From an uncultured bacterium (lineage in GTDB: Bacteria > Oederibacteriota > Oederibacteriia > Oederibacteriales > Oederibacteriaceae), in the NCBI GenBank assembly GCA_965112635.1, contig OZ218778.1, positions 1,760,001 through 1,824,000 of the forward strand: a stretch of DNA of 64,000 nucleotides, given 5' to 3'. The translations under genes and the position numbers were made by a program. Below, piece by piece: positions 1 to 64,000 of the stretch. The notes beneath the pieces are model-generated. The model saw only the letters and a list, made by a program, of their open reading frames with translations, did no database searches and was not told the DNA's origin. Numbering within the stretch: position 1 is the stretch's first letter; every line of letters begins with the position of its first letter.

Positions 1-1676
1 AGCTTGGAACCGGCTGAGTCAGTGTTGGTCTTTAGAAAGTCCAAAGTCCAAAGCCATAAGTCCAAAGTCCCAGAAAGGATAGAACACCCCAGGCCGGGTT
101 TTTGCTTTTCGATTGTTTTCAGTTCTTCGTTCCAAATCCCCATATATTTAAGGAAAACCTCATTATCCATGCTGATGGTCATTTGGCGGCGTTGGACAGC
201 CTCGGGCCCCTCATAGGTGGCTTCCAGCTGGATATCAACCCACTTGCTAAAGAGGAAGCCGGGGCAGTCCTCGGTAATGCCGTAACCGCCGACCAGGCTG
301 ACCGCCTCGCGCATCATGGTGGCACCGTAACCAGTGTTCCACAGTTTGCAGGCCGGGCACATCACATTGGCCAGGCTGTCGGTCAGGACGAACTGGACCA
401 GCTTGTCGTTCTTGAGCTCCACAGCCCGTTTGTCACCGGGTTTTTTGGCCAGGTCCAGGTATTCTATGGCGTTTTTCTGGAGCGACATCAGGTGTTTCAT
501 CTGGGCTCGCGGACCGGAAATACCTTTTTTCTCGAAATCCGCGTTCTTGAAATGTGTTAATGGGTCTAGCTCGTCGAAAAGCCTCGCGGTCGCGAAGCCC
601 AAAGAAGCCCCGGCCTCGCCCGTAGCCCAGATGTCGATGAGGCGGTGCGTACAATCCTCTTTTAACTGCAGGCCCTTTTCGTAACGCGGGGTGCCTGCTT
701 CGACCTTTTCGGCTCCGCGGAAACGGTTGCGGTGGTAACGGATGACCGGCTCAATGGCCGAGAGGAGCTTGGCTGAGGACATCAGTCCGACCGTGACGCG
801 GGTGTGATGGAACACGGCTTCGATGATCTCGCCGTGGGAAAATTTCGGGATGATGACGCCGTCCTTGATGGTGTAGCCGCCGATGATACGGCTGGCCGGT
901 ATTTTAAGGTTAAAGATGGGGTCGCCGGTGGAGGAAAGCTGGTGCACCAATTTTTTGGTGGCAGTGCCCCGGTCAAACACGCCGGGGTCTGTATCTTCCA
1001 GGATGACCATGCAGCTTCCCTGGAATTTGGGGTCGTCCGAAGTTACGGCCGCGGTGATAAAGTTGGCGTAACCGATGTTGGTGATGAAACGGCCCCTTTT
1101 ATCCACCTGCAGGAGCGGCTCTTTGCCTTCCTTCCATTCGGCCACGCGTATCTTGCCGCTGACCATGCCGGTCTCCACGCCCACATAAGGGAGAGGTTCG
1201 GTGAGCACAAAGGCGCCGCGCCAGGTTTTGCGGTTCTCGCCGGGCTTGGCCGGAGCGGCCAGAGCCAGGTATTTGTCCCGCTGTTCTTTGGTGCCCTTTT
1301 CATGGATGGGAGAAAGCGCCAGGTTGCCGGCCAGGCTGGCCGTGCAGGCGCCGCCGTCCACCCAGCAAAGCTCAAAGGCGATGAGGGAAAGCACGAAATT
1401 CTTGGGCCCGTCAATGAGGCCGCCCTGGGCCGTGTCCATAAAGGCGGCGGTGATGCCGGCCTCGTCAAAGGCCTTTAAAAGTTCGGCTTTTTTATCGTTC
1501 CATTCGTGGCTGTTGCGGCCGCCTTCGGCCACCAGACGGGCGACCGGGCCCCTGGCCGCGGCCCGGCTGGACTGCACCAGCATCTGCAGGTCATAGCGGT
1601 CCGTATAGCGCCACATGATCTGGCGGACATCATCGCCCGGAAGGGTTTTGAGGGTCTCGGTCTGGCTGGGTTCCAT
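1..1676 (-). CDS. Acyl-CoA dehydrogenase family protein (3' end outside window; missing from ORF track)
   Basis: Manual translation from ATG at 1676 (AAGGA upstream): MEPSQTETLKTLPGDDVRQIMW...GAFVLTEPLPYVG...KRGRFITN...CPACKLWNTG...REAVSLVGGYGITEDCPG...LEATYEGPEAVQR. These are ACAD FAD-binding and catalytic-region motifs, and no stop was seen in the parts translated. Confidence 0.85.
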   Translation of the reverse strand, partial: MEPSQTETLKTLPGDDVRQIMWRYTDRYDLQMLVQSSRAAARGPVARLVAEGGRNSHEWNDKKAELLKAFDEAGITAAFMDTAQGGLIDGPKNFVLSLIAFELCWVDGGACTASLAGNLALSPIHEKGTKEQRDKYLALAAPAKPGENRKTWRGAFVLTEPLPYVGVETGMVSGKIRVAEWKEGKEPLLQVDKRGRFITNIGYANFITAAVTSDDPKFQGSCMVILEDTDPGVFDRGTATKKLVHQLSSTGDPIFNLKIPASRIIGGYTIKDGVIIPKFSHGEIIEAVFHHTRVTVGLMSSAKLLSAIEPVIRYHRNRFRGAEKVEAGTPRYEKGLQLKEDCTHRLIDIWATGEAGASLGFATARLFDELDPLTHFKNADFEKKGISGPRAQMKHLMSLQKNAIEYLDLAKKPGDKRAVELKNDKLVQFVLTDSLANVMCPACKLWNTGYGATMMREAVSLVGGYGITEDCPGFLFSKWVDIQLEATYEGPEAVQRRQMTISMDNEVFLKYMGIWNEELKTIEKQKPGLGCSILSGTLDLWLWTLDFLKTNTDSAGSK

Positions 1677-1724
1677 AATTTTTGTTGATATTCCTTTCTA
1701 ACAAAGTGGGAACAAACTCCAATC

Positions 1725-1753
1725 ATCATACCTACGGACTATTGACAAGTCAA
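1725..1753 (-). promoter_or_regulatory. Sigma70-type promoter for the acyl-CoA dehydrogenase
   Basis: Minus strand reads TTGACT-17 nt-TATGAT about 50 nt upstream of the ATG. It overlaps the palindrome ATTGAC-AA-GTCAAT (1741-1754). Confidence 0.5.
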
Positions 1754-1808
1754 TGCGGGTAAGAAAGCGGTTATAATATAGGAAACAATCAAAAGAAAGG
1801 CAGGCGGC

Positions 1809-2276
1809 ATGCTCTTTTACGGGTTTTATCGTTCCCCTTTGGGGAGGATTAAGATCACAGCCACCACCCGGGCTGTGGTCAGCATTGAACTAAAACCGCG
1901 ACCAGGGGAATTGGGGCCGGCCGCAGCCAAAAATACTCCTTTGATCAAAAGAGCGGTCAGGGAGCTCAAAGAGTATTTCAAGGGCAACAGGAAAAAGTTC
2001 GACTTTAAACTGGACCCGCAGGGGACCGTTTTTCAAAAAAAGATCTGGCAAGCCATGCGGAAGATACCCTACGGGCATACTTTGTCTTATGGCGAGCTGG
2101 CCAGAGCCGCGGGATTCCCCAAATCCAGCCGGGCTGCGGGGGGAGCCTGCAACAAAAACCCCATCCTTCTGGCCATACCCTGCCACCGGGTGGTAGCAAG
2201 CCAGGGCAAACTGGGAGGGTTCGGGTGCGGGATAAAAAATAAATTGGCCTTGTTGCGCCTGGAAGCCCGGTCTTAA
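1809..2276 (+). CDS. ogt: Methylated-DNA--protein-cysteine S-methyltransferase
   Basis: GTVFQKKIW..IPYG.T.SYGELA and active-site IPCHRVV motifs. Confidence 0.93.
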   Translation: MLFYGFYRSPLGRIKITATTRAVVSIELKPRPGELGPAAAKNTPLIKRAVRELKEYFKGNRKKFDFKLDPQGTVFQKKIWQAMRKIPYGHTLSYGELARAAGFPKSSRAAGGACNKNPILLAIPCHRVVASQGKLGGFGCGIKNKLALLRLEARS

Positions 2277-2890
2277 AACCCCAGCACTTCGTTGACGAAC
2301 AGCAGGGTCACTTTGCGGCCCATAAAAGCCGGTTCCTTTTCAATAATGAGGAGCTTGGCCAGGACGGTGCCGTGCATTCCCGCTTTTTTCATACGCTCGT
2401 TCTCAAGAGGGACCACATACTCACGCACACGCCTAAGGGCGGTTCCCAGGTCAGGGGTGATCTTTTGGGTGCCGACCACCCAAATGACGTTCTGGCTGGA
2501 AAAGGCGTCTGAAGGTATCTGGCTGCCTGAGGCGCTGGCTATGACGATCTCGCCGGTCTGGGCCACGGCGTGGACGCTGGCCAGGAAATAATCAACGGTG
2601 GTGCTTTTCTTGCGCAGTTCCATCTGCTTGGAGGGGATGGTTTCCGCCAGCAGGATATCCTTGAAATTATTCCAGGGATGCTGGCCGGATTTCAAAAGGT
2701 CCGTAAACCCTATCTGCTCGAGGGTGGTGGAGCCTCCGGTCATGAGCTCGGCTTTTAAGGGGAGCAGTTCCCTCAGGCGGAGCAGGGCTTTTTCTTTGGT
2801 GGCCACGAATTCAGCCGAAAAACCTCGCGATTTGAGGGATTCCATGGTTGTTTTGACGACTTCTTCGGAAGCTAGGGTATTGAAGCTCAT
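2273..2890 (-). CDS. LUD/YkgG (lactate-utilisation protein C-like) domain protein
   Basis: GGSTTLEQIG, YFLASVHAVAQTGEIVIASASGSQI and VVGTQKI motifs; GGAGG RBS. Confidence 0.8.
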   Translation of the reverse strand: MSFNTLASEEVVKTTMESLKSRGFSAEFVATKEKALLRLRELLPLKAELMTGGSTTLEQIGFTDLLKSGQHPWNNFKDILLAETIPSKQMELRKKSTTVDYFLASVHAVAQTGEIVIASASGSQIPSDAFSSQNVIWVVGTQKITPDLGTALRRVREYVVPLENERMKKAGMHGTVLAKLLIIEKEPAFMGRKVTLLFVNEVLGF

Positions 2891-2984
2891 AGTGTCCTCC
2901 TGTTAGCTATGTTAACCGTTCCTCTATCTTTAATATATTCCAACTGTCCGGTTTTGGCAACCAACCCAAGGCATGCCTGGGCAT

Positions 2985-3020
2985 AAAAAAAGCACCCCGC
3001 AGGATGACTGCGGGGTGCTT
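2985..3020 (-). terminator. Rho-independent terminator of the 3040-3822 gene
   Basis: AAGCACCCCGCAG-gatga-CTGCGGGGTGCTT stem-loop, preceded by an A run (U tract on the minus strand). Confidence 0.8.
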
Positions 3021-3039
3021 ATATTGTCGTGGAAAAATA

Positions 3040-3822
3040 TTATTTAGCTGCTGCCGGGGTCACGGCCGGGGTAACTACAGGTGCCGGCTTAGGCGCGGGC
3101 TTGGGAGCGGACATCAGATCATTGAGCTGTTTCTTTTTCTCATCGACCTGTTTCATAAGTGATTCGATGGCGTCTTTTTTGCCGGCTTGCACGGCGGTTT
3201 TCATCTTGTCCGATATGCCAAGAAGCTGGTCAATGACGGCCAGGGCCTTCTTGCCATTGGTCTGCTTGGCCTTCAATTCTTGGGCTTCCGTGGTGTTGTT
3301 CGATTGTTTGGCCTTGTCGATACCGCTGCTGAGGTTCTTAAGCCCCGCGGTGATCTTGTCTTTCATATGGGTCAGGTTGGCCACCTGGTCGGCGATGCCT
3401 TCCAGCATCTGGTTGGTGTGGAAATCCTGCTGGGCTTTTTGAAGTTCCTTGCCCATCTCCTCGGCTTTTTGGTTGTCTCCGGCGTCCCTGGCCTTGGCGA
3501 TCTCGTCCGTGGTGTCCAAAATTTTGGTCTGCATGTCCAGATTTTCCTGAGCTTGCTTAACTTTTTCTTCCAGCATGGCGACCTTGTCGGCGTCTTTGCC
3601 GGCTTTGGCTGTTTCCAAGTCCATCTTTTTGGCTTCCAGGTTCAGGTTGGCTTCCTTGACGCGCAGCTCTTTGAGACTCCTTTCCGCGTCCCTGATCTCC
3701 TTGCGGACAGTGGTCAACTCATCGCTGCCGGCCGGTTTAGGGGCAGGGCTGGTTTGCTGCTGTGCTGCCAGGGGCAAAGCCAGGCACAGGGTGAAAAGCG
3801 CGAGCAAAATTCTTTTCGTCAT
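3040..3822 (-). CDS. Secreted coiled-coil hypothetical protein with Pro/Thr-rich tail
   Basis: Signal peptide (MTKRILLALFTLCLALPLAA), K/E/Q/A-rich helical body, C-terminal PAPVVTPAVTP. Confidence 0.7.
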   Translation of the reverse strand: MTKRILLALFTLCLALPLAAQQQTSPAPKPAGSDELTTVRKEIRDAERSLKELRVKEANLNLEAKKMDLETAKAGKDADKVAMLEEKVKQAQENLDMQTKILDTTDEIAKARDAGDNQKAEEMGKELQKAQQDFHTNQMLEGIADQVANLTHMKDKITAGLKNLSSGIDKAKQSNNTTEAQELKAKQTNGKKALAVIDQLLGISDKMKTAVQAGKKDAIESLMKQVDEKKKQLNDLMSAPKPAPKPAPVVTPAVTPAAAK

Positions 3823-3956
3823 CTTTGTTCTCCTTATTCATTCTAAGATTTTGCCTATCTGATGCTACATTATAGACCACGGCTGGCTCATGGAAAAGCG
3901 GGAATAATTTTAGTATAGTGGAATATATTGTTCTTAAAACCCGAGGAGGAAAAGAC

Positions 3957-4409
3957 ATGGCGAAATCAGCGTTAGTAGCGAAAATAGAAGGGGAAATGAC
4001 GGCCGCGATGAAGGCCAAGAACGAGGCAGTGCTTTCCGCTTTGCGTATGATCAAATCAGCCTTTCAATATAAGGCAATAGAACTCAAAAAAGAGCTGACC
4101 GACGAGGACGCCCTGGATGTCCTGATGAAACAGGCCAAGCAGCGAAGGGAATCCATCGAAGGCTTTACCAAGGGCAACCGGCAGGATTTGGCGGACAAGG
4201 AAAAGGCTGAGCTGGCCCTGATAGAAAAGTTTTTACCTCAGCAGATGACCGAGGATGAGATCAAGGCTCTGGCCCAAGAGGTCATCAAGGCCGTGGGAGC
4301 CACCTCAGCCAAGGAAATGGGCAAAGTCATGGCTAGCTTGAACCCCAAGGTCAAAGGCAAAGCCGATATGGGCAAGGTAAGCGGGATAGTAAAATCCTTG
4401 CTGGGATAA
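3957..4409 (+). CDS. yqeY: GatB/YqeY domain protein
   Basis: AMKAK..LSALRMIKS, KQAKQRRESIEGF..GNR.DLA.KE..E, MGKVM..L...VKGKAD. GAGGAGG RBS precedes ATG 3957. Confidence 0.9.
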   Translation: MAKSALVAKIEGEMTAAMKAKNEAVLSALRMIKSAFQYKAIELKKELTDEDALDVLMKQAKQRRESIEGFTKGNRQDLADKEKAELALIEKFLPQQMTEDEIKALAQEVIKAVGATSAKEMGKVMASLNPKVKGKADMGKVSGIVKSLLG

Positions 4410-4428
4410 CAAAAAGAGGAAACTGAGA

Positions 4429-6273
4429 ATGCCGAGTTACAGTCCAGTAAAATTCACCGAGGTGGAATCAAAACAGGGGTTTTGGGCGCAACGCCAGCAG
4501 GTCAACAGGCGCAATACCATTCCCGCCATCTACAACCAGCTCAAAAAAACAGGCAGGCTGGCCGCCTTTAAACTCAAGGCGCCCAGGGGCTGTCATATAT
4601 TTTGGGATTCGGATGTGGCCAAGTGGCTGGAAGCGGCCTGCTACAGCCTGGCCCGTCATCCTGACCCAAAACTGGCCAGCCTGGTGGAGAAGACCGTGGA
4701 CCTGGTCCTGTCAGCCCAGCAAAAGGACGGCTACCTCAACACCTATTTCATCGCCAAAGAACCCAAGATGCGCTGGAAGAATCTGCGGGACAACCATGAG
4801 TTGTATTGTGCCGGTCATTTGATGGAGGCGGCTGCGGCACATTTCCAGACGACCGGGAACCGGCGTTTCGTGGAGGCCATGGCTAGGCTGGCTGACCACA
4901 TTTCCAGCCGATTTGGCAGGGAAAAAGGAAAGAAGCGGGGTTACTGCGGGCACGAGGAGATAGAGCTGGCTCTCGTTAAATTGTACCGAGCCACCGGAGA
5001 AAAGAGATTTCTGGAACTGAGCCGCTATTTTTTAGAAGAGCGCGGGCACAAACCCAATTATTTTGACCAGGAGGCCAGGGCCAGGGGAGAGGATCCGTCC
5101 ACATTCTGGGCCAAGGCCGAATATTACCAGGCTAATATTCCGGTACGCCAACAGAAAAAGCCGACTGGCCACGCGGTGCGGGCCATGTACCTGTACTGCG
5201 GGATGACAGACCTTTTCAACGAGACCGGGGACAAGACGCTCCTCAGTACACTCAAGCGGCTGTGGGAGCACTTGACCCAGCGGCTCATGTACGTGACCGG
5301 CGGGATCGGCTCGTCCAGCCAGAACGAGGGGTTTACTTTTGATTTTGACCTGCCCAACGAGAATGCCTACGCCGAGACCTGCGCCACCATCGGGCTGGTG
5401 CTTTGGAACCACCGCCTGCTACAGGAGGAATGCGACAGCCGTTACGCTGATGTGCTGGAGCTGGCGCTGTATAACGGCGTGCTCAGCGGAGTTTCTTTGG
5501 ACGGGAAAAAGTTCTTTTACGTTAATCCCTTATCCAGCACGGGCCAGCACCATCGCCAGGACTGGTTTGGCTGTGCCTGCTGTCCGCCCAATGTGGCCCG
5601 GGCCATCGAGTTTTTGGGCGAGTTCATTTATTCCCAGTCCCAACAGGAGGCAGTGGTCCATTTGTTCGCGGACAGCACTGCTCGTCTGGAAGTAGGGGGC
5701 CAGCAGGTCATTCTGACACAGAAGACCAATTATCCGTGGCAGGGGAAAGTGGACATCACGGTGCAGCCGGACTGGCCAGCCAGATTTACTTTAAAAATAA
5801 GAAAGCCCGGATGGAGCCATGAAGCGCGAGTGCTCCTCAACGGCAAGAACATAAAGCCAAAGATGGAGAGGGGATACCTGGCCATAGACCGGAAGTGGGA
5901 GCCGGGAGACAAGGTTAGCCTGGATTTTCCCATGACGGTGGAGAGAGTTTACGCGGACCCCCGGGTGAAAAGCGATATTGGCCGGGTGGCGCTGATGCGC
6001 GGGCCGTTGGTGTACTGCCTGGAACAGGCGGATAATGGACCTGACCTGGAAACGCTGACCATACCCCGTAAAGCAAAGATCAAAGCCGTCTCAGGGGCGG
6101 GCATGGTGGCTTTGCAGGGCGAGGCCATCAGGGAATACAGCGGGTCAGGCGAGCTTTATCGCCGAGAACCCGGCCACAACCGGACAGTGCGATTCAAAGC
6201 CGTGCCATACTTTAGCTGGGACAACCGCAAAGGCGGAGAGATGATCGTGTGGGTGAGGAGAGAAAATGGCTGA
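4429..6273 (+). CDS. Glycoside hydrolase family 127 (beta-L-arabinofuranosidase-like)
   Basis: FWDSDVAKWLEA, HELYCAGH, GHEEIELAL, GHAVRAMYL, YAETCA and CACCPPN (Zn/Cys nucleophile) motifs. Confidence 0.92.
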   Translation: MPSYSPVKFTEVESKQGFWAQRQQVNRRNTIPAIYNQLKKTGRLAAFKLKAPRGCHIFWDSDVAKWLEAACYSLARHPDPKLASLVEKTVDLVLSAQQKDGYLNTYFIAKEPKMRWKNLRDNHELYCAGHLMEAAAAHFQTTGNRRFVEAMARLADHISSRFGREKGKKRGYCGHEEIELALVKLYRATGEKRFLELSRYFLEERGHKPNYFDQEARARGEDPSTFWAKAEYYQANIPVRQQKKPTGHAVRAMYLYCGMTDLFNETGDKTLLSTLKRLWEHLTQRLMYVTGGIGSSSQNEGFTFDFDLPNENAYAETCATIGLVLWNHRLLQEECDSRYADVLELALYNGVLSGVSLDGKKFFYVNPLSSTGQHHRQDWFGCACCPPNVARAIEFLGEFIYSQSQQEAVVHLFADSTARLEVGGQQVILTQKTNYPWQGKVDITVQPDWPARFTLKIRKPGWSHEARVLLNGKNIKPKMERGYLAIDRKWEPGDKVSLDFPMTVERVYADPRVKSDIGRVALMRGPLVYCLEQADNGPDLETLTIPRKAKIKAVSGAGMVALQGEAIREYSGSGELYRREPGHNRTVRFKAVPYFSWDNRKGGEMIVWVRRENG

Positions 6274-6547
6274 TTATAAAATAAAATGTGAAGTAATTCA
6301 GGTCAAAACTGAATCAGGGGTTTGTATTGGGTCAGCCAAATGCCGATTGGGAGAAATATATATACTCACAGCCAGAACGCCGGAACCAGTGGGTATGTGT
6401 GGCAGGGCATTTGCCGCTATTCATCCCATGGCCTTTGCCATGCGCTGGTCTGAGCAGATGATGTGGGAGAAGAAGGATTATGTGGATGTTTCCTGTCCTG
6501 ATGGTGGTTGCGTGACTTATAGACTTTCCAGAATAAGGGATAAGTGA
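6266..6547 (+). CDS. TIGR04076-family small Cys-containing protein
   Basis: 93 aa; C..G, P.GMC..AF..I.P and CPDG...V.YRL pattern; overlaps the GH127 stop. Confidence 0.7.
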   Translation: MADYKIKCEVIQVKTESGVCIGSAKCRLGEIYILTARTPEPVGMCGRAFAAIHPMAFAMRWSEQMMWEKKDYVDVSCPDGGCVTYRLSRIRDK

Positions 6548-6551
6548 GTTT

Positions 6552-8462
6552 ATGACTTTTATGACTGGTTTGCCAATCATGGTGGTGGCGCTGTTGGTGA
6601 TAGCGCTGGCGTACCGTTTCTACGGGGCATTTTTGGCGGCCAAGGTGCTGGCGTTTGACCCCAACCGGGTGACGCCTAGCCACAGGCTCAAGGACGGCCA
6701 GAACTACCATCCCACCAACAAATGGGTCTTGTTCGGACACCATTTCGCGGCCATTGCCGGAGCCGGGCCTCTGATAGGGCCGGTCTTGGCGGCGCAGTTC
6801 GGGTTTATGCCGGGGTTTATCTGGCTCCTGGCTGGGAGCGTTTTGGCCGGAGGTGTGCATGACCTGGTCATCCTGTTCGCCTCAGTGAGGCGCGAAGGCA
6901 TGTCCATTGCCGAGATAGCCAAAAAAGAGATCAGCCCGTTCTCAGGCGTGATCACCTCCATCGCGGTTTTCTTTATTATCATCATTGCCCTGGCCGGCCT
7001 GGGCATGGTGGTGGTCAATGCTCTGGCCGAGAGTTCGTGGGCTACCTTTACCATAGCCATGACCATTCCCATTGCCCTGTTCATGGGCTGGTATATGGAA
7101 ATATACCGCAAGGGAGATTTGAAGACCGCTTCCATAATAGGTGTTGTCCTGATGCTGTTGGCTGTGGTGGCGGGCAAGTGGGTCCCAGGGTCTTTTTGCG
7201 CGGATTGGTTCACTTTTTCCAGGCACGGCATTACCTTTTGGATGGCGGTTTACGGGTTTGTGGCGTCCATCCTGCCGGTGTGGATGCTCCTGGCTCCCCG
7301 GGATTACCTCAGTTCCTATATGAAAATAGGGACTATCGGGCTTTTGGCCGTGGGTGTCATCCTCGTTAATCCAACCCTTAAAATGCCCATGCTCCAATAC
7401 GCCTCCGGAGGGCCTATCATCAAAGGCCCGTTGTTTCCCTTTCTCTTTATAACTATTGCCTGCGGAGCCATCTCCGGTTTTCATTCGCTCATTGCCACCG
7501 GCACAACGCCCAAGATGGTGAACAATGAATCCGAGCTTAAATTCATCGGCTACGGGGCCATGCTGGTGGAAGGGCTGGTCAGCATCACGGCCCTGATCGC
7601 GGCCTGCGCCTTATTTCCCGGAGACTATTTTGCCATCAATACACCGGTGGAGGTTTTTAATACTCTGGGCATGACCATGCAGAACCTGCCGGACCTGGCC
7701 AGACAGATAGGCGAGCAGTTGCAGGGCAGGACCGGCGGAGGGGTTTCTTTGGCGGTGGGCATGGCGCAGATATTCAGCGGCCTACCGGGCATGAACGGGC
7801 TGATGTCCTACTGGTACCACTTTGTCATCATGTTCGAGGCGCTCTTTATCCTGACCACGGTGGATGCCGGGACCAGGGTGGGCAGGTTTTTGCTGGAAGA
7901 GTTTTTTGAAATGGCCAGGCCCGGGAATAAAAAGCTGGTCTGGAGGAATAATGTGACCAACCCTGACCGTCCGGATAGAAGGGCAAGCTCTATTATCGCT
8001 TCGGCCATTGTGGTGGCCCTGTGGGCCTACTTTATCTGGACCGGGTCCATCTCCACCATCTGGCCCATGTTCGGCATTGCCAACCAGCTTTTGGCCTGCG
8101 CGGCCCTGGCTATCGGCACGACCGTACTGGTCAACATGGGCAGGACCCGCTATACCTGGACGACCCTGGTCCCCCTGGTGTTCATCAGCGTCACCACGCT
8201 GACCGCCGGAGTGGAAAGCATCCAAAATATTTTCCTGCCTTTGAGCCGGGTGGCGGGCAAGGAGTTTCAGGGGACGCTGAATGTCATCCTGACGGTCATT
8301 ATGATGATCTGCGTGGTGCTGGTGATAGGGGATGCTGTAAAACATTGGGTGAAAGTGTGGGGCAGTCCAGGGCCCGTAGCGCAATCTAAGACAAAAAGGT
8401 TAAGAAGATACCAGACCCTGCTCTCGGGAGAGAGGCAGGGTCTTTTGTTTTTGAGGTCGTAG
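6552..8462 (+). CDS. cstA: Carbon starvation protein A (peptide/pyruvate transporter)
   Basis: [46 protein letters not shown] and [15 protein letters not shown] motifs. Confidence 0.93.
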
Positions 8463-8464
8463 GA

Positions 8465-9460
8465 TTACTTGGCTGAGGAGGTCACTCCTGCCGGTGCTGT
8501 TTTAGGAGATTTTTCCACTGGTGTGCTCATTTCCGTGGCTGCCGCAGCGGTCGGGGTGACGGCTTCAGGATAGGATTTAAGGGTGTCGTCAACCCAGCCC
8601 ATGTTATCAGTATCCTCGGCTTTGGTGAACGCGTCCTTGGCCTTTAACACCAGGTCCGCGCCCTGGGTTTCATCGGCCAGGTAGGCTTCCTTGCAAGCGT
8701 ATCCCAAGTTTTTGGCATAAAGCTTGTTGGCGGGGTCCAGGCGGCAAGCTGTGGAAAGGGGCGCGATGGCGTTCTTGTACTGGCGGTCGCAAATATAGGC
8801 CCAGCCTAGGCGGTTGCTGGCCAGGGCCACGGCCTTGGTGCCCTCGGCTTGAGCGGCCATCTTGTCAAAACAGGCGATGGCCGCTTTGTACTGGAGCTGT
8901 TTCAAAGCGTTGCTCCCGGCCTTGTTGTAATCAGAGTAGGAGCCCTTGGCCGGCGGGGTGACAGGAGAGGCCGCGGCAGCTTCTTCTTTGAGCGACTTGT
9001 CCAGCATGGCTTTGGCCGCGTCGCGGTTATCTTTTTTGTACTCCGGGTCCAGGGCTTCCAGCTTGGCGTAGACCGTCACGGCCTTGGCCACATCCATGGA
9101 AGTCCCTTTGCCCAGCTCGTAATACTGCATCAGGGAAACGCCCAGGTTGTTGAGGGCGTGGCTGGTTTCCTGGTAGGTCAGCGCCCGGTCGAAGTCCGCG
9201 ATGGCTTCGGAGAGTTTGCGCATCTTCAGATGGAGCAAACCCTGGGCGTTGGCCGCGTCGGACCTGGACTTGGGGCCGGTGAACTCCTTTTCCGCGGCCT
9301 GGAACTTCTGCAAAGCCACATCCAGCTTGCCGTCGTTCTCGTCCTGGACCGCTTCGGACCAGAGAGAGTCGGAGGCCCGGACAGTCCTGGCCAGGCCGGC
9401 CACGCAAAGAATAGCCACTCCTAGAAAGAGGGCTAAAAACTTGGTAAAAGTAGTCATCAA
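8465..9460 (-). CDS. Secreted TPR-repeat protein
   Basis: Signal peptide; TPR motifs (NAQGLLHL..EAIADFDRAL, NNLGVSL, NRLGWAY..AIAPL, KNLGYA). Confidence 0.8.
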   Translation of the reverse strand: MMTTFTKFLALFLGVAILCVAGLARTVRASDSLWSEAVQDENDGKLDVALQKFQAAEKEFTGPKSRSDAANAQGLLHLKMRKLSEAIADFDRALTYQETSHALNNLGVSLMQYYELGKGTSMDVAKAVTVYAKLEALDPEYKKDNRDAAKAMLDKSLKEEAAAASPVTPPAKGSYSDYNKAGSNALKQLQYKAAIACFDKMAAQAEGTKAVALASNRLGWAYICDRQYKNAIAPLSTACRLDPANKLYAKNLGYACKEAYLADETQGADLVLKAKDAFTKAEDTDNMGWVDDTLKSYPEAVTPTAAAATEMSTPVEKSPKTAPAGVTSSAK

Positions 9461-9627
9461 GATATCCTCCTTAAGATGAGTTAGGGATGCTTTCCAAATA
9501 TTATACCAATTAAACCAGAACCAATCCCTATACGCTAATATTTTTCCTTTGCAGGGGTGTGTTGGAATGAAGTGGCTTTCAGCAAGGGCAATGGTTATAT
9601 ATAATGGAGTCTGGTGTTCATCGGATC

Positions 9628-9826
9628 AGCGTTTTGGAGACCACGGGCTGTGCCCGTGGATGAAAAAACGCTAGTTTAATAAATAGTTCCTCTCCGAGAG
9701 GATTCCAAAGGAGGTTACTCCTTTGGTCAGTCCGCCGGAGGCGGACTGAATGTTTTGTGGGAGCCACGGGCTACACGCTCATGCGTGCGCACCTTGAGGG
9801 CGTGCCCGTGGGGGCCCCACTCGGAT
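9628..9826. repeat. Dense multi-hairpin cassette (MITE-like / IS200-IS605-end-like)
   Basis: CCACGGGC..GCCCGTGG hairpin at both ends (9641-9659; 9764-9811) plus three internal hairpins (9688-9702, 9705-9726, 9727-9749). Confidence 0.55.
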
Positions 9827-9841
9827 GAAGGAGAGCAAGGC

Positions 9842-9979
9842 ATGGGCATTTACGACAGGGATTATATGAGGGAGCCGAATCCGGAACCGGATTGGACCCC
9901 GCCGCCGCATAAAAAGTTATGGATCGCCGTCACCGCGGTCGTCATCCTGGTCCTTTTCCTTTACCTCACTTTGAGATAG
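9842..9979 (+). CDS. 45-aa single-TM membrane protein (MGIYDRDYMR N-terminus)
   Basis: AAGGAGAG RBS, ATG 9842, C-terminal hydrophobic helix; its stop overlaps the AGGAGG RBS of GH20. Confidence 0.65.
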   Translation: MGIYDRDYMREPNPEPDWTPPPHKKLWIAVTAVVILVLFLYLTLR

Positions 9980-9991
9980 GAGGCTGGAGCC

Positions 9992-11806
9992 ATGTTCAAG
10001 TTACAAAAGGGGAAGGCGGAGCAAGTCCTTGCCGGGCTGTACCCGGAATATTTCAGCCTCACCAAAGGCAAACCTGTCCAGTGCCGACCATGGCGACGGA
10101 GCGGGCTGGAGGTTTTGAACGTCCGGGAGCAGGCGACCATTTATTATCAGACCCTTTCGGACAAGTTCAAGGCCCTGGGTCTTTTGGCCATCCATCCGGA
10201 ACAACCCTTTATCAGAATGGAAGCGGCCTATACCTTCCGGGGACTGATGGCGGATATGTCCCGCAACGGCGTGGCCAGGCCGGAATTTCTCAAAAAGTGG
10301 ATGGTCCAGCTCAGCCTGATGGGCCTCAATGCCCTGACCCTTTACACCGAGGACACTTATGAGGTGTCCGGCCATCCCCTGGTCGGTTACCTGCGGGGCA
10401 AGTACACCAAGGCGGAATTAAAGGACCTGGACCGGTACGCGGGGCTTTTTGGCATCGAGATGTTCCCGTGCATCCAGACCATCGGCCATTTTTCCCAGAT
10501 CCTCAAATTCAACCACTACGCGGACATCAGGGACACGGAGTGGGAGCTCAACGTGGAGTCCGCCAAGGCGGCACGTTTCGTCAGGGAACTGCTCAGGAAC
10601 GCCAGCGAACCTTACCAAAGCAAGCTCATCCATGTGGGCATGGACGAGACCTGGTCCCTGGGCCGGGGCAAATGTTTCAAGACCAACCAGAAGATGGATC
10701 CCAGGCAGATGTATGTGGGCCACCTGGCCAGGGTCGCCAAACTCTGCGCCGAGCTGGGGCTCAAGCCCATGATGTGGGGGGATATCGTGCTGGGCCAGTA
10801 CAGCACGGAAAGGCTCACCCCGGCGCAGGTAAAACTCCTTCCCAAAAATATGACCATGGATTTCTGGAACTATTACGCCGAGGACAAAAAGGTCTACAAG
10901 CAGGGAGTCGAGCGTTACCGCAAGATGGGCTATGACCCCATCATCTCGCCGGGCCTGACGGACTGGAACCGATGGTGGGGGTATTATCCCAAAGCGGAGC
11001 GGAGCACCAAGCTCTTTATGGAGACCGCCCACCAGATGGGCGTCAAGCGTTCCCTGATGACCATGTGGGGCGATGACGGCCAGGAAACGCCTTTTAGCAG
11101 CAACTGGCCGGGGCTGGCCATGTACAGCGAGCTGTGCTGGAAAGGGCATTTCCACAGGGAAGAGGCCCAGAGGATGGTCCGGGTGCTGAGCGGAGATCCC
11201 TGGGAGAGTTTTGTGGGGCCATGCCAGCTGGACACCCTTAACACCCATACCAAAGAGGGCGCGCCGTCTATGGCCAAGCCTTTCCTCTATGATGACCCCT
11301 TGCTGCGCATTTATTCCTCCCATGCTAGAGGCAAAACCTACAGCCCTATGTTCCTGAAGATCAAAAAACAGCTGGCCAAAGCGGCCAAAAAGGCCCATCC
11401 CCGCAACCGGCTGCTCTTGCAGTACGCTTTTGCATTGGCGGACCTTTTGAGCGTCAAGGCGGACCTGGGGAACGAGGCGTATGCGGCCTACCAGCGTAGG
11501 GACAAGAACAGATTGCGCGCTGTGGCGGGACGGGTGCCGGAAGTGGCGGCCAAGTGCGACAGGTTATGGGAACTGAGGCGACGGATATGGCTGGACGAAT
11601 GCAAACCCTTTGGACTGGAGGTCATTGACCTGAGGATAGGCGGACTGCTCCAAAGGCTGAAAGTTTTCCGGTCGCGTATCGCGGACTATTTGTCCGGACG
11701 GCTGGACAGCATCGAGGAGTTCGAGCAAAAACCGCAAAAACTCTGGAAGTACGAGGAAGCAACTTTGGGTTACAGCGCTGTCAGTACCATTACCGTGGTG
11801 AGGTGA
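9992..11806 (+). CDS. Glycoside hydrolase family 20 (beta-N-acetylhexosaminidase-like)
   Basis: RGLMADMSRNGV, LYTEDTYEV, PCIQTIGH, catalytic HVGMDE, MMWGD, TMWGDDG. Confidence 0.88.
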   Translation: MFKLQKGKAEQVLAGLYPEYFSLTKGKPVQCRPWRRSGLEVLNVREQATIYYQTLSDKFKALGLLAIHPEQPFIRMEAAYTFRGLMADMSRNGVARPEFLKKWMVQLSLMGLNALTLYTEDTYEVSGHPLVGYLRGKYTKAELKDLDRYAGLFGIEMFPCIQTIGHFSQILKFNHYADIRDTEWELNVESAKAARFVRELLRNASEPYQSKLIHVGMDETWSLGRGKCFKTNQKMDPRQMYVGHLARVAKLCAELGLKPMMWGDIVLGQYSTERLTPAQVKLLPKNMTMDFWNYYAEDKKVYKQGVERYRKMGYDPIISPGLTDWNRWWGYYPKAERSTKLFMETAHQMGVKRSLMTMWGDDGQETPFSSNWPGLAMYSELCWKGHFHREEAQRMVRVLSGDPWESFVGPCQLDTLNTHTKEGAPSMAKPFLYDDPLLRIYSSHARGKTYSPMFLKIKKQLAKAAKKAHPRNRLLLQYAFALADLLSVKADLGNEAYAAYQRRDKNRLRAVAGRVPEVAAKCDRLWELRRRIWLDECKPFGLEVIDLRIGGLLQRLKVFRSRIADYLSGRLDSIEEFEQKPQKLWKYEEATLGYSAVSTITVVR

Positions 11807-11808
11807 GC

Positions 11809-11949
11809 CCTATTCACACCAGGGGAACGATCGGCTATGGATATGATGCGGCGGGGAACAGGAATAAGTTCAATTCCACTGCGGTCAATGTGAATTATAA
11901 CGCTGCCAATGAAATCACGGATGGGTATGGGGAGACATTCCAGAACTGA
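11809..11949 (+). pseudogene. Rhs/YD-repeat gene fragment
   Basis: Translates as ...GTIGYGYDAAGNRNKFNSTAVNVNYNAANEITDGYGETFQN*; no start codon or RBS. Confidence 0.7.
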
Positions 11950-11975
11950 TCGGAATATATCATTATGACTTAATC

Positions 11976-12320
11976 GTGCCAGTAGTTTTATTTGGGCTGG
12001 AAGAAGGGAAGTTAGTTAATGCCACCCCTAAATGCAGAAACTATTTTGATAAGATAATTGGAAAACAAAAATTAAGTTTGAAAGATGGAGATATGCTTGG
12101 GTTCAGAAATGGGACCATAAAAGATAAATTTCGTGCTGAAAAGGTCAGGGGCCAAATTCTTAGTATTGCTTTTTCATATTTGTATACAGAAAGGGATGTA
12201 GAAGCAAGAAAAGTATTTGACGAGATGTGGCCCCCTGCTGATAGAGAACGGATTTGGAATTGGATGATAGAGCGACGAGCCCAGGGGATATTGAAGCAAA
12301 TTAATTCATCTCTGAAATAA
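11976..12320 (+). pseudogene. 5'-truncated hypothetical gene fragment embedded among Rhs remnants
   Basis: AT-rich 114-codon frame without a clear RBS; lies between two colinear Rhs pieces. Confidence 0.4.
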
Positions 12321-12444
12321 AAGGGCAACATGCAAAATAGCGTGGTCACCAGTGTTAACCACTACACCTATGACGGGGTAGTAATAAACGGGGGTAAAAT
12401 ATTATCGCTATGATGGATACGAAAAAGGAAAAACACAGAGACCG

Positions 12445-13314
12445 ATGAAAACGCAGATCTGTAATGAAAACCGTACTTATTCAGCTTTTACTTGTCCTAG
12501 TAACCCGATAATTGGTAATAACCTGCGGGTCAGGAAGACGGGTTCAAGCGGGACGACCAATTATCTATATTATGGGCTGTCGGTTGTCCTAGAAACCGAC
12601 AACACAGGGGCAATATCTAAAACTTACAATCCTGGCATAAGCGCAACGGATAAATTTGGGAACAAGTTTTATTATTTGTACGACGGACTTGGGAGCGTGG
12701 TTAACCTAATAGACCAGAAGGGGATACTTGTGCAGGCGTACCAGTACGATGTCTTTGGTGTAGCCTTAGGCGTTAAGAAGGATCAAAACTCCTTCAGGTT
12801 CGTTGGGGCTGGTCAAGTCAACTCGGACGATGATGTTGAGCTCGAATACATGCACTTTAGATGGTTTGACCCTAAAATAGGCAGATTCATATCTAGAGAC
12901 CCCCTTGGGCCCGCTGGGGGGGTGAATCTTTACAGTTATGTGAATAATAATCCAATAAATAGAGTTGATTTATTAGGATTATATAGTAATACGATTCCTT
13001 TTACAAACCTACCTGTGATTCCCGGGTTACCTACGAATAAAGATGTTGAGCAAAAGTTGAAAGATGCAGCCACAGCAAAAGGTGATAACTTATCAGATGC
13101 CGCTGCCGCTGCAATACGTGATGCCTCTAATGCTCTAGGTTCTGAACTTTCTAAATTGAATGATAAAAAAACGCCCCCGGCAGAAAAAGATAAAATTATG
13201 GGAGAACTTGCAAGCAAAATTTTGGACAAGCCGCAAGTGCCTGATAATGTGAAAAAGGAAATTGCAGATTTGTGTAAAAATCATGGTATTAAAATTCCTC
13301 CAAAAAAAGATTAA
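12445..13314 (+). CDS. Orphan Rhs-core protein with C-terminal putative toxin domain (N-truncated)
   Basis: YYLYDGLGSV..L.D..G..V..Y.YDVFG, RWFDPKIGRFISRDPLG..GGVNLYSYVNNNPINRVDLLGL, then a ~110-aa variable tip. Confidence 0.85.
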   Translation: MKTQICNENRTYSAFTCPSNPIIGNNLRVRKTGSSGTTNYLYYGLSVVLETDNTGAISKTYNPGISATDKFGNKFYYLYDGLGSVVNLIDQKGILVQAYQYDVFGVALGVKKDQNSFRFVGAGQVNSDDDVELEYMHFRWFDPKIGRFISRDPLGPAGGVNLYSYVNNNPINRVDLLGLYSNTIPFTNLPVIPGLPTNKDVEQKLKDAATAKGDNLSDAAAAAIRDASNALGSELSKLNDKKTPPAEKDKIMGELASKILDKPQVPDNVKKEIADLCKNHGIKIPPKKD

Positions 13315-13567
13315 CAGGATCAATTTAAATATAGGAGATAGAAAATTGAAATATTTGTTACGCAACTACCTTTTGGTCAGCAGGAAGAAATTATTAATTA
13401 GTATTTTATCGCTTTCTTTAATATTTTTGAACAACTTTCTCTTAACGAAATTTAGAAATAATATCTTTGGTTTCGTCTTTTCTGGCGTTTATACTTTTTT
13501 TGTCTATTTATTGCTGATCAATAACATTAATCTTTCCCCTTTATCTCCTTGGGGACTCCTATTAGTA

Positions 13568-15002
13568 GGTTGTGTACCATTCCTGGGTGTAACTTCAACG
13601 AGGGGAAAGGCAAGGTTAGATTGCAGCAATCTAACCTTGCGGCCCCAAAAATAAGTCCACGGGCGTAGACTAGGTGATTGTCTAGGTCACCAAACCCAAA
13701 CTAAAAGGAGGTCTACACCCGTGAAGTCATTATCCCAAAGAATTGAGATTTATACGAACCAGAAAATCAGAGAAAAAGTCAGGAAGATCGCTCAGCCCGG
13801 TGTCGCTCTGGAAGTAATTGGCCAGGAGGTCAATGCCATCATTGCCCAGGCTTTAGATATTCAACTGGAGGCTGAAAGGGACGAGTTTTTGGGCCGTCAG
13901 CCTTATGAACGCCTTGAAAACAGCCCTAAAAGAAACGGTTTTAAATCCACCTCTGTCCCCGGCTTTTTTGGCAGACTTTTTCTGCACAAACCAGCTCTAC
14001 GCCAGGGGTCCCTTCACTCGCCCTTGCTTACCGCCCTCAAACAAGCTGGAAAAGGCCTGGCTTCCTTCCTCGCCATCCGCTTCTGGCTCAAAGGCGCTGC
14101 CACTCGCTCTACCGCCGCTGAGATAAATGCCGCTTTGGGCACAAAGCTCTCTCACTCCACCGTCTCCACTCTCACCAACGCCTTGGAGCCAGCCATCCGT
14201 CAGTGGATGAATCGTCCCATTCCTCCCAACATCACCTACCTGCTCCTGGACGCCGCCTACCTGCCTGTCAGAAGACCTGGTTTTACCTCCAAACAAGCTC
14301 TATTGCTCGCCCTAGGCATGGATTCCTTTGGCAATCGCCATGTCCTGGGTTTCCTTCTCGGCGATAGAGAGTCCTTGGACTCCTGGCAGGCTTTTATCAA
14401 TGACCTCCTCAAAAGAGGCCTTAACCGCAACACCCTCAGGCTCGTCATCTCCGATGAACACAAGGCCATTGAGCAGGCCGTCAAAAACCTCCTGGCTGTC
14501 CCTCACCAGCTCTGCCTGGTCCACAAGATCCGAAACCTCAGAGCCATTATGCCTCGCCGTGACTGGGGTGCCTTCCTTAACGATTTCAAAGCTATCTATT
14601 GGGCCGATTCCCGCAAACTGGCTCTCCAGGCCTTTGGCCGCCTCCAAGCTCGCTGGATGAAACTCTATCCTAGAGCTACGGCTATGGCTCTCGATAGGTT
14701 CGACAACCTCACCACCTTCATGAACGAACCCCAGCATGTCTGGCGCACTCTCCGCTCCAGCAATCTCATCGAACGCTTTATCGCCGAGATCAAACGGCGC
14801 ACCCGTGCTGCCGGCACCATGCACTCCGAATTGGAGGTCGCTAAGATCGTCTGGTCTGTTTCTACCACTCAGGAAGATAATTGGTCTAAAAGAAAACTCT
14901 GGAAATCTCAAGGAGGTGATCTGGTTCAGGAAGGCTTGCTAAATGTTGCTTAACCTACTACCCGTGGACTTAACAACTTACACCCGAAAACTTGACATAA
15001 TC
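13568..15002 (+). mobile_element. IS256-family insertion sequence, 1435 bp
   Basis: 8-bp TSD TATTAGTA (13560-13567; 15003-15010). Imperfect IRs GGTTGTGTACCATTCCTGGGTGTAACTT / GATTATGTCAAGTTTTCGGGTGTAAGTT (18/28 identical). Confidence 0.9.
13721..14953 (+). CDS. IS256 (Mutator-like) DDE transposase
   Basis: LEAERDEFLG..YER, RNG, LLDA.Y..VR, LALG....G.R.VLG, LVISDEH, QLCLVH, RSSNLIERF..EIKRR. Confidence 0.92.
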   Translation: MKSLSQRIEIYTNQKIREKVRKIAQPGVALEVIGQEVNAIIAQALDIQLEAERDEFLGRQPYERLENSPKRNGFKSTSVPGFFGRLFLHKPALRQGSLHSPLLTALKQAGKGLASFLAIRFWLKGAATRSTAAEINAALGTKLSHSTVSTLTNALEPAIRQWMNRPIPPNITYLLLDAAYLPVRRPGFTSKQALLLALGMDSFGNRHVLGFLLGDRESLDSWQAFINDLLKRGLNRNTLRLVISDEHKAIEQAVKNLLAVPHQLCLVHKIRNLRAIMPRRDWGAFLNDFKAIYWADSRKLALQAFGRLQARWMKLYPRATAMALDRFDNLTTFMNEPQHVWRTLRSSNLIERFIAEIKRRTRAAGTMHSELEVAKIVWSVSTTQEDNWSKRKLWKSQGGDLVQEGLLNVA

Positions 15003-15368
15003 TATTAGTACAATTCGTTTACAACTTTCTCTTTATCTATCTTCTTATCTATTTTAGTGGGTTGAAAAATATGTATTTGAAAATAGGAATGTTATTGCTT
15101 CTCCTGGGCTTCCATTTTTTAGGTGATTATCTTTCCTTTAAACTTTATATGCAGTATTTAGAACCTATTTGGAGGTCTTATCATAATTGAGATAAAACGC
15201 TTTTGTCCGGTTTCTTCCAAATACCTACGACGCCTTCGGCTCTGCCCTAGGCGTAACTAAGAAACTGAATGGAATCATGCTTTTAGGCAAGTATACAGTT
15301 GATGAGTTAATTTTTATTTAAGTGATAACTTTATATTGTTTTCGATAATTTATGGAGGGGGAAATATT

Positions 15369-15614
15369 ATGAAAAGGTTTAATCTTCTTTCAGTAATTCT
15401 TCCTATGTTGATTTTCTTAATTAGTTCAACCATTCACAGTGCCGTATTTGAGTTAAGTGATTCGTCCAATTATGAACTTCGTTTTGACGGGGCCAACGAT
15501 GAGGACCAGACAGGGAATGTTGTGGTAACGGGAGATTTGAATGGAGATGGCATACCTGATCTGGTCATAGCAGCAAAAAACGCATCATTTAATCGAATTG
15601 GGGTCACATCTTGA
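15369..15614 (+). pseudogene. Secreted FG-GAP/integrin-alpha repeat protein, truncated at the IR of the Y1 element
   Basis: GGAGG RBS, signal peptide, GDLNGDGIPDLVIAA motif. The last codons (GVTS*) come from the inverted repeat at 15598. Confidence 0.75.
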
Positions 15615-16522
15615 CAATAGACAAAGGTGGATTGGTTTGATAGCATAACCCCACTATGTCGAGACAACTGCGTATCCATTATGAAGGTGCCCTGTACCAT
15701 GTGACGAGCCGGGGCAATGCCAGGGAAAAGGTGTTTTACGGCAATAAAGACAGGGAGAAATTCCTGGAGACACTGGCATTGACGGTGAAACGATTCGGAT
15801 GGCACTGCCATGCCTATTGTTTGATGACCAATCATTATCACCTTCTTATAGAAACCCCCCGAGCCAATCTATCCCAAGGGATGAGGCAGTTAAACGGGAT
15901 GTATACGCAGTATTTTAATCGGAGCCATAAAAGGGTAGGGCATTTATTTCAAGGGAGGTTCAAAAGTATCCATGTGGAAAAGGATAGGTACCTGCTGGAA
16001 TTGAGCCGTTACGTGGTGTTAAATCCGGTAAGGGCGAAGATGGTGGAGAATCCGGAGGCATGGAAATGGAGCAGTTACCGGGCCACGTCAGGGAAAGGAA
16101 AGGCTGAGGAGTATTTGCAGACAGACTGGATATTGAGCCAGTTTGGCGGGAAAAGGAAGGCGGCGCAAAAAAGATACAGGGCGTTTGTCAGGGAGGGGGT
16201 TGGGGTAGCGACAAAGCCATGGGAAAAAGTTAAAGGCCAGGTGTATTTGGGGAGCGAGGATTTTATAGAGGAGCTGAAGGGGCGGCTGAAGGATGTGGAT
16301 TTGGAGGAGGTTCCGCGGGCGCATACGGAGGTAGTAAAGAAAGGGCTTAAAGGTTTATTAAAAGGTGGAGGAACGGCAGCAGAGATCGAGGCGGCGCGGG
16401 AAGAGGGGCATACGATGAGGGCGATAGCGGAACACCTGGGGGTGCATTACACCGCGGTAACGCATAGGGTGAGGAGAAAATATAATGGCTGACGTATGTC
16501 TATTGTCAAGATGTGACCCCAA
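15598..16522 (+). mobile_element. Y1/RAYT-type transposase element with perfect 26-bp terminal inverted repeats
   Basis: TTGGGGTCACATCTTGACAATAGACA (15598-15623) and its exact reverse complement (16497-16522) flank a single ORF. Confidence 0.8.
15656..16492 (+). CDS. REP-associated tyrosine transposase-like HUH (Y1) protein with C-terminal HTH
   Basis: YHVTSRGN, YCLMTNHYHLLI (HUH), GHLFQGRFKS, RYVVLNPVRA, WSSY; C-terminal IAEHLGVHYTAV helix-turn-helix. Confidence 0.88.
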   Translation: MSRQLRIHYEGALYHVTSRGNAREKVFYGNKDREKFLETLALTVKRFGWHCHAYCLMTNHYHLLIETPRANLSQGMRQLNGMYTQYFNRSHKRVGHLFQGRFKSIHVEKDRYLLELSRYVVLNPVRAKMVENPEAWKWSSYRATSGKGKAEEYLQTDWILSQFGGKRKAAQKRYRAFVREGVGVATKPWEKVKGQVYLGSEDFIEELKGRLKDVDLEEVPRAHTEVVKKGLKGLLKGGGTAAEIEAAREEGHTMRAIAEHLGVHYTAVTHRVRRKYNG

Positions 16523-16537
16523 ACTCGTGAGGTGAGT

Positions 16538-17659
16538 ATGCAAGGGCCGCGAACTATCCGGTTAAAAGAGTTCCCGCAACTGGAACCTCTGTTCCATACC
16601 TGTTTTTCCATCCCCAAAAAGGATTTTGTAAAGAAATTTCCTATCCTTTTTGACAGGCAGAGAATGGACAACATGAATGTCATGGTCGAAAAGGGACGGG
16701 TGGCCTCTCACGTCGGGGCGGTCAGGCGTGCTCTGGACCTCCTGGGGACCCGGCTCCAAGCCACCTTCATCGGAGCCGTATGCACCTATCCGGCTTTTGA
16801 GGGCCAGGGGCTGGCCAGCAAACTACTACACCATGTCATCAAAAAAGACAGAAAGCAGGGCTGTGACCTATTGCTGATTTCGGGCTTTCGCGGACTTTAT
16901 CAGAGGCTTGGCGCGGCCTACGTGGGAAGGATCGCCATGCTTAAAGGGAGCGCCAGTAAGATCAAGAGACTCCTGCCTGTAAGCGTGCGCCGGACCAGGC
17001 TCAGGGACATCAAGGCCATGCACGGCCTTCACCAGCAGGAGCCTGTCCATGTGGTCAGGCCTGAGGACGACCTGAGAGTGATATGGCGGACCAAATTCGC
17101 AAGCGCCAGGGATGTGGAGTTCTATACCGTACTGCTGGCCGACAGGGTCGCCGGCTATTTTGTAGTGCCCCGGCCTTTTAGGAAAGATTCGTGGGTGGTG
17201 GAATATGCCGGTCTCAAGGCGGCTCTGGTGGAGGCATTACCGGAACTAGCCAAAAAACTCAAGGCCAAAACCTTGCAGTTCAAGGTGCCTTCAGCGGACC
17301 AGGAGATGGCCCGCCTTGTCCGGGAAGCTGGGTTTCGGCCCAGGCCGGCCGAAATGGATTTTACAGTGGTGGTTATCAATTTCCAGGGTTTGATGCACAA
17401 GTTAAAGCCGGCTTTTCAAAGAATTCTTAGGGGAGACCAGGCACGAATGTTCAAATTTAAGGAGAAAAAAGGGAAGTATATATTCAGCCTGGGAAGGGAA
17501 AAGTTTATCTGCCCGGACAGGGCCCTGCTGGCCAAGATAATTTTCGGAGACCGTAGAGGAGAGGGAATCCGGGGCGGGCCCAAAAGCAGGAATTTAAAAA
17601 AGATATTTGGAAAGATATTCCCGATAGCTTTGCCCAACGCGGGCATCAGTTTCGTTTAG
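16538..17659 (+). CDS. GNAT N-acetyltransferase (Eis-like, tandem GNAT)
   Basis: IGAVCTYPAFEGQGLASKLL acetyl-CoA motif A; SGFRGLYQRLG. Confidence 0.8.
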   Translation: MQGPRTIRLKEFPQLEPLFHTCFSIPKKDFVKKFPILFDRQRMDNMNVMVEKGRVASHVGAVRRALDLLGTRLQATFIGAVCTYPAFEGQGLASKLLHHVIKKDRKQGCDLLLISGFRGLYQRLGAAYVGRIAMLKGSASKIKRLLPVSVRRTRLRDIKAMHGLHQQEPVHVVRPEDDLRVIWRTKFASARDVEFYTVLLADRVAGYFVVPRPFRKDSWVVEYAGLKAALVEALPELAKKLKAKTLQFKVPSADQEMARLVREAGFRPRPAEMDFTVVVINFQGLMHKLKPAFQRILRGDQARMFKFKEKKGKYIFSLGREKFICPDRALLAKIIFGDRRGEGIRGGPKSRNLKKIFGKIFPIALPNAGISFV

Positions 17660-20453
17660 TCCGGCCAAAAAGCAAACCAGCCAGCAAAACCAACAGCCCC
17701 GCCCCTGAAATGACCAGTCCCTTGTAAAGGGAGGACGGAACATAGTCCAGGCTTATTTCGTGGGAGCCCGGAGGCACGAGCAAACCCCTCAAAAGATAGT
17801 CGACCTGGATAAAGTTGGCTTTATTGGCGTCCACATAGGCTGACCAGCCCGGGTAGAACATTTCGCTGGCCACCAGGATAGCCGGCTGGGTGGAAGAGAA
17901 ATTCAGGATGATGCGGTCAGGGTCGTAATCCAAAACTTTTAAGGTGGCGGCCGGGTCAGGCTTGAACCGGAAGATTAGGCTGGTTTGTTCCACCAGGGCG
18001 ATGTCCAGGGGGTCAAAGGGTTGGGAGTCCGGCAACACGCCTTCGGTGACCGCCTGAAAGGACTGTTCCTCCGTGCATAGCTGGGTTTGCCGCACCAGCC
18101 AAAAACGGGGCAAAACCCTTAGGTTCTGGTAGATATCCGCATCCTGGCATTTACCCCGAAAAGCCCATTGGGACTCATCCGTGAACTTCAGGGAAAGGGG
18201 CGTGCTTATCTTTGTTATGCCGTCCCATAAAGCCGCGGCCTCGACCCTCAAGATGATATTGGGGTCCAGCAGGGTAATGACCACCCTGGTGATCTTCTGT
18301 TGGCTAGCCCAGGCAAAGCTGGAGAAATAGTGGCAACCGCCGGAGGGGCTGGGGTTAAAACCAACGGCCATGGGCGCCTGGCGATGCTGGATAGACCTGT
18401 TTTGGGGCTGGTCATAGGCCCATTCGGCGGTGTCCTGGCCGGCCAGCAGGATTTTTTGGATTTTATGGCCGGTTTCCGTCATCAGGACGACACGGGCCAC
18501 AGGTTTTTTGTCCGGGACATTGAAAGAAAGGAGCATGGTGGAAATCAGGCCCAGGCGGCTGGCACTGACAGGGGCAAAGGACAGGGAAAGCTCCGGCCTT
18601 TTGCTGAACAGCATGACCGGCTGGCGGTCGTCATGGAACACCATGCCCTGGCAGGCATAGGGATGGTCCTCCGGCCTGATGACCAAATATTTGCAATTTA
18701 ACAGGTCGAGGATTTTGGGGCTGTCCAAAAGGTCAAAGGTGTGGGGAGCGGCCAGCAGGCTGATCGCGTCCGGATTTTCCAGATAACCCAGGTCGTCGGG
18801 GATGCCTGAAGGAATGTAAGTCTCCAGGCGGTTAAAGCGATTGAGCACGGTGGGGTTAAACCCGGTCAGGCTTTCCATCTGGCAGAGCATGCCAAAATTA
18901 TCGCTGACCGCCTGGGGCCAGTTGGGGTTAAAGATGCGGTATCGGCCCAGACTATAAGTGTTGCCATCGATGTTCTCGAGAGTTTGCCTCAACTGGCTGG
19001 CCAGCGGAAGATGGTTCTGGCAGAGTGAGCGCCATCCGTAAAACTCGCCAAAGATAGCCAGGTCAAGAATGGTCAGGAGCAATAGCGCGATTTTGAGCCA
19101 AAGACTTTGTTTGGCTGTGAAAAGATAAAGCGTCAGGGCTCCAGCAGCCAGGAAACACAGGGGCAGCCAAAAGGCCGGGCTTGATGCTTTAAATCCAGGG
19201 ATCCATCCACTCCAAACCGCCAGACATCCGGAAAGGACAAGAGGAACGATGAGGACAGCGCCTAAGACCCAGTTTTTTTTATTCCACCCTGTCAGGCTCA
19301 GGCCGGACAAAACCGCTGTACCAAAACTTAGGATGAAAAGCCAGCGGGCCGGGGCGCGGAACCAGTTCAGAACCGGGACAAGGTAGATAAGCCGGGTGAA
19401 AGGGTTGTAGCGGCCAAGGCCGAGGAAGACGGAGATGACAGCCATCACGAACCAGAACAGGGCGTAGCGATTTTTTTTGGCCAGACCCAGGCCGGCCAAA
19501 GCAAGCCACAGGGGAATCATGCCGGTGTAAAAGGCGGTTTCCAGAAAATTGGTGTCGCCGGCCGGGAACAGGCCGGGAAAGAGTTCGTTGCCGGCCAGGG
19601 GCCCAAAAGCAAATGGAAAAACCAGGCAAAGAAGCTGGCGGGGCGGCAAAGAAAACGCCGTGAAATAGCTGTATTCGATGTGCTGCCTCAATTGCTGGGA
19701 CCGGATCATTTCCATGATGGGCAGGATATTGAACACGCACAGGAGAAAGCCGAGGAAAAAGAAGATGGCGGACCTGGTCAATAAGACAGTTAGGGGTCTG
19801 CCAGCTGGGGTGCCAGCAGCGAGGAAGATAATATAAGTGATACAGAGCAGCATGGTATAGAGGTAGAGCTGGTGGGCGCCGGCCAGGAAAAACACGCAGA
19901 GCACCAGGGAGCCAAGGCCGACCGTATTCCAGGAAGAGCTGGCCCGGATGCATTCTATAAGATAGAAGACCAGCGGAACCCAGGCCAGGGCCTCGACATA
20001 CATGACAAAGGAAAGACGGCCAAGGATAAACCCGCTGAGAGCGTAGGTGGTCCCGGCGAATACCGCCCCGAACGCCGAAGCTTTGATCTTGCGGCAGTAC
20101 AGAAATGTGAAAAAACCGGCCAGGCTGAGATGCAGGATGAGGGTGAGGTCCATGGCGATGGTATTGGGAAATAACAGAAAAAGAAGGCCGGAGGGATAAA
20201 AAAAGGCGGCCTGCGAATCGCCCAGGGTGGGATGGCCGCCAAAGATGAACGGGTTCCAATAGCAAACGGCGTGGTAGAGGGATGTTTCCACGGCGGCCAG
20301 GTTCTTGTAGGCGAAGTAATACTTTTGGGCATCGTGGGGGAACAGGGTCAAACCCTGGAACAGAGCCGGGGCGAAAAACGCGGTCACCAATAAAAGAAAA
20401 TAGGCCGCGACCAGCAGGTGGAGTTTGATGCCGTTTTTCAAAGCCATGCCCAA
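17646..20453 (-). CDS. YfhO-family polytopic membrane protein (GT-C-type glycosyltransferase-like)
   Basis: WNPFIFGGHP....Q...FYP, FRAPARW, C-terminal SE.FYPGW.A.VD...YLLRGL.VPPG.HEI.L.Y.P. Confidence 0.82.
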   Translation of the reverse strand: MGMALKNGIKLHLLVAAYFLLLVTAFFAPALFQGLTLFPHDAQKYYFAYKNLAAVETSLYHAVCYWNPFIFGGHPTLGDSQAAFFYPSGLLFLLFPNTIAMDLTLILHLSLAGFFTFLYCRKIKASAFGAVFAGTTYALSGFILGRLSFVMYVEALAWVPLVFYLIECIRASSSWNTVGLGSLVLCVFFLAGAHQLYLYTMLLCITYIIFLAAGTPAGRPLTVLLTRSAIFFFLGFLLCVFNILPIMEMIRSQQLRQHIEYSYFTAFSLPPRQLLCLVFPFAFGPLAGNELFPGLFPAGDTNFLETAFYTGMIPLWLALAGLGLAKKNRYALFWFVMAVISVFLGLGRYNPFTRLIYLVPVLNWFRAPARWLFILSFGTAVLSGLSLTGWNKKNWVLGAVLIVPLVLSGCLAVWSGWIPGFKASSPAFWLPLCFLAAGALTLYLFTAKQSLWLKIALLLLTILDLAIFGEFYGWRSLCQNHLPLASQLRQTLENIDGNTYSLGRYRIFNPNWPQAVSDNFGMLCQMESLTGFNPTVLNRFNRLETYIPSGIPDDLGYLENPDAISLLAAPHTFDLLDSPKILDLLNCKYLVIRPEDHPYACQGMVFHDDRQPVMLFSKRPELSLSFAPVSASRLGLISTMLLSFNVPDKKPVARVVLMTETGHKIQKILLAGQDTAEWAYDQPQNRSIQHRQAPMAVGFNPSPSGGCHYFSSFAWASQQKITRVVITLLDPNIILRVEAAALWDGITKISTPLSLKFTDESQWAFRGKCQDADIYQNLRVLPRFWLVRQTQLCTEEQSFQAVTEGVLPDSQPFDPLDIALVEQTSLIFRFKPDPAATLKVLDYDPDRIILNFSSTQPAILVASEMFYPGWSAYVDANKANFIQVDYLLRGLLVPPGSHEISLDYVPSSLYKGLVISGAGLLVLLAGLLFGRTKRN

Positions 20454-20563
20454 GGCCTCCCTGACAGAATTACCACCATACTAACATACAAAGTCAGGGC
20501 TAGCATTTCCGGAGGGGATGTGTTTAATTTTATTGAGGAATTATTCCGTGAAAGGACAGGTCC

Positions 20564-21238
20564 TTGAACAAGCGTTACAAAGGCGTCACTCATCTGGCTT
20601 TTGATCTTGACGGGGTGATCTATACTTCGGAAGGGTTCATCGCCCAGGCTTACGAAGAGGCGATACGCAGGGGCAAGTTGGGCCTAAAAAAGCCGACCAC
20701 CCGCCAGGTCATGGCCCAGATCGGCAAACCCATTGATATCATTTTCAAGGAGCTCTTTCCCAAGATTACGGCCGGCCAGATGAAGGTCCTGCACCGGCTC
20801 ACCCTGGAGGCCATCCGGGAAATGATCGTGGCCGACCGGGGCGAGATCTTTAAAGGCATTCCTGAGATGCTGGCCAGACTGTCCAAAAGATTCGAGCTGG
20901 CGGTCTGCTCCAACGGCCGCCGGCTGTATGTCGAGACGGTACTGTCCCAATACGGCTTGAAAAAACACTTCACCAAGATCCAGACCCTGGAGGATGTCCA
21001 GGCCAGGACCAAAGGCGAGCTGTTGGCCTACTATATCAGGGCGCACAAGACCGGAGCAAGGCAATGGCTGATGGTGGGGGACAGGCGGTCAGACTGGGAA
21101 GCCGCGGAGTTCGTAGGGTGCGGGTTTATCGGCTGTTTATGGGGGCACGCGGACAGGGAAGAGCTGGCCAGCCTGGCCCGTCCGGGTGAAGCGCAAGTTT
21201 TACTTGAAGAACCGGAACAACTCGTTAAAATCTTGTGA
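20564..21238 (+). CDS. HAD-superfamily hydrolase (phosphoglycolate phosphatase-like)
   Basis: FDLDGVI motif I, CSNG, MVGDRRSD motif IV. Confidence 0.88.
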   Translation: MNKRYKGVTHLAFDLDGVIYTSEGFIAQAYEEAIRRGKLGLKKPTTRQVMAQIGKPIDIIFKELFPKITAGQMKVLHRLTLEAIREMIVADRGEIFKGIPEMLARLSKRFELAVCSNGRRLYVETVLSQYGLKKHFTKIQTLEDVQARTKGELLAYYIRAHKTGARQWLMVGDRRSDWEAAEFVGCGFIGCLWGHADREELASLARPGEAQVLLEEPEQLVKIL

Positions 21239-22315
21239 ATGGAGAGAAATAAGCCGATGAGAAAAACCCTGGGGGTCGTCATCGCGGTCGCGGCTGTGTT
21301 CTTGGCCGCCCACCATAGTATCTGTTGGGCTGAAGGGGAGGGGCTGTCGTCATCCCAGAAGAACGCCCTCAAGCAGATCCAGACCCTTTTGTTGACCTTG
21401 CAGCCCACGACCACTCCCACACCGGTCATTACTCCCAGCGTGATGCTCACGCTCACCGCGGTCTCCTGGAAATACTCCCAGCCACAGGGCGGAGCGGACC
21501 TGCTAGGAGATCAAAAGCAAAGCAGCCAGACTTTACCGGACCAGAAGCAGGAAAGCCAAATTGTCCCTGAACAGAAGCCGGAAGCTTTTACCCTGCCGTC
21601 AGCCAAGGACGAGAATTTGCCCGCACCCATCGCGGTCGCTGAGAGCAAAACCGCCAATTTGCCGGACGCTCCCATCCCCATCAAGGAGCATTTTGCCAAC
21701 CTGGACAACTGGGTGGTCCAAACCCCCAATAATGACATGGTCCGCAGGACCCGTTACGGCATCGTCGAGGACGGCGAGGGGACCTGCCTCAGGGCCGAGA
21801 GCGACGCGTCGGGCACGACCCTGGCCTACCGGGGAACTTTTAACGTCAACCGCTTTCCCGTCCTGAAGTGGCGATGGAAAGTGGGCGATATCGTCAAGGG
21901 CGCCGACGTTAAAGATTCGGAGAAAGATGACGCGCCTTGGCGGATCATGCTGGCTTTCCAGTACACGCCCGGGAAAGGCACGTTCATGGATTCCATGGTC
22001 TACGAGCTGGGCAAGCTGATCAGCGGCGCTTACGCCCCGGACAGCGAGATGTATTATGTCTGGGCCAGCCAGGATTATAAGGAGACCGTGGTCAAGAGCA
22101 AGCGGGAAGAAAAGACCATGCTCTACCTCCTGGAAAAAGGGCCGGCCAAGGTCGGGCAATGGGTGGATGAAAAGGTCAATATTGTAGAGGATTTCCAGAA
22201 AGCTTTTGGCAGCGCACCCCCGGCCATTGTCAGCCTTAGCCTCATCAACGACACAGGCAAGACCGAAGGCCATGTGGTTTCTTACCTAAAATACATCGAA
22301 TCCAGCGAACCGTAA
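21239..22315 (+). CDS. Secreted DUF3047-domain protein with Pro/Thr-rich N-terminal region
   Basis: Signal peptide; L.AES.AS...L, FPVLKWRWKV, KDDA..RI, YYVWAS, GQWV.E.VNI.EDF.KAFG..PP. Confidence 0.75.
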   Translation: MERNKPMRKTLGVVIAVAAVFLAAHHSICWAEGEGLSSSQKNALKQIQTLLLTLQPTTTPTPVITPSVMLTLTAVSWKYSQPQGGADLLGDQKQSSQTLPDQKQESQIVPEQKPEAFTLPSAKDENLPAPIAVAESKTANLPDAPIPIKEHFANLDNWVVQTPNNDMVRRTRYGIVEDGEGTCLRAESDASGTTLAYRGTFNVNRFPVLKWRWKVGDIVKGADVKDSEKDDAPWRIMLAFQYTPGKGTFMDSMVYELGKLISGAYAPDSEMYYVWASQDYKETVVKSKREEKTMLYLLEKGPAKVGQWVDEKVNIVEDFQKAFGSAPPAIVSLSLINDTGKTEGHVVSYLKYIESSEP

Positions 22316-22485
22316 TCGGATCAACCCTGTTCCCGAGGATCTTTTGACCGAATTTCCAGGTCCAAGGTTACCGCTAGCCTGAGTGTAGCGAAAGAGGCCT
22401 TTTTATCATATAATTTCTTAAAGAAACCTTTCGTTGCGTCGTCCTTGGAAATGGAAAAGGGGAAATTTTAAATCTGGTCTGAGGG

Positions 22486-23781
22486 GTGCGAGTCATTAAA
22501 AATAAGCGGGTCGGTTTTCTCCTCCTATTCTACTGCGTCCTCATGACGGGGATAGTCGCGCAGGCGGACATCTATACATCTTTCACGGATCCATTCACCG
22601 GCATTCCTTATCCAAACCATTTCATTACCAGCGACGCGGCCTATCGTTATTTGGCTTTTGAAGAAGACGAAAGCGGGATATTCCCCGTACCCTCAGGTAA
22701 TCCCGCGTGTTTCTGGAATCCGGCTTCCCTCATCCACATACATCAGAGATATTTAAGCGTAGGTTTCGACAATTCCACGGAATACATCGGCGACTCGGTC
22801 CAAAAAACGACTTTTGGCAATCTAAACCCTTATGTTTCTGAAGCCTATTACATTGAGCCGCCCACCCCTTATACCATTGGAGTTGCAGCGCTGGGATGGA
22901 AGCAAGACCAAAGAAATTTCGATTTCAGCCAGGGGAATGTGGACAATTTCTACCACCGGACACACTGGTCGGGAGGCGCCGTATGGGCCTTCACCCTGCC
23001 CTATGACAATATCAGCCTGGGTTTCATGCTGGGATATGACAGGTACTTCGATGTGAAGAAAGATGATTGGGTCGGCGAGAATTACTGGGAGGAAATAAAG
23101 GGGTTTTACGGAAAGATCGGTTGTATCATCCCTGTATTTCCGGACCTTCTTGATTTCGAGAGTGTTTACAAATATGGCGGGTATATGAATACCACCCGTT
23201 CAGGCCCTTTATTCTGCGAGAAAGAACCTACTTATGACAGCGGGGGGGACGACCTTTTCGATTATTTACTCCTGGATCCCGGCGACCAGGACTGTTCCGT
23301 CAAGATGCCCGACAGCATCGGCACTCTCGTCAGGATCAAACCCGTAAACTTCATGGCGCTTTACGGCGGGATGACGAAAATATTCTGGTCCACCTACCGC
23401 TTCCAACAAATTGCGGAAGATTCCGGGGACCTCATTGTTCCTTTCCCCAACATAATACTTGCGGAAAACCTGGAGCTGGTACCCACCGGTTACTATCAGG
23501 ACATTGTGCAATGGTATGGGGGGGTCGATTTGAGGCTCCTGGATGGTATTTTTCTAAGAGCGGCTGTCCATACCGATCCTGATCCGGACCAGAGCAGCGT
23601 CTATCAGACGAACTCCATCTATGGTTTAGGGTCCCTGATCATCGACCTCGGCGGTTTTGCTATCAATGGGTCTTATATTTACGGACAGGGAACCTCCTCA
23701 GACAACTCGGTCAATGATACGGTACAAGATGTAAGGGTTGGGGTTACTTTTATGCTGGGCGGCGAGGAAAACGCGCTGTAG
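22486..23781 (+). CDS. Outer-membrane beta-barrel, FadL/PorV-like
   Basis: Signal peptide; N-terminal hatch-like GNPACFWNPASL; alternating aromatic beta-strands ending VRVGVTFML. Confidence 0.6.
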   Translation: MRVIKNKRVGFLLLFYCVLMTGIVAQADIYTSFTDPFTGIPYPNHFITSDAAYRYLAFEEDESGIFPVPSGNPACFWNPASLIHIHQRYLSVGFDNSTEYIGDSVQKTTFGNLNPYVSEAYYIEPPTPYTIGVAALGWKQDQRNFDFSQGNVDNFYHRTHWSGGAVWAFTLPYDNISLGFMLGYDRYFDVKKDDWVGENYWEEIKGFYGKIGCIIPVFPDLLDFESVYKYGGYMNTTRSGPLFCEKEPTYDSGGDDLFDYLLLDPGDQDCSVKMPDSIGTLVRIKPVNFMALYGGMTKIFWSTYRFQQIAEDSGDLIVPFPNIILAENLELVPTGYYQDIVQWYGGVDLRLLDGIFLRAAVHTDPDPDQSSVYQTNSIYGLGSLIIDLGGFAINGSYIYGQGTSSDNSVNDTVQDVRVGVTFMLGGEENAL

Positions 23782-23887
23782 TTCAGATTTTCCCTTCTGG
23801 CCGGTCTTCCAACCGGCAGGGATGGGTTGAATCCTTATCCCAGCTGCATTACACTGTGAATGATGTCGTAAACTAAGGAGCATTAAG

Positions 23888-24754
23888 ATGAAAGTCAGGA
23901 AAGCGATCATGCCGGCAGCCGGGATGGGGACCAGGTTTTTGCCCGCCACCAAGGCCCAGCCTAAAGAAATGTTGCCGGTCTATGACAAGCCGGCCATCCA
24001 GTACACCATTGAGGAGGCCGTCAAGTCGGGGATCGAAGAGATCCTTATCGTCACGGGCCGGGGCAAGCAGGCCATCGAGAACCACTTTGACCGTTCCTTT
24101 GAACTGGAATATTTCCTGAAGGAGCGCAATCAGATCAGCCTCCTCAAAGAAGTCGAGCGCATCGGCCAGCTCATCAATATTTTTTACGTACGTCAAAAGG
24201 AGCCCCTGGGACTCGGCCACGCCATCCTGTGCGGTAAAAGTTTCATTGATGAGAACGAACCCTTTGCCGTTTTCCTGGCCGACGACTTGATCGCCGGAAA
24301 AAAACCGGCCATGGCCCAGCTCACTCAAGTCTATGAACAATACGGAGAACCGGTGGTGGCCGTGGAACGGATGCCCAGGGAAAAGATCAGTCAATATGGA
24401 GTGATCGAATCGAAGTTGATCTCGTCCCGGGTTCGGGAGGTAAAGGACTTAGTCGAAAAGCCGTCCCCAGAAAAGGCGCCATCCAATTTAGCTATAGTAG
24501 GGCGTTATATCCTGACACCTGATATTTTCAAGATATTGGAAGAGACCCATGAGGGAAGGGGTGGCGAGATACAGCTCACGGACGCCTTACGACAGCTCAA
24601 CAAACGAAGGAAGATTTACGCCTGTGAATTCGAAGGCCGACGATATGACTTGGGTAACAAGCTCGAGTACACCAAGGCTTGCATAGATTTCGCTCTGGAA
24701 GATCAGGATATCAGAGGCCACTTAAAGAGTTACTTGAAGGAAATTTCTAAATGA
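23888..24754 (+). CDS. galU: UTP--glucose-1-phosphate uridylyltransferase
   Basis: KAIMPAAGMGTRFLPATKAQPKEMLP, VRQKEPLGLGHA, GEIQLTDAL. Confidence 0.95.
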   Translation: MKVRKAIMPAAGMGTRFLPATKAQPKEMLPVYDKPAIQYTIEEAVKSGIEEILIVTGRGKQAIENHFDRSFELEYFLKERNQISLLKEVERIGQLINIFYVRQKEPLGLGHAILCGKSFIDENEPFAVFLADDLIAGKKPAMAQLTQVYEQYGEPVVAVERMPREKISQYGVIESKLISSRVREVKDLVEKPSPEKAPSNLAIVGRYILTPDIFKILEETHEGRGGEIQLTDALRQLNKRRKIYACEFEGRRYDLGNKLEYTKACIDFALEDQDIRGHLKSYLKEISK

Positions 24755-24793
24755 CCCTTCGCATGATTTTTCTCTAGGCCGCCTTAAATCCTG

Positions 24794-25528
24794 ATGAGCC
24801 GCCTTCCCGATCTTCATCGCACCCTTCTTTTTGATATTCCCGTGGACACCTTGAGCAGCGCCGAGGTATTGGCCCGTCTGCGACGCATGGTCCGCGCCCG
24901 GAAAAAGGCCTGGGTCTTGTCGGTCAATCCCCTGACGGTGATGCTGAGCCAAAACGATCCCCGGCTCAAGGAAATATTCGCGTCAGCCGAGCTGTCCGTG
25001 CCGGACGGGGTCGGAACGGTATGGGCGCTGAAGCAGTTAAAAGGCATCAAAACAGAGAGGGTGGCGGGCATAGACCTGGCCGCGTGCCTGTTCAGGGAAA
25101 AGATCAGGGTCTATCTTTTGGGCGGTCAACCCGGAGTGGCCAAAAAGGCCGGGGTGAAGATCGCGCGAAAGTTCCCCCGAGTGAGGGTCGCAGGTTGGCG
25201 GGACGGCTATTTTAAACCCATGGAAAACGCCAAGGTCATAAAGGAAATCAATCAAAGCAAGCCGGATTTGCTGATCGTCGGTATGGGACAACCCAAACAG
25301 GAGCTCTGGGTCGCCTCAAGCTTCAGGCGTCTGCCCCGATGCGTGATCCTGCCCGTGGGAGGAGCGTTGGACGTGTTCTCCGGCAGGGTCGGTCGCGCGC
25401 CGCTTTTTTGGCAGAGGACAGGTTGCGAGTGGCTGTACCGGTTCATCAGAGAACCGCAAAGAATACCAAGGTCCCTCCAGCTCGCGTCATTTGTTTTTAA
25501 GGTACTGCGCACAAAACTATTTAAGTAA
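24794..25528 (+). CDS. WecG/TagA/CpsF family glycosyltransferase
   Basis: PDGVG, ERVAGIDL, YLLGG.PG, VGMGQPKQE, VGGALDV.SG...RAP, EWLYRF..EP.R. Confidence 0.9.
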   Translation: MSRLPDLHRTLLFDIPVDTLSSAEVLARLRRMVRARKKAWVLSVNPLTVMLSQNDPRLKEIFASAELSVPDGVGTVWALKQLKGIKTERVAGIDLAACLFREKIRVYLLGGQPGVAKKAGVKIARKFPRVRVAGWRDGYFKPMENAKVIKEINQSKPDLLIVGMGQPKQELWVASSFRRLPRCVILPVGGALDVFSGRVGRAPLFWQRTGCEWLYRFIREPQRIPRSLQLASFVFKVLRTKLFK

Positions 25529-25631
25529 TTCCAGGTTTTTGTTAGCATAGAAGCTTGAAATAAAAATTTACTTTGATATAAACCTAGTTAAGTCATTATG
25601 TTTAAAATGTACCGAAAAAAAGGGAGGAAAA

Positions 25632-26783
25632 ATGGATAGGAACAGAGATTTTGTGTTCACTTCGGAGTCAGTCACCGAAGGCCATCCGGACAAGGTCGCC
25701 GACCAGATCTCGGACGCGGTCCTGGATGAGATACTCAAGAACGACCCCAGGGGGCGCGTGGCCTGTGAGACCCTCGTCACCACGGGCGTCGCCATCGTGG
25801 CCGGCGAGATCACCACCAACGCGGTCATCGATATCCCGAAACTGGCCCGGCAGACCATCAAAGAGATCGGTTACGTAGATGCCAAGACGGGTTTTGACTA
25901 CGCCACCTGCAGCGTCATGACCGCGGTCCAGAGGCAGTCCGGCGACATCGCCATGGGCGTGGATATCGGCGGCGCCGGCGACCAGGGGATGATGTTCGGT
26001 TTCGCCTGCAACCAGACCCCGGAGCTGATGCCTCTGCCTATCATCCTGGCGCAGAAACTGACCCGCAAACTTTCCGAGGTCAGAAAGAAGAGGCGCGTCA
26101 AATACCTGAGGCCGGACGGGAAATCCCAGGTCACGGTCCAGTACGCCAACGGCAAGCCCGTGAGAGTGGATGCGGCGGTCATTGCGGCCCAACACGACCC
26201 GGACGTCACGACCAAGAAACTCAGGGAAGATATGATCGAGATGGTCATCAAGGCAACGATCCCCAAACACCTGCTGGATAAGAACACCAAGTATTTCGTG
26301 AACCCCACCGGACGCTTTGTCATCGGCGGTCCGCACGGCGACACCGGTCTGACCGGTCGGAAGATCATCGTGGACACTTACGGCGGATGGGGACGCCACG
26401 GCGGAGGGGCTTTCTCAGGCAAGGATCCTTCCAAAGTTGACCGTTCGGCCAGCTACGCGGCCCGCTGGGTCGCCAAGAACGTCATAGCCGCCGGTTTGGC
26501 GGACGACGTGGAAGTGCAGCTTTCTTATGCCATCGGAGTGGCTGAACCGACCTCGATCATGGTCAATACTTTTGGCACCGGTTATGTTTCCGACGAAAAG
26601 ATAGTTAAATTGATCCGCCATAATTTTGACCTCACCCCCAAAGGGATGATCGAATCCCTCAAGCTGAGGCGTCCGATCTACAAGCAGACCGCGGCCTACG
26701 GACATTTTGGCCGGCATGAGGCTGGATTTACCTGGGAAAAGACGGACAAAGCAGCGGCCCTGAGGAGTCAGGCGAGCCGTTAG
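25632..26783 (+). CDS. metK: S-adenosylmethionine synthetase
   Basis: [28 protein letters not shown]. Confidence 0.97.
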
Positions 26784-28058
<1,275 letters not shown>

Positions 28059-28145
28059 AGTTGCCGATCCTGACTGCGTCAGGGGCCTGATTGAAAATGT
28101 GGGTGCCGCCCGACATCGTCGGGGGTCAAAGCTATTTGAGGTGCC

Positions 28146-28172
28146 GGGCCGTAAATAAAACCTTTACGGCCC
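28146..28172. repeat. Hairpin downstream of ahcY (possible terminator or processing site)
   Basis: GGGCCGTAAA-taaaacc-TTTACGGCCC; no clear U tract. Confidence 0.45.
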
Positions 28173-28208
28173 CTGAATGGATATGTTGATGGGTCTCTTA
28201 GTTAAGGT

Positions 28209-28284
28209 GCCGAGTTAGCTCAATCGGTAGAGCGCAGGACTGAAAATCCTGGCGTACCCGGTTCGATTCCGGGACTCGGCACCA
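28209..28284 (+). tRNA. tRNA-Phe (GAA)
   Basis: 76-nt cloverleaf: GCCGAGT/ACTCGGC acceptor stem, CAGGA-CTGAAAA-TCCTG anticodon arm, TTCGATT T-loop, encoded CCA. Confidence 0.96.
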
Positions 28285-28492
28285 TTTTCTAAAGAGTTAT
28301 CAACCATTCCAACCAGCTCCTTGAGGGCGGCACCATTTTTTAAAGATTTACCTACCCTTCCTGTCTGGTCCCCATTGACAATTTCTATTTTTTTAAGGTA
28401 AACCAATTTAGACCGTTGTGAAACCTATGCGGCAGGCCTTATTTTTTCACGTGTTTCTTGCATTTCATAAAATCATAAAGTATACTTCGCTC

Positions 28493-30475
28493 ATGAATTT
28501 TAAAGGAAAAAAACTCAAAAAAACCTTTTTATATTTTCTTGTTCTGCTCATTGCTGGGGTTTTTACCTACCAAATAAGCCAAGCCCAAACCAGCCCCGAA
28601 TGGGGCGATCTCGGTATTGGGGTCAGGCCCCTCGGCATGGGCGGTGCCTTTACAGCCATTGCCAATGATAGCAGCGCCGTTTATTACAACCCTGCGGGTC
28701 TCGCCCGTATCCCAGGTACCGAACTATATTTCATGGGCAGCAATTATCACGCCCCAGCTATGCCTTATGTTGGTTTTGGCTCTATTTCTTTCCCGTTCTT
28801 TTTTTGGGGTATCAAGATTGGTGTCTCCTGGTTGAGGCCATATCATGTCAGCCCGGGCCTTTATGACGCCAAAGGGACGATCGTTCTGGACCCCAACTTG
28901 GCGGTCAGTTCCGGCAATCATTTCGAAGAAGACCAGATTATAACAACCTTTGCCACAGCCCTGAATAACGACAAAACATTCTATTTTGGTGTTAATGTGA
29001 AAGCTATGCTTCAGGCTTCCAATGCCCAACTTTTCCCGGCCCTTCCCAACGGATCTTTAACTCCCCTGGGATTTTTTGGTTACGGGATTGATTTGGGGCT
29101 CATCTACCGCATCCCGTTAGTGAGCTACGGGCGGGAGATCAGCTTCGGGTTTTGCGCCCAAAACTTGGCGACCCGTGTGCAGTATAACAATAACAACATC
29201 GAGGTGCCCTGGCCTAGCCAAGTCCATATCGGGGCGTCTTATCAGGGCCAAGATTTTATTTTTGGTACCCGGGTTTTCGTTGCCAGCGACATGGAATTTA
29301 TCGGCGACGCCCAGTATAACTCAGATGTCAATAAAAAATGGCATATGGGTATCGAAGACTGGATGTTCCATGACCGTTTCGCTCTGCGGGGTGGCTATGA
29401 CACTCCGCTCTACACAACCGGCCAGTACAGCCTAGGCACTTCTATCTACCTTTTCGGTGGAGCCGGATCCGGTGGGGCCAGGGCTGATTATGCGTTTCTG
29501 TTCAGCAATCCGGGCCAGGATCTTGGTGAAAGCCAGTGGTATTCGGCCTTTGTCCGTTTTACTTTAGCCAAAGAGGTCGTAAAGATCCCGACCCTTTCGG
29601 TCATTGCCAAACCTAATGAGTTCAATCCGATAGAAAAAGAGATCACGACTTTTCATATGAGCGCTTTTGACGAAACAGGGATCAAAGAATGGCGCCTTTC
29701 TATTGCCGACAGTTCCAACGTGGTCGTCAAAACCTTCGGTGACATAGGCCATCCGCCCAAAGAACTCAAATGGGATGGCAAGGACCGGGAAGGGTATAAC
29801 GTGATGGAGGGTGATTACACTTATTTCCTCGAAGCCACCAATTATGTCGACGGAACAGGTGTGACACCTTTGCAGACTCTCCATATCTTAGCGCCAAGAA
29901 AACGGGTGGATAGGAAAACCGACCTGTCCCAGCTGCAGGCCTTATTGGCTGAGGAGCACGATATCGATGAAAATGCCGAGAGGGTTCAAGTCAGCAAGGC
30001 CAAAGAAGACCTCGACACTCAAGTTAAAATATTGGCTGTGCCGCCTACCCCGACCTATACCCCGACCTATACCAATACCCCGGCTCCGCCAACCCTGGAG
30101 CCTACAGCCGCTCCGTATACGCCCACGCCGATTATGCCTTTCAATAATATGGGGCTGAACGGAATGACCAGTGTTTTTGTGGGCCAAAACCACGCCGGCC
30201 AAAAGGCCATGGTGGTGGATTACCAGAGTGAGCAGACCACGCTTAACCCCTTGCTTAACGAGGCTTCCAGGGTGGTCCAGACAGTGGCCAAGGACCTGGG
30301 TGACACTGTGGCAGGCATCAGTTTAAGGGCCCATTATGGAGCAAATGTTTTGACCGTGGACACCCCCCTGGATATCGCCAGGAGGCTAGCTAACGGCCAG
30401 CTGACCACCCAGCAGTGGCTTAATAGTTCCAATGTAAATGTTAACAGAGAGAGCGTCAAGCCGAGCATTCAATAG
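28493..30475 (+). CDS. PorV/UPF0164-family outer-membrane barrel fused to FlgD-like Ig domain, Pro/Thr linker and unknown C-terminal domain
   Basis: GVRPLGMGGAFTAIANDSSAVYYNPAGLA; later PNEFNP...W.L.I....VVKTF....P..LKWDGKD..G..V.EGDYTY; PTPTYTPTYTNTP linker. Confidence 0.75.
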   Translation: MNFKGKKLKKTFLYFLVLLIAGVFTYQISQAQTSPEWGDLGIGVRPLGMGGAFTAIANDSSAVYYNPAGLARIPGTELYFMGSNYHAPAMPYVGFGSISFPFFFWGIKIGVSWLRPYHVSPGLYDAKGTIVLDPNLAVSSGNHFEEDQIITTFATALNNDKTFYFGVNVKAMLQASNAQLFPALPNGSLTPLGFFGYGIDLGLIYRIPLVSYGREISFGFCAQNLATRVQYNNNNIEVPWPSQVHIGASYQGQDFIFGTRVFVASDMEFIGDAQYNSDVNKKWHMGIEDWMFHDRFALRGGYDTPLYTTGQYSLGTSIYLFGGAGSGGARADYAFLFSNPGQDLGESQWYSAFVRFTLAKEVVKIPTLSVIAKPNEFNPIEKEITTFHMSAFDETGIKEWRLSIADSSNVVVKTFGDIGHPPKELKWDGKDREGYNVMEGDYTYFLEATNYVDGTGVTPLQTLHILAPRKRVDRKTDLSQLQALLAEEHDIDENAERVQVSKAKEDLDTQVKILAVPPTPTYTPTYTNTPAPPTLEPTAAPYTPTPIMPFNNMGLNGMTSVFVGQNHAGQKAMVVDYQSEQTTLNPLLNEASRVVQTVAKDLGDTVAGISLRAHYGANVLTVDTPLDIARRLANGQLTTQQWLNSSNVNVNRESVKPSIQ

Positions 30476-30553
30476 TTTTTGTGCTATAATCACCGACGTA
30501 ATTTGGATATCAACTCAGCGGCAGGAAGATTTGTAATGGAGGAATTGGCCAGC

Positions 30554-32056
30554 ATGAGTAAGAGGTTGGTTTTAGTAATGGTTGGTTTAAGCCTCTTATT
30601 GCCCTTAAAGGGGAATGCTGCTTTTGAAAAAGAGGGAGCTCTAGGAGTTGGCGCCAGATCCCTGGGCATGGGAAATGCTTTTGGAGCTATTGCCAACGAC
30701 CTGTCCGCAGTTTATTACAATCCCGCCGGGTTAGTCCAGATAGGCCGCCCTGAGATCACAGGCATGGGCGGAGTTCGTTTCAATGGAAAATTCTATGATA
30801 CATTTGTTTCAGCCGGTATGCCGGCCGTTTCCGACCTGTTCTTTGCCATATCTTATGACACCGCATTCAATACCCTGTCTAACAACAGCGAAGACACCTA
30901 CATCCTCTCTTTAGCCACGCCTATCAACGACGACCATTCTCTGTCTTTCGGATTGAACGTCAAATATGATTATACGAATTTGAAGGTACAAAACGGCGTG
31001 GGGCAGGGTTTTGGTTTCGATTACGGGTTGATGTATCAGCTCAACCTTTCCCCTTTTATGAACAAAATGAACTTTGCCGCTTCTGTCCAGGATGTGGCCA
31101 CCAAGATTCAATGGGGGAGCAATGACGAGACCACGGTACCCCAGGTCAGTAAACTTGGGTTCGCCTACTGGTTCGACCCAAACATGGTCTTTGATGGGGA
31201 TCTGGATATTTCCAATGATCCGAACATAGCCTCCTCGGATGACAAGTATTACCATATCGGCGTTGAGGCCTGGTTCTTTGACAATCATGTGGGACTAAGG
31301 TCCGGATATACCACCTTCCTTACGATGAGGGGGCAATACGCCGCGGGCATAAGCGGTAAGGGTGGAAACTGGGAGATCGATTACGCTTATTTAGGCCACG
31401 ACCAAAATCTGGGGGACAGCCACCGCGTGTCGGGCACTTTAAGATTTGGCAGCGTGACAGACGCCAGTATGGTTCCTAAGCCGCCCACTGGGGTGTTTGC
31501 CAAGGGCGGTGACGGGGTGATCAATGTGTTTTGGAGCAGCAATTTAGAGACCAACTTGGCCGGATATAATATTTATCTCAGTCAATCGCCCAAGACGGGT
31601 TATTATAAAGTTGGAACGGTAAGAAGTACTTCCTATACCATCAAGGGTCTGCAGCCCAGCATCAAATACTACGTTGTCGTCACCGCATTCACCAATGCCA
31701 CCCAGCCTGTGGAGAGCAACTACAGCGAGGAGGTTGAGGCTACCACCGCGGGGCCCGCGGTAACGCCCGGCGGGGAACCTACAGGTTCTTCGCCCATGAG
31801 CTCGGGTGAAATCCCTATCCCCGTCAAAAAGGTCACGGACCCCAATGTCGTGGGGGTGAACATTTATTACAGCGCTACCAGCGGTGTGGGTTATGTCAAA
31901 TACAATCAGGTCCCTGTATCAGAAGGAGTGGTTGTTATAAAAGGCCTTGTTGAAGGACAGACCTATTTCCTGGTGCAGAAATATTATTACAAGAGCGGCA
32001 AGGAAGGTCCTCCGAGCAAGGAAAAGGCAGTACAAGCTCAAGCGGCTACGCAATAA
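30554..32056 (+). CDS. PorV/UPF0164-family barrel fused to two fibronectin type III domains
   Basis: GVGARSLGMGNAFGAIANDLSAVYYNPAGL; LGDSHRVS; PPTGV...W..N....LAGYNIY....Y.I.GL.P...YY.VVTA...ES.YS FN3 pattern. GGAGG RBS before ATG 30554. Confidence 0.78.
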   Translation: MSKRLVLVMVGLSLLLPLKGNAAFEKEGALGVGARSLGMGNAFGAIANDLSAVYYNPAGLVQIGRPEITGMGGVRFNGKFYDTFVSAGMPAVSDLFFAISYDTAFNTLSNNSEDTYILSLATPINDDHSLSFGLNVKYDYTNLKVQNGVGQGFGFDYGLMYQLNLSPFMNKMNFAASVQDVATKIQWGSNDETTVPQVSKLGFAYWFDPNMVFDGDLDISNDPNIASSDDKYYHIGVEAWFFDNHVGLRSGYTTFLTMRGQYAAGISGKGGNWEIDYAYLGHDQNLGDSHRVSGTLRFGSVTDASMVPKPPTGVFAKGGDGVINVFWSSNLETNLAGYNIYLSQSPKTGYYKVGTVRSTSYTIKGLQPSIKYYVVVTAFTNATQPVESNYSEEVEATTAGPAVTPGGEPTGSSPMSSGEIPIPVKKVTDPNVVGVNIYYSATSGVGYVKYNQVPVSEGVVVIKGLVEGQTYFLVQKYYYKSGKEGPPSKEKAVQAQAATQ

Positions 32057-32202
32057 ATATACGACAGGGTTGCCGATACAATCAGTCTTTGAATTTGGTT
32101 TTCTGCACACCTAAAGATGTGAGAGAATAAGTTAAGCCTATGGGCGGGATACTTCCAGAAATGGATTGTCCCGCCTTGCTGTTTCTACGGGGTGATTTTT
32201 TT

Positions 32203-33309
32203 ATGGAGAGTTTTATGATGATGGACAGGACTTATATGACGCTGGCTCTGGACCTGGCCAAAAAAGGTCTGGGCCGGGTCAGCCCCAATCCCATGGTGGG
32301 GGCTGTGGTCGTTAAAGACGGTTGCATCGTAGGCCAGGGTTTCCATCCCAAGGCCGGCATGCCTCACGCGGAGATCTACGCTCTCAAACAAGCCGGGAAT
32401 AAGGCCAAAGGCGGCACCCTCTATGTGTCTTTGGAGCCCTGTAACCATGTGGGCAGAACGCCTCCTTGTACCCGGGCCATTCTTAAGAGCGGGGTAAAGA
32501 AAGTGGTCGCTGCGATGGTGGACCCCAACCCGCTGGTTTCCGGAGCGGGCATCCGCAGGTTGAGAAAACACGGCCTCGAGGTCAAGGTGGGACTTTTAGA
32601 AAAAGAAGCGAAAAGATTGAATGAAATTTTTATCCATTTCATCACGACCGGAGAACCTTTTGGCATTTTGAAGGTCGCCATGAGCCTGGACGGAAAGATA
32701 GCCACGCGGTTTAAAGAGTCCCAATGGATCTCTGGCAGGGAGTCGCGCGTTAAAACCCATGAGTTAAGAGGTCTTGTTGATGCTATTATAGTGGGGGTGC
32801 AAACGGTCGTGCATGATGATCCCCTTTTGATCCCCAGGTTGGCACCGAACCTGTCCAATCCCTGGAGGGTTATCGTGGACAGCGATGGCAGGACACCCCC
32901 GAATTCCAAGATTTTAGAGCCGACCCGAGGTAAAAAAACCATCGTTGCGGTTAGCGAGAATGCGCGGGCTGATAATTTGAAGAAGCTCCAAAGAGCAGGT
33001 GCTGAAATCCTTCGGGTGCCCGCTTTAAATTACAGAGTCAGCCTGAAAGCCCTTATGTCCTTGCTGGGCAGTCGCGGCATCACCAGCGCTCTTTTTGAGG
33101 GAGGAAGCGAAATTTATGCTTCTGCTTTGGAGGGGAAAATCATCCAGAAGGTGGTTTGTTTCGTTGCTCCAGGATTGATAGGAGGCAAGGAGGCGCCTTC
33201 AGCCATCGGGGGGCAGGGGGTCGAACGCTTGAACCAAATGGTGAGGTTAAAATCGATGGAGGCTGTTCCGGTCGGAAAAGATCTTATGATCTCGGGTTAT
33301 ATAGAATAA
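32203..33309 (+). CDS. ribD: Riboflavin biosynthesis deaminase/reductase RibD
   Basis: PNPMVGAV, HAE, LEPCNH.GRTPPC, SLDGKIA, EGG. Confidence 0.95.
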   Translation: MESFMMMDRTYMTLALDLAKKGLGRVSPNPMVGAVVVKDGCIVGQGFHPKAGMPHAEIYALKQAGNKAKGGTLYVSLEPCNHVGRTPPCTRAILKSGVKKVVAAMVDPNPLVSGAGIRRLRKHGLEVKVGLLEKEAKRLNEIFIHFITTGEPFGILKVAMSLDGKIATRFKESQWISGRESRVKTHELRGLVDAIIVGVQTVVHDDPLLIPRLAPNLSNPWRVIVDSDGRTPPNSKILEPTRGKKTIVAVSENARADNLKKLQRAGAEILRVPALNYRVSLKALMSLLGSRGITSALFEGGSEIYASALEGKIIQKVVCFVAPGLIGGKEAPSAIGGQGVERLNQMVRLKSMEAVPVGKDLMISGYIE

Positions 33310-33318
33310 GGAGCCAAG

Positions 33319-33972
33319 ATGTTTACGGGAATCGTCGTCGAAGCAGGCGAGGTGCTTGAATATTCCAAGGGAAGAAGTATCCATAGGCTCAAAATAAAGG
33401 CCCGAGAGGTCCTGAAAAAAGCCAAGGTGGGTGATAGCGTGTCCATTAACGGCGTCTGTTTAACTATGGTCCGGACCGGCAAAGGATATTTTTATGTTGA
33501 GATGATGCCGGAGACGGTCAAAAGGTCCAATCTGGGAAATTTAAAAGTTAACGACAAGGTAAACCTTGAACCGGCTTTGCGCTCAGGGGACCCCCTGGGC
33601 GGTCATTTGGTGAGCGGGCACGTAGAAGAAATAGGCCGGCTGGGCAGGATCGTGCCTGAGGGCGATTCGATTCGGATGTTCATCGAGACCTCGGCATGGT
33701 TTTTGGGTTACGTGATCGCCAAAGGTTCGGTAGCTGTGGAAGGGATCAGTTTGACCGTTGTGTCCAAGGAAAGGAACGGTTTTTGGATCGCCTTGATCCC
33801 GCATACTTTAGCGGTGACCAACCTCTCCATCCTCAAGACAGGCGCTCTGGTCAATTTGGAAGCCGACCTGATCGGTAAATATGTCATCGAAGGCCTGAAG
33901 AGCTATATGGAAAAAGACAAGAAGCCGTCGAAAATAACAAAAGAGTATTTAAAATCAAAAGGTTTTTGCTAG
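33319..33972 (+). CDS. ribE: Riboflavin synthase (alpha subunit)
   Basis: MFTGIV, GDSVSINGVCLT, GGHLVSGHV, VNLEAD.IGKY. Confidence 0.95.
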   Translation: MFTGIVVEAGEVLEYSKGRSIHRLKIKAREVLKKAKVGDSVSINGVCLTMVRTGKGYFYVEMMPETVKRSNLGNLKVNDKVNLEPALRSGDPLGGHLVSGHVEEIGRLGRIVPEGDSIRMFIETSAWFLGYVIAKGSVAVEGISLTVVSKERNGFWIALIPHTLAVTNLSILKTGALVNLEADLIGKYVIEGLKSYMEKDKKPSKITKEYLKSKGFC

Positions 33973-33983
33973 AAAGCTGGGCG

Positions 33984-34445
33984 ATGGAAATCAGGGAAGT
34001 CAGATCAAAAGTAGATGCCGTCTTTACCAAACCGAAAAAGGATAAAAGTACGGTTATTGGAGCTTCTTCCGAAGGCAAGCAGTCTTTTGTGGAAGTCGTA
34101 GACGACAGGGACAAGGAATACAGAAAAAGGGAGTTCGAGGAACTGATCATAGATATAGACAAAAGCAGCAAAAGATTCCTGGCCCGTCCAGGCACCGAGG
34201 AATTCAATGAATACAAGCGCCTGGTCAAAGCTTTTTTGGAGAAAGTCGTATCAAAGGGCTTTGAGGTCATAAGAAGCGGCATGGAGGAAAAGTCCAAGAA
34301 AAAGGGGATTTATGCCGTGATCATTCAAATAGACCAGAAAATCGTAGAGCTGGGTGAGCAGGTGGTCAAATTTCAGAAGCCAGTCCTGAAATTAGCTGCC
34401 AAGGTCAACGAGATCCGGGGACTTTTGGCCGACATTTATCGATGA
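33984..34445 (+). CDS. YaaR/DUF327 family protein
   Basis: L...ID.....L...P.......YK.LVK.FL..VV, I..ID.K..EL...V, L...V.EIRGLL.D. Confidence 0.75.
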
Positions 34446-34458
34446 TTTATCAGGGGGA

Positions 34459-35685
34459 GTGAACGAAAAAATGCCCAAAAAAGTCTTTTGTGATGTCCAG
34501 GAGGCTATCAGGGAGATTGGCGTTGGCAGCATGATCATCGTGACCGACGACCATCGGAGAGAGAACGAAGGCGACCTGATCATGGCCGCGGAAAAGGTCA
34601 CTCCCCAGAGCATCAATTATATGGCAAAACACGGCCGGGGGTTGATTTGTGTCGCGGTCAAGGGTGAGAGGCTCGATGATTTGCAAATCCAGCCCATGGT
34701 CTCCCAGCCCACAGCCCGTATGAAGACCGCGTTCACGGTTTCTATTGACGCCAAGCAGGGAACCACTACGGGTATCTCTGCCCATGACAGGGCCTTGACG
34801 ATTAAAAAGATCATTGACCACCGGGCCAAGCCCGAGGATTTTCTAAAACCCGGGCACATCTTTCCTTTAAGGGCCATGGAAGGCGGGGTGTTACGGAGGG
34901 CCGGCCATACCGAAGCCTCCGTGGACCTGGCACAGCTGGCAAATCTTTATCCCGCGGGGGTCCTTTGCGAGATCATGAACGCAGACGGCAGTATGGCCCG
35001 ACTGAAGCAACTGGTACCCTTTGCCAAGAAGCATGGTTTAAAAATATTGACCGTGGCTGACCTTATCAAATACAGGAGGTCCTGCGAGAGACAAGTCCAT
35101 GCCATGGCCGCAACCATGCTTCCTACCAAAAACGGGGATTTCAAGATCGTACTTTATGGCAACACCCTGGACAGCATCCAGCACGTTGCCTTGGTGAAAG
35201 GCGATGTGAAAGGCAAAAAGAACGTCCTGGTCCGCGTACACTCTGAGTGTTTGACCGGCGACCTCTTTGGCTCCCAGAGATGTGAGTGCGGCCAGCAGTT
35301 GGAACTTTCCCTGAAGCTTATCGCCAAGGAGAGGCAGGGAGTGCTGCTTTATTTGCGGCAGGAGGGGCGCGGCATAGGCCTGCTCAACAAGATCAAAGCG
35401 TACGAGTTGCAAGACAGAGGGCTGGATACCGTGGAAGCCAACGAAAAACTTGGTTACAGGGCTGACCTGCGGGATTATGGGATAGGCGCCCAAATACTTT
35501 CGGACCTGGGTTTGACCAGCATAAGGCTTCTGACGAATAATCCCCGGAAGATCATTGGTTTGGCAGGTTATGGGCTCAAGATCGTCAGGCGTGTTCCTAT
35601 AGAGATTAAGCCAAACCGTTTGAACAAGAAATATCTCTTGACCAAGAAAATTAAACTAGGACATTTGTTGAACCAGGTTGGATGA
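34459..35685 (+). CDS. ribBA: Bifunctional DHBP synthase / GTP cyclohydrolase II
   Basis: [32 protein letters not shown]. Confidence 0.96.
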
Positions 35686-35722
35686 TTGTGCAAAGGAAAA
35701 AAAGTTAAGCAAAGGAGTCCTT

Positions 35723-36190
35723 ATGAAAACCATAGAAGGGAATTTTGTAGGGAAGGGAAGGAAATTCGCCATTGTAGTGGCCAGATTCAATGAATTCCTG
35801 ACCAAACAGCTCTTGGAGGGGGCTTTGGAGGGTTTGAGGAGGCACGAAGTGGCTGAAAAAAACATCACGGTGGCCTGGGTGCCGGGTAGTTTTGAAATTC
35901 CGGTCACCGCTTTGTCTCTGGCGAAGACCAGGCAATACGATGCTATTATTTGCCTGGGCGCGGTCATTAGGGGAGAGACGCCGCATTTTGAGCATGTATC
36001 CAGAGAGGCAGCCAGCGGCATCAACCAGGTGGGTTTGATGACCGGATTGCCAGTCATTTTTGGAGTGCTTACTACGGATAATCTCGAGCAGGCCGTAGAT
36101 AGAGCTGGCGTAAAAGCCGGCAACAAAGGTTTTGAGGCTGCCCTGACAGCTTTGGCTATGGCAGACGTGATAAAGCAAATAAAAACCTAG
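35723..36190 (+). CDS. ribH: 6,7-dimethyl-8-ribityllumazine synthase
   Basis: ARFN, VPGSFEIP, LGAVIRGETPHF, FGVLT, GNKG. AAGGAG RBS before ATG 35723. Confidence 0.96.
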   Translation: MKTIEGNFVGKGRKFAIVVARFNEFLTKQLLEGALEGLRRHEVAEKNITVAWVPGSFEIPVTALSLAKTRQYDAIICLGAVIRGETPHFEHVSREAASGINQVGLMTGLPVIFGVLTTDNLEQAVDRAGVKAGNKGFEAALTALAMADVIKQIKT

Positions 36191-36194
36191 ATGG

Positions 36195-36644
36195 ATGGTT
36201 AGAGCGATGACCAAGGCAAAAAAAACAATAGAATCCAGAAGAAGAAGCCGAGAAATTGCTTTGCAGATGCTTTTCCAGGCTGAAGTAGGGAAGTGCTCCT
36301 TAGAGGAAATGGCGGATGGTTTCTTAGAGCAGCAGTCTCTTGGAGAGAAAAGCAGGTCGTTTTCACTGGAGTTGACCAAAGGGACTCTTGATCATCTTGA
36401 AGAAATCGACAGTTTGCTCGCAGAGGCCATCAAAAATTGGAATCTGCTTAATGTGGCAGCGGTTGACCGAAATATCATGAGATTAGCCTGTTATGAGTTT
36501 TTGTATTGCGATGACATCCCCGCAAAAGTATCCCTAAACGAAGCCATCGAATTGGCCAAGAAATTCAGCTCTCCCCAATCCAGCGGATTTGTTAATGGAA
36601 TCTTAGATAAGATACAGGCCAAAGTCCCTAAAAAGGCCGTGTGA
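36195..36644 (+). CDS. nusB: Transcription antitermination factor NusB
   Basis: RRRSREIALQMLFQ, VDRNIMRLA, NEAIELAKKF, FVNGILD. Confidence 0.95.
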   Translation: MVRAMTKAKKTIESRRRSREIALQMLFQAEVGKCSLEEMADGFLEQQSLGEKSRSFSLELTKGTLDHLEEIDSLLAEAIKNWNLLNVAAVDRNIMRLACYEFLYCDDIPAKVSLNEAIELAKKFSSPQSSGFVNGILDKIQAKVPKKAV

Positions 36645-36683
36645 TCTATTTATTGCCACAAATGCTGGTCACGGCTAAGTTTA

Positions 36684-36712
36684 TTGACATATTCCTTTTA
36701 AAATGATAGGAT
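36684..36712 (+). promoter_or_regulatory. Sigma70 promoter of infC-rpmI-rplT
   Basis: TTGACA-17 nt-TAGGAT with TG upstream of the -10. Confidence 0.65.
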
Positions 36713-36771
36713 TTTCCTACTTTTTTCAAGATTTTTGGGAAAGCAAAACAATTTAACGAAGGGAGACCCAT

Positions 36772-37338
36772 ATTTTTAAGGAATTAAGGGCCAATAAGCA
36801 GATCCATGCGCCAAAAGTTTTGGTCATCGACGAAGAAGGTGAAAAGTTGGGGATTATGACCGTTGACGAAGGGATCACGGCAGCAATTGCTAGTGGTCTA
36901 GACCTGGTAGAAGTTGGGCAGGATAAAGATATCCCCACTTGCCGTATCATGAATTATGGGAAGTTCAGATACGAAAGACATAAAAAAGACAAGGACGCCA
37001 AGAAAAAGCAGAAAATTGTTTTGATCAAAGAGATCAAATTAAGGCCGAAGATTGACAAACACGACTATGAAACTAAGATGCGCCATATCAGGGAATTCAT
37101 CGAATTTGGCCATAAAGTCAGATTGACGATCATGTTTAGAGGAAGGGAAATGGATCATGTTGAGATCGGCGCCAATCTTTTAGAGAGGGCCATCCAGGAT
37201 CTCAACGGGATCGCGGTATTGGAAAGTAGGTCCTCGATGCAAGATAATAATTTAGCGGTATTACTAGCTCCAAAATTGGTCAAAGAGGAAAAAAATGCCA
37301 AAGTTAAAGACCAGCAAGTCAGCAGCGAAAAGGTTTAG
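36772..37338 (+). CDS. infC: Translation initiation factor IF-3 (ATT start)
   Basis: In-frame ATT 6 nt after GGGAG adds FKELRANKQIHAPKV to the track ORF; LDLVEV, CRIMNYGKFRY, KEIKLRPKI..HDY, MFRGRE. Confidence 0.93.
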   Translation: MFKELRANKQIHAPKVLVIDEEGEKLGIMTVDEGITAAIASGLDLVEVGQDKDIPTCRIMNYGKFRYERHKKDKDAKKKQKIVLIKEIKLRPKIDKHDYETKMRHIREFIEFGHKVRLTIMFRGREMDHVEIGANLLERAIQDLNGIAVLESRSSMQDNNLAVLLAPKLVKEEKNAKVKDQQVSSEKV

Positions 37339-37495
37339 CTTTACCGGCTCAGGCAAAATCAAACACAAGAACGCATTTGCGCGTCATAAATTGGAGGCAA
37401 AGAATATCGCGAGACGGAGGAGGCTGAGAAAGCTGGGATTTGTGCATGAGACCAACGCAAGGGCCATTGCAAGGTTGTTGCCTTACAAAAATTAA
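37295..37495 (+). CDS. rpmI: 50S ribosomal protein L35
   Basis: MPKLKTSKSAAKRF..TGSGKIK; position after infC. Confidence 0.95.
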   Translation: MPKLKTSKSAAKRFSFTGSGKIKHKNAFARHKLEAKNIARRRRLRKLGFVHETNARAIARLLPYKN

Positions 37496-37528
37496 TTTTT
37501 TTAAAATCTCGTATATCTAGGAGGATAG

Positions 37529-37891
37529 GTGGCAAGGGTAAAAGGCGGAATGACCGCTAGAAAACACAAGAGAAAAGTCTTCAAGCTGGCCAAGGGGAAC
37601 TGGGGTGGACGCAAGAACAGGAACCGGATGGCCCAAGAGACAGTACAAAAAGGCCTGGCCTATGCCCATAGGGATCGGCGCCAAAGGAAAAGGGAATTCA
37701 GGAAAATGTGGATCGCGCGGCTTAATGCTGCTGCCAGAATTCACGGTTTGTCCTACAGCCGTTTGATTGACGGCCTGACCAAAGCCAAAGTGGCCATTAA
37801 CAGAAAAATGTTGGCCGAGTTGGCGATTCACGACAGCCAGGTTTTCGGCCAGGTCGTTGATGTGGCCAAGAAACAGCTGAGCAAAGCCTAA
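37529..37891 (+). CDS. rplT: 50S ribosomal protein L20
   Basis: MARVKGG, RDRRQRKREFRKMWIARLNAAAR, NRKMLAELA. Confidence 0.97.
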   Translation: MARVKGGMTARKHKRKVFKLAKGNWGGRKNRNRMAQETVQKGLAYAHRDRRQRKREFRKMWIARLNAAARIHGLSYSRLIDGLTKAKVAINRKMLAELAIHDSQVFGQVVDVAKKQLSKA

Positions 37892-37932
37892 ATTGACCTA
37901 GAGTAAAGATCGCAGGGTTACTACTGAAAGAA

Positions 37933-38781
37933 ATGACAAGAAAAGTGAGTGGCGGAAAAATAACACCCATAACCTCCTTCCACAATTCCCGCATCAAATT
38001 TATCAGGTCCCTTCATGAGACTTCGGTGAGGAAAGGCTCAAAAAAATATTTCGTCGAGGGTTTGAAGCTTTGCCAAGATGCCATTCTATCGGAAGCGGCC
38101 ATCGATTTTTGTCTGGTCAATTCCTCCTTTGAGACGACCGCTGAAGGCAAAGACTTTTTATCCCAAGTTGCCAGGAAAAAGATTGAGGTAGCCCAAGTTA
38201 CGGACGATTTATACAAAAAAATCAGCGACCTTGAAAACCCCCAAGGCGTCTTGTGTGTGGCTAACCAACCGGAAGCCTCCTTGGAGACTTTGGCTGGCCA
38301 CAAAGGACCGTTGCGCTTTATTTTTGCCGAAAAGGTCCAGGACCCAGGCAATATAGGTGCTATTTTGAGGACCATCGAAGCCTTGGGCGCGAGCGGCCTG
38401 GTAATTTCCGGTGGCGGGGTGGATGTCTTTCACCCTAAAGTGGTAAGGAGCTCCATGGGGGCCATTTTTAGATGTCCTATTTTTGAGGCAGAAAATCTCA
38501 GAGATTGGCTGGATCAATCTAAAAAATTTAGAGTTAAGATGCAAGTAGTTGCAGCGGATAGTAGTGCTAAAAAAGAGTTATTTCAGATTAACTTCAGCAT
38601 TTGCAGTACTATTGTCATCGGGTCTGAAGGGCAGGGATTGTCTAGAGAATCACTTTCACTTTCTGATGAAATCATAAGGATACCGATGGCAGGTAAAGCA
38701 GAGTCTTTAAATGTCGCTGTGGCCACCGGGATCCTGTTATTTTGTGCCTGCACTAATGTAATGAGACCTAAAAAATATTAA
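37933..38781 (+). CDS. TrmH/SpoU family RNA 2'-O-methyltransferase
   Basis: QDPGNIGAILRT, KVVRSSMG, GSEGQGL, IPM.GKAESLNVAVA. Confidence 0.92.
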   Translation: MTRKVSGGKITPITSFHNSRIKFIRSLHETSVRKGSKKYFVEGLKLCQDAILSEAAIDFCLVNSSFETTAEGKDFLSQVARKKIEVAQVTDDLYKKISDLENPQGVLCVANQPEASLETLAGHKGPLRFIFAEKVQDPGNIGAILRTIEALGASGLVISGGGVDVFHPKVVRSSMGAIFRCPIFEAENLRDWLDQSKKFRVKMQVVAADSSAKKELFQINFSICSTIVIGSEGQGLSRESLSLSDEIIRIPMAGKAESLNVAVATGILLFCACTNVMRPKKY

Positions 38782-38835
38782 AAACCTTCTTTTCACCTTA
38801 TTTTTTCAGCACTTTTTGACCTTTTGCTGCTCACA

Positions 38836-38864
38836 TTGACAGGTCCCAATAGCGGTGCTATAGT
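38836..38864 (+). promoter_or_regulatory. Sigma70 promoter of the small YqzL-like gene
   Basis: TTGACA-17 nt-TATAGT with extended TG. Confidence 0.65.
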
Positions 38865-38900
38865 TACGCTACAAAACTTTAGGGAACGAGGTACGAAATT

Positions 38901-39095
38901 ATGCGGAGGCCAAGCGTGATAGAGCCCGAATTAAAACAAGAGAGTGATTTTATGTGGAAATTATTTGAACAAACGGGTTCTGTTGGTGTTTTTCTGGTTT
39001 ATAAGCAGACCCAGAAGAATATTGATACTTTTGAAAAAGCAAAAAAACAAATTCTCAAAATAATGGAGTTCGATTTTAGAGAAACAGAGTTTTAA
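38901..39095 (+). CDS. YqzL-like small protein
   Basis: WKLFEQTGSVGVFLVYK resembles the YqzL W..F..TG.I..YL.YK motif; own promoter, GAGG RBS and terminator. Confidence 0.6.
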   Translation: MRRPSVIEPELKQESDFMWKLFEQTGSVGVFLVYKQTQKNIDTFEKAKKQILKIMEFDFRETEF

Positions 39096-39122
39096 GCTTA
39101 TATAACTTATGTATTTTCAATT

Positions 39123-39159
39123 AAAAAAGTTTATATCCCCGGGGGTATAAACTTTTTTT
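39123..39159 (+). terminator. Rho-independent terminator (potentially bidirectional)
   Basis: AAAAAAGTTTATATCCC..GGGTATAAACTTTTTTT. Confidence 0.7.
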
Positions 39160-39286
39160 ATTGACTACAGCTCGAATTCCGGCAAGTATATTGTTGATTA
39201 AAATATTGTAATTAATAAAAAAGCAGTTAGGTGTTGATGAGTTATTCAAAAGCGTTACCAAACTACTTAAAAAAGAAGATAAACTT

Positions 39287-40264
39287 ATGAGAGAGAATAT
39301 TCAGAAGCTTGAGGCAGAAGCTGGGGCAGGAATTCAAAAGGCTGTAAGTCTCGAGGAATTGCAAAAGCTACGTGTCCATTATTTAGGTAAAAAAGGTCAA
39401 GTCACCGAGTTGCTCCATTCCCTTAAAGATCTTTCCATAGAAGAAAAAAAGGAGATTGGTGCTTTAGTCAATGCCCTTAGGGATAAAATTGAAAGTTTTA
39501 TCGCTCAAAAGTCTGACCAGCTGGCTTCAAGCGATTCCCAGACCCTTAAGAACAGGGTCGATATCACATTGCCGGCCGCCCTGCCTCCGACGGGGAGGTT
39601 GCATCCTTTGACCCAGATATTATTGGAGATGCAGGAGTTCTTTGAGGCATTGGGGTTTGAGGTTGCTGAGGGCCCTGAAATCGAGACAGATTACTATAAT
39701 TTTGAAGCCCTCAATATTCCTGCCCACCATCCTGCCAGGGATCTCTGGGATACTTTTTACCTTTCGGAAAACCTGTTGCTAAGAACCCATACTTCGCCTG
39801 TGCAAATCCATTTTATGGAAAAGAAAAAACCTCCTTTTCGTTTGATTGTTCCAGGACGTTGTTACCGCAGGGACCAAGTAGACGCCAGCCATTTGCCGAT
39901 TTTCCACCAGCTAGAAGGGTTAGTGGTGGACCGGGATATCCAGTTCTCCCACCTTAAGGGGGTTTTGGAGGCTTTTGTGCACCATATGTTCGGGAAACAC
40001 CGAGCCGTCCGTTTTTTGCCCAGCTTTTTCCCGTTTACCGAACCAAGTGCTGAAATGGGAGTGGAATGGGAAAGTGGCTGGTTGGAGATCATGGGTTGCG
40101 GCATGGTCCATCCAAAGGTGTTGAGCCGGATGGGAATAGACCCTGAGCAATGGAGCGGTTTTGCTTTTGGAATGGGGATAGACAGGATTACCATGCTCAA
40201 ATATGGGATCCCTGATATGAGGCTTTTATTCGAGAACCACAAATTGTTTTTAAAACAATTTTAA
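39287..40264 (+). CDS. pheS: Phenylalanine--tRNA ligase alpha subunit
   Basis: NFEALNIP.HHPARD, LLRTHTSPVQ, FPFTEPS, GFAFGMGIDR. Confidence 0.97.
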   Translation: MRENIQKLEAEAGAGIQKAVSLEELQKLRVHYLGKKGQVTELLHSLKDLSIEEKKEIGALVNALRDKIESFIAQKSDQLASSDSQTLKNRVDITLPAALPPTGRLHPLTQILLEMQEFFEALGFEVAEGPEIETDYYNFEALNIPAHHPARDLWDTFYLSENLLLRTHTSPVQIHFMEKKKPPFRLIVPGRCYRRDQVDASHLPIFHQLEGLVVDRDIQFSHLKGVLEAFVHHMFGKHRAVRFLPSFFPFTEPSAEMGVEWESGWLEIMGCGMVHPKVLSRMGIDPEQWSGFAFGMGIDRITMLKYGIPDMRLLFENHKLFLKQF

Positions 40265-40274
40265 CGAGGATGTT

Positions 40275-42650
40275 ATGAGAGTTTCCTTTGAGTGGTTAAA
40301 AGAGCTGGTTTCTTTAACCTGCTCTCCCGAGGAGCTGGCAGGCTTGTTTCCCCATCTGGGGCTCGGGGTGGAAAAGGTCATAAAATTGGGCGAAAGTCTG
40401 GACAAGGTCGTTGTTGGCCAGATCTTGGAGATCAAGCCCCATCCGGGAGCTGACCGTTTGGTGTTATGCCAAGTAAACGTCGGCACTGCCAATAATCTTG
40501 CTATCGTTTGCGGGGCAAAGAACATGCAAGTCCATGATAAAGTACCCGTCGCCCTGGAGGGTGCGGAACTGCCCGGAGGGATTAAGATTAAGCGTTCCAA
40601 GATTAGGGGCGAAGAGTCGGAAGGGATGTTATGCTCAGCCAAGGAGTTGGGTTTGAGCGAGGATGCTCAGGGTGTCCTTATCCTCAAGGATGGTAAGCTG
40701 GGTGATGATATAAAGGAGACGCTAGGACTTCATGATGTTATCTTTGATCTGGAAGTGACTCCCAACAGGCCGGATTATCTGGGGGTCGTTGGTATTGCCA
40801 GAGAATTGGCTGCGTTCTTTAAATTACCCCTTAAAATGCCTATATTTTTGGTATCGGAATCGAATAAAAAGGCTTCAGAGGCAGCTCGCGTTATGATCGA
40901 GGACCCCGACCTTTGCAGACGATATGCTGCCAGGGTGATCAGTAACATTAAGATTGGGCCGTCTCCGGAATGGTTGTGCCGACGCTTGGAAGCCGTTGGA
41001 CTCAGAAGCGTTAATAGCGTGGTGGATGTGACCAATCTTGTGCTTTTTGAATGGGGACATCCTCTGCATGCCTTTGATTACAACAAGGTCAAAGACCACC
41101 AGATCGTGGTGAGGCGTGCTAAAAAGGGTGAAAAGTTATCACTTTTAGATCAGTCCACCAAGGAGTTAAATCCACAGGTTTTAGTCATTGCTGACAGCCA
41201 AAATCCCTTGGCTCTGGCGGGTATCATGGGAGGGACAGAATCCGCTGTCAGCGACTCTACGGAGCAGATTTTGTTAGAAAGCGCTTATTTTAACCCGGCC
41301 ACGATACGCAAAACCTCAAAGAGCCTCGGGGTAAGTTCAGATTCCTCTTATCGGTTCGAGAGGGGCGCAGACCCGGAGGGCCTTATCGAAGCTCTGGACA
41401 GAGCCGCCAGGTTGATCCAGGAAATTGCAGGAGGAGAAATTTACCAGGGCAGAGTGGATTGTTATCCGCAGAAATTTGCAAGGAAGACCATTAGCCTCCG
41501 GGTAGGCAGAGCCAATGCATTCCTGGGTGTCCAGCTGGCCAGTGAAGAGGCGCAAGATATCTTAAAAAGACTTTCTTATAAAGTCAGCGGTAAGGACCCC
41601 TTAAAAGTTGAGGTTCCAAGCTTCCGCCGAGATATCACCGAAGAGATCGACCTGGTCGAGGATATAGCCCAGCTTTACGGTTATGGCCGCATCCCAACTT
41701 CTTTGCCACGCACTTTTTTGTTAGAGAAGGATCTGAGGAATCCGGTCTATATTGATATTAGGATCAAAAGGCAATTAGCTTCCTATGGTTTGTTTGAGGT
41801 CGTCAGTGGAAGTTTAATATACTCCAAAAGGATAGAATCTCTGGCCGATAGCGGGGAAATTGTGAAGATCAAAAATCCTTTAACAGAAGACCGCGATGCC
41901 CTGCGGCCAAATTTATTGGTCTGCTTATTGGACGACTTGGCCCTCAACGCTCGGCAAGACCAAGCGAACCTGGGAATCTTCGAACTGGGAAAAGTCTTTT
42001 CAGCAGGCCAACCGATTCCCCGTGAAAGAAAGAAAATGGGTATCGCGCTCATGGGATTCCAGGAGAGGGGGGAGGGAGTAGCCTATAAGGATGGAGATTA
42101 TTTTACTCTAAAAGGAATGATTGAGAACCTATTGGGTTTCCTCGGCCTCCAAGAGGTAGCCTTTCAAGAGTGCAAGAATCCCTGGTTTCTTCCGGTCTGT
42201 TCAGCGGAAATTGTTGTGAAAGGCAAAAAGATGGGAGTACTTGGAGAAATTCCCCAATCTTTGCTGCGCAAAAATGATATCAAGAAAAGGGTATTCTTTA
42301 GTGAGATAGATTTAGAAGAGATTTATTCTATGGTAAACTTTAACAAGGTTTTCAAGGGCTGGCCTAAATTTCCTTGCGTCAAGCGCGATGTCGCCGTTGT
42401 GGTTCCAAAGGACTTGCCAGCGGCCCGTGTCCTTGATTTAATTAAAACCGAAGGGTCTCCTCTTGTTGAAGAAGTGTCATTGTTTGACGTGTATGAGGGC
42501 GCATCCATACCTGAGGATAAGAAAAGCCTAGCTTTTGCTATTTCATACCGTTCAAAAGAGCGGACCCTTACGGATGCAGAGGTAAATCAGAAACACGATC
42601 TTATCGTTAATAAAGTTAAAGAGAAGTTTCAGGCTCAGATTAGGGTCTAG
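40275..42650 (+). CDS. pheT: Phenylalanine--tRNA ligase beta subunit
   Basis: IVCGAKN, SEGMLCS, TPNRPD, PLHAFD, SYRFERG, C-terminal FDX-ACB domain (LFDVYEG..KKSLA). Confidence 0.97.
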   Translation: MRVSFEWLKELVSLTCSPEELAGLFPHLGLGVEKVIKLGESLDKVVVGQILEIKPHPGADRLVLCQVNVGTANNLAIVCGAKNMQVHDKVPVALEGAELPGGIKIKRSKIRGEESEGMLCSAKELGLSEDAQGVLILKDGKLGDDIKETLGLHDVIFDLEVTPNRPDYLGVVGIARELAAFFKLPLKMPIFLVSESNKKASEAARVMIEDPDLCRRYAARVISNIKIGPSPEWLCRRLEAVGLRSVNSVVDVTNLVLFEWGHPLHAFDYNKVKDHQIVVRRAKKGEKLSLLDQSTKELNPQVLVIADSQNPLALAGIMGGTESAVSDSTEQILLESAYFNPATIRKTSKSLGVSSDSSYRFERGADPEGLIEALDRAARLIQEIAGGEIYQGRVDCYPQKFARKTISLRVGRANAFLGVQLASEEAQDILKRLSYKVSGKDPLKVEVPSFRRDITEEIDLVEDIAQLYGYGRIPTSLPRTFLLEKDLRNPVYIDIRIKRQLASYGLFEVVSGSLIYSKRIESLADSGEIVKIKNPLTEDRDALRPNLLVCLLDDLALNARQDQANLGIFELGKVFSAGQPIPRERKKMGIALMGFQERGEGVAYKDGDYFTLKGMIENLLGFLGLQEVAFQECKNPWFLPVCSAEIVVKGKKMGVLGEIPQSLLRKNDIKKRVFFSEIDLEEIYSMVNFNKVFKGWPKFPCVKRDVAVVVPKDLPAARVLDLIKTEGSPLVEEVSLFDVYEGASIPEDKKSLAFAISYRSKERTLTDAEVNQKHDLIVNKVKEKFQAQIRV

Positions 42651-42688
42651 GCATTAGGATGAGGGATCATCTCGTTGAATAGGAGGTT

Positions 42689-43024
42689 ATGGGGATGTGG
42701 CAGAAGTTTGAAGAGCAGCTGCAAGAGCTGTTTGACAAAATTGAACAGTTAAAAAAAGAGAATGACAGCCTAAAAAATGACGCGATGAGAGCCAAGGCTT
42801 CCCTGAACGAGAAAGATCAACTTCTGGAAACAAGCATGACGGAGATAGAGGAGAAGATTAAAATCCTGGAAGAGTCGAACGAGATGCTCAGCAGAGAGAA
42901 AGCAGGTCTGGAAAGAAAAAGTTTGGAAATGGGCAAAAGGCAAGATAGGGCAAAAGAAAAGATTGATGCCTTAATTTCCCACCTCAATGAACTGACCCAA
43001 GAAAGGCGAGAAGAAAATGTCTGA
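42689..43024 (+). CDS. ZapB-like coiled-coil protein
   Basis: All-helical E/K/L heptads; lies between pheT and zapA. Confidence 0.6.
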   Translation: MGMWQKFEEQLQELFDKIEQLKKENDSLKNDAMRAKASLNEKDQLLETSMTEIEEKIKILEESNEMLSREKAGLERKSLEMGKRQDRAKEKIDALISHLNELTQERREENV

Positions 43025-43469
43025 ATCCAGGCCTTCCGTACGGGTGAACATTTTTAATAAGGAATATTTGATCAAAGGGGACGCGGACGTCGAATACATA
43101 GAAAGCTTAGCTAGGTATGTGGACGCGAAAATGCGGGAGATCGCCGGGAGCACAACCCTTTCTTCAGAGTTGAAGGTTTCCATTTTGGCGGCTGTGAATA
43201 TCACCGATGAACTCCACCGCCTGAAGAAAGAACATAAGACAGAGATTGAACGGCTGAAAACATCTTATGAAAAACAGAAGGAAACGTTGGCCCTTGAACT
43301 GGAAGAACAAAAGGACCGGCTCATGAAAAGCCTGGAGGAGGGCCATGAGAAAAAGGTGGAAGATCTTGTTGGCCTAAAAGAGAAAGAAAAGAATGAGTTG
43401 ATGGAAGGGATTCAGAAGAAGATAGATATCCTGACAAATTTAATCGATGAAAAATTGGATACACTATAA
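43017..43469 (+). CDS. zapA: Cell division protein ZapA with coiled-coil extension
   Basis: V.IFNKEY.I.G, LA.YVD.KM.EI, ILAAVNI.DEL. Confidence 0.88.
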   Translation: MSESRPSVRVNIFNKEYLIKGDADVEYIESLARYVDAKMREIAGSTTLSSELKVSILAAVNITDELHRLKKEHKTEIERLKTSYEKQKETLALELEEQKDRLMKSLEEGHEKKVEDLVGLKEKEKNELMEGIQKKIDILTNLIDEKLDTL

Positions 43470-43570
43470 TTTTGTCTTCTTAAATTTAAGTTTGACGACG
43501 CGTTTTCATTCTAATCAACATTGAGTCGACCGCTTGTTTTCATTTGTTCGGGTGCTATAATTTAATCATA

Positions 43571-43760
43571 AAAATTCCCTGCGGTGTTCGTGATGAAATG
43601 ACGAGTTTTGAGCCAACACCTTTTTGGAAGGGACCCGACCTCTAAAAGCAGTGTGCATACCTTGACTCAGGTTGAGGCAGCCTAATGCTTTTTCGGGGGT
43701 ACCCACTTATTCATTAAGGTTCAAAAACCAAGTTTCACACGGCACAGGTGGGGAATTTTT
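43571..43760 (+). ncRNA. ssrS: 6S RNA
   Basis: About 190 nt with pairing ends (AAAATTCCC.../...GGGAATTTT), TGTTCGTG...TTGAGCC / GGTTCAA...CACGGCA arms, TGCTATAAT just upstream, and the conserved position between zapA and the cyclo-ligase gene. Confidence 0.85.
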
Positions 43761-43775
43761 ATTTTGGGGAAAGAC

Positions 43776-45143
43776 ATGGACCTTTTTGACAAGGAAGCCT
43801 TTATAAACAAAAACCCAGCCCGAGAACTTATCCCATCCAAGGACGCCCCATTAGCGAAAAGAATCTGTCCGGTGGATTTGGCTGACCTAGTGGGACAACC
43901 CCATTTGCTGGGGGAAGGCAAATTACTTCGCAGGCTTATCGAGTCAGACCGCCTCGTCTCCATCATCCTTTATGGACCTCCGGGCACAGGAAAGACCGCA
44001 TTGTGTAACGTGATTGCGCACAGGACCGGCGCTTACGTAGAACGGCTCAACGCCACTTTGGCGGGTGTTGAGGAGGTGCGGAACATTATCAGGGCCGCCA
44101 AAGAGCGGGCCCAATACTCATCTCAAAGAACCATCCTGTTCGTCGATGAAATACACCGTTTTAATAAAGCCCAGCAGGACGCTTTTTTGCCTGATGTCGA
44201 AGGAGGCACTATTATTCTGCTGGGTTGCACGACCCAAAACCCATTTTTTTCGATCAACCCGGCCTTACTTTCGAGGTCTCAGATATTTGAGTTCAAACCA
44301 CTGTCAGAGGGCGAGCTTAGATCCATCATTCAAAAAGCCTTAAGAGACAAAGAGAATGGGCTGGGAAATCTCAATATCAAGATCCAAGAGGAAGCGATAC
44401 GGCATTTGCTAACCGGAACAGAAGGGGACGCCAGACAATTGTTAAACGCCTTGGAGGTAGGTACCCTGACGACTGATCCTGACAAGGATGGACGGATTTA
44501 TATAACAGTGGCCGTGGCCGAGGAGTGCCTTCAGAAGAAAAGGGTGATCTATGACAGCAATGAGGACTCACATTACGACACCATCTCGGCCTTTATTAAA
44601 AGTTTGAGAGGTTCTGATCCGGACGCTGCCTTGTATTGGATGGCGAAGATGCTTTATGCGGGCGAGGATCCCCGTTTTATAGCCAGGCGCCTGGTCATTG
44701 CCGCTGCCGAAGATGTGGGGAATGCCGATCCAAGAGCCTTGCAGGTAGCGACCGCGGCTTTTCAGGCCCTGGAGTGGATAGGACTTCCGGAGGCCAGGAT
44801 CCCGTTGGCCCAAGCTGTCACCTACATCGCCTGTGCCCCCAAAAGCAATGCGTCATGCGTGGGGATTGATAGGGCCTGGAAAGATGTTTCTGAAAAGCCC
44901 CTATTGTCGGTGCCCAATCATCTCAGGGATGCCCATTATAAAGGAGCGAAAAAATTGGGCAGAGGGGAGGGGTATATTTATCCCCATGAAGACCCCTTGG
45001 GTTATGTTGAACAAAACTATTTGCCAGAGAAGAAAACGTATTATGTACCCAAAGAGGTCGGATATGAAAGTATCTTGAAAAAGAGATTAGAAGATATCAA
45101 GAAATATACAAAATCGAAGAATAAACAGGAAGAAGTGAAATGA
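43776..45143 (+). CDS. rarA: Replication-associated recombination protein A (MgsA/RarA AAA+ ATPase)
   Basis: [50 protein letters not shown]. Confidence 0.95.
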
Positions 45144-45733
45144 CTAAAGAAAAGCTTAGACAAAAAATGCTGGCTCTTAGGTTAAATCAGATTCCTTTAA
45201 CCAAGAAGCGCAAAAGCCTTCTTGTTTCCAAGAATTTATTCAGTCTTTCTTGTTACAGCGAGTCGCGGAATATCATGGTTTATTTTGATTTTAAGGGTGA
45301 AATCAATACAGGTCTGATCATACAGGAAGCATTGAAAGAGGGTAAGAAAGTTCTTTTTCCAGATATAATCCCAAAAACAAGAAAACTAAATGTTTTTGAG
45401 TTGAGGAATTTTAAAAAAGGATTTAAAAAGGGCTATTTTGGCATTCCAGAACCTGTTCAAATGTCCAAAAGGGTTTTTCCGTATTCGAAGATAGATATTG
45501 TTTTAGTTCCCGGAATTGCTTTTGATTATAAGGGTTTCCGAATAGGTTTTGGAGGTGGTTATTACGACCGTTTTCTCAGATTATTACCCAAAAGAGCTAT
45601 AAAAGTCGGGTTGGCTTATGACTGGCAATTGGTTCAAAGAGTTAGCCATGAAAAGCACGATATTTGTTTAGATTTATTAGTCACTAATGAGCAAATCGTT
45701 ATTATTAACAAGGCAATGCTAAAAAACCTTTAA
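45140..45733 (+). CDS. fau: 5-formyltetrahydrofolate cyclo-ligase
   Basis: GIPEP, VPGIAFD..G.RIGFGGGYYDR, HDI. Confidence 0.93.
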   Translation: MTKEKLRQKMLALRLNQIPLTKKRKSLLVSKNLFSLSCYSESRNIMVYFDFKGEINTGLIIQEALKEGKKVLFPDIIPKTRKLNVFELRNFKKGFKKGYFGIPEPVQMSKRVFPYSKIDIVLVPGIAFDYKGFRIGFGGGYYDRFLRLLPKRAIKVGLAYDWQLVQRVSHEKHDICLDLLVTNEQIVIINKAMLKNL

Positions 45734-45747
45734 TTTCCTTGCAAAAG

Positions 45748-45775
45748 TTGACTTCACTAAGGTATTTGCTATAAT
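45748..45775 (+). promoter_or_regulatory. Sigma70 promoter of HU gene
   Basis: TTGACT-16 nt-TATAAT with extended TG. Confidence 0.55.
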
Positions 45776-45813
45776 TCACCATCATTTTCAAATTTAATAA
45801 AAGGGGAGGATAT

Positions 45814-46086
45814 ATGACTAAAAGTGAGTTGCACAAGAGTATCGCTGAGGATGTCAACCTCAAGAAAAGCGATATTCAAAGGGTGATGGAGTCCTTAAAT
45901 AAGCATATCTACAATACCCTTAAAAAAGAAAGGAAATGCAAATTAGACGGCCTGGGAATCTTTGCCGTTAAAGATAGAAAAGCCCGCCAAGCCAGAAATC
46001 CTAAAACGGGTGAAATCGTCAATGTTCCGGCCAAAACAGTTGTGAAATTCAGGGTTGGGAAAGACCTCAAAGCCGTAGTTCTTTAA
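45814..46086 (+). CDS. hup: HU family DNA-binding protein
   Basis: MTKSEL, GLGIF.V..RKAR..RNPKTGE...VPAK..VKF. Confidence 0.93.
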   Translation: MTKSELHKSIAEDVNLKKSDIQRVMESLNKHIYNTLKKERKCKLDGLGIFAVKDRKARQARNPKTGEIVNVPAKTVVKFRVGKDLKAVVL

Positions 46087-46225
46087 TTAAATAGGCCTTG
46101 CCAATTCAGAACTTTTAACAGCAAGTATTTTTGATCGTTTTTGGCTTAAGAATATTTATAAAAGTGAGGCAACTTTAAGAGGGACATTTGTCCATTTTTC
46201 TCAAAGTTGAATTTACAGCAAATTC

Positions 46226-46267
46226 ATAGCCCTATTTCCTGCTTGTCCTGGGAAATAGGGCTATTTT
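46226..46267 (+). terminator. Rho-independent terminator after HU
   Basis: ATAGCCCTATTTCC-loop-GGAAATAGGGCTAT followed by TTT. Confidence 0.7.
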
Positions 46268-46306
46268 GTAATAATTGATTGTAATTATTAGGAAAAGGGT
46301 ATTCCT

Positions 46307-47434
46307 ATGGTCGAATTGAAGGAAACTTTAAATCAGGTTGAGCGGATTGTTATCAAAATTGGGTCTAGTTTACTGGCTAGCCATGAAGGCGGCCTGCACA
46401 AAAAATATATCCAGAATATTACAGACGATATATCAGCCCTGAAACAATCCTGTAAAGAAATTATCCTCGTTACTTCCGGGGCTATTGGTACAGGCATGGT
46501 GAGGCTGGGATTAACAAAAAGGCCTATCACTATCCCGGAAAAACAAGCGGTCGCTGCGGTTGGACAATGTTTGCTTATGAAAGAGTATGAAGAAGCTTTT
46601 AGACAACATGGTTATTTTGTGGGGCAATTGCTTCTGACCGCAGAAGATCTTTCCGATCGCCAGCGATACGCCAACGCCAGGCAAACCCTGTTGACCCTTC
46701 TAGGCAAAGGCATTGTTCCCATCATTAACGAGAATGACACGGTGGCTGTTGACGAGATAAAGTTCGGGGACAACGACCGGCTTTCGGCCCTGGTGACCAA
46801 TCTCGTTGGAGCCCATCTGCTTATCGTTCTTACGGATGTAGACGGATTTTATACCAGCGACCCCAGAAAGGACAAAAAAGCCTTGCCGATTCCCGTCGTG
46901 AATAAGATTACCCCTGAGCTTATGGCCCAGGCCGGAGGGACTGGTTCTTCTCACGGGACCGGAGGGATGACCACAAAGCTTTTGGCTGCCCAAATCGTCA
47001 ACCAAGCTGGGGTAGGAATGGTCATTGCCAACGGTTTGAAGCCAAAAATACTGTTAGAAATTTTCAGGGGAGAGAGGTGCGGGACCTTCTTTGCTCCAAC
47101 TGGAGATCGCATGGCTGGCCGAAAAAGGTGGATCGCTTTTTCCAAGAAAACCTCAGGAACCCTCACGGTTGACGAGGGGGCCAAGGAGGTTTTACGCTTT
47201 AAGGGTAAAAGCCTACTCCCTTCAGGTATCGTGAAAATAGAGGGAGACTTTGGCTTTGGCGATGCAGTCAATATCGTTTCCACGGAAGGCAATATTTTTG
47301 CGGTCGGTATGGTTAAATACAGTTCTATGGAGTTGGAAAAAATCAAAGGCAAACAGACCAAGGACATCGCCGGGATCTTGGGGCAGAAATTTTATGATGA
47401 AGTTGTCCACAGGGACGATCTGGTTATTTTGTAG
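46307..47434 (+). CDS. proB: Glutamate 5-kinase
   Basis: IKIGSS, VTSGA, PIINENDTV, FGDNDRLSA, GTGGMTTK, C-terminal PUA domain. Confidence 0.96.
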   Translation: MVELKETLNQVERIVIKIGSSLLASHEGGLHKKYIQNITDDISALKQSCKEIILVTSGAIGTGMVRLGLTKRPITIPEKQAVAAVGQCLLMKEYEEAFRQHGYFVGQLLLTAEDLSDRQRYANARQTLLTLLGKGIVPIINENDTVAVDEIKFGDNDRLSALVTNLVGAHLLIVLTDVDGFYTSDPRKDKKALPIPVVNKITPELMAQAGGTGSSHGTGGMTTKLLAAQIVNQAGVGMVIANGLKPKILLEIFRGERCGTFFAPTGDRMAGRKRWIAFSKKTSGTLTVDEGAKEVLRFKGKSLLPSGIVKIEGDFGFGDAVNIVSTEGNIFAVGMVKYSSMELEKIKGKQTKDIAGILGQKFYDEVVHRDDLVIL

Positions 47435-47483
47435 TTGGGAATTACACTCTTCCGGTGGTGGGTAAAATGATAAGGAATAATCC

Positions 47484-48743
47484 ATGACAGTTAAACAAAT
47501 GGTTTTGAAAAGAGCCCAGGAGGCAAAGCAGGCCAGTCCGACCTTGGCCAAATTATCCAGTGGGGTAAAGAACAAAGTCCTTGCGGCCATGGCCGATGCG
47601 TTAGAGCACCAGAAGGGCAAGATCCTAGAAGCCAACCAGAAGGATATCAAGGCAGCCGTGGGCCGCAAGCTATCCAAAGCACTCATCGACCGCTTGACTC
47701 TAAATAGCGAACGCATCAAGTCCATGGGCGAGAGTTTGATGACCATAAAGTCCCTGGCGGACCCTGTGGGGGAAATCGTAAAAATTTGGCGCCGGCCCAA
47801 CGGGCTTCAAGTGGGGCGGATGAGGGTCCCTCTGGGGGTAGTCGGAATCGTTTATGAGTCCAGGCCTAACGTCACCGTGGACGTGGCTGGCCTGTGTTTA
47901 AAATCAGGCAATGCCGTGGTCCTGAGAGGGGGTTCCGAAGCGTTTGGCAGCAATAAAGTCTTGGCCGAAATCCTCCAGGACGCCCTTAGAAAAGAAAATC
48001 TGCCGGCGGGCAGCGTCAGCTTTATCGAAAGCGTGGACCGCCAGGCTGTGGTGGAGATGCTCCGTCTGCGTTCTTTGATCGATGTGATCATCCCGCGGGG
48101 AGGCAGGCAACTTAATGATTTCGTTTCTACCCACAGCCTTGTACCGGTGATCCGCCACGACATCGGGAACTGCCACGTTTTTATCGACTCAGACGCGGAC
48201 CTGGAAATGGCCGAAAAGATATCTTTTAACGCAAAAGTCCAGCGTCCCGGAGTTTGTAACGCCATGGAAACTCTTTTAGTCCACAAGAATATTGCCAAGA
48301 AGTTTTTGCCGAAAATGGTCAGAAAGTATCAACAGGCCGGAGTGGAGATCCGGGGCGATGATGCTGTCCGAAAATATTGCCGCGGGATCCAGCGAGCCAC
48401 AGAGAAGGATTGGTACACGGAATATCTGGATCTCATTCTGGCGGTCAAGGTGGTCGCGAATATTGATGAGGCTATGGCCCATATCGCCAAATATGGTTCT
48501 AGCCATACGGAGGCTATTGTCACTCGGACCTATGAGCATGCCCAAAGGTTCCTGAGAGAGGTTGACTCAGCCTGCGTGATGGTCAATGCTTCCACCAGGT
48601 TTACGGACGGCGGACAATTTGGCCTTGGTGCTGAAATGGGGATCAGCACCCAGAAGTTGCATGCCCGGGGGCCAATGGCCTTGGAAGAATTAACTTGTCT
48701 GAAATACATAGTCTATGGGAACGGCCAGATCAGGGAGTCGTGA
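47484..48743 (+). CDS. proA: Gamma-glutamyl phosphate reductase
   Basis: YESRPNVT, IPRGG, CNAMETLL, NASTRFTDG, ISTQKLHARGP. Confidence 0.96.
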   Translation: MTVKQMVLKRAQEAKQASPTLAKLSSGVKNKVLAAMADALEHQKGKILEANQKDIKAAVGRKLSKALIDRLTLNSERIKSMGESLMTIKSLADPVGEIVKIWRRPNGLQVGRMRVPLGVVGIVYESRPNVTVDVAGLCLKSGNAVVLRGGSEAFGSNKVLAEILQDALRKENLPAGSVSFIESVDRQAVVEMLRLRSLIDVIIPRGGRQLNDFVSTHSLVPVIRHDIGNCHVFIDSDADLEMAEKISFNAKVQRPGVCNAMETLLVHKNIAKKFLPKMVRKYQQAGVEIRGDDAVRKYCRGIQRATEKDWYTEYLDLILAVKVVANIDEAMAHIAKYGSSHTEAIVTRTYEHAQRFLREVDSACVMVNASTRFTDGGQFGLGAEMGISTQKLHARGPMALEELTCLKYIVYGNGQIRES

Positions 48744-48757
48744 CCGCAAAGGACAAT

Positions 48758-49384
48758 ATGATCAGTCACCGGGGATCCGTGGGGATATTTGGAGGGACAT
48801 TCAATCCAATCCATCTGGGCCATTTGCTGGTCGCCCAGGAAGTCAGGGAAAAATATGGTCTAAAACAGGTAGTTTTCATCCCTGTTTATTTGCCGCCCCA
48901 TAAGAGCGCTAAGGGTGTCATTGAGCCCAAGCACCGTCTCAATATGATTAAAAAAGCCATCCAGGGTAACCCCTATTTTAAAGTTTCAAACGTGGAAATC
49001 GCCAGGAAAGGAAAGTCATATACTTTCGATACTATTCAATTTTTTCGGCGTCGCCTAGGGAAGGGTGCGCCGCTTTTCTTTATCACCGGTTCAGATGCCC
49101 TTAATACCCTGCATCATTGGTATAAGATTGAGCAGCTGCTGGCGCTGTGCCAGTTCATTATTGTACCCAGGCCGGGGCATCCCATGCCTCCGGCGAAAAG
49201 GTTTCTCGCCCAGCGTTTATTTAGCAAGAAGATGCTGGAAAGGATCCATTACACCAAACTCAAAGTCGTGGATATCTCTTCATCTGAAATAAGAAGGATG
49301 GTCCGGGACAAGAGAGATGTTTCCTATCTTGTCTCAAAGCCGATCGCAGATTATATGAAGAGCCATCAGCTCTATAAAAATTAA
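48758..49384 (+). CDS. nadD: Nicotinate-nucleotide adenylyltransferase
   Basis: FGGTFNPIHLGH, PPHK, SYTFDT, ITGSD, ISSSEIR. Confidence 0.94.
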   Translation: MISHRGSVGIFGGTFNPIHLGHLLVAQEVREKYGLKQVVFIPVYLPPHKSAKGVIEPKHRLNMIKKAIQGNPYFKVSNVEIARKGKSYTFDTIQFFRRRLGKGAPLFFITGSDALNTLHHWYKIEQLLALCQFIIVPRPGHPMPPAKRFLAQRLFSKKMLERIHYTKLKVVDISSSEIRRMVRDKRDVSYLVSKPIADYMKSHQLYKN

Positions 49385-49394
49385 GTCAAGCGAG

Positions 49395-49763
49395 GTGATC
49401 GCCGTTAGAAGCAAGCCCGTCAATCAAGAATTGGTGACCACGGTCCTTAAAGCCACTGACGATAAGCAAGCCCATGATGTTGTGCTTTTAGATGTCAGAA
49501 AATTGACCTATTTGACCGACTACCTGCTTATTTGCCATGGCCATGCCAGGACCCATATTCAAGCCATAGCCGATGAATTAAGGACCAAGCTCAAAGCGAT
49601 GGGGCTGGGTTATGGGAGGATGGAGCGGGACAAGGGAGAAACCTGGATCCTGTTGGATTTTAACGAAATTATTTGCCATATTTTTTCAAAGGAAGCTAGG
49701 GAGTTCTATGCTCTGGAGAAGTTTTGGGATGAAGCTCATAAAATCAATGGTAGGATACATTAA
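49395..49763 (+). CDS. rsfS: Ribosome silencing factor
   Basis: DKQA.DV..LDV, DY..IC.G...HI.AIA, WILLDF..II.HIF..EAREFY.LEKFW. Confidence 0.93.
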   Translation: MIAVRSKPVNQELVTTVLKATDDKQAHDVVLLDVRKLTYLTDYLLICHGHARTHIQAIADELRTKLKAMGLGYGRMERDKGETWILLDFNEIICHIFSKEAREFYALEKFWDEAHKINGRIH

Positions 49764-49795
49764 TGAATTATGATTCTATTTTCAGGGGGTGGAGC

Positions 49796-50548
49796 ATGAG
49801 GCAGATAAAGGTCGTATCCATATTTTTGTTGATGGCAGTCCTTTTAGGGGGGCTTGTCCCAGTATCCGTTTTTGGCAAGGATGAAGACACGAAGCGTGTA
49901 GCCACAAATTTGTATGTCGTGGATATCCCTACTGCGAACACTTTATTAAGGGGCACTTATGATGCCTTTGCCAGGTTGTACGCTCCCGACGGCATTGTCG
50001 GTAGGTTTGTGATAGCCTTGAACGACCAGTTTCTTTTTGGTGGCGGTATCAACATGGAAAATATCATTGGTTCGGGGGATGTCCAGGCCCAAACTCCGCG
50101 TTTTATAGCTAAATGGAGAATTATTGCGGAGGATAAAAATATCCCTGCCTGCGCCATAGGTTATGATGGGTTGGGTTATGGTGACTATAATTCTGATTCT
50201 GGGGTTTGGCAGCACAAGCAAAAAGGTTTTTATGGCGCAGTGACCAAAGAGTTCAGTAGTTTTGGAATCTTCCAATTGACGTGTGGAATGAGCAGGGTGG
50301 ATAGTCGTGTTTATGACCCCCAGCGGGATATCACGGCATTTGCGGGTCTGGCTGCGGCTATTATCAAAGAAGTAGCTCTAAATGTGGAATATGATGATTG
50401 GTTTAATACTCAGGGCGGAGAATTTAATGTCGGGCTTGGTTATAATTTTGACCCTGCCATGAAGCTGGAATTTGATCTCGAGGATATCGGAAGAGCCGGG
50501 GATTCCCTGGAGCGCACTTTAAAGATCGAATATTGCAATTACATTTAG
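49796..50548 (+). CDS. Outer-membrane beta-barrel-like protein (YjbH-like)
   Basis: Signal peptide; DIPTANTL.RG N-terminal motif; amphipathic strands (ALNVEYD, FNVGLGYNF). Confidence 0.55.
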   Translation: MRQIKVVSIFLLMAVLLGGLVPVSVFGKDEDTKRVATNLYVVDIPTANTLLRGTYDAFARLYAPDGIVGRFVIALNDQFLFGGGINMENIIGSGDVQAQTPRFIAKWRIIAEDKNIPACAIGYDGLGYGDYNSDSGVWQHKQKGFYGAVTKEFSSFGIFQLTCGMSRVDSRVYDPQRDITAFAGLAAAIIKEVALNVEYDDWFNTQGGEFNVGLGYNFDPAMKLEFDLEDIGRAGDSLERTLKIEYCNYI

Positions 50549-50608
50549 TGGCGAGATTTTCCCATATTTACAACCATTCTTGCTCTTTTTGTATTTTTAG
50601 CTACTTCG

Positions 50609-50637
50609 TTGACAAACGGTATTATGACAAGTAATAT
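50609..50637 (+). promoter_or_regulatory. Candidate sigma70 promoter of the motor cluster
   Basis: TTGACA-17 nt-TAATAT about 100 nt upstream of the first gene. Confidence 0.5.
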
Positions 50638-50735
50638 TCATTCAATACAGTAATTCATATTGTAAAATCAGCGTTTTCTGTTGTTTGGTTGAGTGCGTGG
50701 GGAAGTATTTTCCCTGAAAAAATAAAAAAGGGAAA

Positions 50736-51095
50736 GTGAAGGGCGTGAAAAAAGCTGATGAAATCAAAAGACCTCTGAGTTTTGCGACAGGCGAAAAACG
50801 AGAGGCCTTTAGTGCTTTGATCAGGCTTCTCCAAAATGGCGACTGTACTCCTGAAGAACTCACCAAGTATATACTTTCCCAAAAGCAATCTCAGGAACAA
50901 TCCGAAGAAACAGAAATCCCCGCTTCCCGGACATTCCATTTTGGATCCGATTATAGGACTAAAGAGCGAGCCTTTACTCATTTTGAGCATATGCCCCGGA
51001 TGGCCAAGCCAAAAGTTAATTATTTCAACTGGACGGTATTCTTCTTCTTTCTTTTCATGACCATCTTTATACTTCGCAATTTTATTTTTCGATGA
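50736..51095 (+). CDS. Hypothetical protein with single C-terminal TM helix (first gene of motor cluster)
   Basis: 119 aa; hydrophobic tail WTVFFFFLFMTIFIL; 10 nt from the next gene. Confidence 0.6.
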   Translation: MKGVKKADEIKRPLSFATGEKREAFSALIRLLQNGDCTPEELTKYILSQKQSQEQSEETEIPASRTFHFGSDYRTKERAFTHFEHMPRMAKPKVNYFNWTVFFFFLFMTIFILRNFIFR

Positions 51096-51105
51096 GGATA
51101 AAACA

Positions 51106-52770
51106 GTGAGCTTTATCAAAGATTGTGACAACTGGCTGCGCTTGGGAAAAATGCTTACAGGCTGGTTGTTGTTTGTGAGCATTTTCTTTATGACCAGCAT
51201 CTACGCTTTGGACTTAACCCATGGTGACCTGTTGGTCGGAAAGTTGCAATATGAAAGGGAATTAGAAAGAAGGATACAGTCCATATTGATCTCCACGGTT
51301 GGTCCTCAAAAGGCGAAAGTTTCGGTGACCCTGGAGGTCAACAGCGAAGTCGTCTCCAGCAAGGAGGAAACAATCCATTCCGAGACCACCAGCCAGACCA
51401 TTGTATTGAGCAACGGCATCCAAGAGGAGAACTTTGACAATCCTGAGGCGGGGACGGGTGGTCCAGGCAAGGAAGGCAGCGCCAATCAGGCTAGCAGCAA
51501 TGTCTTGGAAGAAACCCGGACCACCAAAGAAACCTTGTCGATGCCTTCCAATTTGATCAAAAAGCTGTCTATCTCTTTGTTGATCAGCGACAAGGTCCCT
51601 GATGCTCTTATCGAAAAAGCCAAGACCATCATTATGGAAGCAGTCAGTTTTAATGCCGACAGGGGGGACCAGCTATCTTTACAAAAGGTCACCTTTATTT
51701 CCGGTGCCGCAGGGGAGATGGAGCAGATCCAGGACCAAAAACAGACAGCGGATTTCTGGCTTGCTTTAACCCGGTATGCCTTGAGCTTGATCTTGGGGGT
51801 CGCTTTCCTTTTGTTTTTGTTCAGTTTGTTAAATACTTTCCGTACCCTGAAACAGGCTGAGATCAATGTGTCCGCTCAGGCCATAGCCGCCAAGGCAGCC
51901 CCTGCCGAAGGCGAGGTCGCAGGACCGGCCGGGGCCACGGCGATCCCGGCTGCGGGATTTGCTGCCGTAGGTGTCCCCGGCACAATGCTTCCCGGGATGC
52001 CTATGGGAATGCCTGGAACGATCACGGTTGGACCCCAGCGCTTCGCTTTCCTCCAGGAGAAGAATTCCAGGGCTCTTCTGCATTTGATCCAAAAAGAGCC
52101 GATCCAAACTATTGCTTTAGTGCTTTCCTATATTACCCCAGAGCAGGCAGCCGGGATCTTGCAGTCCCTCCCAGGGGAGATCCAAAGCCAGGTCGCCTCT
52201 AGGATCTCTACGATCAGTGAAATGTCACCGACGGAAGTGAACAGAATCGAGCAGGATATCAAAGAGAAGATCGATTATGTGGTGGGGGGCAGGGATTCCC
52301 TGGTCAATATCATCCAGAGCATGGGTCCCGATGGAATGAAGGCTATCATCGGCAATCTTGACAGGAGCAATCCAAAGCTGGCCGGTGAATTGAGGCCTTC
52401 ACTATTTACTTTCGATGATGTCCTCCTGTTGGATAGTTTTGCGATCCAGCAAGTTGTCAGGCAACTGAGCATTCCGGAACTGGCCATCGCTTTAAAAAAT
52501 GCCAGCGAAGAGATAAAGAACAAGGTTTTTGGGGCCTTGGCTGAGGGTGCCGCCCAGTTGCTCAGGCAGGAACTGGAGTTGATGAGGCCGCTGCCCGCTC
52601 GGCGCTATATAGAAGCGCAGCGTAAATTTATTCAGGCGGTAAGGATACTTGAACAACAGGGCGTAATCTTTGTGCAGAGAGAAGAATCGACTCCTTCCTC
52701 AGTCGGCGGCAACGACCTGGGTGGTGGGCCTGGTTTAGGGCCCGATTCTCCTTTGGCGCCGATGACCTAG
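51106..52770 (+). CDS. FliF C-terminal ring-domain (RBM3-like)-TM-FliG middle/C-terminal domain fusion
   Basis: Signal peptide (..SIYA/LD); FliF-like ERELERRIQSIL..VG...KVSVT.EV and IKKLSISLLI...AVSFN.DRGDQLSL..V.F; one TM; FliG-like FAFL..EPIQTIALVLSYI.PEQAAGIL..LP, VGG, LFTFDD, IALK, EAQRKFI..VR.LE..G. Confidence 0.85.
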   Translation: MSFIKDCDNWLRLGKMLTGWLLFVSIFFMTSIYALDLTHGDLLVGKLQYERELERRIQSILISTVGPQKAKVSVTLEVNSEVVSSKEETIHSETTSQTIVLSNGIQEENFDNPEAGTGGPGKEGSANQASSNVLEETRTTKETLSMPSNLIKKLSISLLISDKVPDALIEKAKTIIMEAVSFNADRGDQLSLQKVTFISGAAGEMEQIQDQKQTADFWLALTRYALSLILGVAFLLFLFSLLNTFRTLKQAEINVSAQAIAAKAAPAEGEVAGPAGATAIPAAGFAAVGVPGTMLPGMPMGMPGTITVGPQRFAFLQEKNSRALLHLIQKEPIQTIALVLSYITPEQAAGILQSLPGEIQSQVASRISTISEMSPTEVNRIEQDIKEKIDYVVGGRDSLVNIIQSMGPDGMKAIIGNLDRSNPKLAGELRPSLFTFDDVLLLDSFAIQQVVRQLSIPELAIALKNASEEIKNKVFGALAEGAAQLLRQELELMRPLPARRYIEAQRKFIQAVRILEQQGVIFVQREESTPSSVGGNDLGGGPGLGPDSPLAPMT

Positions 52771-52824
52771 GAAGCCGCTGCGGCGTCAGATTGACACTAA
52801 AACCAAGTTTGGAGCATATCAATA

Positions 52825-53589
52825 ATGGATAAGATGTCATTGTTTGGCTATGTCTTTGGTGTCGGTATATTCCTGCTGGGTATGCACCAGGGCGGGACGA
52901 CCAGCCTTTTCTTGAATGAGCACGCGGTGGTCCTCGTGCTGGGGGGTACCTTTGCCGCTGTCATGATCAGTTCCAGTTTTGAACAGACGGTCGTCGCGTT
53001 TAAATCCCTCAAAATATTGTTTTACCCCAAGAAGTATATGCCTGCTCAAGAAATCATCGATGTGATGGTAGGCTTGGCTGAGAAGGCCAGAAGGGATGGA
53101 GTGGGTTCTCTGCCCGAGGAGGCAAAAAAATATAATGAGCCCTTTCTTTCCAACTCGGTTCAGCTAGTGGCGGACGGTTTGCCTTCTGCAACGGTCCAGG
53201 AGATCATTGAAATGGAGATCAATAATACCCGGGACCGCCATAAGGAGAACAGCAATTTCTACCGTGTGGCCGGTATCTACGGCCCCATGTTCGGTCTATT
53301 AGGAACTTTGATCGGCATCGTCCAGGTGCTGAGGAATATTGGGGGGGACCCGACCACAGTGGGTCCGGCCATGGCTGTTGCCATTACGACGGCTTTTTAC
53401 GGGATATTTCTGGCGAACTTTGTGTGTATGCCCATCGCCAATAAACTGAAATTAAGATCAGATGAAGAACTCGCTTTAAAAGAACTTACCATCGTTGGTC
53501 TTATTGCCATCGAATCCGGAGACCTACCCTTGGTTGTGCGGAGAAAGATGGAGACTTTTCTGTCCTATTCCCAGAAAAAAAAGAAATAA
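52825..53589 (+). CDS. motA: MotA/PomA-family stator subunit
   Basis: VLGGTFAA, ARRDG, L..DG, P.FGLLGTLIGIV.VL, GPAMAVA....YG...AN....PIANKL. Confidence 0.92.
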   Translation: MDKMSLFGYVFGVGIFLLGMHQGGTTSLFLNEHAVVLVLGGTFAAVMISSSFEQTVVAFKSLKILFYPKKYMPAQEIIDVMVGLAEKARRDGVGSLPEEAKKYNEPFLSNSVQLVADGLPSATVQEIIEMEINNTRDRHKENSNFYRVAGIYGPMFGLLGTLIGIVQVLRNIGGDPTTVGPAMAVAITTAFYGIFLANFVCMPIANKLKLRSDEELALKELTIVGLIAIESGDLPLVVRRKMETFLSYSQKKKK

Positions 53590-53659
53590 AAAGCCGTTCA
53601 TTTGTTGACCGGGAAAGCGAAGCAATGCTTCATCCCTCGAAGGGATAAAGGAATCTGCC

Positions 53660-54355
53660 ATGGCCATCAGAAAAAGACCTCCTGAAGATATCGAATCCCT
53701 TATGCATCGCGGGACGCAATGGATCATTGTTTATGGCGACCTGATGTCCTATTTGATGATATTTTTCCTTATCTTGTTCGCATTTGCCTCGGCCAAAAAA
53801 GGGAATTTCGTGGAATCCCTCAAGGGAATTGAAAAAACCTTCGGGCAAAAAGAGAAGAAGATGTCCCAGGAGGCGATGAAAGAGGTTCAGGTCCAATCCG
53901 AGATACAAAGTTTTCTGGTCGCGCAAAACCTGACCCAAGTTGCCCGCGTGGTCATGACCGAACAAGATCTAAAAGTTATATTGACCAGCCCAGTGCTTTT
54001 TCCGTCCGGCTCGGCAGAGTTGCATCGCAAATCTTACGGTATTTTGCATACTATAGCCCAATCTATGAAAGATATGCCGAACTATGTCACGGTTGAGGGC
54101 TTCACGGATAATGTCCCAATTCATTCAGCCAAATACAGTTCCAACTGGGAATTGTCCGCGGCGCGAGCCATGCAAGTTGTCAAATACTTTATTGAAGAGG
54201 AGAAAATCTCTCCCACTCAGATCTCCTTCACGGGGTATGGCGAGTACCAGCCGGAATATACCAATGACACCGAAGAACACCGGGGATTGAATAGAAGGAT
54301 CGAGATTATCATCCACCGCATTTTGGTCCCCGTCACGGCAACAAAAAAATCGTGA
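53660..54355 (+). CDS. motB: MotB/PomB-family stator subunit with OmpA-like peptidoglycan-binding domain
   Basis: WIIVYGDLMSYLMIFF (essential Asp); LFPSGSA.L, VEGFTDN.PI, SNWELSAARA, GYGEYQP, NRRIEI. Confidence 0.92.
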   Translation: MAIRKRPPEDIESLMHRGTQWIIVYGDLMSYLMIFFLILFAFASAKKGNFVESLKGIEKTFGQKEKKMSQEAMKEVQVQSEIQSFLVAQNLTQVARVVMTEQDLKVILTSPVLFPSGSAELHRKSYGILHTIAQSMKDMPNYVTVEGFTDNVPIHSAKYSSNWELSAARAMQVVKYFIEEEKISPTQISFTGYGEYQPEYTNDTEEHRGLNRRIEIIIHRILVPVTATKKS

Positions 54356-54371
54356 GAATGAGGGCGGGATT

Positions 54372-55862
54372 TTGAGAATAATCATATGGGTCCTAGCCGC
54401 TTTGATCGTGGGGGGTGCCGGTCTTGCGGCGGCCCAGGAAGCCCAGATGCCCAGCGCCGACATCTTTGTCCACGGTAATCTGGGGCAGCAAAAGATCGGG
54501 AATACGATCGTCATCCAATGCGATGTCTTTAACACGGGGCCTGTGGCGCATTTTTTCCCGGTCTCCGTGAAATTAATGAACGCTGCCGATAACATCGTCC
54601 TGCCGTTCCAGTCCATTTATTTAAAACCCGGGCAGTTCGGCACCTTGACTTTCAATTATGCCTTAAAACCCGACAGCACGAGCCTCGGCCTTTATGCGGT
54701 GGAGGGCAGTGTTTGGCAGGTTCAGGGGCCTAAAAAACGCCTGTCCCTCAAAACCGATACCCAAATCTTTGAGGTGGTGTTGGGTGAAGTTATGAAAAGT
54801 GTCGTCCTGGAAAATTTAACGCTCAAGGGGAAGGTCGTGGGAGGCTCCACGGTGTCTTTGAAATGCCTGGTCCGCAACACCGGCAAGGTTTCCTATACCT
54901 TCCCCGTGAGCGTTAATTTGAGCGGGAGCGATGGGCCTTTTATCGCACCGGTCAAGACCGTGACCCTGGGGCCCAAAAAGAACCAGGGCCTTTCTTTTGA
55001 TGTCAAAATACCCGCTGAAGGGATAGAGCCTAACGCGGTTTTGAGGGTCGTCGCCTGGGATAGGAAGGACGAGAAGGGAAAGTTGCTCATGCCTTACGCT
55101 GACGCCGTCATATCCTTGGAGACAGCCAGCCAGACCTCGGTGGAGGCGTCTTTTGACGGCGAGATAGGGGACCAGCCCCGGGGCAAGACGTTTACTATTG
55201 CTTGCAAGATTAAAAATAACGGCGGCACCCGATTTGAGTTCCCCGTCAAGCTGGATATTTTAGATTCTTCTGATGAACTGGTCGCGACCCCTAAACCTAA
55301 AAAAGTCCTTTTAAAACCAGGGGAAACGAAAAGGATCGGCTTCAGCACCGCGATCAAAGAGGTGGGTGCTTACCAAGCTGTGGTGAGTGTTTGGAAAGAA
55401 AGACGCGGACCCGACAGTTTTGTCGATAAGCTTACGGAGGAGGAACAGAATTTTTCGATTGCCAACGAAGCCACAGGAGGGGCTGAGCAGCAGGGGATGG
55501 ACCTCGGAGTCGGCGAGACCCCTTCCGTGGCCCCGCCTGCGGTGAAATTGATGGACATCATGCTGGCAACATCCCAGGACCAAAAAACACCGGTCAAGGC
55601 CCAGGTGTCCGATAAATTGGGGGCGGTTTCCTGCCGCCTCTATTACCGCCTGAGCACCGAAACAAATCCTGATTTTGTGGAGATGAACCTTTTTTCTGGA
55701 GATGCCAAGAGTGGAGTATGGGTGGGCGAGGTGGATCTCTCCAGACTTTCTGGAAAAATAATTTTTTACGCGGAAGCGGCCAATACAGAGTCCGTGCTAG
55801 GTCGATCCAAAGAATACAGTATTGCCAAGATGGCTACTCCGAAAAACAAACCCAATAAATGA
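54372..55862 (+). CDS. Secreted protein with three tandem Ig-like (CARDB-like) repeats and a C-terminal Ig-like domain
   Basis: Signal peptide (AAA/QE); three repeats C.V.N(T/N)G....FPV.(V/L): CDVFNTGPVAHFFPVSVKL, CLVRNTGKVSYTFPVSVNL, CKIKNNGGTRFEFPVKLDI. Confidence 0.7.
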   Translation: MRIIIWVLAALIVGGAGLAAAQEAQMPSADIFVHGNLGQQKIGNTIVIQCDVFNTGPVAHFFPVSVKLMNAADNIVLPFQSIYLKPGQFGTLTFNYALKPDSTSLGLYAVEGSVWQVQGPKKRLSLKTDTQIFEVVLGEVMKSVVLENLTLKGKVVGGSTVSLKCLVRNTGKVSYTFPVSVNLSGSDGPFIAPVKTVTLGPKKNQGLSFDVKIPAEGIEPNAVLRVVAWDRKDEKGKLLMPYADAVISLETASQTSVEASFDGEIGDQPRGKTFTIACKIKNNGGTRFEFPVKLDILDSSDELVATPKPKKVLLKPGETKRIGFSTAIKEVGAYQAVVSVWKERRGPDSFVDKLTEEEQNFSIANEATGGAEQQGMDLGVGETPSVAPPAVKLMDIMLATSQDQKTPVKAQVSDKLGAVSCRLYYRLSTETNPDFVEMNLFSGDAKSGVWVGEVDLSRLSGKIIFYAEAANTESVLGRSKEYSIAKMATPKNKPNK

Positions 55863-55902
55863 TCCGGAATCAGGATACAGGCATCGGCCTTAGGGGTGAA
55901 TC

Positions 55903-56580
55903 ATGAAGACAAGGTCAAAAAATATTTCAATGGAATTATCAATCAGCCTTTGTTTTCTTGTTTTGTTCTGCTTGTCCGCAGAGCTATGGGGCGCCCAGCC
56001 CAGCGCGACACCATTTTCCCCGCAGTCGGATAATGACTACGAACAAAATTACAACGAAGCGATGTCCTTTTACAATGCGGGATTGTTGGATAAGGCCAAG
56101 GCCAGCTTTCAAAAGGTGATCAAGATAAGACCAACGGCCGGAGCCTATCATTATCTGGGCATGATCAGCCAAAAAAAGAACCAGGTCAAAGACGCCATCT
56201 GGCAATGGAAGCAGGCTTTAAACTTGGAGCCGCGACTGGCTGTGGTCTGTTTTAATATCGGGTTGGCTTATGGTTCGTTGAAGCAAGTGGACGAACAGAT
56301 TAAATGGTATAAAAAGGCAGTGGCTTTAAATCCGAAATATTCAAAAGCATGGAACAATCTCGGTTCAGTGTATCTTGAGAAGAAGAGGACCACCGATGCA
56401 TTAAATGCCTTTAGGACCTCGTTGAAAACCAATCCCCATTATGCTGTGGCCGCGGAGAATCTGGCCCTGGTCTATGAAAAGATGGGTCGTCACATTGAAG
56501 CCAAGAAGGAATGGAAATACGCCGCTTCGATAGAGACGAGGCCTGAGTGGAAAAAGGTTTTGGCAGCCAGAGCCAAGTAA
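55903..56580 (+). CDS. Secreted TPR protein
   Basis: Signal peptide; about 5 TPRs (AYHYLG, CFNIGLAY, AWNNLGSVY, AAENLALVY). Confidence 0.85.
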   Translation: MKTRSKNISMELSISLCFLVLFCLSAELWGAQPSATPFSPQSDNDYEQNYNEAMSFYNAGLLDKAKASFQKVIKIRPTAGAYHYLGMISQKKNQVKDAIWQWKQALNLEPRLAVVCFNIGLAYGSLKQVDEQIKWYKKAVALNPKYSKAWNNLGSVYLEKKRTTDALNAFRTSLKTNPHYAVAAENLALVYEKMGRHIEAKKEWKYAASIETRPEWKKVLAARAK

Positions 56581-56832
56581 TGAGCTAGCTAGATTCCTTT
56601 GGTTTTATCCTTTCAATTTTGTTTTTCCTTTATTTACAACCCTTTTATTAAATCCTTTTCTTAAATTTGTGACCAAAATCACACCAAAAAAGTGAAGAAA
56701 TCAAGGGAATTATCCTGGTTTATCCGCTAAAATTTCCTATAACAATTTATAAAAAATCGAAAAAGCCGGCCCAATGCGCGAGCTTGGGTGGGAAAACTAT
56801 CCTCCTATAATTTAGGAACAAGGGGTATACCG

Positions 56833-57768
56833 GTGGCTGATATACATAAAGAAAAAGATATTCTTCTTTTACCCCTTCTCATTACTTTTCTTGCCCTGAC
56901 TTGCCTCATCTTCATCCCTGTCCTCGTGTCCGCTGAAGGAAATACTGCCGCTCAATTTTTAAAGATCCCTATCTCAGCCCGTCCAGCCGCCATGACTGCT
57001 TTTGGAGCCGTCTCTGACGACGTGAACGCCTTGCTTTATAACCCGGCCGGCTTATCCCAATTGTCCCAAAACGAGTTCTCCCTCTCCTATGTTAAATATT
57101 TCACCGACACAAACATGGCATTTTTGGGACTGGCTGTCCCGCTCGCGCACATCGGCACTTTTGGTCTTGGCGTCACATACCTGAGCGTCCTGAATATTGA
57201 CGCCAGGGACGCGCAGGAGAACCAGGCCGGAAGTTTTGGGAGCACGGATTGGGCCGTCACTTTGTCCTACGCCAAGGAAAACCTATGGGGCAACCTGAAT
57301 GCAGGGGCAAGCCTTAAGGTGGTGGGGGAGACTATCGATGCCACAAGCGCAAACGGGCTGGCCGGCGATGTGGGGGTCCTTTGGATCGGTAAAGAGCCGA
57401 GGGCTTCGATAGGACTGGAAGTGGAAAATGTCGGGACCGGCCTGCAATTCATCAATGTCAGTGATCCCTTACCCTTGGGAGTTGTTCTATCAGGTGCTTA
57501 CTGGCCAGTGGAACAGATAGTCGTCGGTACGGATGTGGACATGTATGTGCTGGAGAACAAGACCTATGTGTCCCTGGGCGGGGAAGACTGGCTGACCAAA
57601 GAGTTCGCTCTCAGGCTTGGTTACAAGTTCGGGACCGATCTGGGCCCGCTTTCCGGTTTGACCGGTGGGATAGGGCTGGCCATGGCGGGTTACAGCGTGG
57701 ACTATGCCGCTGGAGATGCCGGAGACCTGGGCACACTGCACCGGGTTTCTTTGGGAATAAAATTTTGA
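56833..57768 (+). CDS. PorV/UPF0164-family outer-membrane barrel
   Basis: AAQFLKIPISARPAAM..AFGAVSDDVNALLYNPAGL, LRLGYKF, DYA....GDLGTLHRVSLGIKF (C-terminal Phe). Confidence 0.85.
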   Translation: MADIHKEKDILLLPLLITFLALTCLIFIPVLVSAEGNTAAQFLKIPISARPAAMTAFGAVSDDVNALLYNPAGLSQLSQNEFSLSYVKYFTDTNMAFLGLAVPLAHIGTFGLGVTYLSVLNIDARDAQENQAGSFGSTDWAVTLSYAKENLWGNLNAGASLKVVGETIDATSANGLAGDVGVLWIGKEPRASIGLEVENVGTGLQFINVSDPLPLGVVLSGAYWPVEQIVVGTDVDMYVLENKTYVSLGGEDWLTKEFALRLGYKFGTDLGPLSGLTGGIGLAMAGYSVDYAAGDAGDLGTLHRVSLGIKF

Positions 57769-57781
57769 AAGGGCAGGCTGA

Positions 57782-60700
57782 ATGAAGCTGGAAGGCATGT
57801 TAAAAAAAATAGGGAAGGCGGTCGTCCTGGCTCTGGTCCTGGGCCTGGGGATGATGCCTTTGGCCTATGCCGGCACCCGCATCAAAACCGTGGAATTTTT
57901 CCTGGGCCAGTATGAGATGGGGCAGGTCAATCTTATCCCTGCCCTTGAGTTTGACACCCCGTCCAAAACCATCGCCCTTCCAGAATCCTCTATTGTTGTC
58001 CGTTCAGCCTGGGTGGACATGCATTTTGTCAGCCAGGATCAAACCAATTTTGAAGCCAATTTTACCGCTGTCACCTTGACGGCAGGCTCTGCGATAGGTT
58101 TTGCCAGCACCAGCAAATTCGCCGCGGCGACAGACAGCCATGATAATGCTTATCATGTGAGATATGACTTTACTTCGGCCCTGCAAACTTTGACCACCGG
58201 CCAATGGAATACTGGTCAAAGTGTTCAGGCCAAGATCAAATTTTTTGCCGCTACCAATTTCCATGCGGTCAAGCTGTATATCACCTATGAGTATGATGAT
58301 ACTTCCGCCACCCAGCTAAAAACCGTCAGATTCCCCCTGGATTCTATGGTGGGAGATTTGACCGTAGCTGACCTTCCTTGTACCGTGATGATCCCTCCAG
58401 CGGAAAGAAGTTCCCCGGGATACAGCTTGAAAGACGCCTGGTTCGAAGTGCACGGGCAGATGGATTATATCTCCGGTGCCATGACCGTAACCGCCCAGAT
58501 CTACCAGAGCGGCACTCCCCAGGGGTCTCCTTCCCAGGGAGGCTGTATCCCTTTGATCACCGGGAACGCTAATTTTGAGTGGACTTATTTTTACGATAAT
58601 ACAGCCAACCTGGCTCTGGATGGCACAACCCAAAGCCTGCGTTTAACGGCCAAGATGGGCAGTTTCCTGCATCCGGGCGGAGAACTGGTGGTCACTTACC
58701 AGGCCACCAATGATGTTATGGGCGCCTTAAAGACCGTGGAAATACCCCTGGCCCAGGGAGTTCTGGCCAATCAAGGTCCTGCCACTTTTACAATTCTGAA
58801 TTATCTCCAGGATAGCGGGGCCAACATACAAAAAATGTGGGCCAGGGTCAGAGGCGTCTGCAATGTGAACACTTATTCGGCCATTACTATTACCGGTGTG
58901 GCCAATGGCACACCAACGGGTCAGTTTGCTTATGAAATGTTTAGTTCCGGCGGCGGTTCAGATACCATGAATGAATACGAACTCATTTATGAAATGACCC
59001 AGCCCTATGCCAACCCCATGACCGTGACCCTGACCGCTACCGGCGGCTCCTCGCCCAGCGCTGTCCTGCTGATAACCTATGGTTGGAATAAGAACCAGAA
59101 TGGACATGAGTTCAAGACGCACCGGCAGCTGATAGGACAGGAAACCAGCCCTTTCCTGTCCGGGACAGTGGGAAATGTGACCGTTTATGCCCCTGAAACT
59201 AATACCAAAACCAAACAGGCTGCTTACGCGGATTGGACCTATTTTGCCGATGCCAATTCTACCAACTGGTGGGTCAGCACTACCATATCCGCGGGTTCGG
59301 GTATGGCCCCAGCTTATGCCGCATTAGACAACAGCTATAAACAGACAGAAGGGATCAACCCAGACCTGAGTAGTGCTGTTTCTGTTTTGAATGCTTCCAA
59401 TGGTCCTTATAGTTTTAATAGGAGCGGCTTTGTCATCGGTATGATGGGCGGGGATATGATCGTGACTTATGATGTAGCTTTCCCCACTTCCACCCCAACA
59501 AGTACGCCCCCGCCGTCAACGTCAACTCCCACTACTTCTCCGACCCGGACGGCTACGGTTACGCCAACTGGAACGGCAACAACAACACCTACATCCACCT
59601 CTACTAGAACTGCCACTAATACGGTTACTCCAACTTCCACATCGACAACCACCGTTACACTGAGTCAAACAGCTTCGGTCACTCCCAGCCTGACAATCAC
59701 TCCCACTGGAACCCAGACACTCACGCAGACCTATACCGCCGGTCCCAGCCAGACGGCTACAATGACCCCTACGAGCACAACCACGATGACGGTAACAGCA
59801 ACCCCTTCAGCAACGTTGACTATGACTACCACAGTCACGCAGACAGCCACACCGAATGGCGGCGGGACGACGATGCTGGATGCGATGACTGGGTTCAGCC
59901 TAGGTAGCGACCCGTGCGGCTACTTTCCTTTGCCAAGTGGTTCCATTACTCTTTCTAAAAATTCCAGTAACTATTACGATTGTTGCAATTCTTTACAAAT
60001 ATCCAACCTTACAAGCACTGGTACTATGGTGCAGATAAAAGTTGAAGATATCACAGGTTCTCCCCAGGATTGGTCCTGTTATTCATCCGTGTCTTTTTGG
60101 ATAATGGCAACTACTTCCGGGGTGCAATATCGGATTGGTTTAAGAGACAACTCCAGTAACTGGACTTGGTCAAGCACCAGTCCGCTTACTTGTCCAACCA
60201 GCTGGACGCAAGTAACCGTCCAGTTGCAAATGTTGGGAAATCCTACCGGATACGACGGATTTAAAAGCGGTTACCTAGGCCCTAATGACTTTAGCCAACT
60301 AACTTGCGTGGAAATCGAATGTGATACGGCCAATGCGACCATACTAATGAATGACCTGGCGTTAGAAGGTAGTCCCTGCACACCTTCTCCCACGCCGTCT
60401 GGGTCGACCTATACTTATTCCTATACCTATACTTACACAACACCGCCGACCAACACCAATACCAATACTCCCACGCCTAGCAGCGCCACCTTGTACCTGT
60501 TGAATACGACAACGGGTGATTCCAGTTTGTGGTATATGGACAAAACCAACCCGTCGCCCTCCACGGATACCACCACAATTCTTTCCACGGGGACCACGGC
60601 GGCTGGTAACTATTTCCTCGTTGAGCCTGGTGTGGCCAATTCCACCTCTTCAGGCACTGTTCTTCCCACTACTTTCAGCCAGATGGGCTGGAGAAGTCCA

Positions 60701-63700
60701 AATACTTCAGGCGGGACCATTTCAGCAGGGAACTGGACCGTTAATGTGAGCCTGACCAATAAGGCGGCCAGGTCCCACAAAGGATATGTCTGGGTCAGGT
60801 TCTGGAAGAGTTCCAACCCTGACGGCAGTGCAGCCACGGCTCTCAGCCCCTGGAACGAAAGCCCGAATCTGCTCAGTTTTCCTGCCTCGGTGACCACACT
60901 AGCGGATACTTTCAACGTTTCCATGCCGCTGGTGACCCTAAATAACGAATACCTTTTTGCGGAATACCTCTGGTTGATACAGACCGCGGGCCTTTCCAAT
61001 ACAGGGTTAAAATTTGTGGCCAATGAGGCCACCGGAGAGACCCTAGTTCTACCGGGATTTATTACTTTTACCCAGACCCCTACGCTGACTATGACGCCTA
61101 CGGTTACCGCGACACCCGGGGGCGGCTCTCAGGTTTTTTATAACGGCGAGCCGGGGGGAGGATTTAGCGATGCAGATTGCGGCGGTGCCTGTGATTATAT
61201 TGACACGGGTGGCGGCCATGGTGGAGCGGTCACTGAGGACGGAGCCAGTGCACATTCCGGATCCTATGGTTTTGATTTTACCTATAATACTAGTGCTGCG
61301 GATACAGATGGTTACTTTTCCTGGACCTGGACGACCAACTATCCCAGCAGGGCCATCAACATCAACTCCTACGATACCGTGTCTTTCTGGATAAAATCGA
61401 ACAGCACCAGGAACACAGATACTCTCTTCTTTTATTTGTTTGACATTAACAATGTGGCCACGAGCTCCCTGGATATTGAGCCATATATCGCTGGAGGGGG
61501 GCCTGTCAATCTTTCGTGGAAACAGGTCTCCATACCCCTTTGGGCGTTTACTTATGGCACTTTTAATAAAACCCAAGCCGCGGGTTTTGAAATAGACCTC
61601 AGCGACTCCGCCCTCACCGGGCCGGTGACCCTGCATATGGATGACGGATATTTCATGTTCTCCGGAGTGGGCACTCCCACCACTACACCCACACCAACGG
61701 CCACACCGAATGGCAGTTGCCCTAATAACCCCGCAATGTCAAATATCAGCATAGGGGTTGGTTCGGGGTATTCCAACTATAATGCCGGAACCTATACTGT
61801 CAATGGAATGGGCAATGGTGTTACAAATAGCGCTGATTCGTTCGACCTGGATTATCTAAGCGTTACGGGAAACAGTATTACGATGGTAGCCAGGGTGACG
61901 GGGGCTACTTATAACTCCGGCATCACAATCAGAAATAGCACCGGCAACGCCGCGGCCTTGGTCGCGCTGTCCATGAATAACAGCGGCATGCTTTACTGTT
62001 TATACCGGTACAACGACGGTATGGTAGCCAATAGCACTTATTATGGAACATATTCCTTCCCTTACTACCTTAAGATCATCCGCTATGGAAGCAGTAATTT
62101 TGATCTCCAGATATCAGCGGATGGCAACACTTGGAATGAGTTGACTTTTCTGAACGGGGTATCTTTAGGCAGTACGGTTGCTGTGGGACTCGAGACCTGG
62201 GATGGCACTGACACGGTCACGGCCACCGGAACTTTTGATAATGTTTGTATTCAAAGCTCCGGGGGGGTCAGTACCCCAACCTATACCCAGACCCTGACAC
62301 CCACGCCATCAGGACCGACCAATACTATTACCAATACCTTTACTATTACCAATACGATTACCCCTTCCTTTACCCCTGTGGGAGCGACCTATACCAACAC
62401 CCCCGTTTCCTGCGGGTGGTCCGAGGCGTTGCTGAGCCCGGCTGAACAGCCCTGGCAGTCGGGATACAACGATACGCAGCCTGGCACCAACGCTCCTTAT
62501 CCAGTTGCCGGGGTAGCCAACCTGGGGCAGGGGATAGCCAATTTCGGCTGCGGCCAGGGCTATATTGCCACCAATTCGGACCAGGATGTCTACCAGTTCC
62601 GCATTCTGAGCTCGGACATCAATAACGGCACCTGCACCAATATGCTTAAGATAGTTTTCACTCCCCCGTCCACTAGTGATAGTTATTATTGTAATCTTTA
62701 TCACTGGAGCGGCTCTTCCTGGCAATCTTCGAATAGCCACAGCGGGGGCAGTGCCATGACCTTTTATTGCGATCTGTCCGCGGGCGGGAACCAGGATTTT
62801 TATATGGTCATCGGCAGCCAAAGCGGTTCCGACCAAGGTCATCCCTATGTGGTCCAGATGTCTATGTTGCAAACCGGGACTATCAGCGGCGTAGTGACGG
62901 CCGTTGGCGTGGGGGCTTCTGGGTCAAGCGGCATTGGAGTCTCGGCATGCGATTCTCAGAGCAATAGTTTTGGCGGGAGCTCCACGAACTCCTCAGGGGC
63001 CTACACGGTCCGTGTGCCAATCAATACGACGGTTTCCAAGATTACCGCGACGCGCGGATGGTACTACGGATGCGCCAGTGACTGGTCCTATGGAACTTCG
63101 GTACTTAACTACGGCGCCGGGGAGGTACTGGCCTCTCAGTGCCAAAGTCTGACCAACCAAAATTTCAATGTTTATCCTGACGCGATCTTAAAAGGAAATA
63201 TAACAGGGCTGACCAACGGGACCAGTATCAATATGAAGATCAGTGACCCCTATGGCTCCAATTTTTCAAATTACGTGCAATTTAACTATAATTCTTCCGC
63301 CCCGACCTATTATGAGATCCACAACGCCATGCCGCGCACCTATGATCTATCCGTTTATCCCAGCGATGCTACTAAAGCCCCGCTGTTCTTCCATAATATA
63401 ACCGTCACGGATGGCTTGCAGACCACCCAGAACTGGAACTTTATCTCGGGCGGCAGCATCAGCGGGACGATCTCGCCGACGGATCCCGGCGTGGAGGTAG
63501 ACTTTTACGAGGGAGGGACCAATTTTTCAGGGGATCCCATTTATACGACCAGGACCGCTTCTGGTGCTTCCTACTTTATGACCAATATGCAACCGGGTAG
63601 TTATGATATAAAGCTCAGCTCCGGTGGTGGTGGCCCGGCACCCTTTTACGCCTATAACTCAATACCCGTGACCAATGGCAACAACACCAACCAGCCGATC

Positions 63701-64000
63701 ACCGGCCTGAACGGCAATAGCACCATTTCCGGCCAGGTCTTTGACACCGCAGGTTATGGAGCCGGGAACCTTACCCTCATAGGATACAGGGTCGGAGATA
63801 ACGTCATGCAGTTGGCTATCCCTATGATGATGGTAACTCCGGTAGGGTCGGCTTCACCTTATACCTATACTTTGCCAGTGGATACCACTTATGGGGGCTC
63901 GTGGAACATTGCGTTGATTGCCAATTTGCAATCCAATAGCTGGCCGACCTTCCTGGACGCCCTTGCTAATGTTCCAGCAGGATCCACAGGCCAGAATCTT
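57782..64000 (+). CDS. Giant secreted multidomain surface protein (>2070 aa, runs off window; missing from ORF track)
   Basis: ATG 57782 with signal peptide (KAVVLALVLGLGMMPLAYA). Sampled segments read in one frame up to 64000 (...LANVPAGSTGQNL). Contains four N-terminal repeats, Pro/Thr linkers, and CBM-like, ConA-like, PPC-like and carboxypeptidase-regulatory-like domains. Confidence 0.85.
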   Translation, partial: MKLEGMLKKIGKAVVLALVLGLGMMPLAYAGTRIKTVEFFLGQYEMGQVNLIPALEFDTPSKTIALPESSIVVRSAWVDMHFVSQDQTNFEANFTAVTLTAGSAIGFASTSKFAAATDSHDNAYHVRYDFTSALQTLTTGQWNTGQSVQAKIKFFAATNFHAVKLYITYEYDDTSATQLKTVRFPLDSMVGDLTVADLPCTVMIPPAERSSPGYSLKDAWFEVHGQMDYISGAMTVTAQIYQSGTPQGSPSQGGCIPLITGNANFEWTYFYDNTANLALDGTTQSLRLTAKMGSFLHPGGELVVTYQATNDVMGALKTVEIPLAQGVLANQGPATFTILNYLQDSGANIQKMWARVRGVCNVNTYSAITITGVANGTPTGQFAYEMFSSGGGSDTMNEYELIYEMTQPYANPMTVTLTATGGSSPSAVLLITYGWNKNQNGHEFKTHRQLIGQETSPFLSGTVGNVTVYAPETNTKTKQAAYADWTYFADANSTNWWVSTTISAGSGMAPAYAALDNSYKQTEGINPDLSSAVSVLNASNGPYSFNRSGFVIGMMGGDMIVTYDVAFPTSTPTSTPPPSTSTPTTSPTRTATVTPTGTATTTPTSTSTRTATNTVTPTSTSTTTVTLSQTASVTPSLTITPTGTQTLTQTYTAGPSQTATMTPTSTTTMTVTATPSATLTMTTTVTQTATPNGGGTTMLDAMTGFSLGSDPCGYFPLPSGSITLSKNSSNYYDCCNSLQISNLTSTGTMVQIKVEDITGSPQDWSCYSSVSFWIMATTSGVQYRIGLRDNSSNWTWSSTSPLTCPTSWTQVTVQLQMLGNPTGYDGFKSGYLGPNDFSQLTCVEIECDTANATILMNDLALEGSPCTPSPTPSGSTYTYSYTYTYTTPPTNTNTNTPTPSSATLYLLNTTTGDSSLWYMDKTNPSPSTDTTTILSTGTTAAGNYFLVEPGVANSTSSGTVLPTTFSQMGWRSPNTSGGTISAGNWTVNVSLTNKAARSHKGYVWVRFWKSSNPDGSAATALSPWNESPNLLSFPASVTTLADTFNVSMPLVTLNNEYLFAEYLWLIQTAGLSNTGLKFVANEATGETLVLPGFITFTQTPTLTMTPTVTATPGGGSQVFYNGEPGGGFSDADCGGACDYIDTGGGHGGAVTEDGASAHSGSYGFDFTYNTSAADTDGYFSWTWTTNYPSRAININSYDTVSFWIKSNSTRNTDTLFFYLFDINNVATSSLDIEPYIAGGGPVNLSWKQVSIPLWAFTYGTFNKTQAAGFEIDLSDSALTGPVTLHMDDGYFMFSGVGTPTTTPTPTATPNGSCPNNPAMSNISIGVGSGYSNYNAGTYTVNGMGNGVTNSADSFDLDYLSVTGNSITMVARVTGATYNSGITIRNSTGNAAALVALSMNNSGMLYCLYRYNDGMVANSTYYGTYSFPYYLKIIRYGSSNFDLQISADGNTWNELTFLNGVSLGSTVAVGLETWDGTDTVTATGTFDNVCIQSSGGVSTPTYTQTLTPTPSGPTNTITNTFTITNTITPSFTPVGATYTNTPVSCGWSEALLSPAEQPWQSGYNDTQPGTNAPYPVAGVANLGQGIANFGCGQGYIATNSDQDVYQFRILSSDINNGTCTNMLKIVFTPPSTSDSYYCNLYHWSGSSWQSSNSHSGGSAMTFYCDLSAGGNQDFYMVIGSQSGSDQGHPYVVQMSMLQTGTISGVVTAVGVGASGSSGIGVSACDSQSNSFGGSSTNSSGAYTVRVPINTTVSKITATRGWYYGCASDWSYGTSVLNYGAGEVLASQCQSLTNQNFNVYPDAILKGNITGLTNGTSINMKISDPYGSNFSNYVQFNYNSSAPTYYEIHNAMPRTYDLSVYPSDATKAPLFFHNITVTDGLQTTQNWNFISGGSISGTISPTDPGVEVDFYEGGTNFSGDPIYTTRTASGASYFMTNMQPGSYDIKLSSGGGGPAPFYAYNSIPVTNGNNTNQPITGLNGNSTISGQVFDTAGYGAGNLTLIGYRVGDNVMQLAIPMMMVTPVGSASPYTYTLPVDTTYGGSWNIALIANLQSNSWPTFLDALANVPAGSTGQNL
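59480..59855 (+). repeat. Long Thr/Pro-rich coding linker within the giant protein
   Basis: PTSTPTSTPPPSTSTPTTSPTRTATVTPTGTAT... Shorter copies occur near 60380-60480, 61060-61120, 61670-61710 and 62270-62400. Confidence 0.8.

Follow-up and report, generated by a model that had tools for sequence, protein, structure and literature searches.

The window, a stretch of 64,000 nucleotides from the chromosome of an uncultured bacterium that was analysed as a whole, contains a gene whose product joins a FliF-type ring-building domain to the middle and C-terminal domains of FliG, followed on the same strand by genes for both subunits of a MotA/MotB-type stator and for secreted and outer-membrane proteins (Table 1). 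A preliminary description had placed the start of the fusion gene at 50736. This position opens an ORF of 119 residues in another frame (50736-51095), which has no family match and is probably not a gene, and the fusion gene starts at about 51106. The region upstream holds a promoter-like site at 50609-50637, with TTGACA, a 17-nt spacer and TAATAT (10 of 12 matches in a scan for the consensus only).

Table 1. Features at the fusion-stator locus, with positions in the window.
Feature	Position	Strand	Basis or remark
Upstream ORF, 261 aa	49763-50548		No family match (Pfam, NCBIfam)
Intergenic region, 557 bp, upstream of fusion	50549..51105	+	Promoter-like site inside
Fusion gene, 554 aa	51106..52770	+	Pfam, NCBIfam, AF2 model, Foldseek, family profile
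MotA/PomA-type stator A subunit, 254 aa	52825..53589	+	Pfam, NCBIfam, solved chains
MotB-type stator B subunit, 231 aa; plug, TM helix with Asp27, OmpA-like peptidoglycan-binding domain	53660..54355	+	Pfam, alignment
Secreted protein, 496 aa, weak Ig-like (CARDB/HYDIN-like) repeats	54372..55862	+	Sub-threshold Pfam matches only
Secreted TPR protein, 225 aa	55903..56580	+	Pfam TPR_1, TPR_2, TPR_8
PorV/PorQ-family outer-membrane beta-barrel, 326 aa	56788..57768	+	NCBIfam NF033709
Giant secreted Thr/Ser-rich protein, 3740 aa; first 2073 codons in window	57782..64000	+	Runs beyond window end

The fusion protein and its stator subunits

The special feature of the fusion protein is its domain order, in which an N-terminal hydrophobic segment, a periplasmic domain resembling FliF RBM3 and one transmembrane helix precede the FliG middle (M) and C-terminal (C) domains; the hydrophobic segments comprise residues 17-35, which may be either a signal peptide that is cut off or a helix that stays in the membrane, and 224-242, and a disordered Ala/Pro/Gly linker spans residues 262-316. 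The Pfam family YscJ_FliF_C (PF08345) was found at residues 61-197 over the whole profile (1-147; E 3e-11, 44.4 bits vs a cut-off of 23.8), FliG_M at residues 322-392 (E 3e-20) and FliG_C at residues 417-521 (E 8e-29). The AF2 model (mean pLDDT 78.6) matched FliG_MC 1lkv (Foldseek E 2e-14) and 1qc7 (TMt 0.86-0.93), and its N domain matched the RBM3/collar part of Salmonella and Vibrio FliF S-ring chains (6scn, 6sd1, 8z4g; E ≈ 1e-4, probability 1.0, TMt 0.5-0.6). The family profile aligned with T. maritima FliG_MC at E 2e-75. The architecture first proposed, including the RBM3-like nature of the N-terminal domain, was thus recovered both by sequence and by fold. No Pfam match to PF01514 (FliF RBM1/2) was obtained in the fusion protein, its weak FliG_N match (333-421) coincides with the M domain and leaves no separate FliG_N, and the NCBIfam FliG model TIGR00207 aligned only over positions 111-331 of 338 (151.8 bits vs an equivalog cut-off of 226.7); these results confirm that RBM1/2 and the FliG N domain have been lost, as had been claimed. 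The FliF model TIGR00206 reached 37.2 bits vs a cut-off of 129.75.

The A subunit has the four-transmembrane fold of PomA/MotA (MotA_ExbB, E 6e-27), and solved MotA/PomA chains align with it over the full length at E 6e-42 to 1e-32, as does the NCBIfam PomA model (E 3e-54), which remains under its equivalog cut-off. The best NCBIfam scores were 183.9 vs 341 (PomA) and 180 vs 237 on the MotA side and 162.5 vs 283 on the MotB side, all below the respective equivalog cut-offs. The B subunit contains MotB_plug (E 3e-10) and OmpA (E 8e-21), and its Asp27, within Y-G-D-L-M-S, is aligned with the Asp of the flagellar MotB of the same genome, in line with the early claim that stator genes with intact channel Asp and peptidoglycan-binding domain directly follow the fusion. 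Flagellar-type stators are described in a recent survey as combining a four-transmembrane PomA/MotA fold in the A subunit with a plug, a transmembrane Asp and an OmpA-like domain in the B subunit (PMC12505986). Judged from their sequences, MotA and MotB of the window possess these structural features of a MotAB/PomAB stator.

In all seven aligned fusions, the His of the FliM-binding E-H-P-Q motif is absent. Two conserved Arg of the torque helix, those of S-R-A and G-P-V-R-L, are missing from all seven as well, while the E-D pair keeps one of its acidic positions (7/7). This pattern would fit a rotor that works without FliM and with a stator of its own; the loss of the two conserved Arg might also indicate a FliG domain that has ceased to take up torque. 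In a search for a charge change compensating for the lost Arg, the window's MotA was seen to have Pro at the site corresponding to the Glu of 'L-E' (one pair, anecdotal), and the same Glu is retained in the MotA of the genome's second copy and in the four MotAs most similar to the latter.

Gene neighbourhood and flagellar genes of the same genome

The gene for the 496-residue Ig-like protein starts 16 bp past motB and is therefore, by position, probably a member of the operon; no homologue was found at the 25 relatives' loci searched. The 225-residue TPR protein resembles the C-terminal TPR part of the long-form fusions of other genomes (E 1e-5 to 2e-10). The barrel protein scored 157 bits against NF033709 (cut-off 90) and remained below the PorV and PorQ equivalog cut-offs. 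In the giant protein, which contains 18% Thr, the N terminus resembles a signal peptide and the other end forms a T9SS-like C-terminal sorting domain; its C terminus matched small FlgD_ig/Por_Secre_tail-like ORFs of Elusimicrobiota loci (E 3e-8). Past the giant gene, outside the window, lie genes for a CARDB+FecR protein (678 aa), a FecR+DUF7354 protein (232 aa) and proteins of 406 and 255 aa, homologues of which adjoin a fusion-motAB cluster in one Elusimicrobiota genome, L086 (E 1e-52, 1e-15, 5e-42 and 8e-16, respectively). The upstream ORF of 261 residues, linked to the system by position, had no homologue at the relatives' loci searched. Family scans of the 59 window ORFs of ≥90 aa (47 at E ≤ 1e-6, 11 of the 12 others by Pfam/NCBIfam; a nadD-like ORF at 48695-49384 was named from its translation) found no flagellar or che genes besides fusion-motAB, in agreement with the preliminary description, which had listed export, switch, rod, hook, flagellin and chemotaxis genes as missing from the 64 kb.

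Elsewhere on the chromosome, a separate and complete flagellar cluster is present (FlgA/H/I/J/K/B/C/E, FliE/F/G/H/I/J/L/M/Y/O/P/Q/R, FlhA/B/F and MotAB), which also contains a PorV/PorQ-family gene. Since this full set has its own fliF (569 aa) and fliG (340 aa), the fusion is not simply the MS/C ring of that flagellum; the preliminary description had named this possibility as one that would count against it, and the outcome is in its favour. A second, paralogous locus encodes a PorV-like+TPR protein, a fusion of 581 aa, MotA, MotB and an 824-residue protein without Pfam match. The two fusion loci are located at ≈ 25 kb and 1.81 Mb, the flagellar cluster at 2.05-2.09 Mb. The type IX secretion motor and translocon were searched for by GldM_1st, which had no match in the genome, and SprA_N, which reached only 21 bits and stayed under its cut-off.

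Breadth and synteny of the fusion family

A family profile search covered 1.84 billion proteins, and among the best 149 representatives at 50% identity, 129 have the N domain followed by FliG_MC, the N domain starting within the first 80 residues in 126. A word-based protein search had returned only three full-length relatives besides the window's protein, and a locus search by a single peptide pattern gave seven loci, of which only L007 holds a family member. By these sequence matches, the fusion belongs to a large family without a name. Conservation of the architecture and of the neighbours extends over at least three phyla as named in the source records, Elusimicrobiota, Candidatus Firestonebacteria and Candidatus Margulisiibacteriota, with two to four fusion paralogues per genome, all with intact reading frames.

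Co-occurrence was assessed in a sample of 301 genomes, all of the phylum to which an Elusimicrobiota MAG belongs. The family profile, which also matches canonical FliG, had a match in 109 of them and a MotA-type stator was present in 112; FlhA was found in six, the same six in which FliMN_C exceeded its cut-off, and as most of the genomes are incomplete MAGs, a missing FlhA means not found rather than proven absent. Fusion and MotA occurred together in 107 genomes, the fusion only in 2, MotA only in 5 and neither in 187, counts that overstate the number of independent events since kin are not independent. Among 150 listed MotA matches, 92 lie within 10 kb downstream of a listed fusion on the same strand (52 within 1 kb), and among 150 listed fusion matches, 58 have no listed MotA within 10 kb. 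The order fusion-motA is conserved across two phyla, as the preliminary description would lead one to expect.

In 17 of 21 Elusimicrobiota loci, the gene directly preceding the fusion encodes a PorV-like+TPR protein. Long-form fusions end in cytoplasmic TPR, and in 15 of the 21 loci they are followed by a giant K/E-rich protein with C-terminal TPR, which, from its alignment consensus, looks like a coiled coil; an assignment of these giants as SprA-like barrels was rejected, the alignment being K/E-rich and coiled-coil-like with TPR at the end. PPDK and other genes beyond motB at some loci are unrelated housekeeping genes rather than parts of the module. Recurrent neighbours common to two phyla are the PorV-like barrel, TPR proteins, giant proteins and FecR/CARDB proteins. 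Of the initial notion of a minimal one-protein rotor ring plus stator, the uncoupling from export is supported, most carriers being without detectable FlhA or FliM/N, but 'minimal' understates a system with such recurrent partners.

Along these lines, three genomes from the window's own phylum (80, 96 and 96% complete) contain full-length fusions and MotA-type genes; no FlhA match was found in these three, nor in one 2.7-Mb single-contig genome with fusions and MotA-type genes. In the three genomes, MCP-CheA-CheY-CheW(-CheC) genes adjoin the fusion genes, and the single MotA-type gene lies on a different contig from the fusions. Stators 51-65% identical to the second copy of the window's genome occur in genomes without a match to FlhA or FliM/N. 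An unrooted tree of FliG_MC gathers the 16 canonical FliG rows, without exception, in a single well-supported group, which includes the natural full-length FliF-FliG fusions P0116 and P0145; the fusion family lies outside this group and is far more diverse.

A candidate envelope machine and its relation to known systems

It is on balance probable that this genome encodes, in two paralogous copies of which the window carries one, an envelope machine that is ion-driven and made of flagellar-type parts but is not a flagellum. In such a machine, the RBM3-like domain would build a ring in the periplasm as that of FliF does, the FliG M and C domains would lie under the inner membrane as a cytoplasmic ring of C domains, and the covalent transmembrane helix and linker would take the place of the contact between FliF tail and FliG N domain in flagella. 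Peptidoglycan-anchored stators encoded next to the fusion would push the FliG ring by means of the ion-motive force, and the output could pass through periplasmic TPR and Ig-like proteins to the PorV-like barrel and the giant surface proteins with T9SS-like C-terminal domain, such that surface adhesins would be moved or exported (gliding or secretion), in some lineages under chemosensory control. We infer that a ring is assembled, that it rotates and what its output is. The module contains no genes for a type III export gate, rod, hook, filament or FliM/N switch, and a literature search found no description of such a fusion-stator module; it appears to be a motor not described before, with a load other than a flagellum, as had been suggested at the outset.

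SpoIIIAG forms rings, and in Tol, Ton and Agl, known non-flagellar relatives, work reaches the envelope with no FliG ring involved. The latter systems are reviewed in PMC13104615, and they lend some credit to an unlikely alternative in which the stator acts on FliG domains without a closed rotating ring, the fusions being arrayed along a track, such as the giant K/E-rich coiled-coil protein, or serving as single TonB/TolA-like transducers, and MotAB driving linear movement or conformational work to the outer membrane. The coiled-coil giants behind long-form fusions and the terminal TPR of the latter point in the same direction, and a disordered insertion at residues 89-139 of the RBM3-like domain in the AF2 monomer model was counted against the ring machine, as were the fusion genes that have no motAB next to them. 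The fold of the periplasmic domain, however, is that of FliF RBM3, which forms 33-35-mer rings in all solved cases (according to the titles of the structure entries), and the weaker fold match, SpoIIIAG (E 0.12), is also a ring former; a four-copy complex prediction for residues 36-200 (best score 0.26, mark 0.42) was given weight neither way.

The flagellar gene set of this genome, with a PorV/PorQ-family gene in its cluster, would agree with both fusions and their stators being accessories of the flagellar motor, e.g. extra rotor or stator-scaffold rings. This is very improbable, given that both loci are far from the flagellar cluster, that 103 of the 109 genomes matching the profile (which also matches canonical FliG) have no FlhA match, as is the case for the three genomes of the window's phylum with full-length fusions, and that the FliM-binding motif is degenerate. 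Rotor proteins without filament occur in 11% of non-motile species according to PMC12199754, but decaying remnants of a lost flagellum, without present function, can hardly account for intact frames, paralogues in each genome, architecture and neighbours conserved across phyla, and tight co-occurrence with a dedicated stator.

There is a small chance that the family represents a free-standing rotor-stator lineage that never had a link to type III export or lost it very early, related to the flagellar MS/C ring as a sister and not as a late derivative, and now a chemosensory-controlled drive of surface proteins for gliding or secretion; being unrooted, the FliG_MC tree bears neither way on it. 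If true, a motor-first stage in flagellar evolution would have a living model in this family.

FliG counts as a hallmark of the flagellum, and so do PomA/MotB-type stators that have a plug and an OmpA-like domain. A recent survey of MotAB evolution labels this stator group flagellar (PMC12505986), and a 2026 review of gliding motors makes no mention of FliG in the sections consulted (PMC13104615). The envelope machine proposed here would, if true, add a fourth kind to the machines that 5:2-type ion motors drive, and it would be the first case of a FliG rotor employed outside the flagellum. Being simple and natural, the module would lend itself to studies of the requirements for assembly and rotation of a FliG ring with its stators. 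It bears on how torque might reach the outer membrane and on which of the two, rotor or export apparatus, arose earlier as flagella evolved, and it may account for the motility or the export of surface proteins of Elusimicrobiota, Firestonebacteria and uncultured groups related to them.

With flagellar FliF/FliG/MotAB-PomAB the module shares the RBM3-like domain, FliG M and C, a four-transmembrane PomA-like A subunit and a B subunit with plug, channel Asp and OmpA-like domain; it differs by the lack of RBM1/RBM2, the FliG N domain and the genes for switch, export gate and axial structures, by torque-helix Arg and E-H-P-Q that are not conserved, and by its presence in genomes without detectable FlhA or FliM/N. 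SpoIIIAG likewise has an RBM3-like ring-building domain outside a type III system (5wc3, weak Foldseek match at E 0.12; TIGR02830, E 0.008), yet neither FliG domain nor stator. Engineered or spontaneous FliF-FliG fusions of flagellar motors, as in the Vibrio S-ring structures 8z4d/8z4g (PMC11481574), show the same covalent join and, where engineered, still form S rings. Unlike the module's fusion, they retain the whole FliF including RBM1/2, and so do the natural metagenomic fusions P0116, P0145 and P0153. The Agl-Glt machinery of Myxococcus, a stator-like motor with TPR and outer-membrane partners and a chemosensory link, resembles the module in these respects and in being ion-driven, whereas the Agl proteins are TolQR-like, without plug or OmpA domain, and they are not known to have a FliG-like partner. 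Agl-Glt is among the systems covered by PMC13104615. The type IX secretion/gliding motor of Bacteroidota (GldLM stators, GldKN ring, PorV shuttle, C-terminal-domain cargo) differs in that the module's motor consists of MotAB and a FliG domain rather than GldLM, and the barrel falls short of the PorV/PorQ equivalog cut-offs, but both have a PorV/PorQ-family barrel, proteins with T9SS-like C-terminal domain, including that of 3740 residues, and an ion-driven 5:2-type motor. The giant adhesin SprB is a C-terminal-domain cargo of the Bacteroidota motor, to which the module's giant protein may be analogous.

Fusion protein, neighbouring genes and the flagellar cluster

The fusion protein carries the whole YscJ_FliF_C profile, the C-terminal ring domain of FliF, at residues 61-197 (Pfam, E 3e-11), followed by FliG_M at residues 322-392 (E 3e-20) and FliG_C at residues 417-521 (E 8e-29); two hydrophobic segments span residues 17-35 and 224-242, and neither RBM1/RBM2 (PF01514) nor a distinct FliG N domain appears among its Pfam and NCBIfam matches. 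In an AlphaFold2 model computed from an 86-sequence family alignment (mean pLDDT 78.6), the N-terminal domain is predicted to start with a helix, to place two strands on each side of a disordered insertion (89-139) and to end with a helix and a strand; it is continued by a long transmembrane helix, a disordered Ala/Pro/Gly linker (262-316) and an all-helical FliG_MC unit. The top Foldseek matches in the PDB were FliG_MC structures (1lkv at E 2e-14), with TMt 0.86-0.93 for the isolated FliG C domain, followed by the RBM3/collar region of the Salmonella and Vibrio FliF rings (E ≈ 1e-4, probability 1.0, TMt 0.5-0.6); SpoIIIAG was a weak match. The preliminary description of a FliF-ring, transmembrane and FliG M/C fusion beside motA and motB could be confirmed by Pfam, AlphaFold2 and Foldseek, including the match of the N-terminal domain to FliF RBM3 (Pfam and Foldseek); the start assigned there, position 50736, belongs to a 119-aa open reading frame in another frame with no family match. 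The features are compiled in the table.

Coordinates of the features (window positions unless a genome or locus is named; G000, the genome containing the window; C1, its contig; L-numbers, loci)
Feature	Position	Strand	Content or basis
Fusion ORF, 554 residues	51106-52770	+	Pfam domains, AlphaFold2, Foldseek
PomA/MotA-type A subunit	52825-53589	+	Solved MotA/PomA chains match full length, E 6e-42
MotB-type B subunit	53660-54355	+	Plug, OmpA-like domain, channel Asp = Asp27
Low-GC stretch	12000-16500		GC 0.40-0.47; holds the two transposases below
Mutator-family transposase	13721-14953		
IS200-like Y1 transposase	15656-16492		
tRNA gene	28209-28281	+	
6S RNA	43573-43758	+	92.7 bits; just upstream of MgsA-like ATPase gene
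Second paralogous locus	G000:C1:24211-29113 (L003, L090)	-	PorV-like barrel+TPR (515 aa), fusion (581 aa), MotA (268 aa), MotB (232 aa), 824-aa protein
Flagellar cluster	G000, 2.05-2.09 Mb		FlgA/H/I/J/K/B/C/E, FliE, FliF, FliG, FliH/I/J/L/M/Y/O/P/Q/R, FlhB/A/F, own MotA/MotB
604-aa protein with PorZ-like C terminus, and PorV/PorQ-family barrel	L087:6524-9469 = G000:C1:2058524-2061469		Between flgK and flgB; barrel 138 bits vs cut-off 90
SprA_N match	G000:C1:116670-116966	-	In 1851-aa open frame
Second MotB-like gene of G100 (Elusimicrobiota)	L086:6943-7596	-	Straight after the first; Asn for channel Asp

Downstream of motB the strand stays the same and the gaps are short; the genes there encode two secreted proteins, one Ig-like and one with TPR, then a PorV/PorQ-family barrel and a giant Thr-rich protein of 3740 aa with a T9SS-like C-terminal domain (CTD), which extends beyond the window. 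Past it lie four genes, for a CARDB+FecR, a FecR+DUF7354, a 406-aa and a 255-aa protein, whose homologues (E 1e-52, 1e-15, 5e-42 and 8e-16, respectively) immediately precede a short-form fusion-motA-motB-motB-TPR cluster in the Elusimicrobiota genome G100. Tandem MotB pairs are also found in a further locus, L069.

The genome containing the window, 2.88 Mb in one contig, harbours a complete flagellar cluster, in which FliF (569 aa) scores above the equivalog cut-off and FliG (340 aa) likewise exceeds its cut-off. That the window's fusion might be this organism's own MS/C ring is ruled out by this separate full set. Between flgK and flgB the cluster holds T9SS-like parts, an unexplained link. 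The second paralogous locus of the same genome has Thr-rich proteins, their ends CTD-like, on its flanks, and the 824-aa protein following its MotB has a transmembrane segment and no Pfam match.

Carriers, stators and recurrent neighbours

Within the window's phylum, full-length fusions occur in 4 of 99 genomes, namely G000, G013, G014 and G017. In the latter three (completeness 80, 96 and 96%) FlhA, the export gate marker, was not found, and the sole profile matches were the fusions themselves, though the profile also detects canonical FliG. Here the fusion genes come after an AAA_22 ATPase gene and either diverge from MCP-CheA-CheY-CheW genes or lie next to them (L034, L035, L036), with CheC added in G017; the ATPase is ExeA-like in all three loci.

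A broader survey covered 301 genomes, mostly MAGs, drawn evenly from the phylum of the Elusimicrobiota MAG G099. The family profile matched at E ≤ 1e-20 in 109 of them, and among the matches listed most span both halves, two to four per genome being usual. FlhA was present in 6 of the 301 genomes and FliMN_C, the switch marker, exceeded its cut-off in the same six, leaving 103 profile-matching genomes in which neither export gate nor switch was found, which is not to be equated with absence, since most of the genomes are MAGs. One carrier, G383, is a 2.7-Mb single contig, and a few of the 103 rest on weak matches alone (e.g. G301, G381 and G384, E ≈ 1e-24).

With the second MotA of the window's genome as query (E ≤ 1e-20), a MotA-type gene was detected in 112 of the 301 genomes; fusion and MotA coincide in 107, with 2 genomes having the fusion only, 5 MotA only and 187 neither. 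Synteny was counted for 150 of 240 fusion matches and 150 of 240 MotA matches: at least 92 of the 150 listed MotA matches lie no more than 10 kb downstream of a listed fusion match on the same strand, at least 52 of them within 1 kb. The gene order, with motA after the fusion, is conserved across two phyla. A reading of the rows, rather than a separate count, points to two subsystems, a long form with fusions of 600-680 aa ending in TPR and, a few kb downstream, a MotA 51-65% identical to the second copy, and a short form with fusions of ≈ 480-520 aa and a directly adjacent MotA of 33-40% identity to that copy. The window's fusion is of the short kind, and the locus at ≈ 25 kb in the same genome groups with the long kind.

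Among 21 Elusimicrobiota loci (L007 and 20 picked among the top matches), the gene directly upstream of the fusion encodes a PorV-like barrel with TPR in 17, and an open reading frame of ≥ 1000 aa comes directly downstream in 15; motA-motB fell inside the fetched stretch in four, and motA alone in one more. The small open reading frames ahead of the barrel gene, scanned in three loci, gave only one FlgD_ig/Por_Secre_tail-like domain each. The big downstream protein of the long-form loci is K/E-rich, ends in TPR and, judged by its consensus, looks like a coiled coil. The earlier proposal of one protein plus stator falls short of the full extent of the system, as further partners recur.

Family breadth, key residues and phylogeny

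A profile of five full-length members, searched in 1.84 billion representatives, yielded 1584 proteins at E ≤ 1e-30, ordinary FliG among them. In the best 149 of the 1584, the N domain precedes FliG_MC in 129, beginning within the first 80 residues in 126 (median length 513 aa). The HMMs behind this count derive from the family alignment, to which the profile search had contributed 85 sequences; 84 of these belong to the 149, and for them the count is partly circular. The remaining three of the 129 (P0116, P0145 and P0153) combine a complete FliF with FliG, being natural fusions of RBM1/2 and RBM3 with FliG_M+C, P0153 also having FliG_N. Another metagenome protein, P0087, joins FliM, DUF4116 repeats and FliG_M+C. 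Source names, where given, read 'hypothetical protein' or 'FliG C-terminal domain-containing protein', and the named carriers are Elusimicrobiota/Endomicrobiales, Candidatus Firestonebacteria and Candidatus Margulisiibacteriota, the Firestonebacteria-named proteins coming from G013 and G017, both assigned to the window's phylum; the organism of the window is thus probably itself a Firestonebacterium. ESM Atlas clusters with the same three Pfam domains are commonest in Elusimicrobiota. As leads only, the Atlas also contains 'hypothetical proteins' of 550-680 aa with a FliG_C domain, found most often in Bdellovibrionota, Balneolota and Bacteroidota, and a 362-aa FliG_M+YscJ_FliF_C cluster in Thermodesulfobacteriota; non-canonical FliG-domain proteins may thus spread wider than the family traced here.

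Seven fusions were aligned with the FliG of the window's genome. None has the His of the M-domain E-H-P-Q motif; in the C-terminal torque helix, the Arg of S-R-A and that of G-P-V-R-L are likewise missing from all seven, and each fusion keeps at least one of the two acidic E-D residues. Work on E. coli and T. maritima links these residues to FliM binding and MotA contacts. The Arg of K-A-R is kept in six of seven fusion-linked MotA copies, the seventh having Lys one residue earlier. A quick, unrooted maximum-likelihood tree was computed for 83 FliG_MC rows. Its 16 canonical FliG rows, a narrow sample from the window's phylum, Firmicutes-like metagenome proteins and two spirochaete MAGs, form one group with P0116 and P0145 (SH-aLRT 100); these two fusions are therefore distinct from the family studied. 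The other 65 fusion rows fall outside this group and are more divergent among themselves.

A putative envelope machine and its relation to known systems

The best reading of these data is a non-flagellar envelope machine, whose ring assembly, rotation and output we infer. The fusion proteins would assemble in a ring whose RBM3-like domains face the periplasm and whose FliG_MC units lie on the cytoplasmic side. MotAB-type stators dedicated to this ring and anchored in the cell wall would drive it, and the output would lie at the cell surface, as movement or export of giant adhesin-like proteins. Recurrent neighbours suggest such a surface output, namely the PorV-like barrel, the periplasmic TPR, Ig-like and FecR-like proteins, the CTD giant proteins and, in one lineage, the chemosensory genes. 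The main rival retains the stator-FliG contact and replaces the rotating ring by a track or a TonB-like transducer. Both a flagellar accessory and a relic fit the comparative data poorly. Within the limits of comparative and structural computation, the original proposal of a non-flagellar rotor with its own stator finds support, its mechanism still being inferential.

A literature search, thin for subscription journals, brought up no account of a fusion of this kind, nor of a FliG-MotAB system outside the flagellum, and a prior description is possible. According to the accessible part of a MotAB survey (PMC12505986), plug and OmpA-like domain define flagellar-type stators, and that part mentions neither a FliG fusion nor Elusimicrobia. 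Rotor proteins without filaments are reported for 11% of non-motile species in the available portion of PMC12199754, where 'fusion' and 'fused' do not occur; FliG has zero occurrences in the corresponding portion of a gliding review (PMC13104615).

Turning to gliding itself, GldM of the Bacteroidota gliding motor was not found in the window's genome, and SprA_N gave a sub-threshold match only (21 bits, E 1.4e-4); the frame containing this match could be a remote SprA-like translocon. The proposed machine would be functionally analogous to the T9SS/gliding motor of Bacteroidota.
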